From: a virus
Length of the DNA: 64,000 nucleotides
Virus genome (UHGV): UHGV-1366603
Reading direction: 5' to 3' (one strand)
Shown here: positions 1-64,000 of the stretch, one piece after another
Position numbering within the stretch: the first letter of the stretch is position 1
How the letters are laid out: each line of letters begins with the position of its first letter
Notes under the pieces: model-generated
The model's input: only the letters and a program-made list of their open reading frames with translations
Databases searched by the model: none
What the model was told of the DNA's origin: nothing
Program-made: the position numbers and the translations under genes

Positions 1-1
1 A

Positions 2-187
2 CAGCAACAGAATGCTGAAACCAACATCGTGGATACCGTCTGCTGGAGCGATATCCTTACTAATGAAACCATGTCTCGTATTCGAGATATCTTTATTGAA
101 AATCTGGCATTAGTGAAAAGGGTGTGTAGTTCCGAGATTATTTATTTATCATCAAAACTTCAACCCGCTAAGACAAGCACCGTTTAA
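2..187 (+). CDS. 3' end of an upstream CDS (partial, start outside window)
   Basis: Open frame from the window edge to TAA at 185-187; no other support. Confidence 0.3.
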   Translation, partial: QQQNAETNIVDTVCWSDILTNETMSRIRDIFIENLALVKRVCSSEIIYLSSKLQPAKTSTV

Positions 188-204
188 CTTAAGGAGATTA
201 AAAC

Positions 205-693
205 ATGAATTTAAATCAAATTATCGCTTTGAAAAACTCAGACATCATTCATGAATTCCTCAACCATACCGACCGTGTACATGCCACGATCAGAAATAAA
301 CTCGCACCAATGGTCGTCGATACTCCCTGGATGGCTGGCGTTGCCAGCGACTACATCGAAAATAGTTACAGAGCCCGACTTATAACGAATCTGGATGATT
401 TCTTTGTTGGTTTCTTTGGCGGAATCACAAAATCATTTATCGATAGACGGTTATACGGAATCCGTATTGAAACATTACAATCGCTAATTAACGAATACCA
501 TAACGGTTTTATCCCAGCAATTGTACCGCCTTATGCAGAAGGTGAGTGGCGTCGTTTCTATAGTCAAATTTGGGGCAATGAAGCACACTCACACGGTATT
601 GTGGAAATCATTAGCTACGATCAAGGTATGCTCGCACTACACCTGTGGGAATGGCTAAAAGCTAACTATCCAAATTACGTCAAGATCGACTAA
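205..693 (+). CDS. hypothetical protein (162 aa)
   Basis: ATG preceded by AAGGAG RBS; hairpin terminator follows. Confidence 0.55.
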   Translation: MNLNQIIALKNSDIIHEFLNHTDRVHATIRNKLAPMVVDTPWMAGVASDYIENSYRARLITNLDDFFVGFFGGITKSFIDRRLYGIRIETLQSLINEYHNGFIPAIVPPYAEGEWRRFYSQIWGNEAHSHGIVEIISYDQGMLALHLWEWLKANYPNYVKID

Positions 694-699
694 TATACA

Positions 700-733
700 C
701 CCTAGCCTCGGCTAGGGTTACTTTATTTTAACC
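700..733 (+). terminator. intrinsic terminator hairpin (CCCTAGCC-TCG-GCTAGGG) plus T-rich tail
   Basis: Inverted repeat read directly, followed by TTACTTTATTTTA. Confidence 0.5.
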
Positions 734-751
734 ATTTTAGGAGTATATACC

Positions 752-1684
752 ATGTATTTGTACAAAAGTAAAAAAGTAAAAGGTATTAAAGACTGTCTTA
801 GACAAATGGGGAGTCAGCATCTAGAAAATGTCATGGAAGAAAACCAAACAAAAGAAAATCCTGTCTCGAAATGGATAAAAAAGAATCGTAACCATTTAAC
901 CAATTCCTTTATACCCTACGACACTGAGTTAGGTCTCAAAGATCCACGTTCCCTTCACGCACAAACGTTGGCAATCGGGTGGCTATATGGCGGGGTTTCC
1001 TTAATATCCAACCAAGCACTTAGAGAACTTGTTTTCGAGACTGAGATGCCCAGTAAATTCCCTGAAGAATGGTTGGACTTTATACCCGCATGGACTGTGG
1101 CAATCGACGTAGGTAAAGAGGATGAGACTTTCTTTCTCGGCTATCGAAAAAATGGGAAGAAAAGGTTTATTATAATCGCTACAAATACTGATTACGGGTT
1201 AACAGAAGGAGTTACCACAATTGCCACTTGTTCGTTAGAGCTTCGTAGTGTAGGAAACGGGCTTGTTGAAATTGATTATACAACTGGCGTACAGACCGAA
1301 GAAGAGAAGATGTTATGGTTATCTCTGGCCAAAGCCGCCACTTCGATGATATTTCTGTGCACGCTAATCCCGCCTAATTACAGGGAGTCTTTTAATGATA
1401 TTAAGTTCAGGGAAATCAAAAAGAACGGTAGTATTAGTTACGACGTTAAACCGCGAGAACGTGATGTTAAGGTTGATATCACACCAGGACAAGTAAAATA
1501 TCTAAAAGGATTTAACACCGACTTGAAAGCCATGCAGGGTATCAAACACGCCAAAGCTGCACATATTCGTCGTGCACACTGGCGTAGATATTGGGTCGGT
1601 CCAAGAGATGGGGAAAGGAAGAGAAAACTTTGCTGGATTCCACCGACGTTTGTCCGAGGCTACGTACCCCACACGCAAGACTAG
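752..1684 (+). CDS. hypothetical protein, paralog 1 of a tandem pair (310 aa)
   Basis: AGGAG RBS; C-terminus AAHIRRAHWRRYWVGP...WIPPTF closely matches the next gene; internal GW(L/Q)Y(G/A)G block also shared. Confidence 0.6.
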   Translation: MYLYKSKKVKGIKDCLRQMGSQHLENVMEENQTKENPVSKWIKKNRNHLTNSFIPYDTELGLKDPRSLHAQTLAIGWLYGGVSLISNQALRELVFETEMPSKFPEEWLDFIPAWTVAIDVGKEDETFFLGYRKNGKKRFIIIATNTDYGLTEGVTTIATCSLELRSVGNGLVEIDYTTGVQTEEEKMLWLSLAKAATSMIFLCTLIPPNYRESFNDIKFREIKKNGSISYDVKPRERDVKVDITPGQVKYLKGFNTDLKAMQGIKHAKAAHIRRAHWRRYWVGPRDGERKRKLCWIPPTFVRGYVPHTQD

Positions 1685-1694
1685 GAGAATTATA

Positions 1695-2579
1695 ATGTTA
1701 AGACGCAGAATTTATGGAGACACGCTTCGTCGTATTAGTGAAGCTATAGAGACTGCACACAAAGACTTGTTTGGTCTGAAAGAAGATCGGTTTCTAACGT
1801 TTGTCAGGGAACACAAGAGACAACTCCCCGTAACCTTTCTGCCCGTTAACGACCCAACGTACCGTGAGTTCGGCACCACCAAACAGGTGCCGTATTCTAT
1901 TCGCCAGTCGTTAGGTTTGGGTTGGCAATACGCAGGTATTGAAATTATCTCTGATAAAGAGCTGATGGGATTACTTGCAGACACAGAACGTTTAACGGAT
2001 ATTCCGTACGCGTGGATTGAAGCCATCCCTTCATTCACCTTTTCCGTGACTGTCAAGATTAACGAACTTCCTGCTACGCTCTTTATCGGTCGTCGTAAAT
2101 TCGAAGGTGAAGAAGTATTGTTCGTTTTACGATGGGTGGAGATAAATCAGCGGCACTGTTGGTCAACCAAGATTTATCGGTTCAACAGAAAGGCAGACGA
2201 CTTTGTTAGTTTAGAACCTTACTTTGCTAACGAGTCAAAGGACGAGGAACTTCTGGATGAGGTACATATCGGTTTATATCTTTCCTCGCGGGTGAAGAAA
2301 TCGGAACGCGAGCGACGGGAATACCGTGGTAGAACGACACGTTACGTACCTGATACAGAAATCCTCCCACGCAGAGAACCTGTCGTTGTTGACGTAAGTC
2401 CAGTACAACGCGAAGACTTAGAGAAGCAACGCAGAGAAGGCAGGAGAATCTGTTTAACGCCGCATCGCGCAGCGCACATACGCAGAGCACATTGGAAACG
2501 GGTCTGGTGTGGACCAATGACAGGGACACGCTGGCAGGAATGGCGTTGGATTGCACCCACCTTTATATCCGGTTTTTAG
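1695..2579 (+). CDS. hypothetical protein, paralog 2 of a tandem pair (294 aa)
   Basis: Start moved to in-frame ATG 1695 with AGGAG RBS just after the upstream stop; C-terminus AAHIRRAHWKRVWCGP...WIAPTF. Confidence 0.6.
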   Translation: MLRRRIYGDTLRRISEAIETAHKDLFGLKEDRFLTFVREHKRQLPVTFLPVNDPTYREFGTTKQVPYSIRQSLGLGWQYAGIEIISDKELMGLLADTERLTDIPYAWIEAIPSFTFSVTVKINELPATLFIGRRKFEGEEVLFVLRWVEINQRHCWSTKIYRFNRKADDFVSLEPYFANESKDEELLDEVHIGLYLSSRVKKSERERREYRGRTTRYVPDTEILPRREPVVVDVSPVQREDLEKQRREGRRICLTPHRAAHIRRAHWKRVWCGPMTGTRWQEWRWIAPTFISGF

Positions 2580-2596
2580 CGTGAAAATAAAGATTA

Positions 2597-2640
2597 CCCC
2601 TAGACCTTGTGGTCTAGGGGTAGCTTTTACTTATTATTTT
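2597..2640. terminator. bidirectional terminator hairpin between convergent genes
   Basis: Perfect 10-bp stem CCCCTAGACC-TTGT-GGTCTAGGGG with T-rich tracts on both sides. Confidence 0.6.
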
Positions 2641-3389
2641 TTGTTTGCCTTCAGCGCTTTCAGGCGTTCAGCCGTCACGTTCAGGCATTCAATCAATTCG
2701 TTCACTTGTTTCATGAACAAACCAAACAGTTCAACCCAATCGGATGCAAAGTCTAACATCGCTGTCAGTTCTTTTGCCACATTAGGATGGATGTTTTGTT
2801 CAGACAGAATCGTTGCAGAAGCTTTAATGGACTCGATGGATTTATCGATGTTCGTACGAAGTTTCTTCGTGATTTCAACGTTCAGTGCTTTTGCACGGTT
2901 AAACGCAATATCGATTTCCGTAGCACTGTGGTACGTTTTCTCAATCGGACGCTGGTCAATAACGTTGTTGGTGTAAGACTTAGCCAACTGGTTAACCAGG
3001 TCTTTCGGATTCACGTTACGTAACGGAATGTTAACGTTTTTATAACGGAAACCGATAGGTAATGACAGTACGCCCACATCATGTGTAAGGGCGGAAAGTT
3101 GCAACTCAACAGGTAAAAGGACACCGTCGTAGATCTTCTGTAATGAACTCCACACCGATTCTAAGCGGTTAATGTGATCCATTACGTAGGTATTGAAGCC
3201 TGGCGGTACAATAACCAACATGCCTGCAAAGTGTAAGAATTTTTCCTGTTGCATCCACTTGGAAACGTCTGACATGTCGTCGTAAGTGGTTAATGCAATC
3301 TCTTGTTGAGGGCCACTGAACCCTTTGGGTAAGATTGCAGACGCTTTAGCGGCAAAGCTAGTTAACGCTGCAAGTGGATTTACGTTCAT
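2634..3389 (-). CDS. hypothetical protein (251 aa)
   Basis: ATG with GAGG RBS on minus strand; long ORF. Confidence 0.55.
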   Translation of the reverse strand: MNVNPLAALTSFAAKASAILPKGFSGPQQEIALTTYDDMSDVSKWMQQEKFLHFAGMLVIVPPGFNTYVMDHINRLESVWSSLQKIYDGVLLPVELQLSALTHDVGVLSLPIGFRYKNVNIPLRNVNPKDLVNQLAKSYTNNVIDQRPIEKTYHSATEIDIAFNRAKALNVEITKKLRTNIDKSIESIKASATILSEQNIHPNVAKELTAMLDFASDWVELFGLFMKQVNELIECLNVTAERLKALKANKK

Positions 3390-3486
3390 TTAAAACCTCG
3401 GATTATAAGTCAGGGTTACATAGTAAAGTCTTTTTACAGTTCATCCTGAACTTATGACCGAGATTATCTCACAAAGGTAAAGCTCG

Positions 3487-3786
3487 ATGAAAATCAAATT
3501 ACTGACTCGAAACACCACGCCTCGTCTGGAACCGGAAATCTATCTTACCCCGGTGAAAAAAGACAAAGAAGGTAAGCCTATTCAAGTAGGTAAGATTCTT
3601 AGCGTGACTTCTTTACCTAACGGTAAGCGCGTGATGGAATTAGAAATCGACGAGCGCAACAAACGTCGTTTCGAGTCTATTGAGAACCCCTATCCTGAAA
3701 AATCGGAAGAAGTCACCGAGTGGGCAGAGACCTACTTTGAATTCTGGCACAAACGCCGTCTTCTTCTTCCGACCAAGAATCGTTAA
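3487..3786 (+). CDS. hypothetical protein (99 aa)
   Basis: ORF with AAAGG RBS. Confidence 0.45.
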   Translation: MKIKLLTRNTTPRLEPEIYLTPVKKDKEGKPIQVGKILSVTSLPNGKRVMELEIDERNKRRFESIENPYPEKSEEVTEWAETYFEFWHKRRLLLPTKNR

Positions 3787-3801
3787 TTATTGGAGCGCTA
3801 A

Positions 3802-5298
3802 ATGGCAGGCCCAACTAAGCAAGTTATCGGTGAAGTAATTCGTCCTCGTTTTAACGTTTATACCATCATGGACCACGCCTTAGGCAACTACGAAAGAGGC
3901 GAAGATGGTTTATACTACCTTAACGGTGGTTTTGCCCACATCATGGGTTTCGCGGGTCGTGGTAACACCTTCAAATCTACACTGTTGGATTTCTGTATCT
4001 TCCAAATCCTGCAACGCTATAAAGCAGAGTGGGGTTCGAAATACGATACCGAAGTGTCTGCTGCCCTCGATCGCTTAGAGACTGGTTATATTTCTGCCAT
4101 GCACGCCAACGGTATTGACGATGGAACTTCGGTACTGGAACTTATTCACGAAGGTCGTTATAACCTCGTTGGTTCTGACGTGATGCCAGGGGAACAGTAT
4201 TACAGTGACTATATTCGTGACGAAGTGGAAAAACGCTTCAAGCAGTATATGTCTGGTAAAACCCGTGTAACCCCGTTCCTTGACCCAGTTCGTCGTAAGC
4301 AAAAAGAAATCCTTGACCCGTGGCTGTATTCTATCGACTCCCTGTCTGAGTGGCACTCGTCTTCTCTGGAAGACAAGCACGCTAAAACGGATATCGGTGA
4401 TTCCGATCAGAACATTCTCAACGCCCACGACGCCTTACAGAAATCGAACATGATGAGCCGTTGGCCGTCTGCGTTTGCCCGTGGTGGTTTCTACATGGGC
4501 TTTGTTGCACAGATGGCGGACGACTCCGGTAAGGCGATGGCTGGCGGTCGTCAAGGGCAGAAAGCAAACGCGAAACTGCTGGACGATGCGAACGACGATC
4601 TCAAATTCGCAGGGATTCCTCGTCGTCAGTTAAGCTTCCTGACTAACTCGTTTATTGTTGCGACAAAATCAGGCGAGCTGAAAAAAGACCAGAGTTATAA
4701 TGCCCAGACCGGTGTTAACGAAGAACTTTACCCAACTGCACGTTCAAAAGCCATGAACGCGTCGGTTAACGACCTGAAAGTTATCACCTTTACGCAATAC
4801 CGTGCTAAAGGCGGTCACACGGGTGTGAAGTTCCAGATGATCTTCTCACAAGAGATGGGTCTACTGTACCACCTGAGCCTGTGGCATTACCTGAGTGACA
4901 CCCTGAAAAAATCCGAATTTGGGTTTACGTCCAGCGGTAGCGGTGGTTCCATTAAAGAACTCCAGATTCTTCCTGGTGTTAAATTCCAGCGTACGACGAT
5001 TCGTGACATGATTGACGATAACCCGAAACTGCGTCGGGCATTAGAAATCACGGCTGCGATTGCGTACATGCAAAACAACTACCATCGTTTAGAGGTTAAA
5101 TACCACCTCACGATGGAAGAAATCTACAAACTCATTGATGAAAAATGGGATTGGAATGAGATTCTGGAAAACACCGTAGAATACTGGATGTTTAAAGACC
5201 AGGAAACGAAAGGTGGTAAACGCACGTTAACTGCCCGTACGATTCTGGGTATGGCCGTGGACGGCCTGGAACCGAAGTTCCTCACCAAAAAGAAATAA
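3802..5298 (+). CDS. putative UvsX/RecA-like recombinase
   Basis: Walker-A-like GFAGRGNTFKS resembles UvsX AGPSKSFKS; IDSL Walker-B-like segment; later KAMAGG segment; GGAG RBS. Confidence 0.45.
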   Translation: MAGPTKQVIGEVIRPRFNVYTIMDHALGNYERGEDGLYYLNGGFAHIMGFAGRGNTFKSTLLDFCIFQILQRYKAEWGSKYDTEVSAALDRLETGYISAMHANGIDDGTSVLELIHEGRYNLVGSDVMPGEQYYSDYIRDEVEKRFKQYMSGKTRVTPFLDPVRRKQKEILDPWLYSIDSLSEWHSSSLEDKHAKTDIGDSDQNILNAHDALQKSNMMSRWPSAFARGGFYMGFVAQMADDSGKAMAGGRQGQKANAKLLDDANDDLKFAGIPRRQLSFLTNSFIVATKSGELKKDQSYNAQTGVNEELYPTARSKAMNASVNDLKVITFTQYRAKGGHTGVKFQMIFSQEMGLLYHLSLWHYLSDTLKKSEFGFTSSGSGGSIKELQILPGVKFQRTTIRDMIDDNPKLRRALEITAAIAYMQNNYHRLEVKYHLTMEEIYKLIDEKWDWNEILENTVEYWMFKDQETKGGKRTLTARTILGMAVDGLEPKFLTKKK

Positions 5299-5305
5299 AA
5301 GCGTT

Positions 5306-5328
5306 AGGGTAGGGGATTACCCTACCCT
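5306..5328 (+). other. stable hairpin without U-tract just upstream of the next RBS
   Basis: AGGGTAGGG-GATTA-CCCTACCCT, 9-bp perfect stem. Confidence 0.4.
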
Positions 5329-5343
5329 AGCTAAGGAGTCGTT

Positions 5344-5643
5344 ATGCGTTATCAAACGGAGATTGTGGAACGCTTAAGCGAAGGTTTAGCCAGCGTCAGT
5401 CTGGAAACAGCAGCGGCATTTCGTGAGACTTTCGCTACTTTCTTTCCCGATCGTGAATCTTTTTGTTTAAAGGTCGGTGAATATTATTCCAAGTTACTCG
5501 AACACTACGGTTATCCGCCGGTGAAATTCGACGTACCTGAAAACACCGACGACATCAGTTATTGGATTGAAACCCTCGAAGCAGGGACACTTTCCAACTT
5601 GCGTAAGGCGGTAGAAAATGAAACTCGATCCAGCGCGGCGTAA
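5344..5643 (+). CDS. hypothetical protein (99 aa)
   Basis: AAGGAG RBS. Confidence 0.45.
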   Translation: MRYQTEIVERLSEGLASVSLETAAAFRETFATFFPDRESFCLKVGEYYSKLLEHYGYPPVKFDVPENTDDISYWIETLEAGTLSNLRKAVENETRSSAA

Positions 5644-6286
5644 AAAAGCGGAAGCTTACGCCTTACAAATCTTAAGCCTGGTTGACCCCTCTGGGATTAA
5701 CGCGGAAGCAGCAAAGAAAGCCTTTGCTCGAATGACGGACGAACAGTTTAATCGTCTTCGTGAAGGGCTACCGATTTACAACCCGGTCGGTAGTAAAGTT
5801 AAAATCGACCACATGCGAAACGTTAAGCTTTGTCGTGTTTTAGGTTTGAACCTGGAACAACGGTTGTGGTTAACTGAGCCGAAAACGGGTGTTTTCCATC
5901 GTACTCGCTATCCCCATCTGGTGCTACGTTTACCTGCGCGTCGTCAAACACAGATGCAAGAAAAGAAAATGGCGGTAGCGAAGAACGACAAAGTTCGTGA
6001 TAAACTCTCCGGTCAGGTTGTGGGTCCTTCTAAGGCATCTGGCGTCTCTTTCCCAGAAGCGTACATCATGTACTCGGATGGTCACGACTGGACACTGAAA
6101 GAGTTTCTGTGGGCGCGTGGGGGTAACGAAGCGTTACAACGTGCGTTCTATCAATCGTTACGTCAAACCGGTAAGGGACGTATTGACCTACCGGGGGCAG
6201 AACGTACCAGTTCGAAAGCAACACGTACCTGGTCTGCGTATCTGAAAGCGATGCACATTGGTAACAACATAGGCCATCCGTCATGA
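5618..6286 (+). CDS. hypothetical protein (222 aa)
   Basis: ORF overlapping upstream gene end; start uncertain. Confidence 0.45.
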   Translation: MKLDPARRKKAEAYALQILSLVDPSGINAEAAKKAFARMTDEQFNRLREGLPIYNPVGSKVKIDHMRNVKLCRVLGLNLEQRLWLTEPKTGVFHRTRYPHLVLRLPARRQTQMQEKKMAVAKNDKVRDKLSGQVVGPSKASGVSFPEAYIMYSDGHDWTLKEFLWARGGNEALQRAFYQSLRQTGKGRIDLPGAERTSSKATRTWSAYLKAMHIGNNIGHPS

Positions 6287-7005
6287 GATTTTCTCGACGT
6301 TTTTTGATTGATATCGATGCGTTGTTTGACACCCGAATCGGTTGGGTCAAAGCCATCAAACCTGAAAGATTGGAAATTATGGATTACGACGTTTATCGTC
6401 GTCGTTTTACGGAGGAATGGGCGACTGTCTTGGGGTTTGAGAATTGGGAAGAGGAGTATCAGAAACGCGATAAACGCGCGTTGATGAATGCGGAACCCAC
6501 CGAACTGTTGTTGACGATGAAGAACGAGTTCGAATGTATGTTACTCGAAATCGAGATGCATTCGCCTATCGAAAAACCGACGCTGACGATCAACACCTGG
6601 CCGTATACTGATCTTACTGACCAAGAAATGCAAACGTTCTTGCAGATGTTCCGTATCTATTACGATATGGTGCAGGTTGAGTTAGTGTCGTGGCCGCATT
6701 CGGAGCTCACACCAGGTCGTTTAGCGACGGCTTGGGATTGTTGGATAATGTACGATTGGTTCGCTTGGATTGAACTCAATGCGAAACATCTGAAAAAACC
6801 TATCCCTAGCTTTACCATTACGCACCCTGCCCTGCTAACACCGGAGCTTACAAAAGAGACGGTAGAGCAGCTTAAACGCGATGGTGTAAATCCGTTCAAG
6901 GAACACATCCGGTTTATGGCAGAGTGGGTCGGTGTCGACCCACGTGATTCTGCGTTATTTAGTCTTGCTCGTCCGAAGAAGGACGCGCAAACGCCGCAGT
7001 CATAA
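6283..7005 (+). CDS. hypothetical protein (240 aa)
   Basis: ATGA start/stop overlap with upstream gene. Confidence 0.5.
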   Translation: MRFSRRFLIDIDALFDTRIGWVKAIKPERLEIMDYDVYRRRFTEEWATVLGFENWEEEYQKRDKRALMNAEPTELLLTMKNEFECMLLEIEMHSPIEKPTLTINTWPYTDLTDQEMQTFLQMFRIYYDMVQVELVSWPHSELTPGRLATAWDCWIMYDWFAWIELNAKHLKKPIPSFTITHPALLTPELTKETVEQLKRDGVNPFKEHIRFMAEWVGVDPRDSALFSLARPKKDAQTPQS

Positions 7006-7423
7006 TGGACTTCACGTCAATTTGTTCGCCAACCGGAGCCAACTCCCCTTCCGAGATTTCTACGTTAGGAATGTCTGGAAGGGTGGGTTGGTAACTATTA
7101 TTTTCATCAGGTTCTTCGTCGTGACGTTTTATTTTCACGTTACCGCGTTGCATCAGAATTGTATTCAGTGCGTTAGCCAAGTCTTGGTTCGCTTCACTGT
7201 TTTTCTGAGCAGCAGCAACACGACGTTTAGAAATGATTTGCTTATCTAGGTCGTTTAATAACGTCCCGATACGATCCACGGTCTTTAAATCTTTGTGGGC
7301 ATTAGGATCGTCTAAGATTAGATTGACAATTCTGACACGGGCTTGTTGCGTTTGGCGGAGAAGCGATTCTTCGTCGTCTACTTCACCATCTAACGCCTGG
7401 TATTTCACTTCTTCTTCAGCCAT
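6959..7423 (-). CDS. hypothetical acidic protein (154 aa)
   Basis: ATG with GAGGTGG RBS on minus strand; 3' end overlaps the convergent upstream gene by 47 nt. Confidence 0.5.
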   Translation of the reverse strand: MAEEEVKYQALDGEVDDEESLLRQTQQARVRIVNLILDDPNAHKDLKTVDRIGTLLNDLDKQIISKRRVAAAQKNSEANQDLANALNTILMQRGNVKIKRHDEEPDENNSYQPTLPDIPNVEISEGELAPVGEQIDVKSIMTAAFARPSSDEQD

Positions 7424-7455
7424 TTAAAACCACCTCATTTTCAAAAAGAAGTCAG

Positions 7456-7474
7456 ACAGATATTATTTACGTGA
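7456..7474 (+). promoter_or_regulatory. conserved promoter-like motif AGATATTAT-N4-GTGA
   Basis: Exact 13-position motif in an intergenic region about 22 nt upstream of the 7496 start codon. Confidence 0.5.
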
Positions 7475-7495
7475 GACATTCTTTCGGAGTGAATT

Positions 7496-8044
7496 ATGTT
7501 TACAGGATTAATAGCACGTTTTAAGAAACGTCTACAGCAAAAGCGTTTACAGGCTCTCAGAGAGTCTCTAAGGCAGGAGTTTCATAAGAACATCCATAAC
7601 CCCTACGTAAGAACGTTTAGCGGCTTACGGTTGCTTACGTTGCCTATAAACGTAGATACCGAACCCTACCACCCCAGCTTACGTGGTAATCTCGAGTTAC
7701 GTATCGCTAATCTCGATATTCTTTACCAACGTCTTGCTTTTTATATCAACGAATACCAACGCACGATTAACGGCACCTCTATCGAGTGGTTATCATTGCC
7801 AGAGTCGTTAAGTAAACAAAAAGACTCGTCAGAAAACCGCTGGTTAGACACTTATTTTGGGACGTCCAATCCGGCGGTTGCCTATTATAAGCTAACGCAG
7901 TTACTCGAGCTTATCGATCCTTACGAAGATATTTTCTTAAAGCCCAAGACCGATGAAGATCGGGCATTGGTGAATCACTGTGCACATTTGTTTCGTGAAA
8001 TGGAGGTACTCATCGAACACTACCTTTTAAACCGACCTGTTTAA
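7496..8044 (+). CDS. hypothetical protein (182 aa)
   Basis: GGAG RBS; downstream of the conserved motif. Confidence 0.5.
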   Translation: MFTGLIARFKKRLQQKRLQALRESLRQEFHKNIHNPYVRTFSGLRLLTLPINVDTEPYHPSLRGNLELRIANLDILYQRLAFYINEYQRTINGTSIEWLSLPESLSKQKDSSENRWLDTYFGTSNPAVAYYKLTQLLELIDPYEDIFLKPKTDEDRALVNHCAHLFREMEVLIEHYLLNRPV

Positions 8045-8077
8045 TAACCAGTTAACCCCTTGTAACAAGGTGAAGTG

Positions 8078-8890
8078 ATGGATAACGAAGCAAAAGCAAA
8101 ACTGCAACGAGACGAAGACGAACGTGCGGGTAAACCGTTGCAAAAACTTTACTGGGAATATAAAACTCAGATTGGGTGGGAACCTAAAGATTATAAGCTT
8201 GCGGTTGCAAGACACATCCTATCCCCTGATTTCCGCACACGTTCGAAGGCCGTTCTCGAAGATCGAGTACAACGCATCTCAACGAAACTTACCTCGGGTA
8301 ACAACCGTGACTTACCGGTTGACCTTACGTGGCGAGGGTTCACGGAAGGGTTAGTGATTACCGGGGTAGAATCGTTGAGAATCTGTATAACGACTTACCG
8401 TGGACGTTTCCAGACAAAAACCATTTCTGAAGTCACCACACGAGTGCGTGACGATCTTATCCGCTACGATTTCGAGGACTGTAACGAGAAACCGACGGCC
8501 AGTGCCAGTACGGAACTGAATCGTTTCTTCCGAGATTGTGCGGGAACCGCAAAGACGATGGAGCACCCCCTTTCGAGACTCCTGTGGACAATTTTTGCGA
8601 ATATCAAAATGACTTCGGATTGGTGGCATCGACTTTCAACGAACTATGTTAATAATCCAGAGAACTGTCTTCCTATCTCTTCTAAACGCAATGACATGCG
8701 GCACAATATGCAGCACAACATGCGACTGAAAAAGAAGCTGTCTTGGAAATGGTTTATGAGGATACTCAAGGCGATTGATGTGAAGAAATTCGACATTCTG
8801 TTGACGTTAAAACGCAAAAACGACAACAAGATTTACGAAGTCGTTCACACGGTTGACCTCGAGGCTTATCAATTTCGGAGTACAGAATGA
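8078..8890 (+). CDS. hypothetical protein (270 aa)
   Basis: ATG at 8078 chosen over GTG at 8075; AAGG RBS. Confidence 0.5.
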   Translation: MDNEAKAKLQRDEDERAGKPLQKLYWEYKTQIGWEPKDYKLAVARHILSPDFRTRSKAVLEDRVQRISTKLTSGNNRDLPVDLTWRGFTEGLVITGVESLRICITTYRGRFQTKTISEVTTRVRDDLIRYDFEDCNEKPTASASTELNRFFRDCAGTAKTMEHPLSRLLWTIFANIKMTSDWWHRLSTNYVNNPENCLPISSKRNDMRHNMQHNMRLKKKLSWKWFMRILKAIDVKKFDILLTLKRKNDNKIYEVVHTVDLEAYQFRSTE

Positions 8891-10161
8891 AACTCGATCA
8901 GATAACCAGCCAGATTAACAAAGGTCAATCGGCTATCGACAACTCGGTTAATACCGCGAAGAATGCGGTTAACCGAGTACAGTCTACGGTGGAGAACGCC
9001 GAACGTGGCATTCAGAATACCGTCGATAAAGTCAGTCAGCTTTCCGATCGTGCTGGTGAAACCTTTAACAAACTCATCAGCGGTGGGAGCGAACTGACCT
9101 CAAAAATCGGTAACCTTTTCGGTGGTAGCGACATTGCAAGCGTAGGGGGTACCAAAACAGCGGGTAGCTCCACTTCCGGTGTTTCCCCAGGACAAAAAGT
9201 TCCTGGGTTTGCTTCTAACACTAAAGAGACACTGCCTGTTCTCGATCCGCAGAAGCGTGATGTTTCAGAACCTTTCAAAAAGGTTAATGAGGAAGGACTT
9301 AAAGCACTAGGGTATCTGTCACCGGGTGACTCAGGAAGTTTACTGGGTAAAGGTTGGAACAGTCTTTCGTCGCTTAGTGATTCTCTTCTGTCAGGAATCG
9401 GTACTGACTTCTCCTCCGTGAAGAAACGTCTCGAAGGAACGCTGAATATCGCAGGTCAACTGGCTAAGCTTCCTTCGGAAATCAGTCATGAAGTCAACAA
9501 CTTTATGTCTGAAGTCAACAGTATGCGTTACCAGATAACCTCGGTTATTGATGACGTACAACACACGTTTGACAGCTATAAAGACCTTGACGATTTCTTA
9601 GCCATCGACAACTTGATTAACAGTTTCAAAGGCAGCGACAGTTTTTCAGCGTTAGACATTAACACATCGTCTGCATTGATCTACGGTCTGTCTACGAAAC
9701 TTAACAGTTACGGACTGCCTGCAAAAATCGACCCGATGATTCAGGCTATTACTGACGATCAAGCAAAAGAGGCGCTTTACGGGGAGTTGATGATTCAAGC
9801 TGCTGCGACCGGTAACTTGGACTCAACGGAATATTACCTGGACAAACTTCAGGAAGGTCAGGGCAAACAGATTGCGGAAACCGTGATTCAAAACATCATG
9901 GCTAACTTGCGTGTAGAACCCGGTACGAGTTTTAGTACGTACGGGACACGAATGTTGGCGTTGTTTAAAGCACTGGATGCCAAATGGGATAAAACGAAAA
10001 ACGTTACTCCCGAAACTACCGAATTGAAACTCTATACTTACGCAGGCGCTAACGCGATACAAGCGCTGATGACCACCGAAAAACGTAACTACGTTTTAGC
10101 GGCAGGTAGTGTAAGTTATCAGTCTACCGATGAAATCGTGGAAGACTACTTTGCAATCTAA
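8887..10161 (+). CDS. hypothetical protein with predicted N-terminal coiled coil and Gly/Ser-rich region (424 aa)
   Basis: ATGA overlap with upstream gene; GGAG RBS. Confidence 0.5.
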   Translation: MKLDQITSQINKGQSAIDNSVNTAKNAVNRVQSTVENAERGIQNTVDKVSQLSDRAGETFNKLISGGSELTSKIGNLFGGSDIASVGGTKTAGSSTSGVSPGQKVPGFASNTKETLPVLDPQKRDVSEPFKKVNEEGLKALGYLSPGDSGSLLGKGWNSLSSLSDSLLSGIGTDFSSVKKRLEGTLNIAGQLAKLPSEISHEVNNFMSEVNSMRYQITSVIDDVQHTFDSYKDLDDFLAIDNLINSFKGSDSFSALDINTSSALIYGLSTKLNSYGLPAKIDPMIQAITDDQAKEALYGELMIQAAATGNLDSTEYYLDKLQEGQGKQIAETVIQNIMANLRVEPGTSFSTYGTRMLALFKALDAKWDKTKNVTPETTELKLYTYAGANAIQALMTTEKRNYVLAAGSVSYQSTDEIVEDYFAI

Positions 10162-10171
10162 GAGGCCGGAT

Positions 10172-10993
10172 ATGTCCGAACCACAATTACTGCGCTCCGT
10201 ATTAATGAAAATCAAAAGTCAACGTGAAGACATTCAATCATTGGCTTTAACGCTCGGTTATGCGCCGGGTGACTTACGTTCTAAATCCTACGTGAACGCG
10301 TCAAGCATTGTACTCACGCCTGATGAGCGCCTTGCTTATGTCCTATACCTGAGACGGTTAGGCTATGTTTGTGCTTTACCTGAACAACTCCCGTTTACCG
10401 ATGGGGTGAACCACATCAACTTTTACTCCAACGGTCGTACTACCGTGGGTAAGATGATCAGTAACTTCTACGCGAAACCTGACGGGTCAAAATTCGACAC
10501 GATTCACGGTCAGTTCCTGACGTTGGAAGGTTACTATCACTACTTGCGTATCGTTGACTACATGTTACACATGGGTTATTCGATTAAAACGATGGGGCGT
10601 CTGGAAACTGAATTTCCTGATATTCTTCGTTTACGTACGTTAACGGGTACGGAATGTATTCAGTTAGGTCGTCGATTAAAAGCGGCAATTTACGGGAAAA
10701 CGGATTACCGTCCGGGCGAGTTTAGTAGCTACGCGACTGGCGCATTTAAGAATGCACTGCTGCGTAAGTTACACCTGTTACAATACGACGGGTCTTGTTT
10801 AGGTAATACCCTGTCTTACTGCCATTCAATGAATCTTCCGTTCTTGCATTATTACGTTATGAACGGTCGGGTGATTACACCACCGCATTCTGAATGGCTT
10901 CCTAATCTGGTGATTTCTATTGTAGAAAACATCGACTATAACGACTCGACGTTCGATATTACGGACGTCAGTGAACGTATGGGATTAATCTAA
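10172..10993 (+). CDS. hypothetical protein (273 aa)
   Basis: Start placed at ATG 10172 with AAGAGG RBS rather than the overlapping upstream ATG. Confidence 0.5.
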   Translation: MSEPQLLRSVLMKIKSQREDIQSLALTLGYAPGDLRSKSYVNASSIVLTPDERLAYVLYLRRLGYVCALPEQLPFTDGVNHINFYSNGRTTVGKMISNFYAKPDGSKFDTIHGQFLTLEGYYHYLRIVDYMLHMGYSIKTMGRLETEFPDILRLRTLTGTECIQLGRRLKAAIYGKTDYRPGEFSSYATGAFKNALLRKLHLLQYDGSCLGNTLSYCHSMNLPFLHYYVMNGRVITPPHSEWLPNLVISIVENIDYNDSTFDITDVSERMGLI

Positions 10994-11652
10994 TGGGATT
11001 GTTCGATACCCTAGCGCGGCTGGATAAAGCGCAGGAAGAAGAAATCATTCGTGTTGCAGGTGAATCCATTAAACACGAAGTCGAAAAGGAATACTGCGTT
11101 TGGGTAAAACCGACGCAAGCGGGATGGGATTGGCTCCACGCACAAGAAGCCAAGATGTTCATGGACATTCTCATGCCGATAGAAGGTGGGCGTCGTCGTA
11201 TCCGTATTAAAGAAGACGGTACGGCACAGCTAACGCTTAAGCGTAAATTCCAGGACGGAAAGGTTGAAGAGAATTCGGATATCGGGATTAGTTCCGCACT
11301 CTCTTTTTACAAAGATGGCTATTTGGCACACCTGGTGAAGCGTGTTCACTTAGAGCCAGGTGAATTAGCCGATAAAGGTGCTAAGCATTGGGATATTGAT
11401 ATTTTCAGTATCACCACCGGACACCCTGCTATTGAAGTTTCGGCTGACTTTAACGATCTCCTCACCGAGATGCGTAGTAGTACCAGCGTCGGAGACTGGG
11501 TGAAAGTTGAACTGGAAGTCGAGCGTTACGAGATTGCGGATGTGTTGTCCGTGATTCCGTTTGAGTTTGACGGCCATATTCCGGCTACGCCAAAAGATCC
11601 TGAAGACCAAGAATACCTTCGCGATTACTGGGATTCAGTTACCCGTATGTAA
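10993..11652 (+). CDS. hypothetical protein (219 aa)
   Basis: TAATG overlap with upstream gene; terminator follows. Confidence 0.5.
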   Translation: MGLFDTLARLDKAQEEEIIRVAGESIKHEVEKEYCVWVKPTQAGWDWLHAQEAKMFMDILMPIEGGRRRIRIKEDGTAQLTLKRKFQDGKVEENSDIGISSALSFYKDGYLAHLVKRVHLEPGELADKGAKHWDIDIFSITTGHPAIEVSADFNDLLTEMRSSTSVGDWVKVELEVERYEIADVLSVIPFEFDGHIPATPKDPEDQEYLRDYWDSVTRM

Positions 11653-11657
11653 CACCT

Positions 11658-11697
11658 ACCCTACTCCTGTCTGGGAGTAGGGTATTTTCATTTTTTA
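11658..11697 (+). terminator. intrinsic terminator
   Basis: ACCCTACTCC-loop-GGAGTAGGGT followed by ATTTTCATTTTTT. Confidence 0.6.
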
Positions 11698-11716
11698 CCC
11701 TAAAGGAGAATTTACC

Positions 11717-12085
11717 ATGCAAGCTCAGTTTTTTAATACTCCCAACGGATTCGGTTTTAGATTCCCTGAATTTGTTTTACCAAAACAAGTTATTGAAGTA
11801 CCACTCACACGTGGTGTGCTATTAAAGCTACGCACCGTACTGGCCAACTTCTCAGGAAAGACTGTGGATATTCGTGTATGGTCAGGTTCGGGAAGTCCTG
11901 GTGGTGTTTTGTTTGTCGATTACAATTGGATTAAAAGGACAGGTTTTCCGCTTGTACGAAAAGTTGAAGCTGTACACGGATTATCCTTCCACACTCTGCT
12001 GGGTGATTTAACGTTCCCTGAAAGTGGCGAATATTCTACTCCTGCTGAAGACGAATACCAAATTCATCTCGTTTTGTTGAAGTAA
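11717..12085 (+). CDS. hypothetical protein (122 aa)
   Basis: AAAGGAG RBS. Confidence 0.5.
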   Translation: MQAQFFNTPNGFGFRFPEFVLPKQVIEVPLTRGVLLKLRTVLANFSGKTVDIRVWSGSGSPGGVLFVDYNWIKRTGFPLVRKVEAVHGLSFHTLLGDLTFPESGEYSTPAEDEYQIHLVLLK

Positions 12086-12148
12086 TTTTTACAATTAGGT
12101 GTAGATTTATGTCTCCCCTAGAACAAAATCTAAATCGGAGAAACAATT

Positions 12149-12559
12149 ATGCGTGAACATATCCTCGATCTTAGTGTTTCTGTAGAAGAACTTGTCAATC
12201 AACTTGGCGGCACGGGTCATGGTCTTCATTCAAAGACGAACAGTATAAGCCATCTCCTCGACCCAGAGTACGAACGAAAACTCCACATGATCGCAACCGT
12301 TCGTAACAAAGCCATGCACGAGAATATTCTCCCTACCAACATTCAAGCCTTTGAACAAGCCGTAGCAGATACAAAAGTTTATTTGCTTGACCTCTGTTTG
12401 CGCCAAGAAAACCCTAGCCAGTCGGAACCCAAAGAGCCGGGTAAAAGAAAGCTTGGGTGGTCTGAAATGAATAAGAAGCAAAGAATCTATTACGGTATCG
12501 GTATTGCTATCGGCTGTGTCGCTATTGGTATTTTCGGTATAACAGGACCTAAAAGATGA
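12149..12559 (+). CDS. hypothetical protein with C-terminal hydrophobic segment (136 aa)
   Basis: GGAG RBS; C-terminal IYYGIGIAIGCVAIGIFGI. Confidence 0.5.
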   Translation: MREHILDLSVSVEELVNQLGGTGHGLHSKTNSISHLLDPEYERKLHMIATVRNKAMHENILPTNIQAFEQAVADTKVYLLDLCLRQENPSQSEPKEPGKRKLGWSEMNKKQRIYYGIGIAIGCVAIGIFGITGPKR

Positions 12560-13101
12560 AACTCGTAAACATGACGGACGAGGTTTCTAAGTTTATTGTT
12601 TTCTTAGAAAACCAAAATGTAAAGCCGGGTGAGAACATTGACGAATGGATGCTTAGACTACACAGCACGATAGGTAAAGTGTGTGGGTCAATCACCTCAA
12701 TCGACAGTTTAGGTCTGGCCAGAAACATTGGGGTAGCCTTTTGGGATATTGCTGCTTTTGTCTACGTTACTAATAAAGGAAACTTACACCCGTTCTTAAG
12801 CTCTCTGGTAAGGATGAATGGGGTTCGTAAATGGAGCAACGACCCTATCGTGATACAGGGAAGTAAATTAGTTAACGCGGCAGTACGAACTATTGCTCTT
12901 GGGCAATGCCGTACGGGAAAATACACGGACAAATGTGAGATAGAACTCACGACGTTAACTTATCGCCTGGCGTCTGTTGCCAGAACCAACGGCTTAGTCG
13001 TAGACCGCGTTATCAAAAACGGTCGCGAGACGTGGGTTAAGGAACAAAACAAAGGCGATTTTCTCTCTTATCTTGAATTACACAAAATGATTAAAGGATA
13101 A
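12556..13101 (+). CDS. hypothetical protein (181 aa)
   Basis: ATGA overlap with upstream gene. Confidence 0.5.
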   Translation: MKLVNMTDEVSKFIVFLENQNVKPGENIDEWMLRLHSTIGKVCGSITSIDSLGLARNIGVAFWDIAAFVYVTNKGNLHPFLSSLVRMNGVRKWSNDPIVIQGSKLVNAAVRTIALGQCRTGKYTDKCEIELTTLTYRLASVARTNGLVVDRVIKNGRETWVKEQNKGDFLSYLELHKMIKG

Positions 13102-13109
13102 TCAGTACG

Positions 13110-13418
13110 ATGGAAAACTATTCGGGTTGGGCAATTTCGCAGTGCATTGGCTATTCTTTACGTTCTTTAGTGCGTACACTTTATAACAAAAACTCAGGTG
13201 AAGCTATTACACCACAGTTACTGGGCAAATTGGAAGTCGAAGTTAACCACAAATTAAAGCAGTTACTCGACAACCACGTAAGAACAATGCGTTGGGAGTT
13301 TTTGTTGCGTGGTAAGAAGCCGTCAATTACTGTTGTGGCAGAAGGCAGTGAAATTGTTCTCCAATCCAACGCAGACCTGTTTGAAATTTTAACTGAACTC
13401 GAAAAGGACAAAATCTGA
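13110..13418 (+). CDS. hypothetical protein (102 aa)
   Basis: AAAGGA RBS. Confidence 0.45.
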
Positions 13419-14452
13419 TGAAACAGTATTTAGCGTTAATGCAAGACATTCTGGATAACGGCGTTGTCAAGAAAGACCGTACAGGCGTAGGGACACTTTC
13501 TGTATTTGGCCGTCAACTACGTTTTGACCTGAAAGAAGGTTTCCCATTAGTTACTACGAAAAAGGTTCACCTGAAAAGTATCATTCATGAACTGCTGTGG
13601 TTCTTAAACGGTGACACTAACGTGAAGTACCTGCAAGAGAATGGGGTAAGAATTTGGAACGAATGGAGTGATGAAGAGGGGAACTTAGGGCCAGTATATG
13701 GTAAACAATGGCGCGAATGGCGCGACTGTAAAGTTGTGGAATGTCACGATGTAGGACGTACACAACAACTAATGCAGCTCGGTTACAAGTATATTGGGAA
13801 CATAAAGGAAGACGGTACGACGTATTTGGTCTATGAAAAAGCACATGACCAGATCAGTAAAGTTATCCAACAACTTCGTGAAGACCCAGATTCTCGCCGC
13901 ATTATTGTTAGTGCCTGGAACGTAGCCGACCTGGACGACATGGCACTTAACCCATGCCACAACTATTTCCAATTCTACACTACAGAAATGACACTGCTTG
14001 AACGACTGGATTGGTACGAAGTAAACGAGCCGGAAAAATTTGCGAGCGCACCGCTTATTAATCACGAAGATATTGATGATGAAGAGCGGCTTCAAGAAAC
14101 TTTAGATCGTGAGGGCATTCCACGCCGTAAGCTTTCATGTTTTTACATGATGCGGAGCAACGATTACCTACTCGGCGCGCCATTTAACATCGCTTCCTAC
14201 GCTCTGTTAACCTATATGGTTGCACAGCAGTTGAACATGGTTCCAGACGAACTCGTTTACAGCGGCGTAGATGTTCATCTGTACTCTAACCATCTGGAGC
14301 AAGCAAAACTTCAGCTTACACGCGAACCATACCCGTTACCTAAACTGGTTATCAAACGTAAACCTGATTCTATCTTCGATTACAAATACGAAGACTTCGA
14401 ATTAGTCGGCTATCAAGCACATCCACATATTGCGGCCCCCGTCGCAGTATAA
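13418..14452 (+). CDS. thyA: thymidylate synthase (ThyA) carrying two insertions
   Basis: Near-collinear by-eye match to E. coli ThyA (MKQYL..., [39 protein letters not shown], catalytic [21 protein letters not shown]-terminal APVA); TGATG overlap with upstream gene. Confidence 0.9.
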
Positions 14453-14482
14453 ATTACCACCTAATTAAAAAGGTATGATAAA

Positions 14483-14929
14483 ATGTCTAAAACTCATGTT
14501 AACTATAACATCGTAGTAGAAGAATTATCAAAAGGTTTAACCGATCTGGATTCTAAAGATAATCCGTTTACCGATCGCTATGGTCCCAATGCTTTGTCTG
14601 AATTTCGTACTATCCGCTACGGTACAGGTAGGCAGATGGGGCTTACAGACTTTGGTGTCGAGTTAGCTAAGAACCATAAAGGGAAAGTATTATTCGTTAA
14701 CCCAAAAGGGTTCTTAGAGGACGATGTGCTATTCCGTTTAGGTCTCGAAGACTTACCGGAGAATATCACACAAATCAGCGGTTACCAAATGGGTACAGAA
14801 AAAGAAAAATACAGCCTTGTCATTGTAGACGACGCTGGGGTTTTCTTTAGCATGTTCCGTTACATGAAGTTCTTCCGCTTACTTGCAAACTCAGTAACTA
14901 AAGACGTTGTAATCCATTTAATAGGTTAA
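14483..14929 (+). CDS. hypothetical protein (148 aa)
   Basis: AAAGG RBS. Confidence 0.5.
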   Translation: MSKTHVNYNIVVEELSKGLTDLDSKDNPFTDRYGPNALSEFRTIRYGTGRQMGLTDFGVELAKNHKGKVLFVNPKGFLEDDVLFRLGLEDLPENITQISGYQMGTEKEKYSLVIVDDAGVFFSMFRYMKFFRLLANSVTKDVVIHLIG

Positions 14930-14950
14930 TTAATGACGAGGGAATTCTTT

Positions 14951-15100
14951 ATGTCGAATGATGTCATTAAAGTTACTATAAAGTATATCAATCTGAATAA
15001 GAGAATCCGTTGCAAAGTAAATCGTAAAGCTATCGCTAGTCGCTGGCGTAAAGGACCACACAAGGGTCGTAAACGCTTTCTGGCTTTTTGGGATGTCTGA
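14951..15100 (+). CDS. small basic protein (49 aa), first of three coupled micro-ORFs
   Basis: ATG with GAGGG RBS; below the ORF-track cutoff; stop overlaps next start (TGATG); contains RWRKGPHKGRKRF. Confidence 0.35.
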   Translation: MSNDVIKVTIKYINLNKRIRCKVNRKAIASRWRKGPHKGRKRFLAFWDV

Positions 15101-15324
15101 TGAAAAAACCACGTTTTCACAGCCTGAGATACTTTACAGGTACTCTATATTTTATTGGCTACAACCGTGTACGTAAGGGTCCTGGTAAATCGAAGATGCG
15201 CATCGTGCGATATAAAGAGACGCCGCCAGGTCTAGCACCGATGGCGAAACTTCTGTCGCCGTTCGCTAACCTTAATATCAAAACTGTTAACCCCTTTGTA
15301 AGAAATCTGGAAACTAAAAAATGA
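15100..15324 (+). CDS. small basic protein (74 aa)
   Basis: ATG overlaps upstream stop; contains RVRKGPGKSKMRI, echoing the previous ORF. Confidence 0.35.
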   Translation: MKKPRFHSLRYFTGTLYFIGYNRVRKGPGKSKMRIVRYKETPPGLAPMAKLLSPFANLNIKTVNPFVRNLETKK

Positions 15325-15464
15325 CTGAAGAAGTTAAAGTAGAAGCCGTTAAAGAAACTGACGAATTTGCAATCCCTGGCTTAGACCCGGAAGCGACCGT
15401 AGAGAAAGGTGCTGACCCAACTACGGAAGACGATAACTGCTCAGGCGGGGCTTGCAAAATTTAA
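15321..15464 (+). CDS. small acidic protein with C-terminal CSGGAC (47 aa)
   Basis: ATGA overlap with upstream ORF; terminator directly downstream. Confidence 0.35.
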   Translation: MTEEVKVEAVKETDEFAIPGLDPEATVEKGADPTTEDDNCSGGACKI

Positions 15465-15472
15465 CAGTTCAC

Positions 15473-15512
15473 GGGGTGCTTATGTAGCACCCCTAATCCT
15501 TATTCTTTTTTT
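15473..15512 (+). terminator. intrinsic terminator
   Basis: GGGGTGCT-TATGT-AGCACCCC followed by a T-rich tract. Confidence 0.6.
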
Positions 15513-15534
15513 GTTAATCTAATGGAGTTTTAGA

Positions 15535-16365
15535 ATGGGCGAACGTTTTAACATCAACGCTATTTACAACATCGTAGTTAATCCTGGTCAGCACCTGGAA
15601 GAAGTTAACGCGCAACTGCGTGCTCTGAATGAGAAGGCAATACAGTTCGACGCCATTTACACAATCGGTGTAAACCCTGGTACCAATCGTATTCGCGTGG
15701 AAGGTAAACGACACACCGGCACTCAAGAACTGGACATCGAAACGATTGAAGCACCGATTAAACTTACTGATGCTGTTTATAACGGTACAGTAATGCACAC
15801 CGTATCGGTTCCGGTCTATTCTATTGCGAACTGTGCAGAACATGTTAAAGGTTGGTCTAAAGAACGCGGCATCCTCGATAACGGTAAACTGGAAACTCAA
15901 ATCACGAAATTCTTTGAAGAGTTTGGTGAAATTGCAACGGGTATCAGTAAAAACAAACCTGATTTGATCATGGACGGGATCGGCGATGCGTTAGTGGTTT
16001 TAGTGAACATCCTGGAGCTGGGTAAAGACAAACTGTCTGGAGAAATGACAACCGCTGAAATCATCGAGCACGGTTTACAGTTGCAGGTAGATGATGTCGC
16101 TGACGTTGAAGAACATTTTGATGACAACGGGTATCCACATCATTTGTATCTCCACGCTACCGAAATCTTCGCTACCGCATTTATTCGCTCCGATGCTGGG
16201 TTCGATCAGCTTAACTGGGCTTTGTACCGCCTTGCAAAACTGGCTCTCTACTATCGTCTTGACATTCGTCATTGTTTCTCTTTAGCCTGGCACGAAATCA
16301 AAGACCGTAAAGGTTACCTGAACGCCGACGGCATCTTTGTAAAAGAAGCAGACTTGGCGAAATAA
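15535..16365 (+). CDS. putative MazG-like nucleotide pyrophosphohydrolase domain protein (276 aa)
   Basis: FEEFGEI...DGIGDALVVLVNILEL resembles the MazG EExxE / ExxD metal-binding helices; TGGAG RBS; N-terminal ~120 aa unassigned. Confidence 0.4.
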   Translation: MGERFNINAIYNIVVNPGQHLEEVNAQLRALNEKAIQFDAIYTIGVNPGTNRIRVEGKRHTGTQELDIETIEAPIKLTDAVYNGTVMHTVSVPVYSIANCAEHVKGWSKERGILDNGKLETQITKFFEEFGEIATGISKNKPDLIMDGIGDALVVLVNILELGKDKLSGEMTTAEIIEHGLQLQVDDVADVEEHFDDNGYPHHLYLHATEIFATAFIRSDAGFDQLNWALYRLAKLALYYRLDIRHCFSLAWHEIKDRKGYLNADGIFVKEADLAK

Positions 16366-16371
16366 ATAAAA

Positions 16372-16418
16372 GTACCTACCTCCGAAAGGAGGTAGGTTAA
16401 CTTTCTTTTTTTCTTTTT
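16372..16418. terminator. bidirectional terminator, member of a repeated hairpin family
   Basis: GTACCTACCTCC-GAAA-GGAGGTAGGT followed by T-run; near-identical copies at 40076 and 57286. Confidence 0.65.
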
Positions 16419-16982
16419 TTAAGCGCCAGGAACAATCCCAGAAGAGATATACGTCAAACCGTCAAGTTCGGTAACTTTAATCAGTTTCGAAATATCCTTA
16501 CCGTCAGACGGCAGTTCAGTTAAGTACACTTCCAACTGACCTGTCCAAGCTAAAGATCTCCCGTTCATGATAATGATGGTTTTATCTTTGCTGTCTGGCG
16601 CAGCTGTTGGGTTCTCAACTTCGTCGTCCGTAATCTGTAAGTTATATTTCGTACGGAATAGTTCCAATACTTCAGAAACAGTAGCAGCGTTCACACCTGC
16701 GACAGAGACAACGAAATCACCTAACAGATGTTCCAAATCCAACCGACGATAAATAACGTCAATTTTACCAAACGTTTTCTGTTCAATAATTCCCTGGACG
16801 CTGAGTTGAGTATTTAATCGCGTAAATTGAGTTTCTGGTGTTTCTACTGCGGGGATATGTGCCGGTGTGCCGAAATTCAATTTATCGATTGTAATACCTT
16901 TCTCTACCAAACCTGGATTCTTTTTTACTAATAACTCATAAACCAGTTGTTTTCCTGATTTACCTAATAGCGTATTAGCCAT
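16419..16982 (-). CDS. hypothetical protein (187 aa)
   Basis: GAGAGG RBS on minus strand; last gene of a minus-strand block. Confidence 0.5.
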   Translation of the reverse strand: MANTLLGKSGKQLVYELLVKKNPGLVEKGITIDKLNFGTPAHIPAVETPETQFTRLNTQLSVQGIIEQKTFGKIDVIYRRLDLEHLLGDFVVSVAGVNAATVSEVLELFRTKYNLQITDDEVENPTAAPDSKDKTIIIMNGRSLAWTGQLEVYLTELPSDGKDISKLIKVTELDGLTYISSGIVPGA

Positions 16983-16998
16983 TATTTCCTCTCAAACA

Positions 16999-19200
16999 TT
17001 AACGTGCTTGCGGCAGGAAGATGTTCGCGATCTGGCGTGCTGGGATAACATCCAGTGCCGAGTTAATAAAACTACCCTGCGACCATGCAGATGCCCAGTT
17101 TTGTGCCCAGATGCTCGCATTAATCTTGGCACGCGCAATACCGTTAGTACGTTCGTACAACGTAGCACCACCTAAACACGCCATAAATTCACTGAATTTG
17201 TTATCATCATCCCACACACCTGTGTCAGTAACAATGGGCATGTACATAACGCGAGTCAAATCACGAATAGTAACAGAGATGTCGCAAGACAGTGGGACGG
17301 AATCACCTGGCCGCCAACCTAAACCACCCACACCGAACTGTAACGACATCGACGTTACCATTGCATTACGGAACGAGAAACGTCCTTGAGAGTAACACTC
17401 TAAGTAGAACGGGTGGGTAAAGGATTGTTTACCGGTTGCGAGCGGACACACTGCTGCAATCCAAAACGAAAGCGGAACTAACAAATCCTGGAAAATATCC
17501 AGGTCGTTACCCGACCAACAACGTAAAGGAATGGTTAAAGTAATGTCGTCTCCTGATGCGTCAGAACTATCCCAGACTTCTGGGAAGTCTATCACCGAGG
17601 AGTTGTACAACGACATTATCCCTGTCAAATGTAGGGTGTCTGCAACGCCTCGCATCGCTGACTTAATACCGGAAACTAAAGCATCGACCGCACTAAAACC
17701 GGTTTGTCCACCCGACAGGTTAACCTCCAACGAACGCGCTTTTGCTGTTGCGGAGTTTACCATCCCGGAAATCTCAGGTTCTTTCGTGGAGTTAGAGAAC
17801 GAACGCGAAACGGTGTCTTTACCGTCAATACGCCAAGTAACCCATTGTGAACCGTTCTTAATCTCTGACAGGACGTTATCGCCAACATCCGCAACCATGT
17901 CGGTAAACTCTTTAAAGAACGTTCCTACTTTGGATTCATCTTTACCTTTGTTCATCCAATCTTGGACTTGAACGATGTCTCCTTCGGTAAGGTCTTCTGG
18001 GTTCTTTTCATCTAACGTAGAGTTCAACTGCTTAGCTGCTGCCGCACGTTTCTCCATGGTCTGACGGGTTTTTTCCTGCTCAGATTGGATTTCTGCGGCT
18101 TGCTGTTGTAGTTCATTAGCGGTACCACCCACCACCAGGCTATTACTCATCTGTCCGATGAGCTGGTCTTCCTGACTGTCAATATCCTGTATCGGAGAAG
18201 CGTAACCACCCTTTTCACTTCTGGCAACTTTTTCCAAGTCGTATAGCGAGACTTCGAACTGTTCTGCTTTTAGACGTACGTTATCGCTGTAAGTAGCATT
18301 ATAGTAAAACGCACGTAAGCGACTAGCAAACAATTCTTCATCGTCACCGGATTCTACACGAATCGCATCGATAGTTTTAGCCTGATAGTTCGCCAAGGTC
18401 TGGTAACGGTTAATCATTCGGTAAATGTCAAACTCACCGTTCGCTTTCCAGACTTCGGGTAAGGATTTATACCACTCTTCACGATCTTTATGGTAACTAT
18501 TTTCTTTGCTTTCGGTATCGTAGCCCAACGCAAAAGTCCCTAACACCCCTGTAGGTACCAAACGACGGTAAATTAGCTGGGTATTCAGGATGTTTTGCAC
18601 CGCGCGCAAATACAGATGCATTGTGGGCTTAACGTAATAGTATCTTGACGTTTCTTTATTCAGCGCTGCCGAAAGAATCCTCGGTGTAATCAGAATCACC
18701 GCAAACGCTACAGTACCCACCGTCGCCCAAATAGCAGCCGCACCGATGTACGATGCCGCTGTTCGAATAATTCCTGGATAGTCACCTGTACGCGCAAGAT
18801 ACGCCAGGTTAGAATCGTACATGTTCGCAAAGAACGAAGCCATGCCCAGATACTTCGGTTTACCGAAACGGCAATGAACGTAAAATGAGTTCTGGCTGAT
18901 ACTTTCGTAGTAATACGTCCCTAAGCGATAAGACCCTGCGGCTGAGGAGTTATAAAGGGACTCGGTACCGCTCTTAGTCGCGTCGGGTTGTGCAAACGCG
19001 CCTGTTGAGGAAGGGTCTGCAAAAAGTGTAAACTGGGGCGGTGTGTTAATCGCTTTACTGCCACCAACTGTGGTGTCTTCAAACGACATCATACCACCGG
19101 AATAGCGGCGCAAGGCCAGGAAACGTTCATCTCGGCCATCGACTGCGCCATTAAATAGGTTTTTGACCCAGCTTGAGTCGTTAACTGTTCTAGCGTCCAC
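16999..19200 (-). CDS. hypothetical protein, possibly virion-associated (733 aa)
   Basis: GTG start with AAGAGG RBS; co-oriented directly downstream of the giant SLT-domain gene; one hydrophobic segment. Confidence 0.45.
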   Translation of the reverse strand: MDARTVNDSSWVKNLFNGAVDGRDERFLALRRYSGGMMSFEDTTVGGSKAINTPPQFTLFADPSSTGAFAQPDATKSGTESLYNSSAAGSYRLGTYYYESISQNSFYVHCRFGKPKYLGMASFFANMYDSNLAYLARTGDYPGIIRTAASYIGAAAIWATVGTVAFAVILITPRILSAALNKETSRYYYVKPTMHLYLRAVQNILNTQLIYRRLVPTGVLGTFALGYDTESKENSYHKDREEWYKSLPEVWKANGEFDIYRMINRYQTLANYQAKTIDAIRVESGDDEELFASRLRAFYYNATYSDNVRLKAEQFEVSLYDLEKVARSEKGGYASPIQDIDSQEDQLIGQMSNSLVVGGTANELQQQAAEIQSEQEKTRQTMEKRAAAAKQLNSTLDEKNPEDLTEGDIVQVQDWMNKGKDESKVGTFFKEFTDMVADVGDNVLSEIKNGSQWVTWRIDGKDTVSRSFSNSTKEPEISGMVNSATAKARSLEVNLSGGQTGFSAVDALVSGIKSAMRGVADTLHLTGIMSLYNSSVIDFPEVWDSSDASGDDITLTIPLRCWSGNDLDIFQDLLVPLSFWIAAVCPLATGKQSFTHPFYLECYSQGRFSFRNAMVTSMSLQFGVGGLGWRPGDSVPLSCDISVTIRDLTRVMYMPIVTDTGVWDDDNKFSEFMACLGGATLYERTNGIARAKINASIWAQNWASAWSQGSFINSALDVIPARQIANIFLPQAR

Positions 19201-19245
19201 TTTCTACCTCTTTAAGATGGGGGTGGTTTCCCACCCCCGTTTGTA

Positions 19246-22200
19246 TTAACCTGCACGTCTAACGTTAAGCTGTCGTGCTGGCTGTTCAACGGACATTTGT
19301 CGTGATGCTGAACCTGCTGGTGCCATAGGTTGAGCCGATGCGGTGTTTTGTACCGGTTGTGGACGTTGCTTAAGGATCGTGACAATCTCTTTGAGATAAC
19401 CCGCCGATTCTTTCGCAACAGCCAACTGCTGAACACTAATCGGATCGCCACTGCTAAGTGTAGGTCCGTTTTGTGCATCAGAAGTAACCGCAGGTGCCGG
19501 TTTACTCGTCGCTGCTGCGCGCTGCACAGCACCTTCTTTCACCTTCTCGACATCTTCTTCAGGCAACCCTTCATTTCTGGCTCCAGTTGCAACAGTCTCC
19601 CCAATCATAGAGGCGTCACCGCCTGCACTACTACCGCCAGGTGACGGTACTGCTGGACCACCACTGGTTGCAGCTTTGACGTTGTCCGCACCCATTGCAC
19701 CTTTCTCTGCTAACGCTTCATCACGACGCGCAGCATTGGACGCAGGCAAGTTATCCGTCGCTCCAGAAATTGATGGATCGTTAGCTGCCCCTGCTGCTAC
19801 CGCCGGAGAGGAGGCAACCGCAGGCGTTAGCCCTTTCACCATGTCTTTCGTTGAAGCTGGGTTAGCCGCAATTTCGTTTGTCGCCACAGCACCCATACGG
19901 CGGTTCAGTTCATTAATAACTTCACCAACAGTACGAATACGAACAATCTGCTTGCCGCGCATTTCGTAGAAGACCCCCTTATTACCACTAAGGATTTGAG
20001 GAGTAATGCCTTCTGCTTTGTCGGCTGGCATGTTCGGATTCTGCCGCCATGCATTAAGGAACTTCTTACCACCGCCTGGGCCCAAGAAGTGATACAGATA
20101 CGCAACAGCCGGAGGCGGTTCTACACCACCTAAGTCTTTCTGCGCCTGCATGATATTGTCACGAATAAACTGTACCCCGAGGATGGTATTTGCCCACGGG
20201 TCGTACTGGTTTACTTGCGGTATACCGTACCGACGAGAGTACCCTTTCATCATTCCAGACCACGTTTTGTCAATGAACTGGAACAACCCTGCTGCTGACG
20301 CACCTGGGTTCTTGACACCATATTTGAAATCAGATTCGGCTTTCGCCATCGCAATCGCGACCGCAGGCGGAACACCTAAGGTATTTGCGACATCCGCAAT
20401 CATCGCTTTAACGCCTTCTACGTTAGGTGACTTACCATCACCCAGTTTGCTGATTGGATACTTCTCAGCCAAGGTTTTGTAATCACCTTCTTTGACGTCC
20501 CCGAGTTTAATCCCGGATTGGCCCGTAGAGAACTTCGCGTAATTGCTAATACCCATCTCACCCACAACTTGAGACAGATCACCCGGTGTACCGTAAGACG
20601 ACCCACCGTTTGGCAAGTACCCATCCTTAGACGCTGTACCCCAATCAACAACACCTTTGAAACGATCTTTGGTGTCTTCGTCGGTTTGGTACATTCTCGT
20701 CGCACGATCGGCTTTCTGCCACTTCGCACGTTTACCTGCTGCGGGTGTAGACCGCAGGGTATCACGAACAGCCAGGTCAGGTTCTTTGGACAGTTCTTTC
20801 AGGTTGGCAAGTTCAGTAGCAACAGAACCTGCGTCGGTGTTTGCTTCTTCACCCAGTGGGTTGAACGGAATCTCCCACACGGACTGACGAATACCACCCT
20901 TCATGTTGTAAGCGCCACGAATCATCAACGCCAATTCGTACATGAACCCACCGGATACTTTCAGTTCGGTAGGGTCTGCTTGCGGAATGTAACGTTTCAG
21001 ACCAACGACGTAGGTCATATACGCCGGTAAGAAACGGTTGTAGAACCAGTTCTTACAACGCTCCTCTTTAGGACCACCTATCAGGTCAGGCGAGATAACC
21101 GCAATGGCTTCTTTCCAGTTGCCTTTATAGGTACAGTTCTTCACATCAATGTCTTTCAACACGTTCTTCTCTAACAGTGTGAAAAGATTACGCGTTGTTT
21201 GGTTGATAGTAACCGCACCGTAGGTTTTCCACCTGACCGATTCCAGGTCTTCCAAATCACTTTTCTTCGGTAAGGAATGCCAGTCAACTTGGATTTGAAC
21301 CTGTTCAGTTCCGTCTTCCCAACCTTCGACCTTCGCAACTTTCTCGTTACGTTCAGCATCTGCATTCGCCAGTACCTGACTGGTTTCAGCAACGGACGCA
21401 ACTTTGTGGCCTTCGACAGCATCACGCATACCTGAACGTTGTTTCCGTTTGTCGTCAGTACGCATGTTGATTGACCGCCACACACGTTCCTGTGCTTCGA
21501 CAACCTCTTCCCCTGACAAGAACTCTGCCGGAGTAAAGGTAACGAAATCCCACGCTTTAGAGAACCAACCCTGGTTAACTTTACGCGGGTCAGTCAATGA
21601 ACGGAATTCCGCAGAATCTTTACCCATCTTCATTTTGTTGTAGAGGGTAATCATATCCGCTTTCGACACTTTCTTCGGATCACCAACATCTGCCAAAGCG
21701 ATGTCGTTATCCATCGACTTCAGTGCTGAAATCCAGCGGAGGTAAATCGGTGCGAAACGTTGTAGCATAAACGCAGTAAATGCTAACATCTCACCACGTT
21801 CTTCCAAGTTTACACCGAACCCTTCTGCGAGTTTCTTCACGTCTTCGGAAGACAAGCCACGTAATTGTGCTTCACCCCCTTCGGTATACGAGACGTAAGG
21901 TTTCAAAGCGTCTTCTAAATAACGGGCTTTCATACCGTCTTCAGAAGACCACTGGTCGTAGTCACGGAAACCGTATTGTGCCAGACGCATATAGTCGAGG
22001 TACTGTGCTTTCACACGGGTAGCGCATTTATACGCCCAATAACCCAGACCAGCGGCAGTCGCACCGATCGCAATTGCAGGCCAACCCACCGCAGCCACTA
22101 CCGTAGATGCAGCCGAGGCTACCGCAGTCACTGCCGGTACCGCTAAACGTTGTACAGCAAACTTACCAACGTTCCACGCTGCTTTACCGAGGAACCCGGT

Positions 22201-25200
22201 AGGTTTAAAAATACCCCACTTCGCAACTTTGCCCAGTATCGAACCCACCGTACCTAAGATACTCACGATTGGTCCTACTAACGGTAAGTCTTTGAGGAAG
22301 TCCATCACCCCGCCTTTACGTCCTTTCTGCTCAGCGGTTTTCTTGGCTTTCTCTTCTTCCTTAGAACGTCTACGACGACGGAAGAATTGGAAGTAGTCAC
22401 GTTTTTCATCGTTGGCTGCCGGTTTGTTACGTTGTCCGAACTTACTGAACATCGTACGAATCAGGCCATCAGGTGCACCAGCACGTTCCGCAGAGTCACG
22501 CATGGTGTTAAACCAGGACATTTCCTGGAGGTTAACCATCCGGTTTAAACGTTCCAATAATGCTGAACCAACACTCTTCGCTTTCTGCTTACCTTTGTTG
22601 ATAACGCGTCCTGCGGTATCCGTTGCGGTTTCGAAATCCTCCTTCGCTGCGTTAAACACGCGTGTTGGAGAAACCTTACCACGAGCGTACAAGTGTTGAC
22701 GGTAAAACTCCGCAACGTCATCATCACGACCCGCTAAACGCGACTCCGCCCGATAACGTGTGGCAATATCGTAGCGTGGGTCACGGAAGCTATCTACTGT
22801 TTCACCAAAGCGCCCACGGAAACGGTCAAACCACCCTTTACCCGCAGCGCCCCAACGAGACAGTCTATCGCCAACGCCATGACGGAAACGTGAGAATCGG
22901 TCACGTTGTCTGCCTCGCCAATCCCGGAAATTCTGGAAGTAATCTTTAAATCCGTCGCGGAAATCCTTAACACGGTTAAGCATCCCTTTGATAGATTTCG
23001 AGCCAACGTTTTTCTCCAGTTGCTCCGTCCAGGATTCATCTTCAGGCTCACCGTCTAAACGACGGTTAAGGAGTTTATAGATACGAATCAGGATATGGTT
23101 GGTCTTACGGCCATTCGACCAAGAGAACATGCTGAAGCCACCGCCAGAACCACCTTCCTTACGATTCTGCCACCACCGGGTAAGCGGGTTGTCGGTCGCT
23201 AACTCTTTGAATTTCTCAAAGCCACGTTTTGCATTGTTCCACAAACGAGCAGGCATTCCGGTTACGCGAGAAATCATGCTTTGTAAACGTGTTTTCTCAC
23301 TCCCCTCAGGAATCTCATTAAGCCACTCACGCGCTTTCTCGAAGATAGACGCTGCTCTTGGCGAGATTAGACCAATCAGTTTCTTCGGTAAGTTAACAGC
23401 TTTGTTTACTGCTGTACCTGCTTTACCGGAGATATACTGGAACAGGGCCTGGAGTTTACCGCCTTTATAGAAGCGCAGTTTACCCGCAGCCGCTAAGTCT
23501 GCCGCTGCGAGAATCAAGTTCCCGGCTTCGTCAACAATATCACGACCCAGCTTAATGTCGTCTAACGAGCGGAGTTGTACCAGCTTGTTGGTTTTAGGGT
23601 CAGCCTGATAATACTCACCTGCCTCTAAACGGCTTCCTTGTAAAACAACATTGCCTTTCTCGTCGTAGATGTCCCGAACACCAAGAACACCTTTCCCGAA
23701 GGCGACCGCCGAATTCCAGCCTGTGGACAACGTACCAGTAACTAAACCTTTCAGTCGTTCAAAAACACCTGGACCGTCAGATGGCCCACCGGAGAATTTC
23801 CCACGAATAAAACTGCCCAGTGACTGTAAACGCCCTTTCCCTCTCAGGAACATGTTCTTCGCAAAACGACCCGCGCCCGTACCGGTGTCCCAAAGTACGC
23901 CCGCCCAACGACGGAACAGCCCACTTTCACCAAGCACGATGCGTTTACGCTTGCGTTTGTTACCGGTGCTACCTGCATCTTCAGAAGCGTCACCCTCGTC
24001 ACCGTCACGACCACCACCTAAGCTGGCCAGCAGGATACCTTCCTCATCCATGTTCTTAACATGTTTCAGAATTTCCTGCACGGTGTTGGATTCGGACTTA
24101 TTACGAATAGCATCAACGATTCTATCAAACTGTTGCTCTAACCCTGCGGTGGTATCAGGACGTTCGCTTAGCAGTTCAACAAAGTTGGTAGATTTTTCAC
24201 CGTAGAGGACAGCAGCAAGTTGTCGTGCCGACAGTCCACGGCCACCGCGACCGCCTTTACCTTTAACGGTGTCAATTGTCGACTCGTCACCGGTTACGGA
24301 GGCGTCTACCCCTAAACGACGTAAATAGTCACCTAGCGCAGAACCGTTTTTCAGTTTGCGCTGGATTTCTTGTTCACGCGTTAACGAACGACCGGAACGG
24401 GTTTTCCCCATGGCCAGGTCGTTATACAGCGTATACGGATCGTTAATGTCTTTATCTACATCAAACCGATCGTTCTTCGCATCGTACTTAAAGATACCTG
24501 CATCACGTAACGCATTCTCACCGTAGATAATTGAAGCTTCGTCTACCGTGTTTTGACGTGCACGAATTGTTGACTGAATGGCCGAAATCTTACCAGCGAT
24601 TTCGTTGCTAAGTTCGTGATGACCGCCTGTCAGTTCTGAAGACCGTGCTTCTAAGACCGCCTGAATCGCTTCTACCGCGTTTGCATTCATGTAACGATAC
24701 ATGTGCATCGGGTCTTTCAGCAGACTGCCTACGTCGAACGCCTTACCTTCAGACGCACGTGATTCGATATAGTCCGCCAGCGCTTGGCGAGTTTTCGAAT
24801 CCAGAGTTTTGTCTTTGTCGATAAAGTCAACGGTTTCGTTAATGTACTGCTGTAAACGCTTCCGCTGTTCATCGTTCGCAACCGCTTTACGGACACGGTT
24901 GCCGACAACTTTACGGTCAATCATCCCACGCGTGGTTAAATCGTACACCTGGTCGTGGTGTTCGCCGTACCCGCGACGAATAGATTTGTTAATCTCCGTC
25001 AGCAAAGTCGGGATGACTTCCGTGATGCTAAGATACGCTTTACGGTCGAACTTCGCAGCGGCGGATAACGCTTCTGCTGAACGTTCTTCTAAAGCTAATC
25101 CCTCACGACGCAGCGGTGTCACTAACCCCATCTCGTGCATTAAACGGAAGACGGTGGCCAGTGGGCCGTCTATCTCACCAGCAATCGCCGAGTTAGAGAT

Positions 25201-26382
25201 AGAAGATAAGTTACCGAACCCGTAGCGTGCCAACTGAAGCCGTTTCATGACTTCTGGGTTCTTTTCTAACTCACTGCGTGTCCAGTTCTGTAAACGTTCT
25301 ACCTGAGGTTGTAAGAACCGTTTTGCTAACCAACTACCGGCAAACCCTGCGACTTTACCTCGGGAATTCGTACGACGACGTTCTGGCGACAGTGTAGAAC
25401 TGTCTTCCATGCCGAAGTCGTCTTCCTGACTCATTGACAGAACTTGTTCTAATATCCCGCGTCCGTCGCTGAAGATATTCGAAATCTTTTTCTTCGCGTT
25501 CTCACGAATCTGATCAATAAAGTTATCCGCGTAACGCAAGGGGTTCATCCATTCGGCAGCTTTACGTTTTACGTTAGCCCAACGAACTTCAGAGAATTCC
25601 TCTTTTGCGTAGTCCGGCAACGCGGTGTTTTTAACAATCGCTTCAAGTGCCGGGGTGTTACGGCTAAACTCATCCTGTTTAAGTTTAGCAATATCTTGCA
25701 ACGCGAATAACGTACGGTATTGCAGCTCTAGCTGTTTACGCTGAACGTTAAGCATTACCCCGCGACTTAAACTGGTCGTCAGGTTAACGTCTTTCGCAAT
25801 ACCGATAACCGTCTGGAACAGCGCATCGGACTTCATGTCCTTGATGGTGTCACGAAGACGGTCTTCTACCATTCCTTCCTGAACTTCACGTTGTTGTTCA
25901 GGTGTTTGTGGCGTACCTGCAAAAACAGAGTCTAACTCACGATCCATTAACGCTTGTTTAGGATCGTAATTCCCGTAATCGTACTGGTCGCTTTTCGCCC
26001 ACTTGTCGATCTTACGGGTTACACTGTCAGGCAAATACCGTTTTAGGGTTGGGCCTAACTGACGAGCTTGTGCCTTCACCACACGGGAGGTCTTTTCAAT
26101 CTCGTCTTTCGTATGGGCCAGAATGTCTTGACCTGCGGCTTTGACGTTCTTATAACCTTCATAAGCGTCAGTCGCCGGTTTTGGCATTCCTTTTAAAATG
26201 ACCTGATCACGTTTATTTTCGGGCCAGATAGTCGACAACGCCGACTTACGGGCAGCACGAAATGTGTCCATGACCGGGTTACGCGATTGGTCTTGTTGAC
26301 GAGGGGGCTCATCAAAATCGTCCCAGTCGTCCATGTTATCAAGATCGATTTCATCGAAATCGTCTTTACCTTTTTTAGCCAT
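19246..26382 (-). CDS. giant virion-type protein with lytic transglycosylase (SLT) domain (2,378 aa)
   Basis: SLT signature AESDFKYG...AAGLFQFIDKTW and AYLYHFLGPGG near residue ~2000; acidic N-terminus; hydrophobic segments; Ala/Pro/Ser-rich C-terminal tail; size and domain placement recall phiKZ gp181. Confidence 0.7.
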   Translation of the reverse strand: MAKKGKDDFDEIDLDNMDDWDDFDEPPRQQDQSRNPVMDTFRAARKSALSTIWPENKRDQVILKGMPKPATDAYEGYKNVKAAGQDILAHTKDEIEKTSRVVKAQARQLGPTLKRYLPDSVTRKIDKWAKSDQYDYGNYDPKQALMDRELDSVFAGTPQTPEQQREVQEGMVEDRLRDTIKDMKSDALFQTVIGIAKDVNLTTSLSRGVMLNVQRKQLELQYRTLFALQDIAKLKQDEFSRNTPALEAIVKNTALPDYAKEEFSEVRWANVKRKAAEWMNPLRYADNFIDQIRENAKKKISNIFSDGRGILEQVLSMSQEDDFGMEDSSTLSPERRRTNSRGKVAGFAGSWLAKRFLQPQVERLQNWTRSELEKNPEVMKRLQLARYGFGNLSSISNSAIAGEIDGPLATVFRLMHEMGLVTPLRREGLALEERSAEALSAAAKFDRKAYLSITEVIPTLLTEINKSIRRGYGEHHDQVYDLTTRGMIDRKVVGNRVRKAVANDEQRKRLQQYINETVDFIDKDKTLDSKTRQALADYIESRASEGKAFDVGSLLKDPMHMYRYMNANAVEAIQAVLEARSSELTGGHHELSNEIAGKISAIQSTIRARQNTVDEASIIYGENALRDAGIFKYDAKNDRFDVDKDINDPYTLYNDLAMGKTRSGRSLTREQEIQRKLKNGSALGDYLRRLGVDASVTGDESTIDTVKGKGGRGGRGLSARQLAAVLYGEKSTNFVELLSERPDTTAGLEQQFDRIVDAIRNKSESNTVQEILKHVKNMDEEGILLASLGGGRDGDEGDASEDAGSTGNKRKRKRIVLGESGLFRRWAGVLWDTGTGAGRFAKNMFLRGKGRLQSLGSFIRGKFSGGPSDGPGVFERLKGLVTGTLSTGWNSAVAFGKGVLGVRDIYDEKGNVVLQGSRLEAGEYYQADPKTNKLVQLRSLDDIKLGRDIVDEAGNLILAAADLAAAGKLRFYKGGKLQALFQYISGKAGTAVNKAVNLPKKLIGLISPRAASIFEKAREWLNEIPEGSEKTRLQSMISRVTGMPARLWNNAKRGFEKFKELATDNPLTRWWQNRKEGGSGGGFSMFSWSNGRKTNHILIRIYKLLNRRLDGEPEDESWTEQLEKNVGSKSIKGMLNRVKDFRDGFKDYFQNFRDWRGRQRDRFSRFRHGVGDRLSRWGAAGKGWFDRFRGRFGETVDSFRDPRYDIATRYRAESRLAGRDDDVAEFYRQHLYARGKVSPTRVFNAAKEDFETATDTAGRVINKGKQKAKSVGSALLERLNRMVNLQEMSWFNTMRDSAERAGAPDGLIRTMFSKFGQRNKPAANDEKRDYFQFFRRRRRSKEEEKAKKTAEQKGRKGGVMDFLKDLPLVGPIVSILGTVGSILGKVAKWGIFKPTGFLGKAAWNVGKFAVQRLAVPAVTAVASAASTVVAAVGWPAIAIGATAAGLGYWAYKCATRVKAQYLDYMRLAQYGFRDYDQWSSEDGMKARYLEDALKPYVSYTEGGEAQLRGLSSEDVKKLAEGFGVNLEERGEMLAFTAFMLQRFAPIYLRWISALKSMDNDIALADVGDPKKVSKADMITLYNKMKMGKDSAEFRSLTDPRKVNQGWFSKAWDFVTFTPAEFLSGEEVVEAQERVWRSINMRTDDKRKQRSGMRDAVEGHKVASVAETSQVLANADAERNEKVAKVEGWEDGTEQVQIQVDWHSLPKKSDLEDLESVRWKTYGAVTINQTTRNLFTLLEKNVLKDIDVKNCTYKGNWKEAIAVISPDLIGGPKEERCKNWFYNRFLPAYMTYVVGLKRYIPQADPTELKVSGGFMYELALMIRGAYNMKGGIRQSVWEIPFNPLGEEANTDAGSVATELANLKELSKEPDLAVRDTLRSTPAAGKRAKWQKADRATRMYQTDEDTKDRFKGVVDWGTASKDGYLPNGGSSYGTPGDLSQVVGEMGISNYAKFSTGQSGIKLGDVKEGDYKTLAEKYPISKLGDGKSPNVEGVKAMIADVANTLGVPPAVAIAMAKAESDFKYGVKNPGASAAGLFQFIDKTWSGMMKGYSRRYGIPQVNQYDPWANTILGVQFIRDNIMQAQKDLGGVEPPPAVAYLYHFLGPGGGKKFLNAWRQNPNMPADKAEGITPQILSGNKGVFYEMRGKQIVRIRTVGEVINELNRRMGAVATNEIAANPASTKDMVKGLTPAVASSPAVAAGAANDPSISGATDNLPASNAARRDEALAEKGAMGADNVKAATSGGPAVPSPGGSSAGGDASMIGETVATGARNEGLPEEDVEKVKEGAVQRAAATSKPAPAVTSDAQNGPTLSSGDPISVQQLAVAKESAGYLKEIVTILKQRPQPVQNTASAQPMAPAGSASRQMSVEQPARQLNVRRAG

Positions 26383-26411
26383 AACGTTTAATCCGTATCA
26401 GGAGATTTAGC

Positions 26412-28037
26412 GTGAATAAACTTAATTGGGTTGACTTTTATCTGCTCAATGTAAACAAGTCTCTTGTGTCGCGATTACGACCCGTCACGACCACAGATAC
26501 TTTTCAAGGGTTGACAAAAAACTTTCACCCTGAAGGGTTATACTCCACGGAGATATTCGGTCTTACGGGAAGTGAAGCCCGAGACTCAACGTTTTCTTAC
26601 ATTGATATTAAATTAGATATCATTTCGCCGACGGTGTGTTTGGCGTTATTCCAACTAAAACAACTCTACGAAGAAATTTGTTCTGGAAAACGCTACGCAA
26701 CCTGGAGCGAAAAAGAAAAAGATTTTGAACCGGCTTTGCCTGGCGACGCTGGCGCAGATACCGGTTTTAACTTTTTCCTTAGTCACTACAACGACTTAAA
26801 ACCCGGACGTAACGAATCGTTACAACGTGACGAAACGGTGGATTTCTTCGAGAAGTTCCGTCCCGTGAGTCTTAGCCGCTATGTTCTCGTATTACCCGCA
26901 GGTTTACGTGATTTGGTGGTTAGACAAGACGGTAGGGAACAGGAAGAGGAAATCGGCGGGTTATATCGTCGTTTGATTTCTTTGGCCAGGGCGATTCCTG
27001 ACCGTGCCACACGGGTTGAATTAACGAACCCTGTGCGATGGAAACTCCAACAAACCTTTAACGAAATCTGGATGTACTTCTTTAACATCCAGGACGGTAA
27101 AGGGGGTTTCCAACGTCGTAAAGTGACGTCGCGTAAACTGATGAACGGGACACGTAACGTATTGTCCTCATTCTCCACAGGCTCTAAATGCATGGGGCGT
27201 GAGGATGCGATTCGACCAACTGACACCAAAATTGGTTTGTATCAGGGTCTGAAGGCGTTACTGCCCGTTGCGCAATACCAGATACGTGAACGTTACCTCG
27301 GTAACATTCGTGCTGGCGATGGCAACCTTTACGGCGTAAACACCAAAACGCTTAAACGCGAGTTCTTGGAAGTTGGGGGTCGAGTTTACGACACCTTTAC
27401 CACGGACGACGGTATCGAAACATTAATTAACCGAATGGAAGCTCGCGAGCTTCGTCATCAGCCGTTAATGATTAACGATACCCATTACGTCGCGTTAGTC
27501 TACCAAGACAACAAACATTTTAAGGTGTTCTACGATATCGATGAACTGCCTAAAACGTTTGACCGTAAAAACGTCCACGGAATGACCCTGGTAGAACTAC
27601 TCTACTTATCGGGTTACGATCTGTGGAACAACTATTTCGGTTTCGTTACACGTTATCCCGTCACCGGTCGAGGCTCGACGTACTCATCGACCATAAGATT
27701 GGAGACCACCACGTCATCTTTATACTTAAAAGAACTGGAAGATGACTGGGAGACTGAAAAGCCTCGCGGGGCAATCAGTTATCCTGACCGGTCGGTTCCA
27801 ACCTTTGTTGAGTCGATGGCACCGCACCCGTCACGACTGGGTGGCTTAGGGGGTGACTACGACGGTGACACCGGTTCACTTAACGCGCCTATGTCGGAAG
27901 AAGCGCTCGAGGAAAACCGTAACTGGGTACACTCGAAGAACTACTGGTTCGACTCTGACGGGAATTTCAAAATCAACCCCGTCAACAACGTGATTAAACG
28001 TGCGACGCAAGCGTTATTAAAGAATCCAAAAGGCTAA
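26412..28037 (+). CDS. RNA polymerase beta-prime-like subunit, N-terminal fragment (541 aa)
   Basis: GTG start with AGGAG RBS; segments parallel to bacterial beta-prime: EIFG, LVLPAGLRDLV...LYRRLI, GKGGFQRRKV, and DYDGD matching the NADFDGD catalytic loop near the C-terminus. Confidence 0.6.
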   Translation: MNKLNWVDFYLLNVNKSLVSRLRPVTTTDTFQGLTKNFHPEGLYSTEIFGLTGSEARDSTFSYIDIKLDIISPTVCLALFQLKQLYEEICSGKRYATWSEKEKDFEPALPGDAGADTGFNFFLSHYNDLKPGRNESLQRDETVDFFEKFRPVSLSRYVLVLPAGLRDLVVRQDGREQEEEIGGLYRRLISLARAIPDRATRVELTNPVRWKLQQTFNEIWMYFFNIQDGKGGFQRRKVTSRKLMNGTRNVLSSFSTGSKCMGREDAIRPTDTKIGLYQGLKALLPVAQYQIRERYLGNIRAGDGNLYGVNTKTLKREFLEVGGRVYDTFTTDDGIETLINRMEARELRHQPLMINDTHYVALVYQDNKHFKVFYDIDELPKTFDRKNVHGMTLVELLYLSGYDLWNNYFGFVTRYPVTGRGSTYSSTIRLETTTSSLYLKELEDDWETEKPRGAISYPDRSVPTFVESMAPHPSRLGGLGGDYDGDTGSLNAPMSEEALEENRNWVHSKNYWFDSDGNFKINPVNNVIKRATQALLKNPKG

Positions 28038-28040
28038 TCA

Positions 28041-31000
28041 ATGCTGCTCATTAAACAGTTTAACCAACGCTTCTCTGTGCGTAAAACAGACGAGTTTGGT
28101 AATCCGAGGATTATCCCGCTCGAGAAGCTCCAGATACCACGAGGCTCCATACTGCACGTCGTGGATCTCGATCAGGTGGTCTTAGCGCCACCTGCTACGC
28201 TGGAAATCATCCAGCCGTTGGAAAAACCTGCACAAATTCGCCACCACTTTAAACTTCCCGAAGAAGGGATTAGTGGGCATCCACGTAACAAACCTGTGCA
28301 GGGGCAAGAACGTGCTATCTTTGCGTACCATCGCGCTAACCGTCCAATTCGTCGTCTGACTTCAGATGACCTGGTGCGTAAAGACTTAAAAGTTCTCCTT
28401 ATTGAGAACTACACACCGATGTTATCGCACTACTATTATCCAGACACTCAGTTAGCCTGGTACGATAGACTGCGTAATATCCAGCTGTTAATGACCAACC
28501 AGTTCAAATACGACACGCAAGAATACATGCGTCAGAACTATTTCGTGATTGAGCTGGGATCAACGTTACCGTCTTTCCAGAAGTTCCAAACGACGTATAA
28601 CGATCGCGTTAAAAGCAAGATTGAAAAGTTCCAGGACTTTAACCTGCTGTGGCTGTTGGAACTTTTCGCTTGGGCGTACGGTAAACAGTCCGATTCTCTG
28701 TTTGCGGGAATGGACTTAACGCAACTGTCTCGAATGAACTTCATCTTCACCCATAACGGCGGCTTTACGTCGATGAACATGGGTGTCGTGGAGAAGATGC
28801 GTAAATCGTCCGGTGGTCGTTTAAGTGACGACCAGATGGCCAGGATGTTCTATCGTACGTTAGTGCGTGTAATGACACAAGCACCGTCTAATGCGTACGA
28901 AGCTGAATTCCTGACACCGGAAGGTGATGAACGTATCTTTGTTAAAGACATCGAAGAAGAGACGGTTGACGTCGCTGACGATGGAGACGTTGTTAACGAC
29001 GCTGTGGTTGAATCGGATAACGCATTCGATGAAAAAGAAGACCTCGTTATTGAGGAACCGAAAGAAGACGTTAAGCCGACGACTATCGTTATCGAAAAAA
29101 CGATTGCTCACGATGACATTATCAAACAGGAAGCGCAGAAACTGGCTGAGGCGGGCCGCTTAAGCTCTAAAGCGTATCAGTTCCTGTCTGATTCGACTAA
29201 ACGTTTCGTTCAGTTACCGAACCCGTATAACCCGAAAGAGACTTACGGTGAAGCATTAACCATTCACGAAAAAGACATTGCCGTGAAAGCGGAACCGAAG
29301 AAAGTCCAGCGACTGGTTACGGATGAAGGTTGGGCAGAAAACGTCACCGACCAAATGGTGAAACAATACAACCAGACCATGATGAGTAAAGACGTACTGG
29401 CAGCTGTCGCCAGCTCGCAGCGTCTTGGTTTGGCTATTCACAACCACACGATCGAGAAAGAGATTTCCGTTACGGGAACTATCGAACACCACACCCTGCG
29501 TGTTCAACCGATTGGTGGTGAACCGACGACAGTGCGTTTCTCTATCCCTGGTCTAACCGAAGACGGTACCTGGGTAGCAAACGGTGTTGAATACACCATG
29601 CGTCGTCAGCGTGTAGACGTGCCGATTCGTAAGGTCGCCCCAGACACCGTAGCGTTAACGACCGCTTACGGTAAAAACTTCGTACGTCGCAGTGACAAAG
29701 TCGCAAACGACTACGGTCGCTGGTTAACGAACGCGATTATCACGCGTGCCGTAGACCCGACCAACACGGAGATCACTGACGCACGTCTCGCGAACGTTTT
29801 CGATCCTACTGAGAAACTTCCTCGTCAGTATACGGAGATTGCACGTCGTATCGCCAGCTTTAATGCAGGCGGGTATATGTGGAACTTCGATTATAAAGAA
29901 GCGGTTAACTTCTTTAATGACGAACAGCTTACTGACGCAAACAACGTTGAGATGTTGCCGGTTGCGAAACGTCCGCGTAGTGAAGTTATTGTGGTGATGG
30001 ATACCAAGTCCATGCTCTATACCGTTAAGGGTAAAGAGTGCACACCGCTGGGCACCATCTCTGAAGTGCTTGGTTTCAGTAACCAGAAAGCGCCAAGAGA
30101 GATGACCGAACTTTCACTGATGGGCAAATCGCTCTCACTGGGCTTCATCTTCTCGTTCTATTTAGGTCTGCAAGGGATGCTTAAGCATTTCGGCATTCAG
30201 TACGAAATCGTCCCTGTTGGCCAACGTGTAGATAAGAGCACGTACGATTCTATTATTCGTCTCCAGGACAGTAAGTTCCTGGTAACGTGTGATAACGATC
30301 AGCAACGAATGATTCTACACGGTCTGGATAAGTACCTGAAACACCTGGTAGCTTATACCGAGTCCGAAGTCGACCGCGAAGACATTTACCTGAACTTAAT
30401 ACGTGATGCAGATGGGCTAACTCCACGCTACATCAACGAGCTGAAACAAATGCGGGCCGCGTTTGTTGATGACATGCACGCACGTATCCTCAGGAAAATG
30501 GGTGAACCGGAAACCTTTATCGGGCTGTTGGAACGTTCTAACGAACTGTTACAAACCGACCACTCTTTGCCGGAGATTAACGGTGATGAGATGATGTTCT
30601 TAGGGAACCAACGTATTTCCTACCACATCTACACCGCGTTGGTCAGGGCGATGCGTAACTACAACAACGCACCGAACAGTAACCGTAAGTTCGAACTTAC
30701 TCAGGACATGATTTGGGGTGCCATTAACTCCGACCCGTCTGTTCTGTTAGCGCCGGGTGCTAACCCTATCCAGTCGATTAAAGAGAAAGACGTTATCACC
30801 ATGGGGGGCACGGGTGGCCGTAACCGTAAAACAATGGTTTATCACACGCGTGAGTTCCAACCGAGTGACCTGGGTATTGTATCCGGTAACACGGTGGATA
30901 ACGGTGACGTAGGTATTACTGCTTTCGCCACTAACAACCCACGTTTTGATACCGTTGACGGCACCACCTATAAACGGGATGAAAAGAAACTGAAGCCGAG

Positions 31001-32207
31001 TGACACTCTGTCATTTATTGACGGTCTCGTACCGGATACCCTGATGGATGACGCTAAACGTCAAAACTTCGTTGGGATTCAGTTAGGTTCTGCCACCAGT
31101 TGCAACGGCGCTACCACTACCCCTTATCGTACCGAACAGGAGAAATTTGTCGCTCACCGTACGTCGGTGAAACACGCACGCGTTATTGATAAAGCAGGTA
31201 AAATCACCGGTCTGTCTAAAGACCATATCGAAATTACGTACGAAGATGGAAGTAAAGAAGCCTTTCCTCTAGGGCGCTGGTTCGGCCCCCACGAAGGTAC
31301 CTTCTATCCGCACACCCTGGTGACTCGCTGGAAAGCCGGTGACAAACTCCCGGCCGGGGCAGTCATCACCTATAACGAGCAACACTTTGAACCCGATATC
31401 TACGACCCTACTCAGGTTTCCTGGAAAAACGGGGTGCTGGCTACCGTCGCTCTAATCGAAGCTGAAGAAGTAATCGAAGACTCCAATGCTATTTCTGAAC
31501 GGTTCGCGAAGAAAATGGTTGGGCAGGTTACTAAGCTGAAAGAAGTGGTGATTAACAGCAACCAGATGCTCCTGGAAATCGTTAACGAAGGGGAACACGT
31601 TGACGTCGACACAATCCTATGCACATTTACTGACGACCTTACGGGGGATATGAGTACCTTTAGTAAGGAAGCAGCACAAACGTTGCAAAGTTTAAGTTCG
31701 TACGCGCCTCGTGCTGGGGTTCGTGGTATCGTGGATAAAATCGAAGTCGTGTATCACGGTGAAACCGAAGACATGACGCCTTCACTGGCAGAACTGGTAC
31801 GTAAATACGATCGCATTCGTCGTAAAGCAGCATTGGCTGTTAATCGTGGCGATCCGGTATCAGGGAGTGTTAATGGGGATTACCGTGTAGAGGGTGTACC
31901 GTTAGCCTTTAACTCGCTTTGTGTTCGATTCTTTATTACGCACGAAGTTGAAATGGCCGCAGCGGATAAGATGGTTATTGCTAACCAGCTGAAAACCACT
32001 GTACAAGAAGTGATGTACGGGGAAAACAAAACAGAAGATGGCGACGACATTGACATTTTGTTCGGTCGTGATTCTGTCGACGCACGTATCGTAGGTTCTA
32101 TCCAACGAATCGGTACCGCAAATGCTGTGGGTGAACAAGCAGGGATTCTTATCGGTCGTATTCTCGACGGCGAGTCCGTGCCTGAGTTACCAGCGACACT
32201 TAAATAA
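28041..32207 (+). CDS. putative RNA polymerase beta-like subunit fragment with long N-terminal extension (1,388 aa)
   Basis: Adjacent to the beta-prime fragment; region ITMGGTGGRNRK...VDNGDVGITAFATNNP loosely parallels beta GPGGLTRERAGFEVRD...PEGPNIGLINSL; weak call. Confidence 0.4.
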   Translation: MLLIKQFNQRFSVRKTDEFGNPRIIPLEKLQIPRGSILHVVDLDQVVLAPPATLEIIQPLEKPAQIRHHFKLPEEGISGHPRNKPVQGQERAIFAYHRANRPIRRLTSDDLVRKDLKVLLIENYTPMLSHYYYPDTQLAWYDRLRNIQLLMTNQFKYDTQEYMRQNYFVIELGSTLPSFQKFQTTYNDRVKSKIEKFQDFNLLWLLELFAWAYGKQSDSLFAGMDLTQLSRMNFIFTHNGGFTSMNMGVVEKMRKSSGGRLSDDQMARMFYRTLVRVMTQAPSNAYEAEFLTPEGDERIFVKDIEEETVDVADDGDVVNDAVVESDNAFDEKEDLVIEEPKEDVKPTTIVIEKTIAHDDIIKQEAQKLAEAGRLSSKAYQFLSDSTKRFVQLPNPYNPKETYGEALTIHEKDIAVKAEPKKVQRLVTDEGWAENVTDQMVKQYNQTMMSKDVLAAVASSQRLGLAIHNHTIEKEISVTGTIEHHTLRVQPIGGEPTTVRFSIPGLTEDGTWVANGVEYTMRRQRVDVPIRKVAPDTVALTTAYGKNFVRRSDKVANDYGRWLTNAIITRAVDPTNTEITDARLANVFDPTEKLPRQYTEIARRIASFNAGGYMWNFDYKEAVNFFNDEQLTDANNVEMLPVAKRPRSEVIVVMDTKSMLYTVKGKECTPLGTISEVLGFSNQKAPREMTELSLMGKSLSLGFIFSFYLGLQGMLKHFGIQYEIVPVGQRVDKSTYDSIIRLQDSKFLVTCDNDQQRMILHGLDKYLKHLVAYTESEVDREDIYLNLIRDADGLTPRYINELKQMRAAFVDDMHARILRKMGEPETFIGLLERSNELLQTDHSLPEINGDEMMFLGNQRISYHIYTALVRAMRNYNNAPNSNRKFELTQDMIWGAINSDPSVLLAPGANPIQSIKEKDVITMGGTGGRNRKTMVYHTREFQPSDLGIVSGNTVDNGDVGITAFATNNPRFDTVDGTTYKRDEKKLKPSDTLSFIDGLVPDTLMDDAKRQNFVGIQLGSATSCNGATTTPYRTEQEKFVAHRTSVKHARVIDKAGKITGLSKDHIEITYEDGSKEAFPLGRWFGPHEGTFYPHTLVTRWKAGDKLPAGAVITYNEQHFEPDIYDPTQVSWKNGVLATVALIEAEEVIEDSNAISERFAKKMVGQVTKLKEVVINSNQMLLEIVNEGEHVDVDTILCTFTDDLTGDMSTFSKEAAQTLQSLSSYAPRAGVRGIVDKIEVVYHGETEDMTPSLAELVRKYDRIRRKAALAVNRGDPVSGSVNGDYRVEGVPLAFNSLCVRFFITHEVEMAAADKMVIANQLKTTVQEVMYGENKTEDGDDIDILFGRDSVDARIVGSIQRIGTANAVGEQAGILIGRILDGESVPELPATLK

Positions 32208-32216
32208 TCTCAAGGG

Positions 32217-32238
32217 GTGGGTCGCTCCCACCCTGATA
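32217..32238 (+). other. hairpin without U-tract after the RNAP beta-like gene
   Basis: GGGTGGG-TCGCT-CCCACCC. Confidence 0.35.
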
Positions 32239-32254
32239 AACTCCGGAGTAGAGA

Positions 32255-32548
32255 ATGTCTATTTTAGATAAAATCAAACAGCGACACGGTATTCCGACTG
32301 GGAAAAATATTACCCAGCAAAGCGTGGAGGGCTATAGCCCTATCCAACGTACTAACTACGTGTCTTTGGGCAACACGGTTGAACTGACAACGGAAATCGT
32401 GCACGGCTTGATTCGTGGCAATTCTGGAATGTCTGACCGTATCGGCGATCAGAAACTGCTGAAACGCGATATCGCTGACCTGGTGGGAGCTCGTTTGTAC
32501 ACGAAGCTTCAGGATGCCGTCACCACCAATAATGAGGTTAAACAATGA
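32255..32548 (+). CDS. hypothetical protein (97 aa)
   Basis: GGAG RBS. Confidence 0.45.
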   Translation: MSILDKIKQRHGIPTGKNITQQSVEGYSPIQRTNYVSLGNTVELTTEIVHGLIRGNSGMSDRIGDQKLLKRDIADLVGARLYTKLQDAVTTNNEVKQ

Positions 32549-34005
32549 TCAGTTTATACTCGCTGAACGCAGTTACCAACGCCATGAAGCTGTGCAAACA
32601 GCACAACATTCAACTCGGCACCGACGTTGACTCTCCGGTTGACCTGTTAAACCGTGCGGTAGATCCATCTCGTGTTTTTGACACCACCATTACTGACGAA
32701 CAGTTCTTCCAGGAACTGCCAGCAATCACTCAGCTGAAACGTCCGACGGAGGCAACGTCAGAAGCGTCCGTTATCCGTGACGGTGCCATTGAGCCAGAAG
32801 CGCTGCGTGTTGACGATCATGAAACTACGCTGTTCGAACTGAAGAACATGGCGATTCAACGCTGCAACGGGATGCTTGATTTCGCCCGTAACGTGGTACA
32901 GCCGTTCGTTCAGTTGGTTATTCAGAACAACGTTATCGACGAAGTTAAACCGTTGGTAGAAGACTGGAACCTGATTCCGGTGGGCATCGACAGCTGTGTT
33001 GATTCTCCGGTTGTCCAGGCGCTGGTTCAGGAAATCGCTAACCCGATGGGTAACGGAACGACTTACGACCCGATTAATTTCGACGTTCCAACCAACATCG
33101 AAATCCCAGAAACCGGTGTTAAGGCGTACGACGAGTTAGTACGTAGCCTGCTTAACGATTTGGACATTAGCATCTACGATGCAGCTAAACTGATCCTGGC
33201 CGGTAACAATACCGTACCGGTTGCAAGCAACGCACCGATGATCCTAAAAGAGCGTGTGCTGGTACTGCTGCTGTCTTCCTACTACATCGAACGTCCTTGG
33301 CCTGACTCAGGCGTTGACGCGTTGAAGTGGAAAGCAGAAATGGGTCGTGCCTACTACACCTCTATCGGTTGGGTTTACGGTTTTGAAAAAGAAATCCTGA
33401 ACCGTGTCGCGACAGGTAACATCATCTACAGCTACGACACTGATAAGAAAGACGTGTACATCTGTCAGGAAACGATGGATGACTATCTGTCTAAAGGTGG
33501 TATCGTTGAAGGTCTGCTGGGTGCTATCTATCTGATGGACGAAGGTGACTATAACGTTTCTGCCCGTGTTCCTTCGCTGCTGGAAAACCAGAATGCGTAC
33601 GTCGATGCTTATAACCGTCGTGCGATTATCACGCAGAAGAAAAACGAGCAGGACTGGGTAACACGTAACCGTCAGTCGCTGAAAACGGCATTCTCTCTGG
33701 CTATCGACCAGCTCGACCAGGGTTATTTCGATGACGGAGAAGACCAGCGTACGCGTGAAGATGTGAAGCGTTGGGTCATGGCAAGTTGCGACACCTTCTT
33801 TAGCAATGCCGATGACGACATCACGCTCTTTATTATCCAAACCGCGTGTAATGACGTGTTCCGCGTATGGGAAATTGCCCCACTGATGCGCACTATTCAC
33901 CAGGCGATGGTGGATAACCAAGACCCGTCACAAGCAGCAACCAGTTGGATGATTGACTACGTTCTGGACTGGATTTCAGGTTCTGTGTTTGTTGACAAAC
34001 TCTAA
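32545..34005 (+). CDS. hypothetical protein (486 aa)
   Basis: ATGA overlap; GAGG RBS. Confidence 0.5.
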   Translation: MISLYSLNAVTNAMKLCKQHNIQLGTDVDSPVDLLNRAVDPSRVFDTTITDEQFFQELPAITQLKRPTEATSEASVIRDGAIEPEALRVDDHETTLFELKNMAIQRCNGMLDFARNVVQPFVQLVIQNNVIDEVKPLVEDWNLIPVGIDSCVDSPVVQALVQEIANPMGNGTTYDPINFDVPTNIEIPETGVKAYDELVRSLLNDLDISIYDAAKLILAGNNTVPVASNAPMILKERVLVLLLSSYYIERPWPDSGVDALKWKAEMGRAYYTSIGWVYGFEKEILNRVATGNIIYSYDTDKKDVYICQETMDDYLSKGGIVEGLLGAIYLMDEGDYNVSARVPSLLENQNAYVDAYNRRAIITQKKNEQDWVTRNRQSLKTAFSLAIDQLDQGYFDDGEDQRTREDVKRWVMASCDTFFSNADDDITLFIIQTACNDVFRVWEIAPLMRTIHQAMVDNQDPSQAATSWMIDYVLDWISGSVFVDKL

Positions 34006-34022
34006 TGCAATAGGAGGTGATC

Positions 34023-34751
34023 GTGAGTGCGATTGAAACAGCCCGTCGTGATCCCACTAAGATTCATGCGGACTTGGTAAATAACGGCACGGTCACCACT
34101 ACCAAAGGGGGATGTTACATTTACATCCCCGTTGGGTTTGTGGCGAAAGAGTTGGCGGTTATTTCTTCTACGGTAACGATTGTAGGTATTTTTGCTATCT
34201 CAACGGACCGTAAAACTTACGGGGTTTCCAGTGTCACAACACTGATTGAGATTACCCCAACGGCGTTTGAAGAGATTGACGTCTTTGGCGTCCCTTATTA
34301 CGAATTTCGTTTTGACCCCGGCACAGTGGTTTTCCCCAACCGCAATTTACAGGTGTTGTCCGCACCGATATACAACATTGCGTCGTATATTTACGACTTT
34401 GGTAACCGTCCTTTCTGGTTTACCGCTTACGACGATGCTGAACTGTTAGCACCGGATAAGGTAAAGCGATGGAACGGTTTTACTGTATTTGCCGATCAGA
34501 TTACCGCTGACGTTTATGCTGCACACACGCAGCGTAAAGTGGGTGATCCAAAAACGTTTTTCCGTTATACCTTGAAAAAAGACAGTGACTTAAACAACCC
34601 TGTCCAATTCATCCCACTACGTAGTGGGTCTCTTAACAAAACGTCGAGACTGGCGAAGCTTGCTGACGTAGAACTGAAACGTGGTATTCGTTCTGCGCTA
34701 CAAGTTGACCCGGTACGTGCCGAACCGCTCGAAGATTTGTTTATGAGGTAA
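34023..34751 (+). CDS. hypothetical protein (~242 aa)
   Basis: GTG at 34023 chosen for spacing to AGGAGG RBS; start uncertain (34017 possible). Confidence 0.45.
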   Translation: MSAIETARRDPTKIHADLVNNGTVTTTKGGCYIYIPVGFVAKELAVISSTVTIVGIFAISTDRKTYGVSSVTTLIEITPTAFEEIDVFGVPYYEFRFDPGTVVFPNRNLQVLSAPIYNIASYIYDFGNRPFWFTAYDDAELLAPDKVKRWNGFTVFADQITADVYAAHTQRKVGDPKTFFRYTLKKDSDLNNPVQFIPLRSGSLNKTSRLAKLADVELKRGIRSALQVDPVRAEPLEDLFMR

Positions 34752-34782
34752 TTTACCTTTTTACTTTCACTCGGGGAAAACA

Positions 34783-35586
34783 ATGGACAACTTGACCCTA
34801 CGTTACAATTGCGTAGCGTTAGCCGGTGTTAATGCTCCAGCTACTCTGGAGAAAGACGCGGATGGTTATTACCGCGTATTATTGGGTGCTCTGAATATTT
34901 TTAACTCGGAAGGTATTTTCTACGCCTATAACGAGTCTAAGCACGTATTCGAACGCTCTAACATTTTCATGCGTAAAGTAAAAGCCGGTAACCTGTTCGG
35001 GGAAGAAGACCACCCTGCACCAGAACCGGGAATGACCGAAGCGCAGTGGATTGACCGTAACGAGTGGATTGAGACGAAAAACGTCTGTATGCACATTCGT
35101 GAAGTTGAAGTTATTCCGACCGACCAGACCTGTAATGGTTTGCCGGTAATGGAAATCTGGGGCTGGATTAAACCGAACCGTGAACGTGGTCCGTATCTGG
35201 CAGAAGCGTTAGAGAATCCACATCAAAACGTTTGCTTCTCTCTGCGTGCTATCGTACGTGAAGGGTATGTTGGTGGAGTGAAAACGCGTCGTCTGGATCG
35301 TCTGGTCACCTTCGACTGGGTTATCGAAGATGGGCTTCAGATTTGCAACAAATACTCCGCGATTCAGCGTGGTAGCAAAGTGGCTCAGGAATCTACCCGT
35401 GTCCTGCTGGACCGCCGTGTGTCGCTTCAGGCGCTGGAAGACATCCTGCGTAACCCAAACACCACTTCAACTATCGCAACGGAATCTCGTCGCGGCGAAG
35501 TCCGTGCTTTGGCTCAGGAGTATCTGGCAATTGCCAACAAACGCACTAACCTGCGTGTTATGGGCTTAGGGAACGGGAAGTGGTAA
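34783..35586 (+). CDS. hypothetical protein (267 aa)
   Basis: GGGGA RBS. Confidence 0.5.
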   Translation: MDNLTLRYNCVALAGVNAPATLEKDADGYYRVLLGALNIFNSEGIFYAYNESKHVFERSNIFMRKVKAGNLFGEEDHPAPEPGMTEAQWIDRNEWIETKNVCMHIREVEVIPTDQTCNGLPVMEIWGWIKPNRERGPYLAEALENPHQNVCFSLRAIVREGYVGGVKTRRLDRLVTFDWVIEDGLQICNKYSAIQRGSKVAQESTRVLLDRRVSLQALEDILRNPNTTSTIATESRRGEVRALAQEYLAIANKRTNLRVMGLGNGKW

Positions 35587-36225
35587 ATGGCTGATAATGT
35601 CGAACCTTCGCTGGTAAAGTGGTTGGAGCAACAGTTGCCACGTACCGCGAAAAAAGTTTCGTTGAAAAAACTGGATACCGCTCCACTCCACATCAGCGAT
35701 AAAAAAATCCCGGTCTTTACGCCCAGGATTCCTCATAGCGTTTACAGCGACGAAGACAAAACGGTTCCTCGTATTTGTTGTTCTGTCGATTTAGAAAAAT
35801 GTTTGCGCGGCGTTCGACGTTACTTCGTACCGAGTCCTTATGAGGACCTGAGACACCGTTACTATCTTCATGCATTTGATGAGCGTGACGTTGTTCAACC
35901 ATCGGTAGAACTCTCAAGTGAACCTTTCCGTGCGAACGAGGTTTGGATTGTTCCACATCGTTTATCGAACTGGGAAATCAAACCCACCGTTATCGGTGAG
36001 TTACGCTTAGTTCGATTAGCAGATAACGGATATAAACACACACTCGCTGTTGCATTACACGAAGACGTTCGTTTAAACAATAACCAGCTGTTAAAGGCAG
36101 GTAAGTTTTACGAAATCACGGTGACTATCTCTGAACGGGAACCGTTGATTGTTGTTAGTGATGCGACAGAAATCTCGCGTGGTATTTTTGACGCTGCGTT
36201 AAACGAATACACTGTAACTCCATAA
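35587..36225 (+). CDS. hypothetical protein (212 aa)
   Basis: Tightly follows the upstream gene. Confidence 0.5.
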   Translation: MADNVEPSLVKWLEQQLPRTAKKVSLKKLDTAPLHISDKKIPVFTPRIPHSVYSDEDKTVPRICCSVDLEKCLRGVRRYFVPSPYEDLRHRYYLHAFDERDVVQPSVELSSEPFRANEVWIVPHRLSNWEIKPTVIGELRLVRLADNGYKHTLAVALHEDVRLNNNQLLKAGKFYEITVTISEREPLIVVSDATEISRGIFDAALNEYTVTP

Positions 36226-36274
36226 TCGCCCAGTTCATGGTCTGCAACCCGAATTTGTCGATTGTGAGGGAAGC

Positions 36275-36574
36275 ATGAAAGTGGTTAACATTGCCATACC
36301 TCCGACTTTGCAAACTTTAACGCCTGAGGAATTGAAAGCGCTAACGATCTTTGCCGTCCAAGGACGTGCAGGAAAGGAAGTGCTTTCCGAAATACTCGCT
36401 GAACGTTTCGACACCAAACGTAAAGTAAACAACATTGTCGCAGGTATTTCACAACAAGATATCGCAAAGTTTTATTGCGACGTCCGTAAAGCCGGAGCCG
36501 AAATCGACTTTACGCGCACGTATCTCTTGTTAACTGAACCTTGTCGGTTCATTCTTTCGATTAAGCAGTCTTAA
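36275..36574 (+). CDS. hypothetical protein (99 aa)
   Basis: GAGGGA RBS. Confidence 0.45.
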   Translation: MKVVNIAIPPTLQTLTPEELKALTIFAVQGRAGKEVLSEILAERFDTKRKVNNIVAGISQQDIAKFYCDVRKAGAEIDFTRTYLLLTEPCRFILSIKQS

Positions 36575-36631
36575 TTTTTACAATTTCTACCGTTTACTGT
36601 GTCGGAGGAAAATTACAAAGGATAACCAAAT

Positions 36632-37183
36632 ATGTTTAATTTAGACAGCGACGGCGTTTTCGCAAACTGGCGTGGTTACGTTTTGGAACACCACCTTAAA
36701 GGAATGAGTATACAAGAATTTCACGGAATGCCAGAGTTGCATCGTCGTGCTTTGATGCGGGAAATCTATTTAAAAGACCCGGATCTTTTTTATAAACTAG
36801 ACCCGATACCCGAGGCCATTAAAATCCTCGAAACAGTAGAAAGTCTGGGAGAATGTTGGGCGATTTTAACGTCAGGTTCAGAAGATCATTTCGACCACGA
36901 CCGTGTTGTAGAAAGCAAAAAATTATTCTTCGAAAAACACTTCGGTGTCCCTGGCCATAAAGTCATCGTGACAACTTCCTCTGCGGAGAAAGCGACCTAC
37001 GCGGAGAAGGGAAGATTGTTGGTGGACGATTATGGTCGTAATTGCCGTGAGTGGGTGTTAAAGGGCGGGACCGCAATTTATACGCGGACGAACGAACCTG
37101 AGGTCGATGCGATTTGCCGACAAATCAGGACGTTTGCAGAAAGTCCCTTAGAATACTCAGGTCAAATTTTGTGCGTGCAGTAA
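36632..37183 (+). CDS. putative HAD-superfamily 5'(3')-deoxyribonucleotidase-like phosphatase
   Basis: N-terminal FNLDSDGV matches HAD motif I DxDG[TV]; later LVDDYG matches motif IV; AAAGGA RBS. Confidence 0.5.
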   Translation: MFNLDSDGVFANWRGYVLEHHLKGMSIQEFHGMPELHRRALMREIYLKDPDLFYKLDPIPEAIKILETVESLGECWAILTSGSEDHFDHDRVVESKKLFFEKHFGVPGHKVIVTTSSAEKATYAEKGRLLVDDYGRNCREWVLKGGTAIYTRTNEPEVDAICRQIRTFAESPLEYSGQILCVQ

Positions 37184-37190
37184 AACCTTT

Positions 37191-37233
37191 CGGGTAGTCT
37201 ATCCAATGGATAGACTACCCTACTTATTTTTTA
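37191..37233 (+). terminator. intrinsic terminator with 13-bp stem
   Basis: GGGTAGTCTATCC-AAT-GGATAGACTACCC followed by a T-run. Confidence 0.65.
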
Positions 37234-37258
37234 ACCCTATTGAAAAATATCTTAGATA

Positions 37259-37274
37259 TATATTACTTAGGTGA
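37259..37274 (+). promoter_or_regulatory. variant of the conserved promoter-like motif (ATATTAC-N4-GTGA)
   Basis: TATATTAC-TTAG-GTGA about 53 nt upstream of the 37327 start. Confidence 0.35.
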
Positions 37275-37326
37275 GCGTTGTAGAATTACACGCTATTCGA
37301 CTTGTTAACCTAAAGGAGTATTAAAG

Positions 37327-37716
37327 ATGAAAAACGAATTATTCAAAGACCCGTTTGTTGTACTAATGATTTCTACTCGTGCAATCATGCGTCCAGATGA
37401 CCTGGAACGATTAATTACAGATGTGGCTTATCTGTGCGAGCAACGTGACAAACTACTGAACAAAGAATGTCCTTGCGAAAGCATCGGACGTCTGGTGACT
37501 ATCTTTCGTAATCCCGACTGGCGTAGAAACAATGAATTGTCTGATATCTTGAGTGTTTCGCTTGCAAAACTGGCGATGCTGTTCTCTCTCGATAAAGATC
37601 TTAAACAGTGTCTTTCCACATCGGAACGCATCGAACTATTTGAAGGTATTCGGGAATCCGTTAAACGAATTAACGCCATCAGAAACAATTGGATGCTTTC
37701 TAGCGTAGGTAGCTAA
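37327..37716 (+). CDS. hypothetical protein (129 aa)
   Basis: AAAGGAG RBS. Confidence 0.5.
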   Translation: MKNELFKDPFVVLMISTRAIMRPDDLERLITDVAYLCEQRDKLLNKECPCESIGRLVTIFRNPDWRRNNELSDILSVSLAKLAMLFSLDKDLKQCLSTSERIELFEGIRESVKRINAIRNNWMLSSVGS

Positions 37717-37717
37717 G

Positions 37718-38107
37718 ATGGAATGGTCAAAAGAACTTATCGAGGTCTGTCGTGACCCGTTCACACTGTGGTTGTTGTGCAGCCTACGACGTGACGACAG
37801 ATTCTATACTTTCGTCAAAGACCCACAGGCGTTGACCAATCACGTAGAACGTGAGGAGACGCGTTTAGAGACGCTTAAAGAGGAAAGTAATACCCTAGAA
37901 CCAGCTGATGCGTTTTATGTCCGTATGATGTCTCCTACGTGGCGTAATGCGCATCGGTTAAAGGCACCGACGTTAGCAGACATGGTGCAAGAACTTGCCC
38001 GAGCTGTGAGTTCTGACCATCTGCTCTATCGGAATATCATTCAACAACCTGACAGTTGGCACGACTTACGTCTGATGTTAATCCGCTGTCAGTTCACATT
38101 CTCCTAA
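37718..38107 (+). CDS. hypothetical protein (129 aa)
   Basis: Immediately follows the upstream gene. Confidence 0.5.
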   Translation: MEWSKELIEVCRDPFTLWLLCSLRRDDRFYTFVKDPQALTNHVEREETRLETLKEESNTLEPADAFYVRMMSPTWRNAHRLKAPTLADMVQELARAVSSDHLLYRNIIQQPDSWHDLRLMLIRCQFTFS

Positions 38108-38128
38108 TCGACATGTAAGGTTTTATAA

Positions 38129-38800
38129 ATGGAAGCTATCGAAATTAACAAATTCTGGGAACAGGTCATTGCGCAATTCCGCGATTTCTATCGCTACACA
38201 GACAGCGCCCACCGTATCGACCACATCCAGTCAGTAAAGTCTAATGCCATCCGTATTGCTTATCTGCTGGGTGAGTCTAAGCACCTTAAAAATATCCTGG
38301 TCGCTGTGGCAGCACATGACATATTCTCAACTAAAGCCGATCGTGCTTCTCATCACATCAAAGCCTTCAACTACGTTCTGGATTCTGCACCGATTCTAAA
38401 ACGTCGCTTTAAGCTTACCTGTGATGACGTTACCGAGATAGCTTACGCGGTACTAGAACATCGCAGTTCACACAAAGGCGGGTACAACTCTATCGTATCC
38501 GAAATTGTCGCGGCTGCGGATCGTGGTATCCCTTCTATCGATGAAGTGAAAAATTACATGTACCGCTCTTACTTATACGCACGTGACCATGGAAAATCCA
38601 TTACCGATTCGAAGTTCCATGCGATACGTCACGTACAAGAAAAGTTCGGTCGTAATGGCAAATCTCGCGTTCCAGAGTGGTACGAGAAACTCTTCGCAAA
38701 AGAGATTCTGGAACGTCAAGAGTACGTAGAGATGCTCGGCCTCGAGCACTTTACTTTTGAAATCACCAACGACTTAGAAAGTCGTATCCAAAACCAGTAA
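38129..38800 (+). CDS. putative HD-domain phosphohydrolase
   Basis: H...HD...D pattern (HRIDH, VAVAAHDIFS); weak call. Confidence 0.35.
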   Translation: MEAIEINKFWEQVIAQFRDFYRYTDSAHRIDHIQSVKSNAIRIAYLLGESKHLKNILVAVAAHDIFSTKADRASHHIKAFNYVLDSAPILKRRFKLTCDDVTEIAYAVLEHRSSHKGGYNSIVSEIVAAADRGIPSIDEVKNYMYRSYLYARDHGKSITDSKFHAIRHVQEKFGRNGKSRVPEWYEKLFAKEILERQEYVEMLGLEHFTFEITNDLESRIQNQ

Positions 38801-38821
38801 TAACCTGAAGGAATAAAACTA

Positions 38822-39304
38822 ATGGCTAAAGTAACTTCTATCAAAGACCTGGCTGCAATGATCGATGCACTGGAAACTCCAGCAATGACCATGAACGACG
38901 ACCTGGTGGTCAACGCTGACCCGATGGTAAAAATTTATGAAGAAACGCTGCCGGTTATCAAAGTTAACGATACTGACTATCGCTTAACGCTGAAAGACGC
39001 CGACGCGGTTCGTCAACACGATGCTAACTTCCTGGAAGTGTACGGGAAAGTCGCTTCTGGTCTGATTGTGGAAAAAGCGAAAGCCGATGCTGAGATGGCC
39101 GCGATGGACATCACCACCGAAATCGGTAACGCATCGTTCTCCACGGTGTTCTCTCGCCCGACCGGGGACACCATCAGCCAGAAAGAATGGGCTGCATCCA
39201 TCGGTTTCGGTTACGGTGTGCCGAAGTCTAAAGCACTGGAAGGCAAACTTCGTAAGCAATTCGCTGCGGACATGATGGCTTCCGATGACGAAGACGACGA
39301 ATAA
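38822..39304 (+). CDS. hypothetical protein with acidic C-terminal tail DDEDDE (160 aa)
   Basis: GAAGGA RBS; acidic tail reminiscent of SSB-type proteins (speculative). Confidence 0.5.
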   Translation: MAKVTSIKDLAAMIDALETPAMTMNDDLVVNADPMVKIYEETLPVIKVNDTDYRLTLKDADAVRQHDANFLEVYGKVASGLIVEKAKADAEMAAMDITTEIGNASFSTVFSRPTGDTISQKEWAASIGFGYGVPKSKALEGKLRKQFAADMMASDDEDDE

Positions 39305-39460
39305 GGTTGCGATACTCGGAGGGAAGGTAAAACATACCTATATCCCTCCTACACCGATTAACCCTACGGCCTGGCAGAATCCACTCTCCAGAACGTTAGG
39401 GTTACCTAAACCGATTGACGGTTTGGTGTATCTGTCGCATCGACGGAGAAAATAAAAGTT

Positions 39461-39493
39461 AAGGCGGTTTTATGACCGCCTTATTTTTTTTTG
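39461..39493 (+). terminator. intrinsic terminator
   Basis: AAGGCGGT-TTTATG-ACCGCCTT followed by T9. Confidence 0.7.
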
Positions 39494-39510
39494 ATCTCAG
39501 GAGATATAAA

Positions 39511-40071
39511 ATGTCAAATCCTAACCTTTTTGGTGGGCCTGTTACGCCAGGACATCAGATTGTCGACGATGTAAAACCGTTACCTAACGTCATGACGCGT
39601 ACTGAGGTTATTAATCGCCTAAACCAAATCGGTGAAGTTTTTACGCTGTCAATGAAATCTGTGCTGGAAGATGCGTTCCCACACATTGCAGGCTGGCCTG
39701 CTGAAACCATCCCCCACACCATCAACGGATACCAACGTTTCCTGACTGAAATCAGATCAACATCCTCAGGTAACGTTATCGCTGGTTTTGTTATTCGTTT
39801 CAAACAGTTACTGTTAATTGAATTCGGTAAGGACGTTATTGATTCTCTTGAACGTGAACTGGTTTCGTTACACGACAACGAAATCGTACGCAATGAAAAA
39901 GGTGAGGGTTCCAACGAATTAACGCTGTGGAAACTCGCTTATCCTGACGATATCACTAACACCCCACCGACCACTTACGATTTAATTTCAACCTTCCTGT
40001 TGCTGATGCAGATGAAAAACTTAATCATCCGTGCTTCCGCATCGAAAGTCCTGGGAACGGAAGAAAAATAA
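39511..40071 (+). CDS. hypothetical protein (186 aa)
   Basis: ATG at 39511 with AGGAGAT RBS preferred over the upstream ORF-track start, which lies inside the terminator. Confidence 0.5.
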   Translation: MSNPNLFGGPVTPGHQIVDDVKPLPNVMTRTEVINRLNQIGEVFTLSMKSVLEDAFPHIAGWPAETIPHTINGYQRFLTEIRSTSSGNVIAGFVIRFKQLLLIEFGKDVIDSLERELVSLHDNEIVRNEKGEGSNELTLWKLAYPDDITNTPPTTYDLISTFLLLMQMKNLIIRASASKVLGTEEK

Positions 40072-40075
40072 AAAA

Positions 40076-40119
40076 GTACCTACCTCCTTTACGGAGGTAG
40101 GTAAACTTATTTTTTTTTC
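40076..40119. terminator. bidirectional terminator, repeated hairpin family
   Basis: GTACCTACCTCC-TTTAC-GGAGGTAGGTA with T-runs on both sides. Confidence 0.65.
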
Positions 40120-40995
40120 TTAACGAAGCTGTTTGGCCATCTGCTCGTCGGACACAGAACGATAACCGCCAGCCGTAGCATCGACGTCTGGGTTGATACC
40201 GTCGGTCTGTTGAGACGGAGTGAGCCACAGTTTGCGCTCGTAAGGACGCAGACCGTACAGTTTCATACGTTCCAGTTCCTTCTGCGCTGCCTGCATCGGA
40301 CCCCAACCTGTCCATTGCTGGGAGGTAAAGGTGATGGACAGTTCGTTAGTTTGCGGACCGGTGTTCGGGTCACGTTCACCGATATCCTGACCGTTAGACT
40401 CAGGAGCCATGTTGGTCAGCCACCATGCGTTCTGCGGTTTACGCTGATACGCATCCGGTTCGAAGTACAGCACAGTCATGCTATACATATCCGGCAGGTG
40501 GTCAGGAACGTTCGGGTTGATTGCCGCCAGACCAGGGTGGCCTGTGTGCGGGTCACAAACACCGTATACCAGCCACGCCCAGAGCATGTTCTGATACACT
40601 TTACCCAGTTTATCCGGGGTAGTGTGCGTAACGGAAGACAACGCTTCCGTTACCAGACCAGCTTCATACTGGACGCGGTTGTTACGACCCTGTTGGGTCT
40701 GCACATACTCAGCACTCAGGGATTTATCCAAACCGGTAATCGTGGTGTGAACCTCGATAAACGATTTGATTGCCTGACGCCACAATTGTGGGTTCGGCAT
40801 GTAATCAACCCAGCGAGGGAATTCCATCACACGGGCGATTACGTTACGACGCAGACGGTGGGCGTTGGTAACAAACTTACCAACCTGCCCGACCGGACCG
40901 TTTTGACCCGAGCTGAACGGGTTGACCATGTCGTACTGACCACCGTCAACATGCAAGCCCTGGTCAGGTAAAATCATGCGTTCTTTGATGGACAT
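40120..40995 (-). CDS. hypothetical protein; candidate tail tube (291 aa)
   Basis: GGAGAG RBS; co-transcribed 4 nt downstream of the 685-aa gene; product assignment rests on size and gene order only. Confidence 0.3.
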   Translation of the reverse strand: MSIKERMILPDQGLHVDGGQYDMVNPFSSGQNGPVGQVGKFVTNAHRLRRNVIARVMEFPRWVDYMPNPQLWRQAIKSFIEVHTTITGLDKSLSAEYVQTQQGRNNRVQYEAGLVTEALSSVTHTTPDKLGKVYQNMLWAWLVYGVCDPHTGHPGLAAINPNVPDHLPDMYSMTVLYFEPDAYQRKPQNAWWLTNMAPESNGQDIGERDPNTGPQTNELSITFTSQQWTGWGPMQAAQKELERMKLYGLRPYERKLWLTPSQQTDGINPDVDATAGGYRSVSDEQMAKQLR

Positions 40996-40998
40996 CTA

Positions 40999-43056
40999 TT
41001 AGCTCTCCGTACTGTCGCGACGATAAACTTTGATCGTCGTGTTGAACTGCGTCAACAGTACACCGCCTTCAGCTTTAATGTCCAGCGTGATGGAATAGCC
41101 GTTAGCTTTGTCATCCGCTGTCATGTACGCACTCGGAGTAATGTTGGCAATACTATCCAGGCGACCTTCCAAACGCTCGGTGATTTTGTTCTCAATCATT
41201 TTCGCGCGTTCGTCGTCCGTCATACGGCTCTCACCGGACATATCTGCCCAAACTTGATCACTGACACGATAAACGTAAGTCATGATGAAGTTAAACAGTG
41301 CGTTATTCAGCACTGAACGTTCTTCGCTATAGATGGACTGAAGTGCTGGGATGAACAAACGATAGTAGTCGCGGGAACGAGCAGTAACCAGAGACACATC
41401 CCAGTCGGATGCGTAAATCTCGTTACCTTTCCACGGCATACTCAGATCGTACAGATCTTCGATGATCGTCTCTTCACCACGGCTGAAGCGATAAGCAGGT
41501 TTAGCGCGACCTTCACCGGAACCCAGATACTTCGAGAAGAAGTTCGCGATGCTGTAACACATCGGAACCGGTTTCTTGTAAGAGGAATTACGGATGTAGG
41601 CATCCTGACCGCAAATCATCCCACGGCACGCTGGGGTACCGTAATAGGACGATTCAGGTACAGACGTGATCATTTCGATCAGCGCTGTCTTCACGTTCTC
41701 TTCCGTTTGCAGATCGTTACGACCTTGGTTGTAAACGTGGGTGCAAAGAGTCAGGAACGTGTTACGAGAACGACCGATAAAGTTCGTCAGGGCTTTCTTG
41801 GTATCCATGCTGAAGCCGGAATCCCAGAAGCAACCCAGAGAGTATTTCAGTTCGTTATCGTAGCGGACTTTACCGCCATCCGGGAACAGAGACATTTCAC
41901 GGCGAACCAGTTCGTCGTAAACATCGTTGTTCATGGTCCCGTTACTACCGCCTTGCAGGTAGTGGATATTCGAAGCAGAGAAAACAATTTTACCTACTTC
42001 TTCAGACGGGTTAACTTGTAAACCGTCGTAGAGCTGACCGGTTAAGTCAACGCCACCGAAAATATCGACCATATACGGATCGGTAATTGCCGGTTTTGCG
42101 TTTTGAATCTTAGATTGGGCCAGTTTCAGCACCGTTTCCAGGTTTTCACGGTAGATGTAAAACTCTTCGAACGGGCCGTAATCCGGCAGACCACCGATAT
42201 CCGGCATCGTCTGACGATACGCATCTGGAACGACGACTTCGAAGTCCAGCTGGGTGCTCATCGGCTGATAGTATGCATCGGGCTTGAAGCTAACATTGAT
42301 GCTGCTAAGACCTTTGAGGGTCTTCCAAATCACCGGTGATGTTACCCCTGCTAAGGTCTCGAACCATTGCAGTGCGTACATACGTCCGCCTACATTCGTC
42401 TGATAAGCAGACGCAATAGACGGGCTGGATTTTTCGTTCAGCGGAACCAGTTTGAAACCAAATCCGTTGACATCAGAACCCGCGTACGGACCTTTGATAT
42501 CAAAAATCGGATAGAGTTTTGATTTCGCCTGAGTCTCGGTATCAGTCATCGTACCTTCGGTGACGGTGCCCGCTTTTACGGTGCTGACGTCTTCGATGAC
42601 GGACAGACGGAAGACGATTTTCAGACCGTCTACCTGTTCTCTGACTTTCGGCTTACCGCTTACGTCGTACTGAATCACGCCGTTCACACGCTCATAAGCG
42701 GGAACTTTCGTTTCCAGTACGTCAGCAACCAGACGGATAGCTGCGGTTTTCGCATCATCCGGTACCAGGCGCTGATACATGCAATCGTTACCGTTAGCGT
42801 TGAACATCGCCTGGAAAGGTGTGTTAAACGTCGCGTAATCGCCACGCAGGTCGAACAGATCGCGACCAAGCAGAGACAATGCATTATCCCCGGATAACGG
42901 GAACGCCTCGTCGTCTACCCCGCGTGAAGCAAAGGTGAAGATCAGCGGCTTATGAATCGGATCACCCGTGGGGGTCCGAACAAGCTCAGGGACAGAATTG
43001 TCCTGCCACCCCTGCTTGTTATTCAACGGCGCGCCGTTTCGTGGAATAAAACTCAT
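40999..43056 (-). CDS. hypothetical structural protein; candidate tail sheath (685 aa)
   Basis: ATGGAG RBS; size and sheath-then-tube arrangement resemble phiKZ-like myoviruses; no motif-level support. Confidence 0.3.
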   Translation of the reverse strand: MSFIPRNGAPLNNKQGWQDNSVPELVRTPTGDPIHKPLIFTFASRGVDDEAFPLSGDNALSLLGRDLFDLRGDYATFNTPFQAMFNANGNDCMYQRLVPDDAKTAAIRLVADVLETKVPAYERVNGVIQYDVSGKPKVREQVDGLKIVFRLSVIEDVSTVKAGTVTEGTMTDTETQAKSKLYPIFDIKGPYAGSDVNGFGFKLVPLNEKSSPSIASAYQTNVGGRMYALQWFETLAGVTSPVIWKTLKGLSSINVSFKPDAYYQPMSTQLDFEVVVPDAYRQTMPDIGGLPDYGPFEEFYIYRENLETVLKLAQSKIQNAKPAITDPYMVDIFGGVDLTGQLYDGLQVNPSEEVGKIVFSASNIHYLQGGSNGTMNNDVYDELVRREMSLFPDGGKVRYDNELKYSLGCFWDSGFSMDTKKALTNFIGRSRNTFLTLCTHVYNQGRNDLQTEENVKTALIEMITSVPESSYYGTPACRGMICGQDAYIRNSSYKKPVPMCYSIANFFSKYLGSGEGRAKPAYRFSRGEETIIEDLYDLSMPWKGNEIYASDWDVSLVTARSRDYYRLFIPALQSIYSEERSVLNNALFNFIMTYVYRVSDQVWADMSGESRMTDDERAKMIENKITERLEGRLDSIANITPSAYMTADDKANGYSITLDIKAEGGVLLTQFNTTIKVYRRDSTES

Positions 43057-43118
43057 GGAACGTCTCCATATTCAGTCTTTAAGACCTTGAAAAAGGGTCA
43101 TACTAAGGTATCATACTC

Positions 43119-44024
43119 ATGGCACTCAAAAACGCTTACAACGGCACTCCCTTTAATACCATAGACCTTACCCGCTTACACGCGGACTTGGAATTGGCTC
43201 GTAAGGTTAATCAAACTGTTGCTCAGTCTGAAGAAGTCCATTACGTTATCGAAACAGCCGATGTAAAACCGTTCCCGTTACCTATCGTCATTGGTGATGA
43301 CGTGTACGTTGACGCACGAACTTTTACAACGCTCGATAAAAACGGCGAGTTAAAAATTCGTAACCCCATTGAGCACCAATTACGTCTGGACGAAGCACGT
43401 TGGGAATTAGTGTGGAAACGGAACAATGATAAGCTCGGTGCGTTAATGGCCCGAATGTCTTATCACCATGAGATCTTCAGCAGGTGGATTAGCGATGCGA
43501 TTGAACACACCTATGCACTTGCTCCATATCAAAGCGGTCAAGTCAAGGCACTCGCAGCGCTGTTTTCCGTAGGGCAGTTCTATAACAACTTCGAAGATGA
43601 AGTAAAAATGCTGCGTATGCAGCAGCAGTTGGAACGTGAACTGCGACTCTCGCCACAGTTTTTTGAAACCGTCACCGGTAATACCGAGTTTCTGTTCCCG
43701 CGTAATATCGGTGAATTCGTTGAGATGGTTAAAGCAGCGGGTATTCCACGTCTTAATGAACTGAGCGTAGTTAGCTTGCAGTCAATGCTGGCGACCAGCT
43801 TAGGCAGCTACATCAGCTACGACCGTCAGTTGGTAACCAGTGCCATTGAATATCCGCCGTCACTGTTTGTGATTGTCCGCACCTGTTTAGAAAACTCGGT
43901 GTTCAACCGTTCACGTTTGGGTGGGCTGATTAAGAAATGTGACGTAGCAAAACGTAAAGATGCGTTTACTATCGCTTACGATACATTACTGAACCAGAAT
44001 ACCAAACCCTTAAATATCCAGTAA
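43119..44024 (+). CDS. hypothetical protein (301 aa)
   Basis: ORF divergent from the sheath candidate. Confidence 0.5.
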   Translation: MALKNAYNGTPFNTIDLTRLHADLELARKVNQTVAQSEEVHYVIETADVKPFPLPIVIGDDVYVDARTFTTLDKNGELKIRNPIEHQLRLDEARWELVWKRNNDKLGALMARMSYHHEIFSRWISDAIEHTYALAPYQSGQVKALAALFSVGQFYNNFEDEVKMLRMQQQLERELRLSPQFFETVTGNTEFLFPRNIGEFVEMVKAAGIPRLNELSVVSLQSMLATSLGSYISYDRQLVTSAIEYPPSLFVIVRTCLENSVFNRSRLGGLIKKCDVAKRKDAFTIAYDTLLNQNTKPLNIQ

Positions 44025-44034
44025 GAGGTCCACT

Positions 44035-46551
44035 ATGGAGAACTGGCTGGTCGCCCACGCCATCCAAAAAGCGTGGCAGCGTCCATATCTCGACGGGGTG
44101 TTGAACATTGCACCCTTCCGTCTTTCACCCAAGACCGGGGCGATCGGCTTTTTCAAACACGGTCGGACACCGGTAGCGCTACCGAAAGAAAATACCTGGT
44201 GGCACGCATTCGTTATTGATAAACTTCACGTAAACTGGGGGAACTTAGCCATTCCCCTAAACCGTTGGAAGAAACTTTCAACGTGTGTGAACGGCTTCAG
44301 TACCTGGATGCTGGTCTACAACGAAAACGGGGTTTCGATCCCCTCTGAATATGTCTACTTTTACCGCACCAGCTCTGGGATGGTTTACATGGCTATCCCA
44401 CAATCCGATCGCTATAGCTGGTTAGAAGAAGACACCTGCTACCTGCGAATTTATCCAGGTTACAGTGGGGGTGAAAACGCACCGTACATTAACCCAACCA
44501 CCGTTGAGTATTACTCACCGCCTAACCGCGAACAGGTTCAGAGAGTCGTCGATCGGTATAACCTACTTAAGCAACAGAATAAAGGTTACGTTGAGTTCTG
44601 GTTAAACGGCGAATTAATTGACTCACCGAAAACACAAGACATTAAAGCCTGGGACGACATCGACATTCGTGTTGATGGTCGTGTTCGCCGTATTGTTGAA
44701 TTCCGTTGCGGTGACTTACCGACGTTTATGTCTACGCTCGACAGCAAACGTAAGTATTTGCTCCACATTCCGAAAAAAGACGGGATTTGGATTTTCAACA
44801 ACGACGCTGAAATTCAGCTGTTCTGGAAAGGTCGCGGTCGTTATTACCATCGTCATCGCCACCAAGCGATGCGTCAGTTAACGTGGAACGACTTAGCTAT
44901 TCCGACTGAACGCATTGCGAAATACCGTAACGTCTTTAACGAGTCCATCACCGATCTAGATGAACTGGTCATTCGTCTTATCATCCGTGACGACTATCTG
45001 GATATTACACCGCTGTATAACTCGTCCCACGTCCACGATTTGTATCGTCTCACCGACGAACTGATTATCGACGCGATGATTGGCGCTAACGCCAACGTAA
45101 CAGAGTGGCAAGCCGCTAACTTAGAGCAGGCTGCGTTTAACCGTTTGGCTGCGGCTAAGCTGGAAAACATTAATCGTGACTTGTGTACTGACGCTTACGG
45201 TTACAATGCCGTTACGCGCTACGCGGCCGATACGCCACAACGCTTGACTCTAACCGAAGGCGGTTATCGTGCAACGCTCCCTGCGTTACTGGCGGTTAAC
45301 TCCACCGTATACGAATACGACGGTGACGGTTTACTGTTAGAGGCGCATCAAAACACGGGTTATGACGTTTACCAGGCACGTAACGCTAACGCACGCATTA
45401 TCGAAGCAATTGCGGGGGCAAAAGACGACGCGGTGACAATCGTCGATAACGCCGACGACTTCGTGATTAACGAAGGGGAAAACGTTAACCTCTGGCTACG
45501 TAAAGTCATTGACGATATTCCTCGTGACGAATACATCGAAGCAGTGGAAGGGACGGACTACGATCGGGACGGGAACAAGATTACCTGGACGGTAGACAGA
45601 ACGCGACGTCACCCAACGGTGATTTACGACGACCGTCATCTGTTCTTCGAGACCACCTTCGCAGTACGGGAAGGGGAAATTCGCATCCCGATTATGGCGC
45701 GTAACCAGGAAGGGAACCAGCGTACGCTGTGGATTCCGATGGAAACCGTTGAAGTGTGGTTAAATGGCCACCCGCTGGTACACGGCATTGACTACCACGT
45801 TATTTGGCCTGAAATCGTGGTGGTGTGTAAGTCCTGGGTAAGTGACGACGAAGACAACCATATCTCTGTACGTTGCCGTGGGGTAACGGGTACGTTACGT
45901 ATACCGAAACACGGGTTTGTCTCCAGTGGCTTACTGTCTAACAACAGCCAATTCGATTGTCGTGATGACAAAGTCATTCGTGTTGTGGCTGGCGGTTCTT
46001 TACTGCTGCGTGATGAAGTGGTGTTCCGTGAAGACAACACCGTTGGGGTCAATATCGTTGACGACGGTTATCCGTACTCGGTTGACGACCCGACCATTCC
46101 GTTACGGACGATGGTCACCGGTGACACTTACGAACTGCGTGACGTTGCCCGAGACCTGGACACGCGTGTTGAAAATTACATGACACACTGGTTCCCAACA
46201 CCGCCGCCTGAAAACCCGGTACCGCTACCGCACTTATACCACCTGTATTCGCCGACGCTGAACAAAATTCTGTGGGATTACCTGAACGGTATTTTAATCC
46301 TGCGTGAAGACGATCCTGACTACCGTATCTCAACAACTCAGTTGGATGAGATCATGGAACGTTATAAAGATCTGCTTCCATTCGACCCGGCGTATATCGG
46401 CTACGATAAAGCGTTCGTCAAACTCCACCCACACGTCAAATACGAGACGGTGGAAATCAACGAACTCGGTTTTGCGTTCTTAGACCGCGTAAACGAACGG
46501 TACCTGAACGGTGAAGTTCAGCTGAACCAGTATCTGAAAATCAAGGGTTAA
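44035..46551 (+). CDS. hypothetical large protein, possibly structural (838 aa)
   Basis: AAGAGG RBS; sits in a block upstream of the terminase. Confidence 0.5.
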   Translation: MENWLVAHAIQKAWQRPYLDGVLNIAPFRLSPKTGAIGFFKHGRTPVALPKENTWWHAFVIDKLHVNWGNLAIPLNRWKKLSTCVNGFSTWMLVYNENGVSIPSEYVYFYRTSSGMVYMAIPQSDRYSWLEEDTCYLRIYPGYSGGENAPYINPTTVEYYSPPNREQVQRVVDRYNLLKQQNKGYVEFWLNGELIDSPKTQDIKAWDDIDIRVDGRVRRIVEFRCGDLPTFMSTLDSKRKYLLHIPKKDGIWIFNNDAEIQLFWKGRGRYYHRHRHQAMRQLTWNDLAIPTERIAKYRNVFNESITDLDELVIRLIIRDDYLDITPLYNSSHVHDLYRLTDELIIDAMIGANANVTEWQAANLEQAAFNRLAAAKLENINRDLCTDAYGYNAVTRYAADTPQRLTLTEGGYRATLPALLAVNSTVYEYDGDGLLLEAHQNTGYDVYQARNANARIIEAIAGAKDDAVTIVDNADDFVINEGENVNLWLRKVIDDIPRDEYIEAVEGTDYDRDGNKITWTVDRTRRHPTVIYDDRHLFFETTFAVREGEIRIPIMARNQEGNQRTLWIPMETVEVWLNGHPLVHGIDYHVIWPEIVVVCKSWVSDDEDNHISVRCRGVTGTLRIPKHGFVSSGLLSNNSQFDCRDDKVIRVVAGGSLLLRDEVVFREDNTVGVNIVDDGYPYSVDDPTIPLRTMVTGDTYELRDVARDLDTRVENYMTHWFPTPPPENPVPLPHLYHLYSPTLNKILWDYLNGILILREDDPDYRISTTQLDEIMERYKDLLPFDPAYIGYDKAFVKLHPHVKYETVEINELGFAFLDRVNERYLNGEVQLNQYLKIKG

Positions 46552-46553
46552 TC

Positions 46554-48194
46554 ATGGCCTTAACAACTGACATTATCAACAAGGATCGCGGTTTCCGTGT
46601 ATGGCGTCCTGAGGAGCTTTACGCGGCGGAACGACCTACCGGTTACGTACCGAACCCGAAAGATCTGATCGTTAACGATATCACCTCTGGTTTTGATATC
46701 GTCGTAAGCGTTAACTACGCGAAACCCTCGTGGGAAACCGAACCGTGGGGTGGGGTAGGTGTTGCCAACCAGGACGGTCGTCTAAACGGTCACTACCCGT
46801 TACGAAGTGACAAATACCGTGTTTACGTGGACAGTTCAAAACTGCCTGCAACAATGGTCTTGGATAACGCGTTGACGTTTGAAGGACCTGACGTGGACGG
46901 TGTACGTGTCTTCCGTGGTAGCACCGTCGATGACCACGCAGAAATCCTGTCAGGGTATTACAAAGACGGTAAACTCAAATACTCGTACCTGCCCGTACAG
47001 ACCATCTCGGTAGAAGGTGCTGAACGTGTTGTTAAACAAACGCTACCTGGTGCGTGCTTAGCCGACGTCGAAAACGGTGAAGCGTGTATGTTTGCCGTGT
47101 ACTCGGACGTGGGTAACGTGGTACAAATCGGTCATGCCCACATCATCAAAACCAACCTGGTGATGGCACAGGAAACACCGGTTCGTACGGTATTGGGTAT
47201 TAGACTGGTTTCTCCGTTCTTGGTCGACAACGATGGTACGACACTGACGCTGCCTATCAACATGCCTATCGACTCTATTCCGTTGTGGTGTGATGTGATT
47301 TACAGTGACGGTACCAAACGTTTACCGATAGACCAGGCGCGCGTGAAATTCAACGGCTTACGTAACGCCGGTTCTCACGATACCTTCTACATCGCGTCTA
47401 ACGCCGGTAACAGTCTCCCTTGCGTACTGAGTTACAAGCTCTCGAAAGGGGAAACTTACGGTGGTACGGACATCGTCGGTGACACCATCGTGAAGAACTA
47501 CACCGCTGTCACCGAACAGGTTGATGGGGCTTACTCCATGAAACTGTTTGTGGTACCGAGATGGTTGGATGCTACTCGTGGTTATCGTCTGGACTTCCTG
47601 CTGTATAACCTGACGCGTGGTAAAGTTTACGATGCAACAGCACACGTCAACTACACAACGGGCACCACGTTTGACCCGCTACTGATGGGTGTGAAACAGC
47701 GTCTAAACGTCCAGGTTGACATCAGCAAGGTAGACAGCAAGTTCCGTGCGTTTATCCAGTCGCAGTCCTTTGCGATTACACTGGTAAACCCTGGTAACGA
47801 ACTGAACACCAACTTCATTCTGGAGTATCTGCCTGACGGTGAGAAATACGGTGAAAACGTATGGGCGGAGTTCAAATACTCCAACGTTAACTACTCGGAA
47901 ATCGACGTCAGTAACAAAGTCAGCTCGAAAGCAGAGTGGCTTAAACTGCTGTACGAACCGATTTATCCGTTGTACGATCGCCGTAACGAATCGGAACCGC
48001 CTGAACCTACCCATTTCGAAATTCACGTTGGGGGTAAAGTTTACACCTATAGCGTGGACGAGTGGTTAGATAAGAAAGTTATCGATTACCGCGTCCCGTT
48101 AGACGCACCGTTGGTGATCCGTTGGATTCGTCGTACTCCAACCGATACGCTTAACCTTGCAGCGTCACCGATGCTTGCGCATCACATCGAATAA
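46554..48194 (+). CDS. hypothetical protein (546 aa)
   Basis: AAGGG RBS; tightly coupled to upstream gene. Confidence 0.5.
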   Translation: MALTTDIINKDRGFRVWRPEELYAAERPTGYVPNPKDLIVNDITSGFDIVVSVNYAKPSWETEPWGGVGVANQDGRLNGHYPLRSDKYRVYVDSSKLPATMVLDNALTFEGPDVDGVRVFRGSTVDDHAEILSGYYKDGKLKYSYLPVQTISVEGAERVVKQTLPGACLADVENGEACMFAVYSDVGNVVQIGHAHIIKTNLVMAQETPVRTVLGIRLVSPFLVDNDGTTLTLPINMPIDSIPLWCDVIYSDGTKRLPIDQARVKFNGLRNAGSHDTFYIASNAGNSLPCVLSYKLSKGETYGGTDIVGDTIVKNYTAVTEQVDGAYSMKLFVVPRWLDATRGYRLDFLLYNLTRGKVYDATAHVNYTTGTTFDPLLMGVKQRLNVQVDISKVDSKFRAFIQSQSFAITLVNPGNELNTNFILEYLPDGEKYGENVWAEFKYSNVNYSEIDVSNKVSSKAEWLKLLYEPIYPLYDRRNESEPPEPTHFEIHVGGKVYTYSVDEWLDKKVIDYRVPLDAPLVIRWIRRTPTDTLNLAASPMLAHHIE

Positions 48195-48203
48195 AAATAA
48201 AAG

Positions 48204-48229
48204 ACCTCCTACCCGCAAGGGTAGGAGGT
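48204..48229. other. stable hairpin immediately upstream of the terminase RBS
   Basis: ACCTCCTACCC-GCAA-GGGTAGGAGGT; A-rich 5' flank, no 3' T-run on plus strand. Confidence 0.4.
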
Positions 48230-48240
48230 TAGGAGTCTGT

Positions 48241-50349
48241 ATGATACTACGTGAATCGGACTGGCGTTATTATCCAGGCGCTATTGTTGACGATAAAACA
48301 ACAAACAAATCCTTTATCAAGTTTGCTAACTTACTGAAAAAACTGGGTGTAAAACACTGGTATATTCACCTGGCGTTGCATAACCCACTGTTGCAGGGCG
48401 TAGACCCGTTCGATGAAAACCTTTCAGAACAGATGAAGGCATACATCGCCATCGAATGTGCTGAAAACCCGTGGTACTGGTTTAGGGAATGTGTCAGGGT
48501 ACCTGCGGACGGTATGAAGTACGGTTCCCCGTTCCGTATCGACCGTGGTAACTTCTCGATGTACTGGATTTTCTTTAACAACATCGACGTTGCTGTAGAA
48601 TTCTTACGTCAGCACGGTAAAACCGTCGGGATGAGTGGTCTACTGTTGTGGTTGATTCGTTTCTTAGAAAACTCCCGAACCATTCTTATCACAAAAGGCC
48701 CGGCACTGCGTGAAGAAACTATCAACAAACTGAAACAACTTCGTAACGGTTTACCGAGTTACCTCTGGCCACACCACCCTGATGACCCAGATAACCGAGA
48801 AACCTTTGCGTGTTTAGCCCAGGGTAACAAACTGATTACCGGTATCGGCCAAAACGACCCAGAGTCCGCTAACGGTATCGGACGTGGACTTACCGCCGGT
48901 CGTCTGTTCTCGGACGAAGGCCCCTTTACCAAAAACGTACACCACATTCTACCGGCAGCACTGGCATCCGGTACAGCGGCACGTCGTATTAACGAAGCGG
49001 AAGGTGTTCCTTACGGTAACGTATTCGCAACAACCCCTGGTGACTTAGCGACGGAAGAAGGCAAGTACATGTACGAGCTGATGACGTCAGGGATTATGTG
49101 GGATGAGCGCTATATCGACATTCCAACCCGTAAACAGCTTATTGACATCATCCGTTCTAACTCCACGGCAGAAGTCCCACGTATCATGTTCTACGTGAAG
49201 TACAACCACCGTCAGCTCGGGACCACCGATGAACAGTTAGCGGCAATGATTGCGAACGCCAAAGGTACCCCTGACCAGATCCGTCGTGACTTCGGTGGCG
49301 AATGGACGACCGGTGGTCTGAACAAGCCGTTCTCAGCGGAAGATGCAGATCGTATGAATGCTTCACGAATGCGTGCAGTGTTCAAAGATATCTCACCACA
49401 AAACTACGTTACCGACTGGTACTACACCGAAGAAGAAATGATGATGAAACTCAAAGATCGTCATGTCATCGGTTTGGATACCTCCGAAGCCGTAGGTCGA
49501 GATGCGATCGCCATGTCCATCGTCAACTCAGTCACGGCCGAGTACGCCGGTAAGCTTACCGTTAATGAATCCAACGTTATTTCGTTCGCGATCCATTTAG
49601 CGGATTTTATGGTGCGATATCCGAACACGGTGCTGATTCTGGAACGACGCTCAACAGGCTCATCCGTTGCAGATGCGGTTATCCTGCAATTGCAATCACG
49701 GGTGCCCGATTTACACCGTCGTTTGTTTGTGCGAATCACCCAGGACTACTCGCGTACGGACGATCTCTACAAAGAGTATCACCGTGGCCCAGTGGGGAGC
49801 GCAGAGAAATTCTGGAATAAATTCCGCAAATACATCGGGTTCTCAACCGACCAGGAGAAACGTCGTAAACTGTACGGTGAGGTATTCACCACCGCGTTGC
49901 GCTTGTCTGCCGATAAACTCCGTTGTGGAGAACTCATCGACCAAATTCTTAACCTCGTGGAGAAAAATGGTCGTATCGACCACAAAGCATCCGGTCACGA
50001 TGACCTTGTGATTTCTTGGTTACTTGCGATGTGGTTATTGCTACTTGGAAATAACTTAGGACATTACGAGATCAACAACAGCCGTTTGATGATGCGTAAT
50101 CGTAACTTGGCTGAAAACCGGGAAGGGGTGGACGAAGAGTTACAGCTCGAAGAGGAAGCGCGACAGCAAAAACTGATGGGGGAAATTGAGCAGTTAGTGA
50201 GAACGACCCACGGGTTACTCGACCCGGTTCAAGCAATGGCCGCTCGTAACCGACTTCAGGCCCTCATCTCTCAACTTAACACTGATACACAAAACGTGGC
50301 GTCAATGGAAAGCTTGAGAGAGCTTCTCCAACGCCAGAGGATGAAGTGA
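48241..50349 (+). CDS. terminase large subunit (TerL), T4 gp17-like
   Basis: ATG 48241 with AGGAG RBS; Walker A LRQHGKT (T4-type RQxGKT); C-terminal nuclease-like acidic segments IGLDTSEAVGRD and DHKASGHDDLV. Confidence 0.65.
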   Translation: MILRESDWRYYPGAIVDDKTTNKSFIKFANLLKKLGVKHWYIHLALHNPLLQGVDPFDENLSEQMKAYIAIECAENPWYWFRECVRVPADGMKYGSPFRIDRGNFSMYWIFFNNIDVAVEFLRQHGKTVGMSGLLLWLIRFLENSRTILITKGPALREETINKLKQLRNGLPSYLWPHHPDDPDNRETFACLAQGNKLITGIGQNDPESANGIGRGLTAGRLFSDEGPFTKNVHHILPAALASGTAARRINEAEGVPYGNVFATTPGDLATEEGKYMYELMTSGIMWDERYIDIPTRKQLIDIIRSNSTAEVPRIMFYVKYNHRQLGTTDEQLAAMIANAKGTPDQIRRDFGGEWTTGGLNKPFSAEDADRMNASRMRAVFKDISPQNYVTDWYYTEEEMMMKLKDRHVIGLDTSEAVGRDAIAMSIVNSVTAEYAGKLTVNESNVISFAIHLADFMVRYPNTVLILERRSTGSSVADAVILQLQSRVPDLHRRLFVRITQDYSRTDDLYKEYHRGPVGSAEKFWNKFRKYIGFSTDQEKRRKLYGEVFTTALRLSADKLRCGELIDQILNLVEKNGRIDHKASGHDDLVISWLLAMWLLLLGNNLGHYEINNSRLMMRNRNLAENREGVDEELQLEEEARQQKLMGEIEQLVRTTHGLLDPVQAMAARNRLQALISQLNTDTQNVASMESLRELLQRQRMK

Positions 50350-50585
50350 TGGCTCCAATTTACTATTTGCTCGTGTTCTTTTCGTGGATCGCGACGTACA
50401 AAATGATTAGACACAGTTACCAATCGATACAACGATATGGTGCATCGCACGGTGTGTGTCATCGTACGACGCGGTATGCGCAGGCGGTAGCAGTATTCGG
50501 ATTAATGGTGGCAGGGACATCAACGACCTACGCTCTAAACTTGGTGTACACTATCCACTTATTAGCGGTATCCGGGGCCCATTGA
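50349..50585 (+). CDS. small hydrophobic protein (78 aa)
   Basis: ATG overlaps TerL stop; two hydrophobic segments. Confidence 0.4.
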   Translation: MAPIYYLLVFFSWIATYKMIRHSYQSIQRYGASHGVCHRTTRYAQAVAVFGLMVAGTSTTYALNLVYTIHLLAVSGAH

Positions 50586-50603
50586 AACCCTTTAAAATAA
50601 ACT

Positions 50604-50647
50604 AGCCTGAGACCCACCGGGGTCTCAGGCTAACTCTTTTTTTATTT
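50604..50647. terminator. bidirectional terminator between convergent genes
   Basis: AGCCTGAGACCC-ACCG-GGGTCTCAGGCT followed by T-run. Confidence 0.65.
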
Positions 50648-52018
50648 CTGTAACGAACGAATCAGGAAGTAAAGCAGCAGCGCGTTACGCAGTGCAGCTA
50701 ACGCAGACTCGTGACGAATGTGGGTCTCTTTCGCGGCCAGTTTCTCAATACGAGAACGCAACGACAACACATACGGGTTAGGCGATTTCGACGCCTGGTA
50801 CAACGCCCGCATACGCTGTAATACCGTAACCGCATCGTTAAAGTTAATTCGATTGGTAACGATTTCGTCAAAAGCGTGGGACAACGTGTCTTCCATGATG
50901 CTGTTAACCTCATCACGTTTCTTCCCGATGGGGAGTCCTGCGATATACGTCAGCAACGTTTTCAGTGCCGCAGGTGACGCCTTCGGTACCATCTCCAGCA
51001 CCACACGCGCCAACTCTTCTTTGTACAAATTGTTGATATCGTAAGACGCATCAAACAGGTTCTGTTTTGCGATTTCCAACGCACCAACTTTGTCACGAAT
51101 CACCGACTGACCGTCTAACTCCACACGCGCAGACTGACTAACGACACGAGCGTTCTCACGACGTACACGGTCAAGCACTGCGTAGTAGTCTTTCACGGTT
51201 TGTTTCGTACGGGTGTTCAGGTCAGTGATATAACGCAACACCATATCCGGTGCATCAAACCGTTTTACCGCATCGTAGTTAGGGTATTCCGGGGAGCAGA
51301 AATACGTTGCACGTTCTGCCATGTGCAACCCCCAGTTCCCTAAACGACGAATATCGAATTTCATCGACAGCATCGAGTACGCGGCTTCAGCGGCAGGTAA
51401 ATCTACCGGCTTCGGGAAGAAGTGGTAGTAAATACTGGAGTAAAATTTGAACTGAAGAATCGTCACCAGGTCAATAGCCGCAGCGAGAATCTCTTTGTCA
51501 CCGAACTTCGGAATCATCAGGTGCAGTAAATACACAATGGTCAGGTTATACGTGTCACCCGCTACCTGCCAATCGGTATTGATGGAATGCGACTCTTTAA
51601 TCAGCTCTGACAGGTAGTCTTCGTCGATGTTAATCACCTCATCGAACAGACGGTTACGGTCAGAATCGAAAAAACGAATGCTGTGGACACCGAGGAGGTT
51701 CGACCCTAACCACTCGACGTTACCTTCACGAGAGAGTATCCCGCTTACGTAGTGGCGCAGCTTAGACGCCAGCTTGCGATCAATCACGAGTTTGTTAAAC
51801 ACGCTGTCAAACGCTTTACGTAAACGGTCGTCGTGACGGGCTTCGTGAGCGACGGAGAATCCCATCGGTACGTAGCCACCAAAACCGTAGTCGTAGTACA
51901 AACCCGGTGAGGTTTCCGCGTCGTCGAAATACGGGTCGTGACCGAACGATTCCTGAGCAACGCGGGTTCCGGTAGTTTGATAACAACCGGAGGTAAAATC
52001 ATAAACCAGTTCAGCCAT
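50642..52018 (-). CDS. hypothetical protein (458 aa)
   Basis: GAGGT RBS on minus strand. Confidence 0.5.
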   Translation of the reverse strand: MAELVYDFTSGCYQTTGTRVAQESFGHDPYFDDAETSPGLYYDYGFGGYVPMGFSVAHEARHDDRLRKAFDSVFNKLVIDRKLASKLRHYVSGILSREGNVEWLGSNLLGVHSIRFFDSDRNRLFDEVINIDEDYLSELIKESHSINTDWQVAGDTYNLTIVYLLHLMIPKFGDKEILAAAIDLVTILQFKFYSSIYYHFFPKPVDLPAAEAAYSMLSMKFDIRRLGNWGLHMAERATYFCSPEYPNYDAVKRFDAPDMVLRYITDLNTRTKQTVKDYYAVLDRVRRENARVVSQSARVELDGQSVIRDKVGALEIAKQNLFDASYDINNLYKEELARVVLEMVPKASPAALKTLLTYIAGLPIGKKRDEVNSIMEDTLSHAFDEIVTNRINFNDAVTVLQRMRALYQASKSPNPYVLSLRSRIEKLAAKETHIRHESALAALRNALLLYFLIRSLQK

Positions 52019-52033
52019 CAGTGAACCTCGAAA

Positions 52034-52052
52034 TTATTACGGATAGATATTA
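52034..52052 (+). promoter_or_regulatory. conserved promoter-like motif AGATATTAT-N4-GTGA
   Basis: Exact motif (AGATATTAT at 52036-52044, GTGA at 52049-52052) about 39 nt upstream of the 52091 start. Confidence 0.5.
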
Positions 52053-52090
52053 TCCTAGTGAGAGTCTTATTACCTAAAGGAGTTTTTACC

Positions 52091-53215
52091 ATGAGAAATT
52101 ATCTGCGCAAACCCGCTTGGCACAAGATGTTGCGTGAAGGTACCATCGACCGCGAACAGCAAGTCAAGATGTGGGTGCTTCCTCACGGCGTAATTTGTGA
52201 CCTGGTCAGAGTCGGTGGGATGGACATCCTGCGTAACGGTACCTACGACGCCGTCAACTCGTTCTTAGCACGAGAGCTGGCGGAAGCAGGGTTACAAGGC
52301 GAGGTGTTATTTTACACCACCCGTGTTATCCCACAAACGCTGTCTAAGTGGTTAACGTACTGGCTGTCTAGTGACCCTGACGCATCAGACCCCGAACTGA
52401 GTTCGGTAACGATTACCACACTAGGCCAGTATCCCACGAAACCCTTACCGTTCCAGGTGAACGTTGTTGAGCCGCTAATCGTAAAAGCTGGTGACGTGTT
52501 TGACATGATTAAAGTCAAATCCCGTAACCAAGCCGTTTCCCAGTTCATCATCGAAACGGGTGAACACACATTCCGATTAGAACCTGTCCGTAAAACCGAT
52601 GCGACGCTTCTGGCCGTAACGGATTACGGAATCGTTTGTCGTTCTTCCGAAGGACATACCTTCCTGTGCACGATACTCTCACGACGTATTCAGGCACAGT
52701 TAGAGCACTACAAACTTTCCCTGGAAGACATCGTCGGTACGACGTTACGTATCGAATACACGATGTACACGGAAGGGAATCGGCTGTGTAATTACAAGTC
52801 CCCTATCGCTTACCGAGCGTTAGCGCTGGACAACATGGGAGACTGGGTCTCAACGACATACGAAGGGCCTTCCCCCTTCAAAACCATTCCAACACAACGA
52901 CCGGCGTTGTTGACCGTCACCCGCTGTAACCGTGCCGAGATTTTCGAGGAAGAGGGTGTGATTTCCGGTTACGAACGTGAAACAGGGTTAACGCTTTTCC
53001 GCTTCCGACGGGGTGCGGAGTATGGTCGCTACGCAGCGGTGTTCGAACGAGACGGTAAGCAAGAAACCTGGCTTTTCGAATCGGATTTCTCCGTTGAGGT
53101 GATTGACCCTGAGGGCTTTGTGGCTTCAGTGGGGAGTCAGATTTTCTACGCCACGGGCTACAGCCTGTTGGACGTAAAACTGCACTACCCTCAGAAAGAA
53201 CAGGTCTGTCTGTAA
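52091..53215 (+). CDS. hypothetical protein (375 aa)
   Basis: ATG 52091 with AAAGGAG RBS preferred over the upstream ORF-track start. Confidence 0.5.
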   Translation: MRNYLRKPAWHKMLREGTIDREQQVKMWVLPHGVICDLVRVGGMDILRNGTYDAVNSFLARELAEAGLQGEVLFYTTRVIPQTLSKWLTYWLSSDPDASDPELSSVTITTLGQYPTKPLPFQVNVVEPLIVKAGDVFDMIKVKSRNQAVSQFIIETGEHTFRLEPVRKTDATLLAVTDYGIVCRSSEGHTFLCTILSRRIQAQLEHYKLSLEDIVGTTLRIEYTMYTEGNRLCNYKSPIAYRALALDNMGDWVSTTYEGPSPFKTIPTQRPALLTVTRCNRAEIFEEEGVISGYERETGLTLFRFRRGAEYGRYAAVFERDGKQETWLFESDFSVEVIDPEGFVASVGSQIFYATGYSLLDVKLHYPQKEQVCL

Positions 53216-53223
53216 AAAATTAT

Positions 53224-53262
53224 CGGATGGCTTCGGCCATCCGTTTTTTTTTTATTTTTTTG
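53224..53262 (+). terminator. intrinsic terminator
   Basis: CGGATGGC-TTCG-GCCATCCG followed by T10. Confidence 0.7.
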
Positions 53263-53760
53263 CCAAAAAACCTTCGACCTCCTCAGAGCGATTCTAACGC
53301 ATTTTTAGGTCGAGGTGGTACGTTCGTATACCCTGGGCCAGTTTTTCTCGTTAGAGAGCTTCTCAGGAAGAATTTGACGGGGTTTTATTCCCTGTCGAAG
53401 AATTTATTTTACCCCAAACCGCAACAAACCCCAAAACCGGGTGCTGGGTTGTCTCTGGAAACCCTATCCGGTTGGTGATTTTTTAACCGGATTTCGTAAA
53501 ACGCTCTAGAAACGATTTTAACGCAGTTTTTACCCCTACCCAGTACACTTGGGTTACCTGACCCCGTTTAGCACGTTGTGGAGCGATTGAGAAAGCGTAC
53601 GACCCATTGCCGTGGGTGGGTGAGACCCGACCCTGCCACCCGACGGCCAGCCGCCGCGCCGATCAAAAAAACATTCACGCTTCGCGTACTAACGGATCAA
53701 GTGATTGGATCAACTTACTGAATCTTCACACACTGAAGATTCAGGTTGAGTAGTTATCTT

Positions 53761-54260
53761 GCTTGGTTTTTTAAATACTCTCGAGAGACCTCAAGTCTCT
53801 CGGATCGATCTTAAAAATTTAACTCTCTCAAAAACCTGATCTCAAGATCTCTTCCTTATACGCGTGTGCGTGCGCACACGTATAGTATAATATATTTATT
53901 TATAAATATATTATTCCTTTAGGATCAAAATAATAATACCTTTAGGTATTATTTAATTATATATTTTAATATATATTTATTTTAATAAATATAAATATAT
54001 TAAATAAATATATTAATAATATAATTATTATATATAATATATATTATATATAAATATATATAAAACGCGCGCGATCCTTATTATGAGATCTGATCTCGCT
54101 CTGACCCCCAGTGAGGGGGTGGGGATCGGTGAGCGGTATTTTCCGGAAAAACCGAAAATCGTACCCGGGGTAATTCGCCAGGGTAAAATCCCCACCTGGG
54201 GGATCGGGTAGGGGGTACCCTTCCGGGGGAGATCCTGAACACCTGACCAGGGGGTAAAAC
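53761..54260. other. gene-free AT-rich tract flanked by a GATC cluster, palindromes and G/C tracts; candidate replication origin or packaging/terminal region
   Basis: About 180 bp of near-pure A/T (53881-54060); 11 GATC sites counted in ~440 bp; inverted repeats such as GTGTGCG-TG-CGCACAC and AATAATACC-TTT-AGGTATTATT. Confidence 0.45.
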
Positions 54261-54299
54261 CCCATTCCCCTTTTTCGAACGTTAAAACCCTATGGTATG

Positions 54300-54912
54300 T
54301 TCGGAGGATTTGCGTGGGGTTGATTTACAACCACGAAGATTTTTCGGAGTTCAGGTATTACTGCTCACAGCTCAACACGATTACTGTCTGCGATGATTCA
54401 GCAGAGCTCGAACCCCCTGGTTGGTTATTGGCCAGGGGTGTTTTTTCAAGTGCATGGATTTTGGTTCACCGTGTACTGGGAAAAACAAAACGTTCGGCCT
54501 AACACTGGCGATTTGTTTTACTATGGGGTTTCCGTGACTTCGGATAAAAACCTCAGGGGTTGGTAAACCCCACGAATTCAGGTGCTCGGTACCGTTCCCG
54601 CGACTTACGAAGTTTGGGGAAAGCCGCGCTATCAGCGACGCGTGGCCGACATGAGAAAATCCGAGTGAACCGTGGCAGCCTCTGGGGGCGACGTTGGCGA
54701 GAGGTCCGTAGAACTTACCTGCGGGCAGCCGACGGTGGGATGCGTCCCCAGAGGTGCGGCCAGAATCCGAATTACGACGTTGCGTCGAAACAACCCTGCT
54801 CCAGGTAGCGCTGGCAGTGTGATGTCCTCTAGCTTGACGGCTCGCAAAGACGAGAGGGGTGCGTACTCCCGTTGAGAAACGCCGGTACGCAGCTGAATTA
54901 ATTTTTTACGGA
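54300..54912 (+). ncRNA. candidate structured non-coding RNA region (unclassified)
   Basis: GC-rich segment unlike flanking DNA; many nested inverted repeats; internal terminator-like hairpin at 54413-54446; only Arg-rich or TTG/GTG-start ORFs. Confidence 0.3.
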
Positions 54913-54955
54913 ATTTCCTGTTGGTGTGACACAAACCACGGCAGGAGATTTTAAT

Positions 54956-55288
54956 ATGGATTCCAAAGACGTTCCGAACATCGGTTCGAATGTCCCGTAC
55001 CGACTCGATGAATTGGGTAGGCTGCTAAAGGCACCCGAGAATTGGGGTTGTTATGATTCGTCGCTGCTAAACTGCATCGAGACAGTGACGGTGAACCATT
55101 GGCGAAACACAGAGCTTGTTACGGTTTGTGTTAAACTCACCGGTGGTCAGTTGGTTACTCACACCCCGTCTCCCAAGGAGCCGCACGTGGGTTATCGCCC
55201 TTACCTGTTCTCAGCGGTTCAGAAATGCTTACACAAAGCTATCATGAAATACGCCGAGCAATGCATGGCTACGTTCATCATGGATTGA
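54956..55288 (+). CDS. hypothetical protein (110 aa)
   Basis: ATG 54956 with AGGAGA RBS; upstream of the HslV-like gene. Confidence 0.5.
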   Translation: MDSKDVPNIGSNVPYRLDELGRLLKAPENWGCYDSSLLNCIETVTVNHWRNTELVTVCVKLTGGQLVTHTPSPKEPHVGYRPYLFSAVQKCLHKAIMKYAEQCMATFIMD

Positions 55289-55299
55289 GGTTCGCCTGA

Positions 55300-55800
55300 A
55301 TGACTACGATTGTTTTTGACGGAAAGACGTTAGCTTGCGATGGCCAAGTCACCGTGGAAGAGCGTAGTGCTGCCACGCAATACCGTAAGATTCACACGCC
55401 GCCTGAGGGTACGACGTGGAAGCTTTTGGGTGAAGACGTGAAAGCAATTGGTTTGGCAGGTGATGTCGCCGCATTGCAATCCGTGCGTCAAGAACTCACG
55501 CTTGAACGTTTCGGCGGTATCGAACGGGGTGGGGTTCGTTTTGAAACGACGTATCCCGAACAGATTGAATTTATCGTACTTGCTGTTTTGACAGACGGGC
55601 GCGTTATCGACGCCTCGAAGTGCAAAGACAACAAATACGCCAGTTACGTGTTTGTAGAACCGCCGTATGCGATAGGCTCAGGTGCTCACTATGCCCTGGG
55701 TGCATTAGGCGCAGGCGTTGACGCCCCCACTGCGGTGGAAGTGGCGAAACGTTATGACCTGTACAGCGGCGGTCAGACGCAAACGCTTAAGCTGTTTTGA
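55300..55800 (+). CDS. HslV-like (proteasome beta-type, Ntn-hydrolase) peptidase
   Basis: N-terminus MTTIVFDGK...ACDGQVT parallels E. coli HslV MTTIVSVRR...AGDGQAT; later YAIGSGAHYALGA parallels IAIGSGGPYAQAA; GAGG RBS. Confidence 0.65.
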   Translation: MTTIVFDGKTLACDGQVTVEERSAATQYRKIHTPPEGTTWKLLGEDVKAIGLAGDVAALQSVRQELTLERFGGIERGGVRFETTYPEQIEFIVLAVLTDGRVIDASKCKDNKYASYVFVEPPYAIGSGAHYALGALGAGVDAPTAVEVAKRYDLYSGGQTQTLKLF

Positions 55801-55809
55801 AGTATTTAG

Positions 55810-55882
55810 ACCATTGAAGTTAGAGGAATTAACACCCGACTAATAATCGGTTATTTCGCAGGTTCGAATCCTGCCATTGGTC
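55810..55882 (+). tRNA. tRNA-like gene, anticodon uncertain
   Basis: Canonical T-arm GCAGG-TTCGAAT-CCTGC; acceptor stem with one mismatch; D-stem GTTA/TAAC; 73 nt; anticodon loop register ambiguous. Confidence 0.4.
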
Positions 55883-55989
55883 GCCCAGATTAGAACAATC
55901 GAACAAGAGTTACAAACTCGTCAGCCTTCAACTGAGCGTCGGTTGTTCTGATAACTTCTGCTCTTGCTCACGGGTAGAAAGCTCCTTAA

Positions 55990-56110
55990 AAACGTGTAAA
56001 CACCTACCGATTAAGTTCGGACTTACGTTAGGGTCGTGAGACCCTGGTGGTTAGACCACCTAAACGGTTGTACGGTGGGAGGATAACACCTCCCACCTGC
56101 ACCTACCAAG
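55990..56110 (+). other. cluster of short stable hairpins, possible small RNA or processing signals
   Basis: TAAGT-TCGG-ACTTA, GGGTC-GTGA-GACCC, GGTGG-TTAGA-CCACC, GGTGGGAGG-ATAACA-CCTCCCACC in series. Confidence 0.3.
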
Positions 56111-56261
56111 AATTTAATTATTGGGTATTTCCCCTAAGTGTAACGTGAATACCCTGTAATGTGAATTGAGAGTTACGTGTTAACTCGACGGTACTGGTCG
56201 TTGGTCACCTGTAAACCTTCATCGTCCCATGTCATGCTGTGTTTGACCAGTACCGAACTTT

Positions 56262-56333
56262 GTCGCTAAGCCTGGTGACGTGGCTACACACCGAGGCTGG
56301 GGCTCGACACCCGTTAGCGACACCCTTTTTTGC
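56262..56333 (+). terminator. terminator-like structure ending the tRNA/hairpin region
   Basis: GTCGCTAA...TTAGCGAC outer stem enclosing a structured insert, followed by ACCCTTTTTTG. Confidence 0.35.
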
Positions 56334-56394
56334 GTTATTGTCAGTATTCTGAAGCTGTGTTCAGTGACAATAGCGTTTTTTATTCGCGTTGGCG

Positions 56395-56450
56395 TTTGTA
56401 CCATTGCTGCTCTTGCTGTCATTGCTGCCACTGCCTGCTGCGCCTCAACA
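56395..56450 (+). repeat. imperfect 9-bp tandem repeat (TTGCTG core, about 4 copies)
   Basis: ATTGCTGCT / CTTGCTGTC / ATTGCTGCC / ACTGCCTGCTG read directly. Confidence 0.4.
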
Positions 56451-56536
56451 GACGTCAACGCGACCCATTAACCCACACGTCGGGGTATAGCGACGTACAA
56501 CAGAACGAGTAGTAGTAACAGAACGAGGCAACAGAA

Positions 56537-57184
56537 ATGCTTACAGTAAAACGTATTATTAACGGTGACCGTGTCATCACTGTGCACGAACGTGTACGTT
56601 TAGGTGACAGAATGTCCCGTGTTTACAAAGAAGCACTTAAAGTCGTTAACGGCGAAGATAACGAATTGTGTTTTGATAACGCGATTGATTTGCCGAGAAA
56701 ACCGAAACCGGTGAGCTATACCGCTTTAACTGATATGTCCGTAGAGGAACAGAAAAGCACCTTAGCCAACCTGCATCCGTTTTTGCACAATGTGTCAAAT
56801 TGGACCGTTGTCATCGGCGGTCGACCTATTCCAGAGGATGTACCACGTGTGGTGATTGTTAACCCGCGTATGCCATCCGTCGAAGAAAAGAATTCGCCAG
56901 TCGACGAAATTTATATTCCTGGCAATAATTTCTATTGCCGGTTTTGTGGCTTTACACAGCGTGAAATGACGTATGTGATGCCACCTCAAGAAATCCAATT
57001 AGTCCGTGAGCTGATTAACGAAGACGGTGATACCTTCTATCAGAATCAGCTCCGTAGCGGTAAGCACTCCGTTGACGAGGCTATCGGCGTGTTACATGTC
57101 GACGATGCTTACGAATTTTTCTATCCAGGTGATGCGGTTTACATCATGAACAGTGAAGGTAAAACCATCGATAACCTGAGATAA
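56537..57184 (+). CDS. hypothetical protein (215 aa)
   Basis: GAGG RBS. Confidence 0.5.
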   Translation: MLTVKRIINGDRVITVHERVRLGDRMSRVYKEALKVVNGEDNELCFDNAIDLPRKPKPVSYTALTDMSVEEQKSTLANLHPFLHNVSNWTVVIGGRPIPEDVPRVVIVNPRMPSVEEKNSPVDEIYIPGNNFYCRFCGFTQREMTYVMPPQEIQLVRELINEDGDTFYQNQLRSGKHSVDEAIGVLHVDDAYEFFYPGDAVYIMNSEGKTIDNLR

Positions 57185-57285
57185 CCAGTTTAGCTCTGCC
57201 GAAAGCTAAAGCCCGCCCTTCGAGAATGCCCATTCTCATGCCCTGAAGGGTTTAATCCTGTAGTTTCATGCCGATGCCAGGGAAC

Positions 57286-57326
57286 GTACCTACCTCCGAA
57301 AGGAGGTAGGTATATTCTTTTTTATC
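57286..57326 (+). terminator. intrinsic terminator, repeated hairpin family
   Basis: GTACCTACCTCC-GAAA-GGAGGTAGGTA followed by T-run. Confidence 0.65.
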
Positions 57327-57340
57327 GCAAAATTTTAGAG

Positions 57341-57359
57341 ATAGATATTATTTTAGTGA
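57341..57359 (+). promoter_or_regulatory. conserved promoter-like motif AGATATTAT-N4-GTGA
   Basis: Exact motif (57343-57351, GTGA 57356-57359) about 46 nt upstream of the 57405 start. Confidence 0.5.
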
Positions 57360-57404
57360 ATGTTCGCGTGAAACGTTTACTTCGACTTTTTAGGAACTGA
57401 TAAA

Positions 57405-57845
57405 ATGAAATTAGATGCGATTGAAGGATTAATGGGTATGGGTTATTCATTCGAAGAAGCGGCGGTTATTCGTCCGTTTCTGTCACGTCATTTCTCCGTG
57501 TGGCAAGCGTTACCTGAAGATGGGCCAACCGGTAAGTTAGTAGAACGATTCGTTGAGCGTGTGCTGAATCGAAATCGGAATGAATTTAGTTTACGGTGGG
57601 CGGACGGGAAAGAGCGTAAGCACCTAAACCCTAATCCGTGGTGTATGTTGGTGTTTCGTTGTGACGGTGAAGAATTTACGTTCCCGGCTATTGAATTTGT
57701 AAGACGGTACGGTTTAGCGATTTACACCGAGTTAGGAACAAACGGGGCAGGTCGGGTATTAGTTTACGACAGAGGTGAGTTACGCATTAAAACGAAGCAG
57801 TTAGCAGAACTCTACCACGAACGACACGTTGCCGAATTAGTATAA
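57405..57845 (+). CDS. hypothetical protein (146 aa)
   Basis: AGGA RBS; downstream of the conserved motif. Confidence 0.5.
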   Translation: MKLDAIEGLMGMGYSFEEAAVIRPFLSRHFSVWQALPEDGPTGKLVERFVERVLNRNRNEFSLRWADGKERKHLNPNPWCMLVFRCDGEEFTFPAIEFVRRYGLAIYTELGTNGAGRVLVYDRGELRIKTKQLAELYHERHVAELV

Positions 57846-57872
57846 CTATAAATCAGCTATAGAGGGTGTTTG

Positions 57873-57899
57873 GGGACTGCGTGTCCCCATTTTTTTTTG
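57873..57899 (+). terminator. intrinsic terminator
   Basis: GGGGAC-TGCGT-GTCCCC followed by T9. Confidence 0.7.
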
Positions 57900-57939
57900 A
57901 TTTTTACGGTACTGGTATGTATTTATAGGAGGTGGTACC

Positions 57940-58341
57940 GTGAACGAACAACCACAATACGATTTCTATAGTTTACTAGAACAAAAGCGTTTTCCGAACG
58001 AAGTTGCAATTCGTAGTCGATTGGGGTTTCATGTTATCTACATGTTAATGCCAATTATTACTGAATACCCTGCTTTTAAAGAATGGTTTGATAGCATGGA
58101 GTCTGAAGATGTGTCTTCTGTTTTAATGCATGAAGATGTCCCTGTTATCAGGACGAATTACCACATCACCAGAAACGAAGTCTGTGCTACAACGTCAAAG
58201 TTTGTACAGTCGTTTATGGTTGAAATCAGTCATGCTGTTATAAACCAACAGATTACCGTTATGGAAGCTTTCTCTGTGTTATTGGATGCAATCTGTAGTT
58301 TCCAGTACCAGGCAACCAATAAGCTGTCTAATGTCCATTGA
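57940..58341 (+). CDS. hypothetical protein (133 aa)
   Basis: GTG start with GGAGGTGG RBS. Confidence 0.45.
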   Translation: MNEQPQYDFYSLLEQKRFPNEVAIRSRLGFHVIYMLMPIITEYPAFKEWFDSMESEDVSSVLMHEDVPVIRTNYHITRNEVCATTSKFVQSFMVEISHAVINQQITVMEAFSVLLDAICSFQYQATNKLSNVH

Positions 58342-58360
58342 GTTATAGTGGGAGAGAAAA

Positions 58361-58741
58361 ATGAATACTACACTGCGTCCACTGGACGTGATTTTGGTGC
58401 ACCCGGACGCATTGAGTAAAATCACTCTACGGTGCGAGTTAGACAAAAAACTTATCACGTCTTTAGAGTGGGGGTTTGTATTACATCCCGACGAATACAA
58501 AAATACACGCTACAGCGATATTGCTGAAGGTTCAGTCATCGACTGGGGTGTACCTGAGGGTTACGATGATGTCGTGCAATATATGTCAGAGATGACGGTT
58601 CCGTACAGCTTACCGATTGCTGGCCCTGCGGAGAATATCATTTCTTTACGTCGTCTTGTGAATGCCCAACCTGAAAACATTCGCAACGGTGTGGCGTGGA
58701 CAACAGGAACCGCATGTCATTTAAAAAATATGTTGCAGTGA
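58361..58741 (+). CDS. hypothetical protein (126 aa)
   Basis: GGGAGAG RBS. Confidence 0.5.
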   Translation: MNTTLRPLDVILVHPDALSKITLRCELDKKLITSLEWGFVLHPDEYKNTRYSDIAEGSVIDWGVPEGYDDVVQYMSEMTVPYSLPIAGPAENIISLRRLVNAQPENIRNGVAWTTGTACHLKNMLQ

Positions 58742-58752
58742 AAACGATAAGA

Positions 58753-58794
58753 CCCACTACTCGAATGGAGTAGTGGGTAGGTTTTCTTTTTTTG
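58753..58794. terminator. bidirectional terminator
   Basis: CCCACTACTC-GAATG-GAGTAGTGGG followed by T-run. Confidence 0.65.
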
Positions 58795-59607
58795 TTAAGA
58801 TTTGAAACGACCGCCAGACATGTAGTTGTAACGGTTGCCTGCGTCGTCGTTGTGAACCATCGCACGCTGTAGACGTGGTAGGTTGTCGTTGAACATTTCC
58901 CCGGCGTCGGAATAGCCCTCGATAACGTTTTTAAACGCCCCGAACTCCATACCGTTTTCAAGATGACCTGAATCCATATCGAAAATCATTTTGTTGTAGA
59001 TGACCTGTTTAGTGGCGTACAGTGCCATATCTGCAACTACCGGATAGAAGGCCGGTTTGATTTCGTTTAAGTCATCAGACAGTGCAAACTTAACTTGAAG
59101 CTTAGTTGCGTAGACGAACATCCCAGGGTCTTTGATTTTGATGGTGTTCGGTCCAAGTTTCTTAACTTCGGGTGAGGAAATACGTGGCATTGCCGATTGA
59201 CTATCCACTACTTGTTGCGTGGAGGCCAGTACCCCTGAAGTTGCCCCGTCTAAATAAGACCCTGCTGGGGGTAAGGTGTACGCTTGTCCTGCCACTGGTG
59301 TTACGGCGATATGGACGTCCAGTATCGGTCTACCCCCGGTTTTAATGTCATCCAGGTAATAGATACGTGAGTAGTAATCCTGGGTGTCGTTCTCAAAAGG
59401 TAAACCTTGGAGGTCGATTTCGGTGTATTGACCTAGACGGGAAACTTCCGGGATGAGGTATTCTTTAAATACCTTTTCAGTAATCTCGTTATCCAGGGAT
59501 GACGCAACACCATAGTAGCGAAGATTTTTAGGTACAAACGCAGCGCGAAGAATCGGTTCTGGAATCTCTCGACGTATTCTCCGTAGACAGTAGTCGATGA
59601 CACTCAT
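58795..59607 (-). CDS. hypothetical protein (270 aa)
   Basis: AGGAG RBS on minus strand. Confidence 0.5.
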   Translation of the reverse strand: MSVIDYCLRRIRREIPEPILRAAFVPKNLRYYGVASSLDNEITEKVFKEYLIPEVSRLGQYTEIDLQGLPFENDTQDYYSRIYYLDDIKTGGRPILDVHIAVTPVAGQAYTLPPAGSYLDGATSGVLASTQQVVDSQSAMPRISSPEVKKLGPNTIKIKDPGMFVYATKLQVKFALSDDLNEIKPAFYPVVADMALYATKQVIYNKMIFDMDSGHLENGMEFGAFKNVIEGYSDAGEMFNDNLPRLQRAMVHNDDAGNRYNYMSGGRFKS

Positions 59608-59726
59608 TGTGTGCTCCTGTTAGCTCTGTAAAACGGTTCATAGGATCGGGTAATGGGTAACTACGACATTACTAAAAAATACACTCCACGCCCTTCCTGT
59701 GCGCACTATACTCGAACTTTTTTTGT

Positions 59727-59745
59727 ATAGATATTATCTCTGTGA
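59727..59745 (+). promoter_or_regulatory. conserved promoter-like motif AGATATTAT-N4-GTGA
   Basis: Exact motif (59729-59737, GTGA 59742-59745) about 29 nt upstream of the 59774 start. Confidence 0.5.
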
Positions 59746-59773
59746 TGTTCCCTTAAAGGAGTATTTAAAGTTA

Positions 59774-60097
59774 ATGACGCGCGTACTTTTTGGTTTTCTG
59801 CCAGACTCTAGCCATTCAGTTCGCTATCGTCCTGAGGAAATTCTAACAGCGATGCAGGAACTGATTTATCCTGGGATACACAACCTCCCCAGCGATTGCT
59901 TAAAGATTGCAGAAAGATATTTTGGTTCGGACGCTTGGTTTATGATCGGCGCTTTAGGTCGTGACCATTCCAGTCCATTTTCTTATAAAAACGGAGTTGT
60001 GCAAACGTGGTCAAAATACACTTCAATCCAGCTACAGTTTATCATAACTTCTGGGCAGCGGTGGAAGAAACAACCTACGCTCCCGCTTTGCGGATGA
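59774..60097 (+). CDS. hypothetical small protein (107 aa), first gene of a compact small-gene block
   Basis: ATG 59774 with AAAGGAG RBS preferred over the ORF-track start. Confidence 0.5.
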   Translation: MTRVLFGFLPDSSHSVRYRPEEILTAMQELIYPGIHNLPSDCLKIAERYFGSDAWFMIGALGRDHSSPFSYKNGVVQTWSKYTSIQLQFIITSGQRWKKQPTLPLCG

Positions 60098-60636
60098 CCG
60101 TAAAGGAGAAACAGGCCGTTACTGTACAACTGATACACACTGCATTGGAGGACATTTTTTATTCTATTCCGCGAATGCCTAATACACGATTACCGGACTT
60201 TTTAGAAGACTACACAGATTCTTTTGTATTGACGAACCTTCTGGTGAACAGTGGCAAAATGAGCCCACCGAAAACGATTCAAACGCGTCGGTTACGTATT
60301 GAGCAAACCGTGTTTGGCGAAACACCCGTAGGGTTTGAACAGCGTGAAGTTTGTGTTTTACGTCCAAAGTCGTATCTATTGGGATTGGCTTTTGATGATT
60401 GTTACGATGTGTTGTTGTGTGAGGTTGAGCAATTAGTAAAGCAAGGGTTCGAAGCGGTAAACCAACCGTTTAATCCTTACCTTACGGTTGAGATAGAACC
60501 CCACTTAACACCACGCGGTCAGATTGCAATGATGGAGCTTCGTGTTGGAGAAGATATCCGATTTGTCCACTACCGCAACTGTTTCCCAGAAAAAAGATAC
60601 GATCCGAATTACCCTACTCGAACACGTGACGTATAA
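60094..60636 (+). CDS. hypothetical protein (180 aa)
   Basis: ATGA overlap with upstream stop. Confidence 0.5.
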   Translation: MTVKEKQAVTVQLIHTALEDIFYSIPRMPNTRLPDFLEDYTDSFVLTNLLVNSGKMSPPKTIQTRRLRIEQTVFGETPVGFEQREVCVLRPKSYLLGLAFDDCYDVLLCEVEQLVKQGFEAVNQPFNPYLTVEIEPHLTPRGQIAMMELRVGEDIRFVHYRNCFPEKRYDPNYPTRTRDV

Positions 60637-60976
60637 AGCGTACCAACGCATACTCGCGGACGATAGGTTGTCGTCGTATTCTGGTACAGATGCGGAACAA
60701 CTGAAGTACGTGATTCTGTCATTACTTGAGTATCTCATTCCGAACTTTACAGAGACCGGTTTATGGGATACTCATTGTGTGACCACGATAGTCAGGTCGT
60801 TTAGACCGAAATCAACGGAAGAAGATGTTCGTTTGATAACGAGTTATGTACGAAACGCGTTGTGTGAGGAAATGGGCATTCCTCCACGCGGTTGGCGTTT
60901 CTACTTTCGTTTAGACGGACACTTCCTCCGATTTATTCCAAAGAAGGTAACTGATGCCTATGACGATCTTTATTGA
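60625..60976 (+). CDS. hypothetical protein (~117 aa; start uncertain)
   Basis: No in-frame ATG near the upstream stop; GTG 60625 proposed; the open frame extends back to 60542 and overlaps the previous gene by 95 nt. Confidence 0.35.
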
Positions 60977-61358
60977 GTTTCCGTGGACAACCGCAGAGAT
61001 TCTAAAAGTAGTTAAACGGACAGCGTTTCTTCAGTACCTCGATGTGGCGGATACTGTGGACTATTATGTCGAACAGTTAGTAAGGCTGGAAGTGATGCGA
61101 CGGAAGTTCCAAATCGATAAGCGGACAGTTCAAGAGTTGTTCTTAGATATAATGAAGCGGTATCCCATCGTCGAGTTGGAGAAACCGAACAGTTACTGCC
61201 TTAATCATGTTATTGAAACTGAGCTGTTAGCCTCTAAGTCGTTATGGGCACGCTTAGAGGAAGAAGTCCCATTCTTACCGAAATCAGATTTTCTTCTGTT
61301 TCATGTAGGTGGTGGTGTGTGGCGAATGTATACTACAGGAGTGATTTATGGTGCGTGA
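60954..61358 (+). CDS. hypothetical protein (134 aa)
   Basis: AAGGT RBS. Confidence 0.5.
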   Translation: MPMTIFIEFPWTTAEILKVVKRTAFLQYLDVADTVDYYVEQLVRLEVMRRKFQIDKRTVQELFLDIMKRYPIVELEKPNSYCLNHVIETELLASKSLWARLEEEVPFLPKSDFLLFHVGGGVWRMYTTGVIYGA

Positions 61359-61857
61359 GAGCTACTTTATTATCCCGGACTATCAATTCATTTGTGGTCC
61401 ATTAACCGAATTCGATCCCAATTCGATATTGCGAGAAATCAATACCGATCTTAACGAAGTGTTAAACTATGCGATTCAGTATGGAATAACCGGGGAGTTC
61501 CCTAAGCTGGATCGTTTTGCGATACAGGGCACCATTGAGTTTATCTCTCGCGAGTTAAATGCCCAGGGGTATATCATCGAAGGTGAAAGAGCCCTCACTT
61601 ATGTGAAAGCGGTTCAGGATGTGGCCAAAGCGTACTTACTCGCGGTCTCTAGTCACCCGCATTGGTTCACCCGTTTTGGTACGTGGGTAGGCGCTCGTTA
61701 TTGTGCTAATAAGCCGGGTGCTGTGGAGTTCCTGGTTCGTTATGAACAGGTAAAATACCCCGAATTTGAGAACCCTGAGGCTATTCAAACGATGTCGGTT
61801 GGACTTCTCAGTGTTGTTGAGTTATTGCTTGGTAACCTGGCAGGGAAGATGCTCTAA
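61348..61857 (+). CDS. hypothetical protein (169 aa)
   Basis: GGAG RBS. Confidence 0.5.
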   Translation: MVRESYFIIPDYQFICGPLTEFDPNSILREINTDLNEVLNYAIQYGITGEFPKLDRFAIQGTIEFISRELNAQGYIIEGERALTYVKAVQDVAKAYLLAVSSHPHWFTRFGTWVGARYCANKPGAVEFLVRYEQVKYPEFENPEAIQTMSVGLLSVVELLLGNLAGKML

Positions 61858-62363
61858 TGAGATACTACTTTCACGTAGCACAACATGTACTTGATTACGG
61901 CAGGTTGAAGTTCTACGACGCTGTGCGCGAAGTTTTAGTGCAAGTTCTCGAAACAAGCAGGTTGACCGTATCGGAGTACGATATACGTCGACTCTATGAG
62001 GACTTTGCAACTGCGTACATTATCGGTGTGAAAAGTCGTAATCTTGAACTGTTTAAAGAAATGGTGATGACCGTTGCGTATGATGAGAATACCATCCCAG
62101 GCACTACGGTAGAAAGTATTAGCTTCCTTTCCACGCAGGGTACTGAGGACCAACATATTCTCGCAATCGGAACCGCTGCCGATATTCTCAGTCGTGAATT
62201 GGAATCACAAACAGGGTTAGCCGGACTTATTAACTCTATGTTCCCAGGTCAGTTAGAAAACTGGTCAGGTGAGTCTTTTAGCGAATTGGTGATTATCTGT
62301 TATGATACTCTATATGGAAGTTTCGGAAGTGTTCTTTCGGGACCAACTGCTTTCGCGAGTTAA
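61857..62363 (+). CDS. hypothetical protein (168 aa)
   Basis: ATGA overlap with upstream stop. Confidence 0.5.
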   Translation: MRYYFHVAQHVLDYGRLKFYDAVREVLVQVLETSRLTVSEYDIRRLYEDFATAYIIGVKSRNLELFKEMVMTVAYDENTIPGTTVESISFLSTQGTEDQHILAIGTAADILSRELESQTGLAGLINSMFPGQLENWSGESFSELVIICYDTLYGSFGSVLSGPTAFAS

Positions 62364-62364
62364 A

Positions 62365-62733
62365 ATGGCGGATCAATGTAAGGTGAAACCTGATTTGGCG
62401 TATCTGTTTCTGGCGAAGTATGCTGAGGAATCGGTACGCTCTATCGTTAAACGCATGGGCGAGGGTGAAACGTTTTTGACGTTCATCCCGCCCAACCGCT
62501 ATTTTATTCTCACCCAGTTGTCACAAATGTATCCTGAAGACGAGGTTATTATCTTTTCGCATTCTTTAATGTGGGAAGAGATTGATAAAGGCATCGACTA
62601 CCATCGTATACGTTTGTTGGTGGAGAGTTTGTGGCGAGAAAGCGGCTATACCGCAGAGGAAGGATCAAAAAGATCGAGAGTCTCTTTGTTTATGAAAGAG
62701 ATGGGAAAAGGTTTTATTCGTGTAGAGGTTTGA
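62365..62733 (+). CDS. hypothetical protein (122 aa)
   Basis: In-frame ATG 62365 just after upstream stop; weak RBS. Confidence 0.4.
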   Translation: MADQCKVKPDLAYLFLAKYAEESVRSIVKRMGEGETFLTFIPPNRYFILTQLSQMYPEDEVIIFSHSLMWEEIDKGIDYHRIRLLVESLWRESGYTAEEGSKRSRVSLFMKEMGKGFIRVEV

Positions 62734-63336
62734 ATGTATAAAGTGCGTGGCGATCACTTTGTTCAGCCGAATTTAGGTTTACTGGAATATGTTTCCGGCG
62801 GTGACTTCTATAAAGAGTTGCTGATAAAATCGATGAATTTGTTTGACCAGCTAACGATTTCATTACCTACGGATATTGAAAATCCCGATGACGTCACGCG
62901 CATTTTCAACAAATGCTTGAACGAGCGTTCCGGTACGATTAAGTTTCCTGGTAACAAGAATGAGTTAGCCAAACTCGATAAATACCTAAAAGGGTTGAAT
63001 AAGGAATATCGACAGTGGAATTTCATGTCAATGATGGAGACCTGTTATACAGATGCCGTTCTCGATGACATGAAGCCACTTTTGGAAATTTACGAGTTCT
63101 GTAAATTGCAAGGCGATTCCTCATGGGATGTTCTTCGTGAGCACGCTGTTGAGACGTTTCGTGAGGAGCTGGTCAGAATGTTTGACGAGAAATGTCGACC
63201 TGCTTTAGAACTGTTTCGTACAGCGCATAAGGGAAAAGTCTCTGGACTGGAACTTGCTATTAAAGTCTATAATCCGGGTTATGGTCAGGGTAGTTTGTTC
63301 TTGTCATTTACATTCTTGATTAAAATGAAAGGGTGA
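62734..63336 (+). CDS. hypothetical protein (200 aa)
   Basis: GAGGT RBS. Confidence 0.5.
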   Translation: MYKVRGDHFVQPNLGLLEYVSGGDFYKELLIKSMNLFDQLTISLPTDIENPDDVTRIFNKCLNERSGTIKFPGNKNELAKLDKYLKGLNKEYRQWNFMSMMETCYTDAVLDDMKPLLEIYEFCKLQGDSSWDVLREHAVETFREELVRMFDEKCRPALELFRTAHKGKVSGLELAIKVYNPGYGQGSLFLSFTFLIKMKG

Positions 63337-63339
63337 AAA

Positions 63340-63753
63340 ATGTACGACTTCAGTAATATCGAACCGGGTTCAATTGTAAACATCGTTTACGATACCCCGT
63401 TACGTGGTAACGAAACGCGAGTCCGTGTACTCGCGTCAAAAGTGGGTTATGAGCTCGCTAAAAACTCAGGCGAAGATTTAGCCGCTATCCAGAAAAACAT
63501 TTACTCGTCTTTGGTTGGACAACCGGTTAACGATTTGACCGCGTACAACTACATGTTGTTTAAGGACTCCAGTAACCGCATCGGCGTCACTGCTGATGCA
63601 TGGGTACGTGAAGTTCGTGTAGTACAAAGTCTCACCGCACGGTTTGTGGTTCAGTTGGACAACAAACAAGAAAAAGACGATCTGGTAGCAGCACTCAATG
63701 CGCGCGGATTCAATGACGTCGAAATTGAAATCATTGAAAACGAAGCCGGTTAA
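63340..63753 (+). CDS. hypothetical protein (137 aa)
   Basis: AAAGGG RBS; terminator follows. Confidence 0.5.
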   Translation: MYDFSNIEPGSIVNIVYDTPLRGNETRVRVLASKVGYELAKNSGEDLAAIQKNIYSSLVGQPVNDLTAYNYMLFKDSSNRIGVTADAWVREVRVVQSLTARFVVQLDNKQEKDDLVAALNARGFNDVEIEIIENEAG

Positions 63754-63760
63754 AGTTAAG

Positions 63761-63800
63761 ACCCTCTCTTCGGAGAGGGTTTATTTTTTTTTCTTTTTTC
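63761..63800 (+). terminator. intrinsic terminator
   Basis: ACCCTCTC-TTCG-GAGAGGGT followed by a long T-run. Confidence 0.7.
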
Positions 63801-63854
63801 ACGTTACCTGCCATCCTTATAGCCGAGTTAAACTGCCTTTTTCGAGGACAGCCG

Positions 63855-64000
63855 TGGAATACAATTCTCCTTTTCGTTTATCGGTAGACGAGTACCATCG
63901 CGATATCGATATTAACGATGCTTATCGTGAACAGGTTGCGCTATACATTCACAACGTAACCGCACAAAAATACCCTTTGGAATTATGTCGTAAAGAAGTT
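63855..64000 (+). CDS. 5' end of a CDS continuing beyond the window (partial)
   Basis: GTG with GAGG RBS; frame stays open to the window edge. Confidence 0.3.

Follow-up and report, generated by a model that had tools for sequence, protein, structure and literature searches.

Organization of the block and its source phage

The window (the whole 64-kb stretch of DNA analysed, from virus genome UHGV-1366603) carries on its + strand a run of tightly packed ORFs, from an ATG at 59774 to a stop codon at 63753. The initial annotation had described ten small genes here, but we counted nine (g1 to g9; Table 1). The ORFs are indeed packed with overlapping starts and stops, as first described: the first six junctions overlap by 4, 11, 23, 11, 1 and 62 nt, in that order, and the last two are gaps of 0 and 3 nt. 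The nine genes are translationally coupled or abutting and appear to form one transcription unit. The earlier statement that none of these genes has a recognisable motif does not hold for the last one, which matches a Pfam family; all nine also match PHROG families (1e-36 to 1e-67).

Table 1. Coordinates of the block, its control elements and the neighbouring genes.
Feature	Position	Strand	Description
g0	58795..59607	-	270 aa; head-to-tail adaptor (neck) by homology; Pfam PF24302 (DUF7484), 2.6e-96; divergent, outside the operon
Control region	59608..59773		Divergent intergenic region, unusually conserved, between g0 and g1
Early-type promoter motif	59727..59745	+	ATAGATATTATC, then TCT (3 nt), then GTGA; full site ATAGATATTATCTCTGTGA
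Shine-Dalgarno of g1	59756..59761	+	AAGGAG, read from the sequence; also in SPN3US and Asesino
g1	59774..60097	+	107 aa; SPN3US gp9 orthologue; phrog_9874, 1.8e-42
g2	60094..60636	+	180 aa; SPN3US gp10 orthologue; phrog_8359, 1.5e-62
g3	60626..60976	+	116 aa, GTG start; SPN3US gp11 orthologue; phrog_8134, 1.1e-43
g4	60954..61358	+	134 aa; SPN3US gp12 orthologue; phrog_9510, 1.5e-41
g5	61348..61857	+	169 aa, acidic; SPN3US gp13 orthologue; phrog_8024, 8.5e-67
g6	61857..62363	+	168 aa; SPN3US gp14 orthologue; phrog_8126, 2.4e-38
g7	62302..62733	+	143 aa; SPN3US gp15 orthologue; phrog_9694, 2e-40, full length
g8	62734..63336	+	200 aa; SPN3US gp16 orthologue; fastest-evolving gene, 22% identity
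g9	63340..63753	+	137 aa; SPN3US gp17 and phiKZ gp49 orthologue; Pfam PF20287 "SH3DP"
Intrinsic terminator	63759..63799	+	End of the operon; GC-rich 10-bp stem, UUCG loop, T-run
DNA polymerase gene, 5' end	63854..64000	+	GTG start; homologue of SPN3US gp18 and phiKZ gp50; ends at the window edge

We assign the window, on sequence, to a new SPN3US-like nucleus-forming jumbo phage (Chimalliviridae). Because a megablast search of the window against deposited phages gave no match, it would be a new species or genus-level relative of the SPN3US-like phages. PHROG matches, blastp, clustering and annotation tables (SPN3US, Asesino, CR5, SPAsTU, Huxley, pEa_SNUABM_8, Kwan and Phobos) identify the nine genes as colinear one-to-one orthologues of SPN3US gp9-gp17 (SPN3US_0009-0017). 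The two blocks share the nine genes, their order and strand, the flanking genes, the promoter motif and the terminator. Orthologous blocks are also present in the Erwinia phages Asesino (gp26-34), phiEaH2, Huxley and Kwan and in Cronobacter phage CR5 (009-017). The hosts of SPN3US-like phages with the block include Salmonella, Erwinia, Cronobacter, Escherichia and Proteus. Every SPN3US-like genus examined has the complete set of nine in unchanged order, but protein identities to the window genes are only 22-63%.

Judged by gene order, the block occupies a family-wide slot with the divergent neck-adaptor gene on one side and the DNA polymerase gene on the other. The succession of a gp42-like gene, small genes, a gp49-like gene and the DNA polymerase gene was found in phiKZ, PhiPA3, Psa21, 201phi2-1, RAY, Proteus phage 10 and pVa-21.

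Control elements

Identity in the control region is 84% over three genera, compared with about 67-72% in the alignable pieces of the block, which cover only 12-39% of the block region. Two of its sequence blocks are invariant, CATCGGGTAATG and CCTTCCTGTGCGCAC, and the second encloses the palindrome GTGCGCAC. The region also includes ATACTCGAA, the ribosome-binding site and the promoter motif. No family was matched in an Rfam search of this region.

The core of the promoter motif is A[TC][AT]GATATTAT[CT], with GTGA following 3 nt later. Core and GTGA together occur four times in the window (7456, 52043, 57341 and 59727), always on the + strand, always in intergenic DNA and with 25-52 nt between the end of the 12-mer and the next + strand start codon. 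The motif also heads the orthologous block in SPN3US, Asesino, SPAsTU, Huxley, pEa_SNUABM_8 and Kwan, and CR5 and Phobos have the variant ACATATATTATC at that position. The copies ahead of + strand genes and their retention in SPN3US-like relatives bear out the promoter-like motif proposed initially. Five copies of the 12-mer were counted over 30 kb of SPN3US, where 0.12 are expected, and none of 100 shuffles contained at least five. One copy lies 31 nt upstream of gp34-gp35, the SPN3US non-virion RNA polymerase (nvRNAP) genes, and another precedes gp22-gp23.

Sequence analysis has shown early promoters of jumbo phages to carry a strongly conserved, AT-rich motif some 10-12 nt long (PMC7598289), and the 12-mer fits that description. 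Since it also precedes the SPN3US non-virion RNA polymerase genes, we assign it to this class; it is probably an early promoter used by the injected virion RNA polymerase, which would place expression of the operon in the first minutes of infection. Like the early promoters of phiKZ-like jumbo phages, it is an AT-rich motif ahead of small-gene operons and non-virion RNA polymerase genes. Unlike them, its sequence ATAGATATTATC is confined to the SPN3US clade.

The strong terminator that had been reported at the other end of the block was confirmed. Its hairpin (63759-63782) has a predicted free energy of -16.5 kcal/mol (z -3.9). SPN3US and Asesino both keep the terminator, and the stem shows a compensatory change from T:A to A:T.

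Flanking genes and the baseplate-family gene g9

The product of g0 gave PDB sequence matches to 9xpe_A "PHIKZ042" (12 chains, E 1.4e-25) and to 11ed_U, Goslar gp233 (E 1.8e-11). phiKZ gp42 and Goslar gp233 have been described as dodecameric adaptors (PMC13250141 and the Goslar preprint), and we identify g0 by homology to both as the head-to-tail adaptor. SPN3US gp8 and Asesino gp25 share 77-82% identity with g0. On the other flank, the start of the DNA polymerase gene aligns with the gene starts of SPN3US, Asesino and CR5, and the annotation tables agree.

The g9 product matches PF20287 at 1e-28 (99.8 bits, cut-off 25) and chains of PDB entries 11lx and 36za at E 3.3e-6. These matches place it in the phiKZ gp49 family, and solved virion structures show members of this family in the baseplate. 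phiKZ gp49 is likewise 137 aa long, its gene directly precedes that of the DNA polymerase, and in cryo-EM 12 dimers of it form the baseplate ring HR1 (PMC13250141). The Pfam name, "SH3 fold domain associated with phage DNA polymerases", implies a polymerase cofactor, whereas the phiKZ virion puts gp49 in the baseplate. Iyer et al. 2021 suggested a possible polymerase-subunit role for the SH3 protein on the basis of gene neighbourhood. Knock-down of phiKZ gp49 gave a severe phenotype in a study that termed the protein a polymerase interactor; the homologue in Serratia phage PCH45 is non-essential. We consider g9 most likely to be a ring protein of the tail baseplate. The initial annotation had counted it among early inhibitor genes, and orthology to phiKZ gp49 places it with virion structural components instead. 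A baseplate gene closing an early operon is odd.

Properties of g1 to g8

The g1 product is basic (pI 9.0) and 55-60% identical to SPN3US gp9 and Asesino gp26. The g2 product has a conserved N-terminal motif, TVQLIHTALEDIFYSIP, and profile comparison matched it to gp200 of Vibrio phage pVa-21 (87% probability, E 4e-6). Only 18 relatives of g2 were found among 1.84 billion representative proteins, its AF2 model is poor (pLDDT 61), and a BFVD structure search returned clade orthologues only. An alternative GTG at 60542 would extend g3 to 144 aa; the phrog_8134 alignment begins at residue 24 of this long form. Identities to orthologues are 35-50% for g4 and 43-49% for g7. With g5, tblastn retrieved 61 phage records, all of them SPN3US-like, at up to 54% identity, and there was a weak match to pVa-21 gp202 (E 0.002; hhalign 15%). 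The g6 product is the most acidic (pI 4.6). It also has a weak, unexplained match to phrog_17386 "virion structural protein" (9.5e-5). The invariant motif of g8 is EYRxWxF and its predicted fold is alpha+beta; the confident structure model has no PDB relative, and its Foldseek matches to Imp2-family proteins were non-significant (E 0.19, TM 0.26).

The products of g2 to g8 have pI values of 4.6-6.1, and none of the eight proteins contains a transmembrane-like segment. Relative to SPN3US and Asesino, g1 to g8 are 22-60% identical, against 77-82% for g0. Fast divergence is not special to the block, since small genes adjoining it on the outside diverge equally fast (24-38% identity). Apart from the pVa-21 matches, no relatives of g1 to g8 outside the SPN3US-like clade were detectable by sequence or fold. 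SPN3US gp8-gp17 go unmentioned in the main text of three papers on virion proteomics.

Positional counterparts in other chimalliviruses

phiKZ gp43-48 fill the same slot, flanked on one side by the oppositely oriented gp42 adaptor gene and on the other by gp49 and the gp50 DNA polymerase gene. They are comparable to g1 to g8 in number and size and are also clade-restricted. The likeness is one of position only, as hhalign comparison with g1 to g8 gave probabilities below 8% and no sequence homology. In RAY and Proteus phage 10 the slot also holds PhuZ and a 430-500 aa protein, both missing from the SPN3US clade.

The RNAs of phiKZ gp44, 46, 47 and 48 are present at 5 min, peak at 10 min and are then flat or falling, and that of gp49 rises until 30 min. 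orf47 and orf48 encode Imp2 and Imp4, factors that give cargo specificity to import into the phage nucleus. phiKZ gp43, 45, 47 and 48 go unmentioned in the text of the 40-protein virion atlas (PMC13250141). The 201phi2-1 record marks gp73 and gp81 alone as seen by mass spectrometry and leaves gp74-80 unflagged.

Function of the operon

Several features are what would be expected if g1 to g8 encoded early host-takeover or anti-defence proteins that block host processes or immunity before the phage nucleus forms: the early-type promoter, small proteins without known folds, restriction to one phage clade, and the rapid sequence divergence expected of an arms race. Anti-defence loci known so far are usually patchy and variable, however, and these eight genes keep a fixed order in every SPN3US-like genus examined, over varied hosts. 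No product of g1 to g9 matched a characterised host-takeover or anti-defence family in PHROG or Pfam, the operon includes a structural gene, and the sole functionally characterised occupants of this slot, from another chimallivirus, support the phage nucleus. We consider a host-directed role of g1 to g8 possible but unlikely. The early transcription unit of the initial annotation is supported by inference, both from the 12-mer shared with SPN3US gp34-gp35 and, by analogy, from the 5-10 min transcription of phiKZ gp44, 46, 47 and 48. A variable anti-defence island and a host-directed g9 are not.

Throughout the family the block immediately precedes the DNA polymerase gene, which could instead point to accessory subunits or assembly factors of the replisome, co-regulated with the polymerase. 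The Pfam name of g9, the proposal of Iyer et al. 2021 and the gp49 knock-down phenotype agree with this idea. It is nonetheless improbable in our view, given that the SH3-polymerase link was drawn from neighbourhood, that cryo-EM locates phiKZ gp49 in the baseplate and that a strong terminator stands between the block and the polymerase gene. A third reading, in which g1 to g8 encode virion components or chaperones of neck or baseplate morphogenesis, would be in keeping with the structural genes on both flanks (g0 and g9) and with the phrog_17386 match of g6. The RAY and phiKZ block proteins tested fall outside that PHROG, however, and the promoter motif is the one preceding non-virion RNA polymerase genes. 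The early peak of the phiKZ counterparts, their absence from the text of the virion atlas and the unflagged 201phi2-1 gp74-80 also argue against such a role, which we regard as very improbable.

The explanation we favour, with about an even chance of being correct as a whole, is an early operon of an SPN3US-like chimallivirus in which g1 to g8 encode accessory factors that serve the phage nucleus or the replication compartment, and g9 a baseplate protein. Virion RNA polymerase injected with the DNA would read the motif and turn the operon on within minutes. The g9 product would come from low-level early co-transcription or from an additional, later internal promoter, and would go to the tail baseplate ring. 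The products of g1 to g8 would be soluble, mostly acidic, non-structural proteins acting in the infected cell on the phage replication compartment. Imp2 and Imp4 are among their positional counterparts in phiKZ; by analogy, g1 to g8 are most likely lineage-specific phage-nucleus accessory factors, for example cargo-specific import adaptors or replication-compartment helpers. Their fast divergence may then reflect co-evolution with host- or cargo-specific partners.

Phage identity and conservation of the gene block

Megablast against 50,697 phage records returned no match to the window. At the protein level, the best matches of every gene were to SPN3US (Salmonella), Asesino, phiEaH2, Huxley and Kwan (Erwinia) and CR5 (Cronobacter), and concordant signals came from other window genes: a tail sheath domain of the phiKZ type, DUF7193, and an SLT domain in a 2378-aa protein. 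Because of the missing nucleotide match, the protein-level best matches and the agreement of the other genes, we assign the source of the window, judging from its sequence, to a new member of the SPN3US-like clade of the Chimalliviridae, the nucleus-forming phages. Public read assemblies contain proteins that are identical or 99% identical. Salmonella and Shigella assemblies contain relatives at 50–74% identity, which suggests an enterobacterial host.

Elsewhere in the window, the 2378-aa ORF (19246–26382, minus strand) carries its SLT lytic transglycosylase domain near residue 2000, and we take it to be probably a tape-measure-like protein of the SPN3US gp239 type. The adjoining ORFs of 541 and 1388 aa match gp240 and gp241, subunits of the virion RNA polymerase, in size. 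An HslV-family peptidase gene (55300–55800) is followed by the sole tRNA gene of the window (region 55300–55885), read by ARAGORN as tRNA-Ile with the unusual anticodon AAT; the corresponding place in relatives holds clusters of 6–12 tRNA genes.

The block genes, here called g1 to g9, formed one-to-one reciprocal blastp clusters with SPN3US proteins. They are colinear with SPN3US gp9–gp17, with Asesino gp26–34 and with counterparts in CR5, SPAsTU, Huxley, pEa_SNUABM_8, Kwan and Phobos; the block was present and colinear in 8/8 SPN3US-like genomes inspected. All nine proteins matched PHROG families (1e-36 to 1e-67). What the window holds is a new, divergent example of a gene block already known, though uncharacterized. 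In every SPN3US-like genome inspected, its start adjoins a divergently oriented 270-aa gene of the g0 type (DUF7484). The DNA polymerase gene follows the gene of the phiKZ gp49 type directly in most genomes, with 2–3 extra small genes between them in the derbicusviruses CR5 and Phobos.

A family-wide frame is apparent, consisting of a gp42-like gene on the opposite strand, small genes, a gp49-like gene and the DNA polymerase gene. We saw it in phiKZ, PhiPA3, Psa21, 201phi2-1, RAY, Proteus phage 10 and Vibrio phage pVa-21, and the small genes inside it differ between clades. In the RefSeq record of phiKZ (NC_004629), an unannotated 137-codon ORF at 35914–36327, between gp42 and gp43, is homologous to Psa21 gp038 (E 3e-13), PhiPA3 gp038 and 201phi2-1 gp74.

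Organization of the block

The initial annotation had placed ten overlapping small genes between a conserved promoter-like motif and a strong terminator. Both boundaries were borne out and so was the tight same-strand packing, while the number of plus-strand ORFs within 59774–63753 is nine. Successive junctions from g1 to g9 are overlaps of 4, 11, 23, 11, 1 and 62 nt and then gaps of 0 and 3 nt. Because neighbors overlap or lie 0–3 nt apart, the block fits a single translationally coupled operon. We found no terminator-like site within it.

The intrinsic terminator that follows is a GC-rich hairpin and a U-tract (−16.5 kcal/mol, z −3.9), more stable than chance, with 0 of 200 shuffles equally stable. 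SPN3US and Asesino keep the hairpin, and a T:A to A:T change in its stem is compensatory. An Rfam scan of 58700–64000 detected no known RNA family, and all-against-all BLASTP among the block proteins gave no match better than E 0.1, with no sign of paralogy.

Features of the block region (window positions) and amino acid identity to the Asesino and SPN3US counterparts
Feature	Position	Strand	Description	Asesino	SPN3US
g0	58795–59607	−	270 aa, Pfam DUF7484	82%	77%
g0–g1 spacer	59608–59773		166 bp
Motif	59727–59745	+	predicted early promoter
g1	59774–60097	+	107 aa	60%	55%
g2	60094–60636	+	180 aa	59%	50%
g3	60626–60976	+	116 aa, GTG start; upstream GTG at 60542 gives 144 aa	50%	55%
g4	60954–61358	+	134 aa	50%	35%
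g5	61348–61857	+	169 aa	50%	44%
g6	61857–62363	+	168 aa	31%	37%
g7	62302–62733	+	143 aa	49%	43%
g8	62734–63336	+	200 aa	36%	22%
g9	63340–63753	+	137 aa	63%	54%
Terminator hairpin	63759–63782	+	followed by T-run

A predicted early promoter precedes the block

The motif ahead of g1 reads ATAGATATTATC-TCT-GTGA. Across the window, four sites fit the pattern A[TC][AT]GATATTAT[CT], always on the plus strand and in intergenic DNA, and each 12-mer ends 25–52 nt ahead of a plus-strand start codon. By our own arithmetic, the chance expectation for an exact 10-mer is about 0.1 in 128 kb. The other copies, A[TC]AGATATTAT[CT] with GTGA 3 nt on, are at 7456, 52043 and 57341 (+); the genes behind them, which have no function assigned to them, start at 7496, about 52080 and 57405. 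These copies probably mark further early transcription units. Six other SPN3US-like genomes also keep the motif in front of the block, and the derbicusviruses have ACATATATTATC at its spot.

As a test of the promoter class, we searched the 30 kb downstream of the polymerase gene in SPN3US and found five copies of the 12-mer with one mismatch allowed, against 0.12 expected. One copy lies 31 nt upstream of gp34–gp35; gp35 is named as the beta' subunit of the non-virion RNA polymerase (nvRNAP) and gp34 has an Rpb2 domain. Another lies upstream of gp22–gp23; the annotation of gp23 is RNA polymerase beta subunit, and its match to an Rpb1 domain is weak and falls below threshold. Early expression of nvRNAP genes is established for phiKZ, not for SPN3US. 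In a review of these jumbo phages (PMC7598289), each is described as placing a conserved AT-rich motif, about 10 nt long and centered near −10, before its early operons, where the injected virion RNA polymerase reads it. Because of this description, the recurrence above chance and the placement at nvRNAP genes in SPN3US, we infer that the motif is an early promoter of the virion RNA polymerase class. Sigma-70-type promoters were fewer than chance in the region (7 versus 11.9 expected), a scarcity that fits host-independent transcription.

Two motif copies (ATTGATATTATC and CAGATATTATC) lie at 15616–15729 of SPN3US NC_027402, ahead of gp22, a 617-aa protein placed where phiKZ has its nuclear shell gene. 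We considered gp22 as a candidate chimallin and set this aside, as pairwise BLASTP to phiKZ ChmA was not significant. With phiKZ ChmA as the tblastn query, no SPN3US-like phage was among the matches listed.

Across three genera, the g0–g1 spacer shows 84% identity, versus about 67–72% in the block-region DNA, which aligns in part only. Beyond the promoter motif, it contains the invariant blocks CATCGGGTAATG, CCTTCCTGTGCGCAC (which includes the palindrome GTGCGCAC) and ATACTCGAA. This spacer may hold a regulator site or operator, or a (late) promoter of g0.

An upstream neck adaptor and a probable baseplate protein, g9

The divergent upstream gene product, g0, matched PDB chains named "PHIKZ042" (12 copies, E 1.4e-25) and Goslar gp233. 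Both phiKZ gp42 (phiKZ structural atlas, PMC13250141) and Goslar gp233 (Goslar virion preprint) are dodecameric head-to-tail adaptors. Because of these solved structures, we assign DUF7484 as the head-to-tail adaptor of the neck. The g0 family was found by tblastn in 195 phage records, and its Pfam label is still DUF7484.

The last gene of the block had been counted among those with no recognizable motif, which does not hold: g9 matched Pfam PF20287 at 99.8 bits (gathering cut-off 25; E 1e-28) over 122/122 model positions. That family is titled "SH3 fold domain associated with phage DNA polymerases". The link to polymerases goes back to a suggestion from gene neighborhood (PMC7824862) and was repeated in a phiKZ knock-down study. 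In the PDB, g9 matched the 137-aa "SH3 fold domain-containing protein" of 11lx and 36za (28 chains together, E 3.3e-6), which is 39–43% identical to PhiPA3 gp046, phiKZ gp49 and 201phi2-1 gp81; one of the two entries also holds a 12-chain homologue of g0. In phiKZ, twelve gp49 dimers make up the hexagonal baseplate ring HR1 (PMC13250141). Moreover, the g9 homologue gp81 is flagged in the 201phi2-1 record as detected by mass spectrometry, and phiKZ gp49 RNA rises steadily to 30 min. Because of the PF20287 match, the PDB chains, ring HR1, the mass spectrometry flag and the RNA rise, g9 is most likely a baseplate protein. It had been included in a proposed early effector cassette, an idea to be dropped if the genes proved to be late or to be structural components of virions; judged in that way, g9 is not an early effector. 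Knock-down of gp49 in phiKZ is severe, and the PF20287 homologue of Serratia phage PCH45 is reported to be non-essential.

Fast-diverging proteins g1 to g8

None of g1–g8 had a Pfam domain match or a transmembrane-like segment. Their main PHROG families all lack a functional label, and g1 has a pI of 9.0 while g2–g8 are acidic (4.6–6.1). The one functionally labeled PHROG match was that of g6 to phrog_17386, "virion structural protein" (9.5e-5, weak but formally significant). RAY and phiKZ block proteins were considered as the source of this match and rejected, since those tested belong to other PHROGs.

These eight genes diverge much faster than the flanking genes, and divergence is similar (24–58% identity) in the small genes that immediately precede the block. 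When 1.84 billion cluster representatives were searched exhaustively with the g2 family HMM, only 18 proteins were recovered, each of the type seen in the SPN3US clade, and word-indexed searches of large databases gave 3–5 matches each for g8, g5 and g2. Because relatives are so few, the alignments available for structure prediction were shallow. Two of the g2-profile matches look like scrambled or frame-fused g1 and g2 sequence: in P0028, the g2 N-terminal motif follows a g1-like N-terminus, and P0025 contains pieces of the g2 protein in shuffled order. Both are probably assembly or gene-calling artefacts.

We compared 45 families all-against-all with hhalign, including those from the blocks of phiKZ, PhiPA3, Psa21, 201phi2-1, RAY, Proteus phage 10 and pVa-21. 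Across clades, g2 alone had a clear match, to pVa-21 gp200, the first gene of the pVa-21 block (87%, E 4e-6), and a weak second match linked g5 to pVa-21 gp202 (15%). Among these families, g1–g8 had no link to phiKZ gp43–48.

AlphaFold models were made for g8 and g2. The g8 model was confident (pLDDT 83.7, pTM 0.81), with an alpha+beta core and a long helical insertion. It had no relative in the PDB, and its significant matches in BFVD were clade orthologues alone (TM 0.72–0.83 at 14–24% identity). The g2 model was of low confidence, and its fold search returned clade orthologues only.

The corresponding slot in phiKZ

In phiKZ, the slot occupied by g1–g8 is the same one that holds Imp2 and Imp4, the products of orf47 and orf48 just upstream of gp49 (bioRxiv 10.1101/2024.03.27.586873). 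According to that study, escape mutations in Imp2 or Imp4 abolish nuclear import of specific cargos, Imp2 being needed for Nlp1 and Imp4 for the host topoisomerase TopA; Imp2 is itself imported, and conservation of both was reported for Pseudomonas phages only.

We did not detect homology to either factor by hhalign, where the best probabilities were 2.8% (g8 versus Imp2, the best partner of g8) and 7.7% (g1 versus Imp4). Foldseek with the g8 model placed PhiPA3 gp044 at rank 8 (E 0.19, TM 0.26) and 201phi2-1 B3FK54 at rank 48 (E 1.6, TM about 0.25), neither of them significant; at 276 aa, B3FK54 matches the length of 201phi2-1 gp79, the Imp2 homologue. The conserved motifs of g8 differ from those of Imp2. 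Since these signals are weak and not significant and the motifs differ, we do not claim homology between g8 and Imp2.

In the control series of a published phiKZ RNA-seq dataset, the time course of the slot genes resembles that of the early nvRNAP gene and not that of the late capsid gene.

Read counts of phiKZ genes by time after infection (control series, source data of PMC12571901)
Gene	5 min	10 min	15 min	20 min	30 min
gp44	847	1053	394	264	208
gp46	715	944	724	598	304
gp47 (Imp2)	1407	1933	1545	1493	1290
gp48 (Imp4)	757	1081	889	992	828
nvRNAP gp74 (early)	13468	22504	19319	11430	10023
Major capsid gp120 (late)	21025	22710	25789	36726	121458

There is no mention of gp43, gp45, gp47 or gp48 in the text on the 40 modeled virion proteins of phiKZ (PMC13250141). 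Because of the RNA timing, this absence and the Imp2 and Imp4 data, the phiKZ positional counterparts are early, non-structural and, where studied, nucleus-related.

Interpretation

The most likely reading, an even call in our judgment, is that the block is a conserved early operon in which g1–g8 would serve the phage nucleus or the replication compartment as lineage-specific accessory factors inside the cell, and whose last product, g9, would be a baseplate protein. The initial annotation had proposed an early cassette for host takeover or anti-defense. Its early timing agrees with the motif class and with the phiKZ transcripts, from which we also take the block to be early. For the takeover or anti-defense part we found no positive evidence, and in the case of g9 it is contradicted. 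Inhibitors of this kind would be expected to show a patchy, accessory distribution, whereas the block is colinear in all eight genomes. In addition, no protein matched a known inhibitor family, g1–g8 being devoid of Pfam matches, and neither g8 nor g2 had PDB or BFVD relatives outside the clade. That some of g1–g8 are host-directed is nevertheless a live rival, which we consider rather unlikely.

The reading of g1–g8 as accessory factors of the nucleus or replication compartment could be carried further. The slot between the neck adaptor and the gp49 and DNA polymerase genes might be a family-wide, fast-turnover island of early nucleus-associated specificity factors, filled by lineage-specific sets. 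In that case g1–g8 would be the functional equivalents of Imp2 and Imp4 in the SPN3US clade, and g8 might even be a very remote Imp2 relative. We consider this extension improbable as it stands.

For annotation, DUF7484 becomes readable as the head-to-tail adaptor, and the PF20287 label should not be taken to state what the protein does, since solved virions show the family in the baseplate. Should g1–g8 prove to be dispensable early genes of an ordinary kind, the finding would be routine. For the choice of proteins that enter the jumbo-phage nucleus, the known cargo-specific factors, Imp2, Imp4 and Imp5, have been reported from Pseudomonas phages only. The block provides a concrete short list of eight candidate genes for nucleus-related roles, in an apparently early slot shared with the genetically tractable SPN3US, Asesino and Salmonella or Erwinia systems. 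If the slot is indeed such an island, g1–g8 would decide which phage and host proteins, such as topoisomerase, enter the nucleus in enterobacterial hosts, and cargo-specific import factors would extend from the Pseudomonas phages to the whole family.
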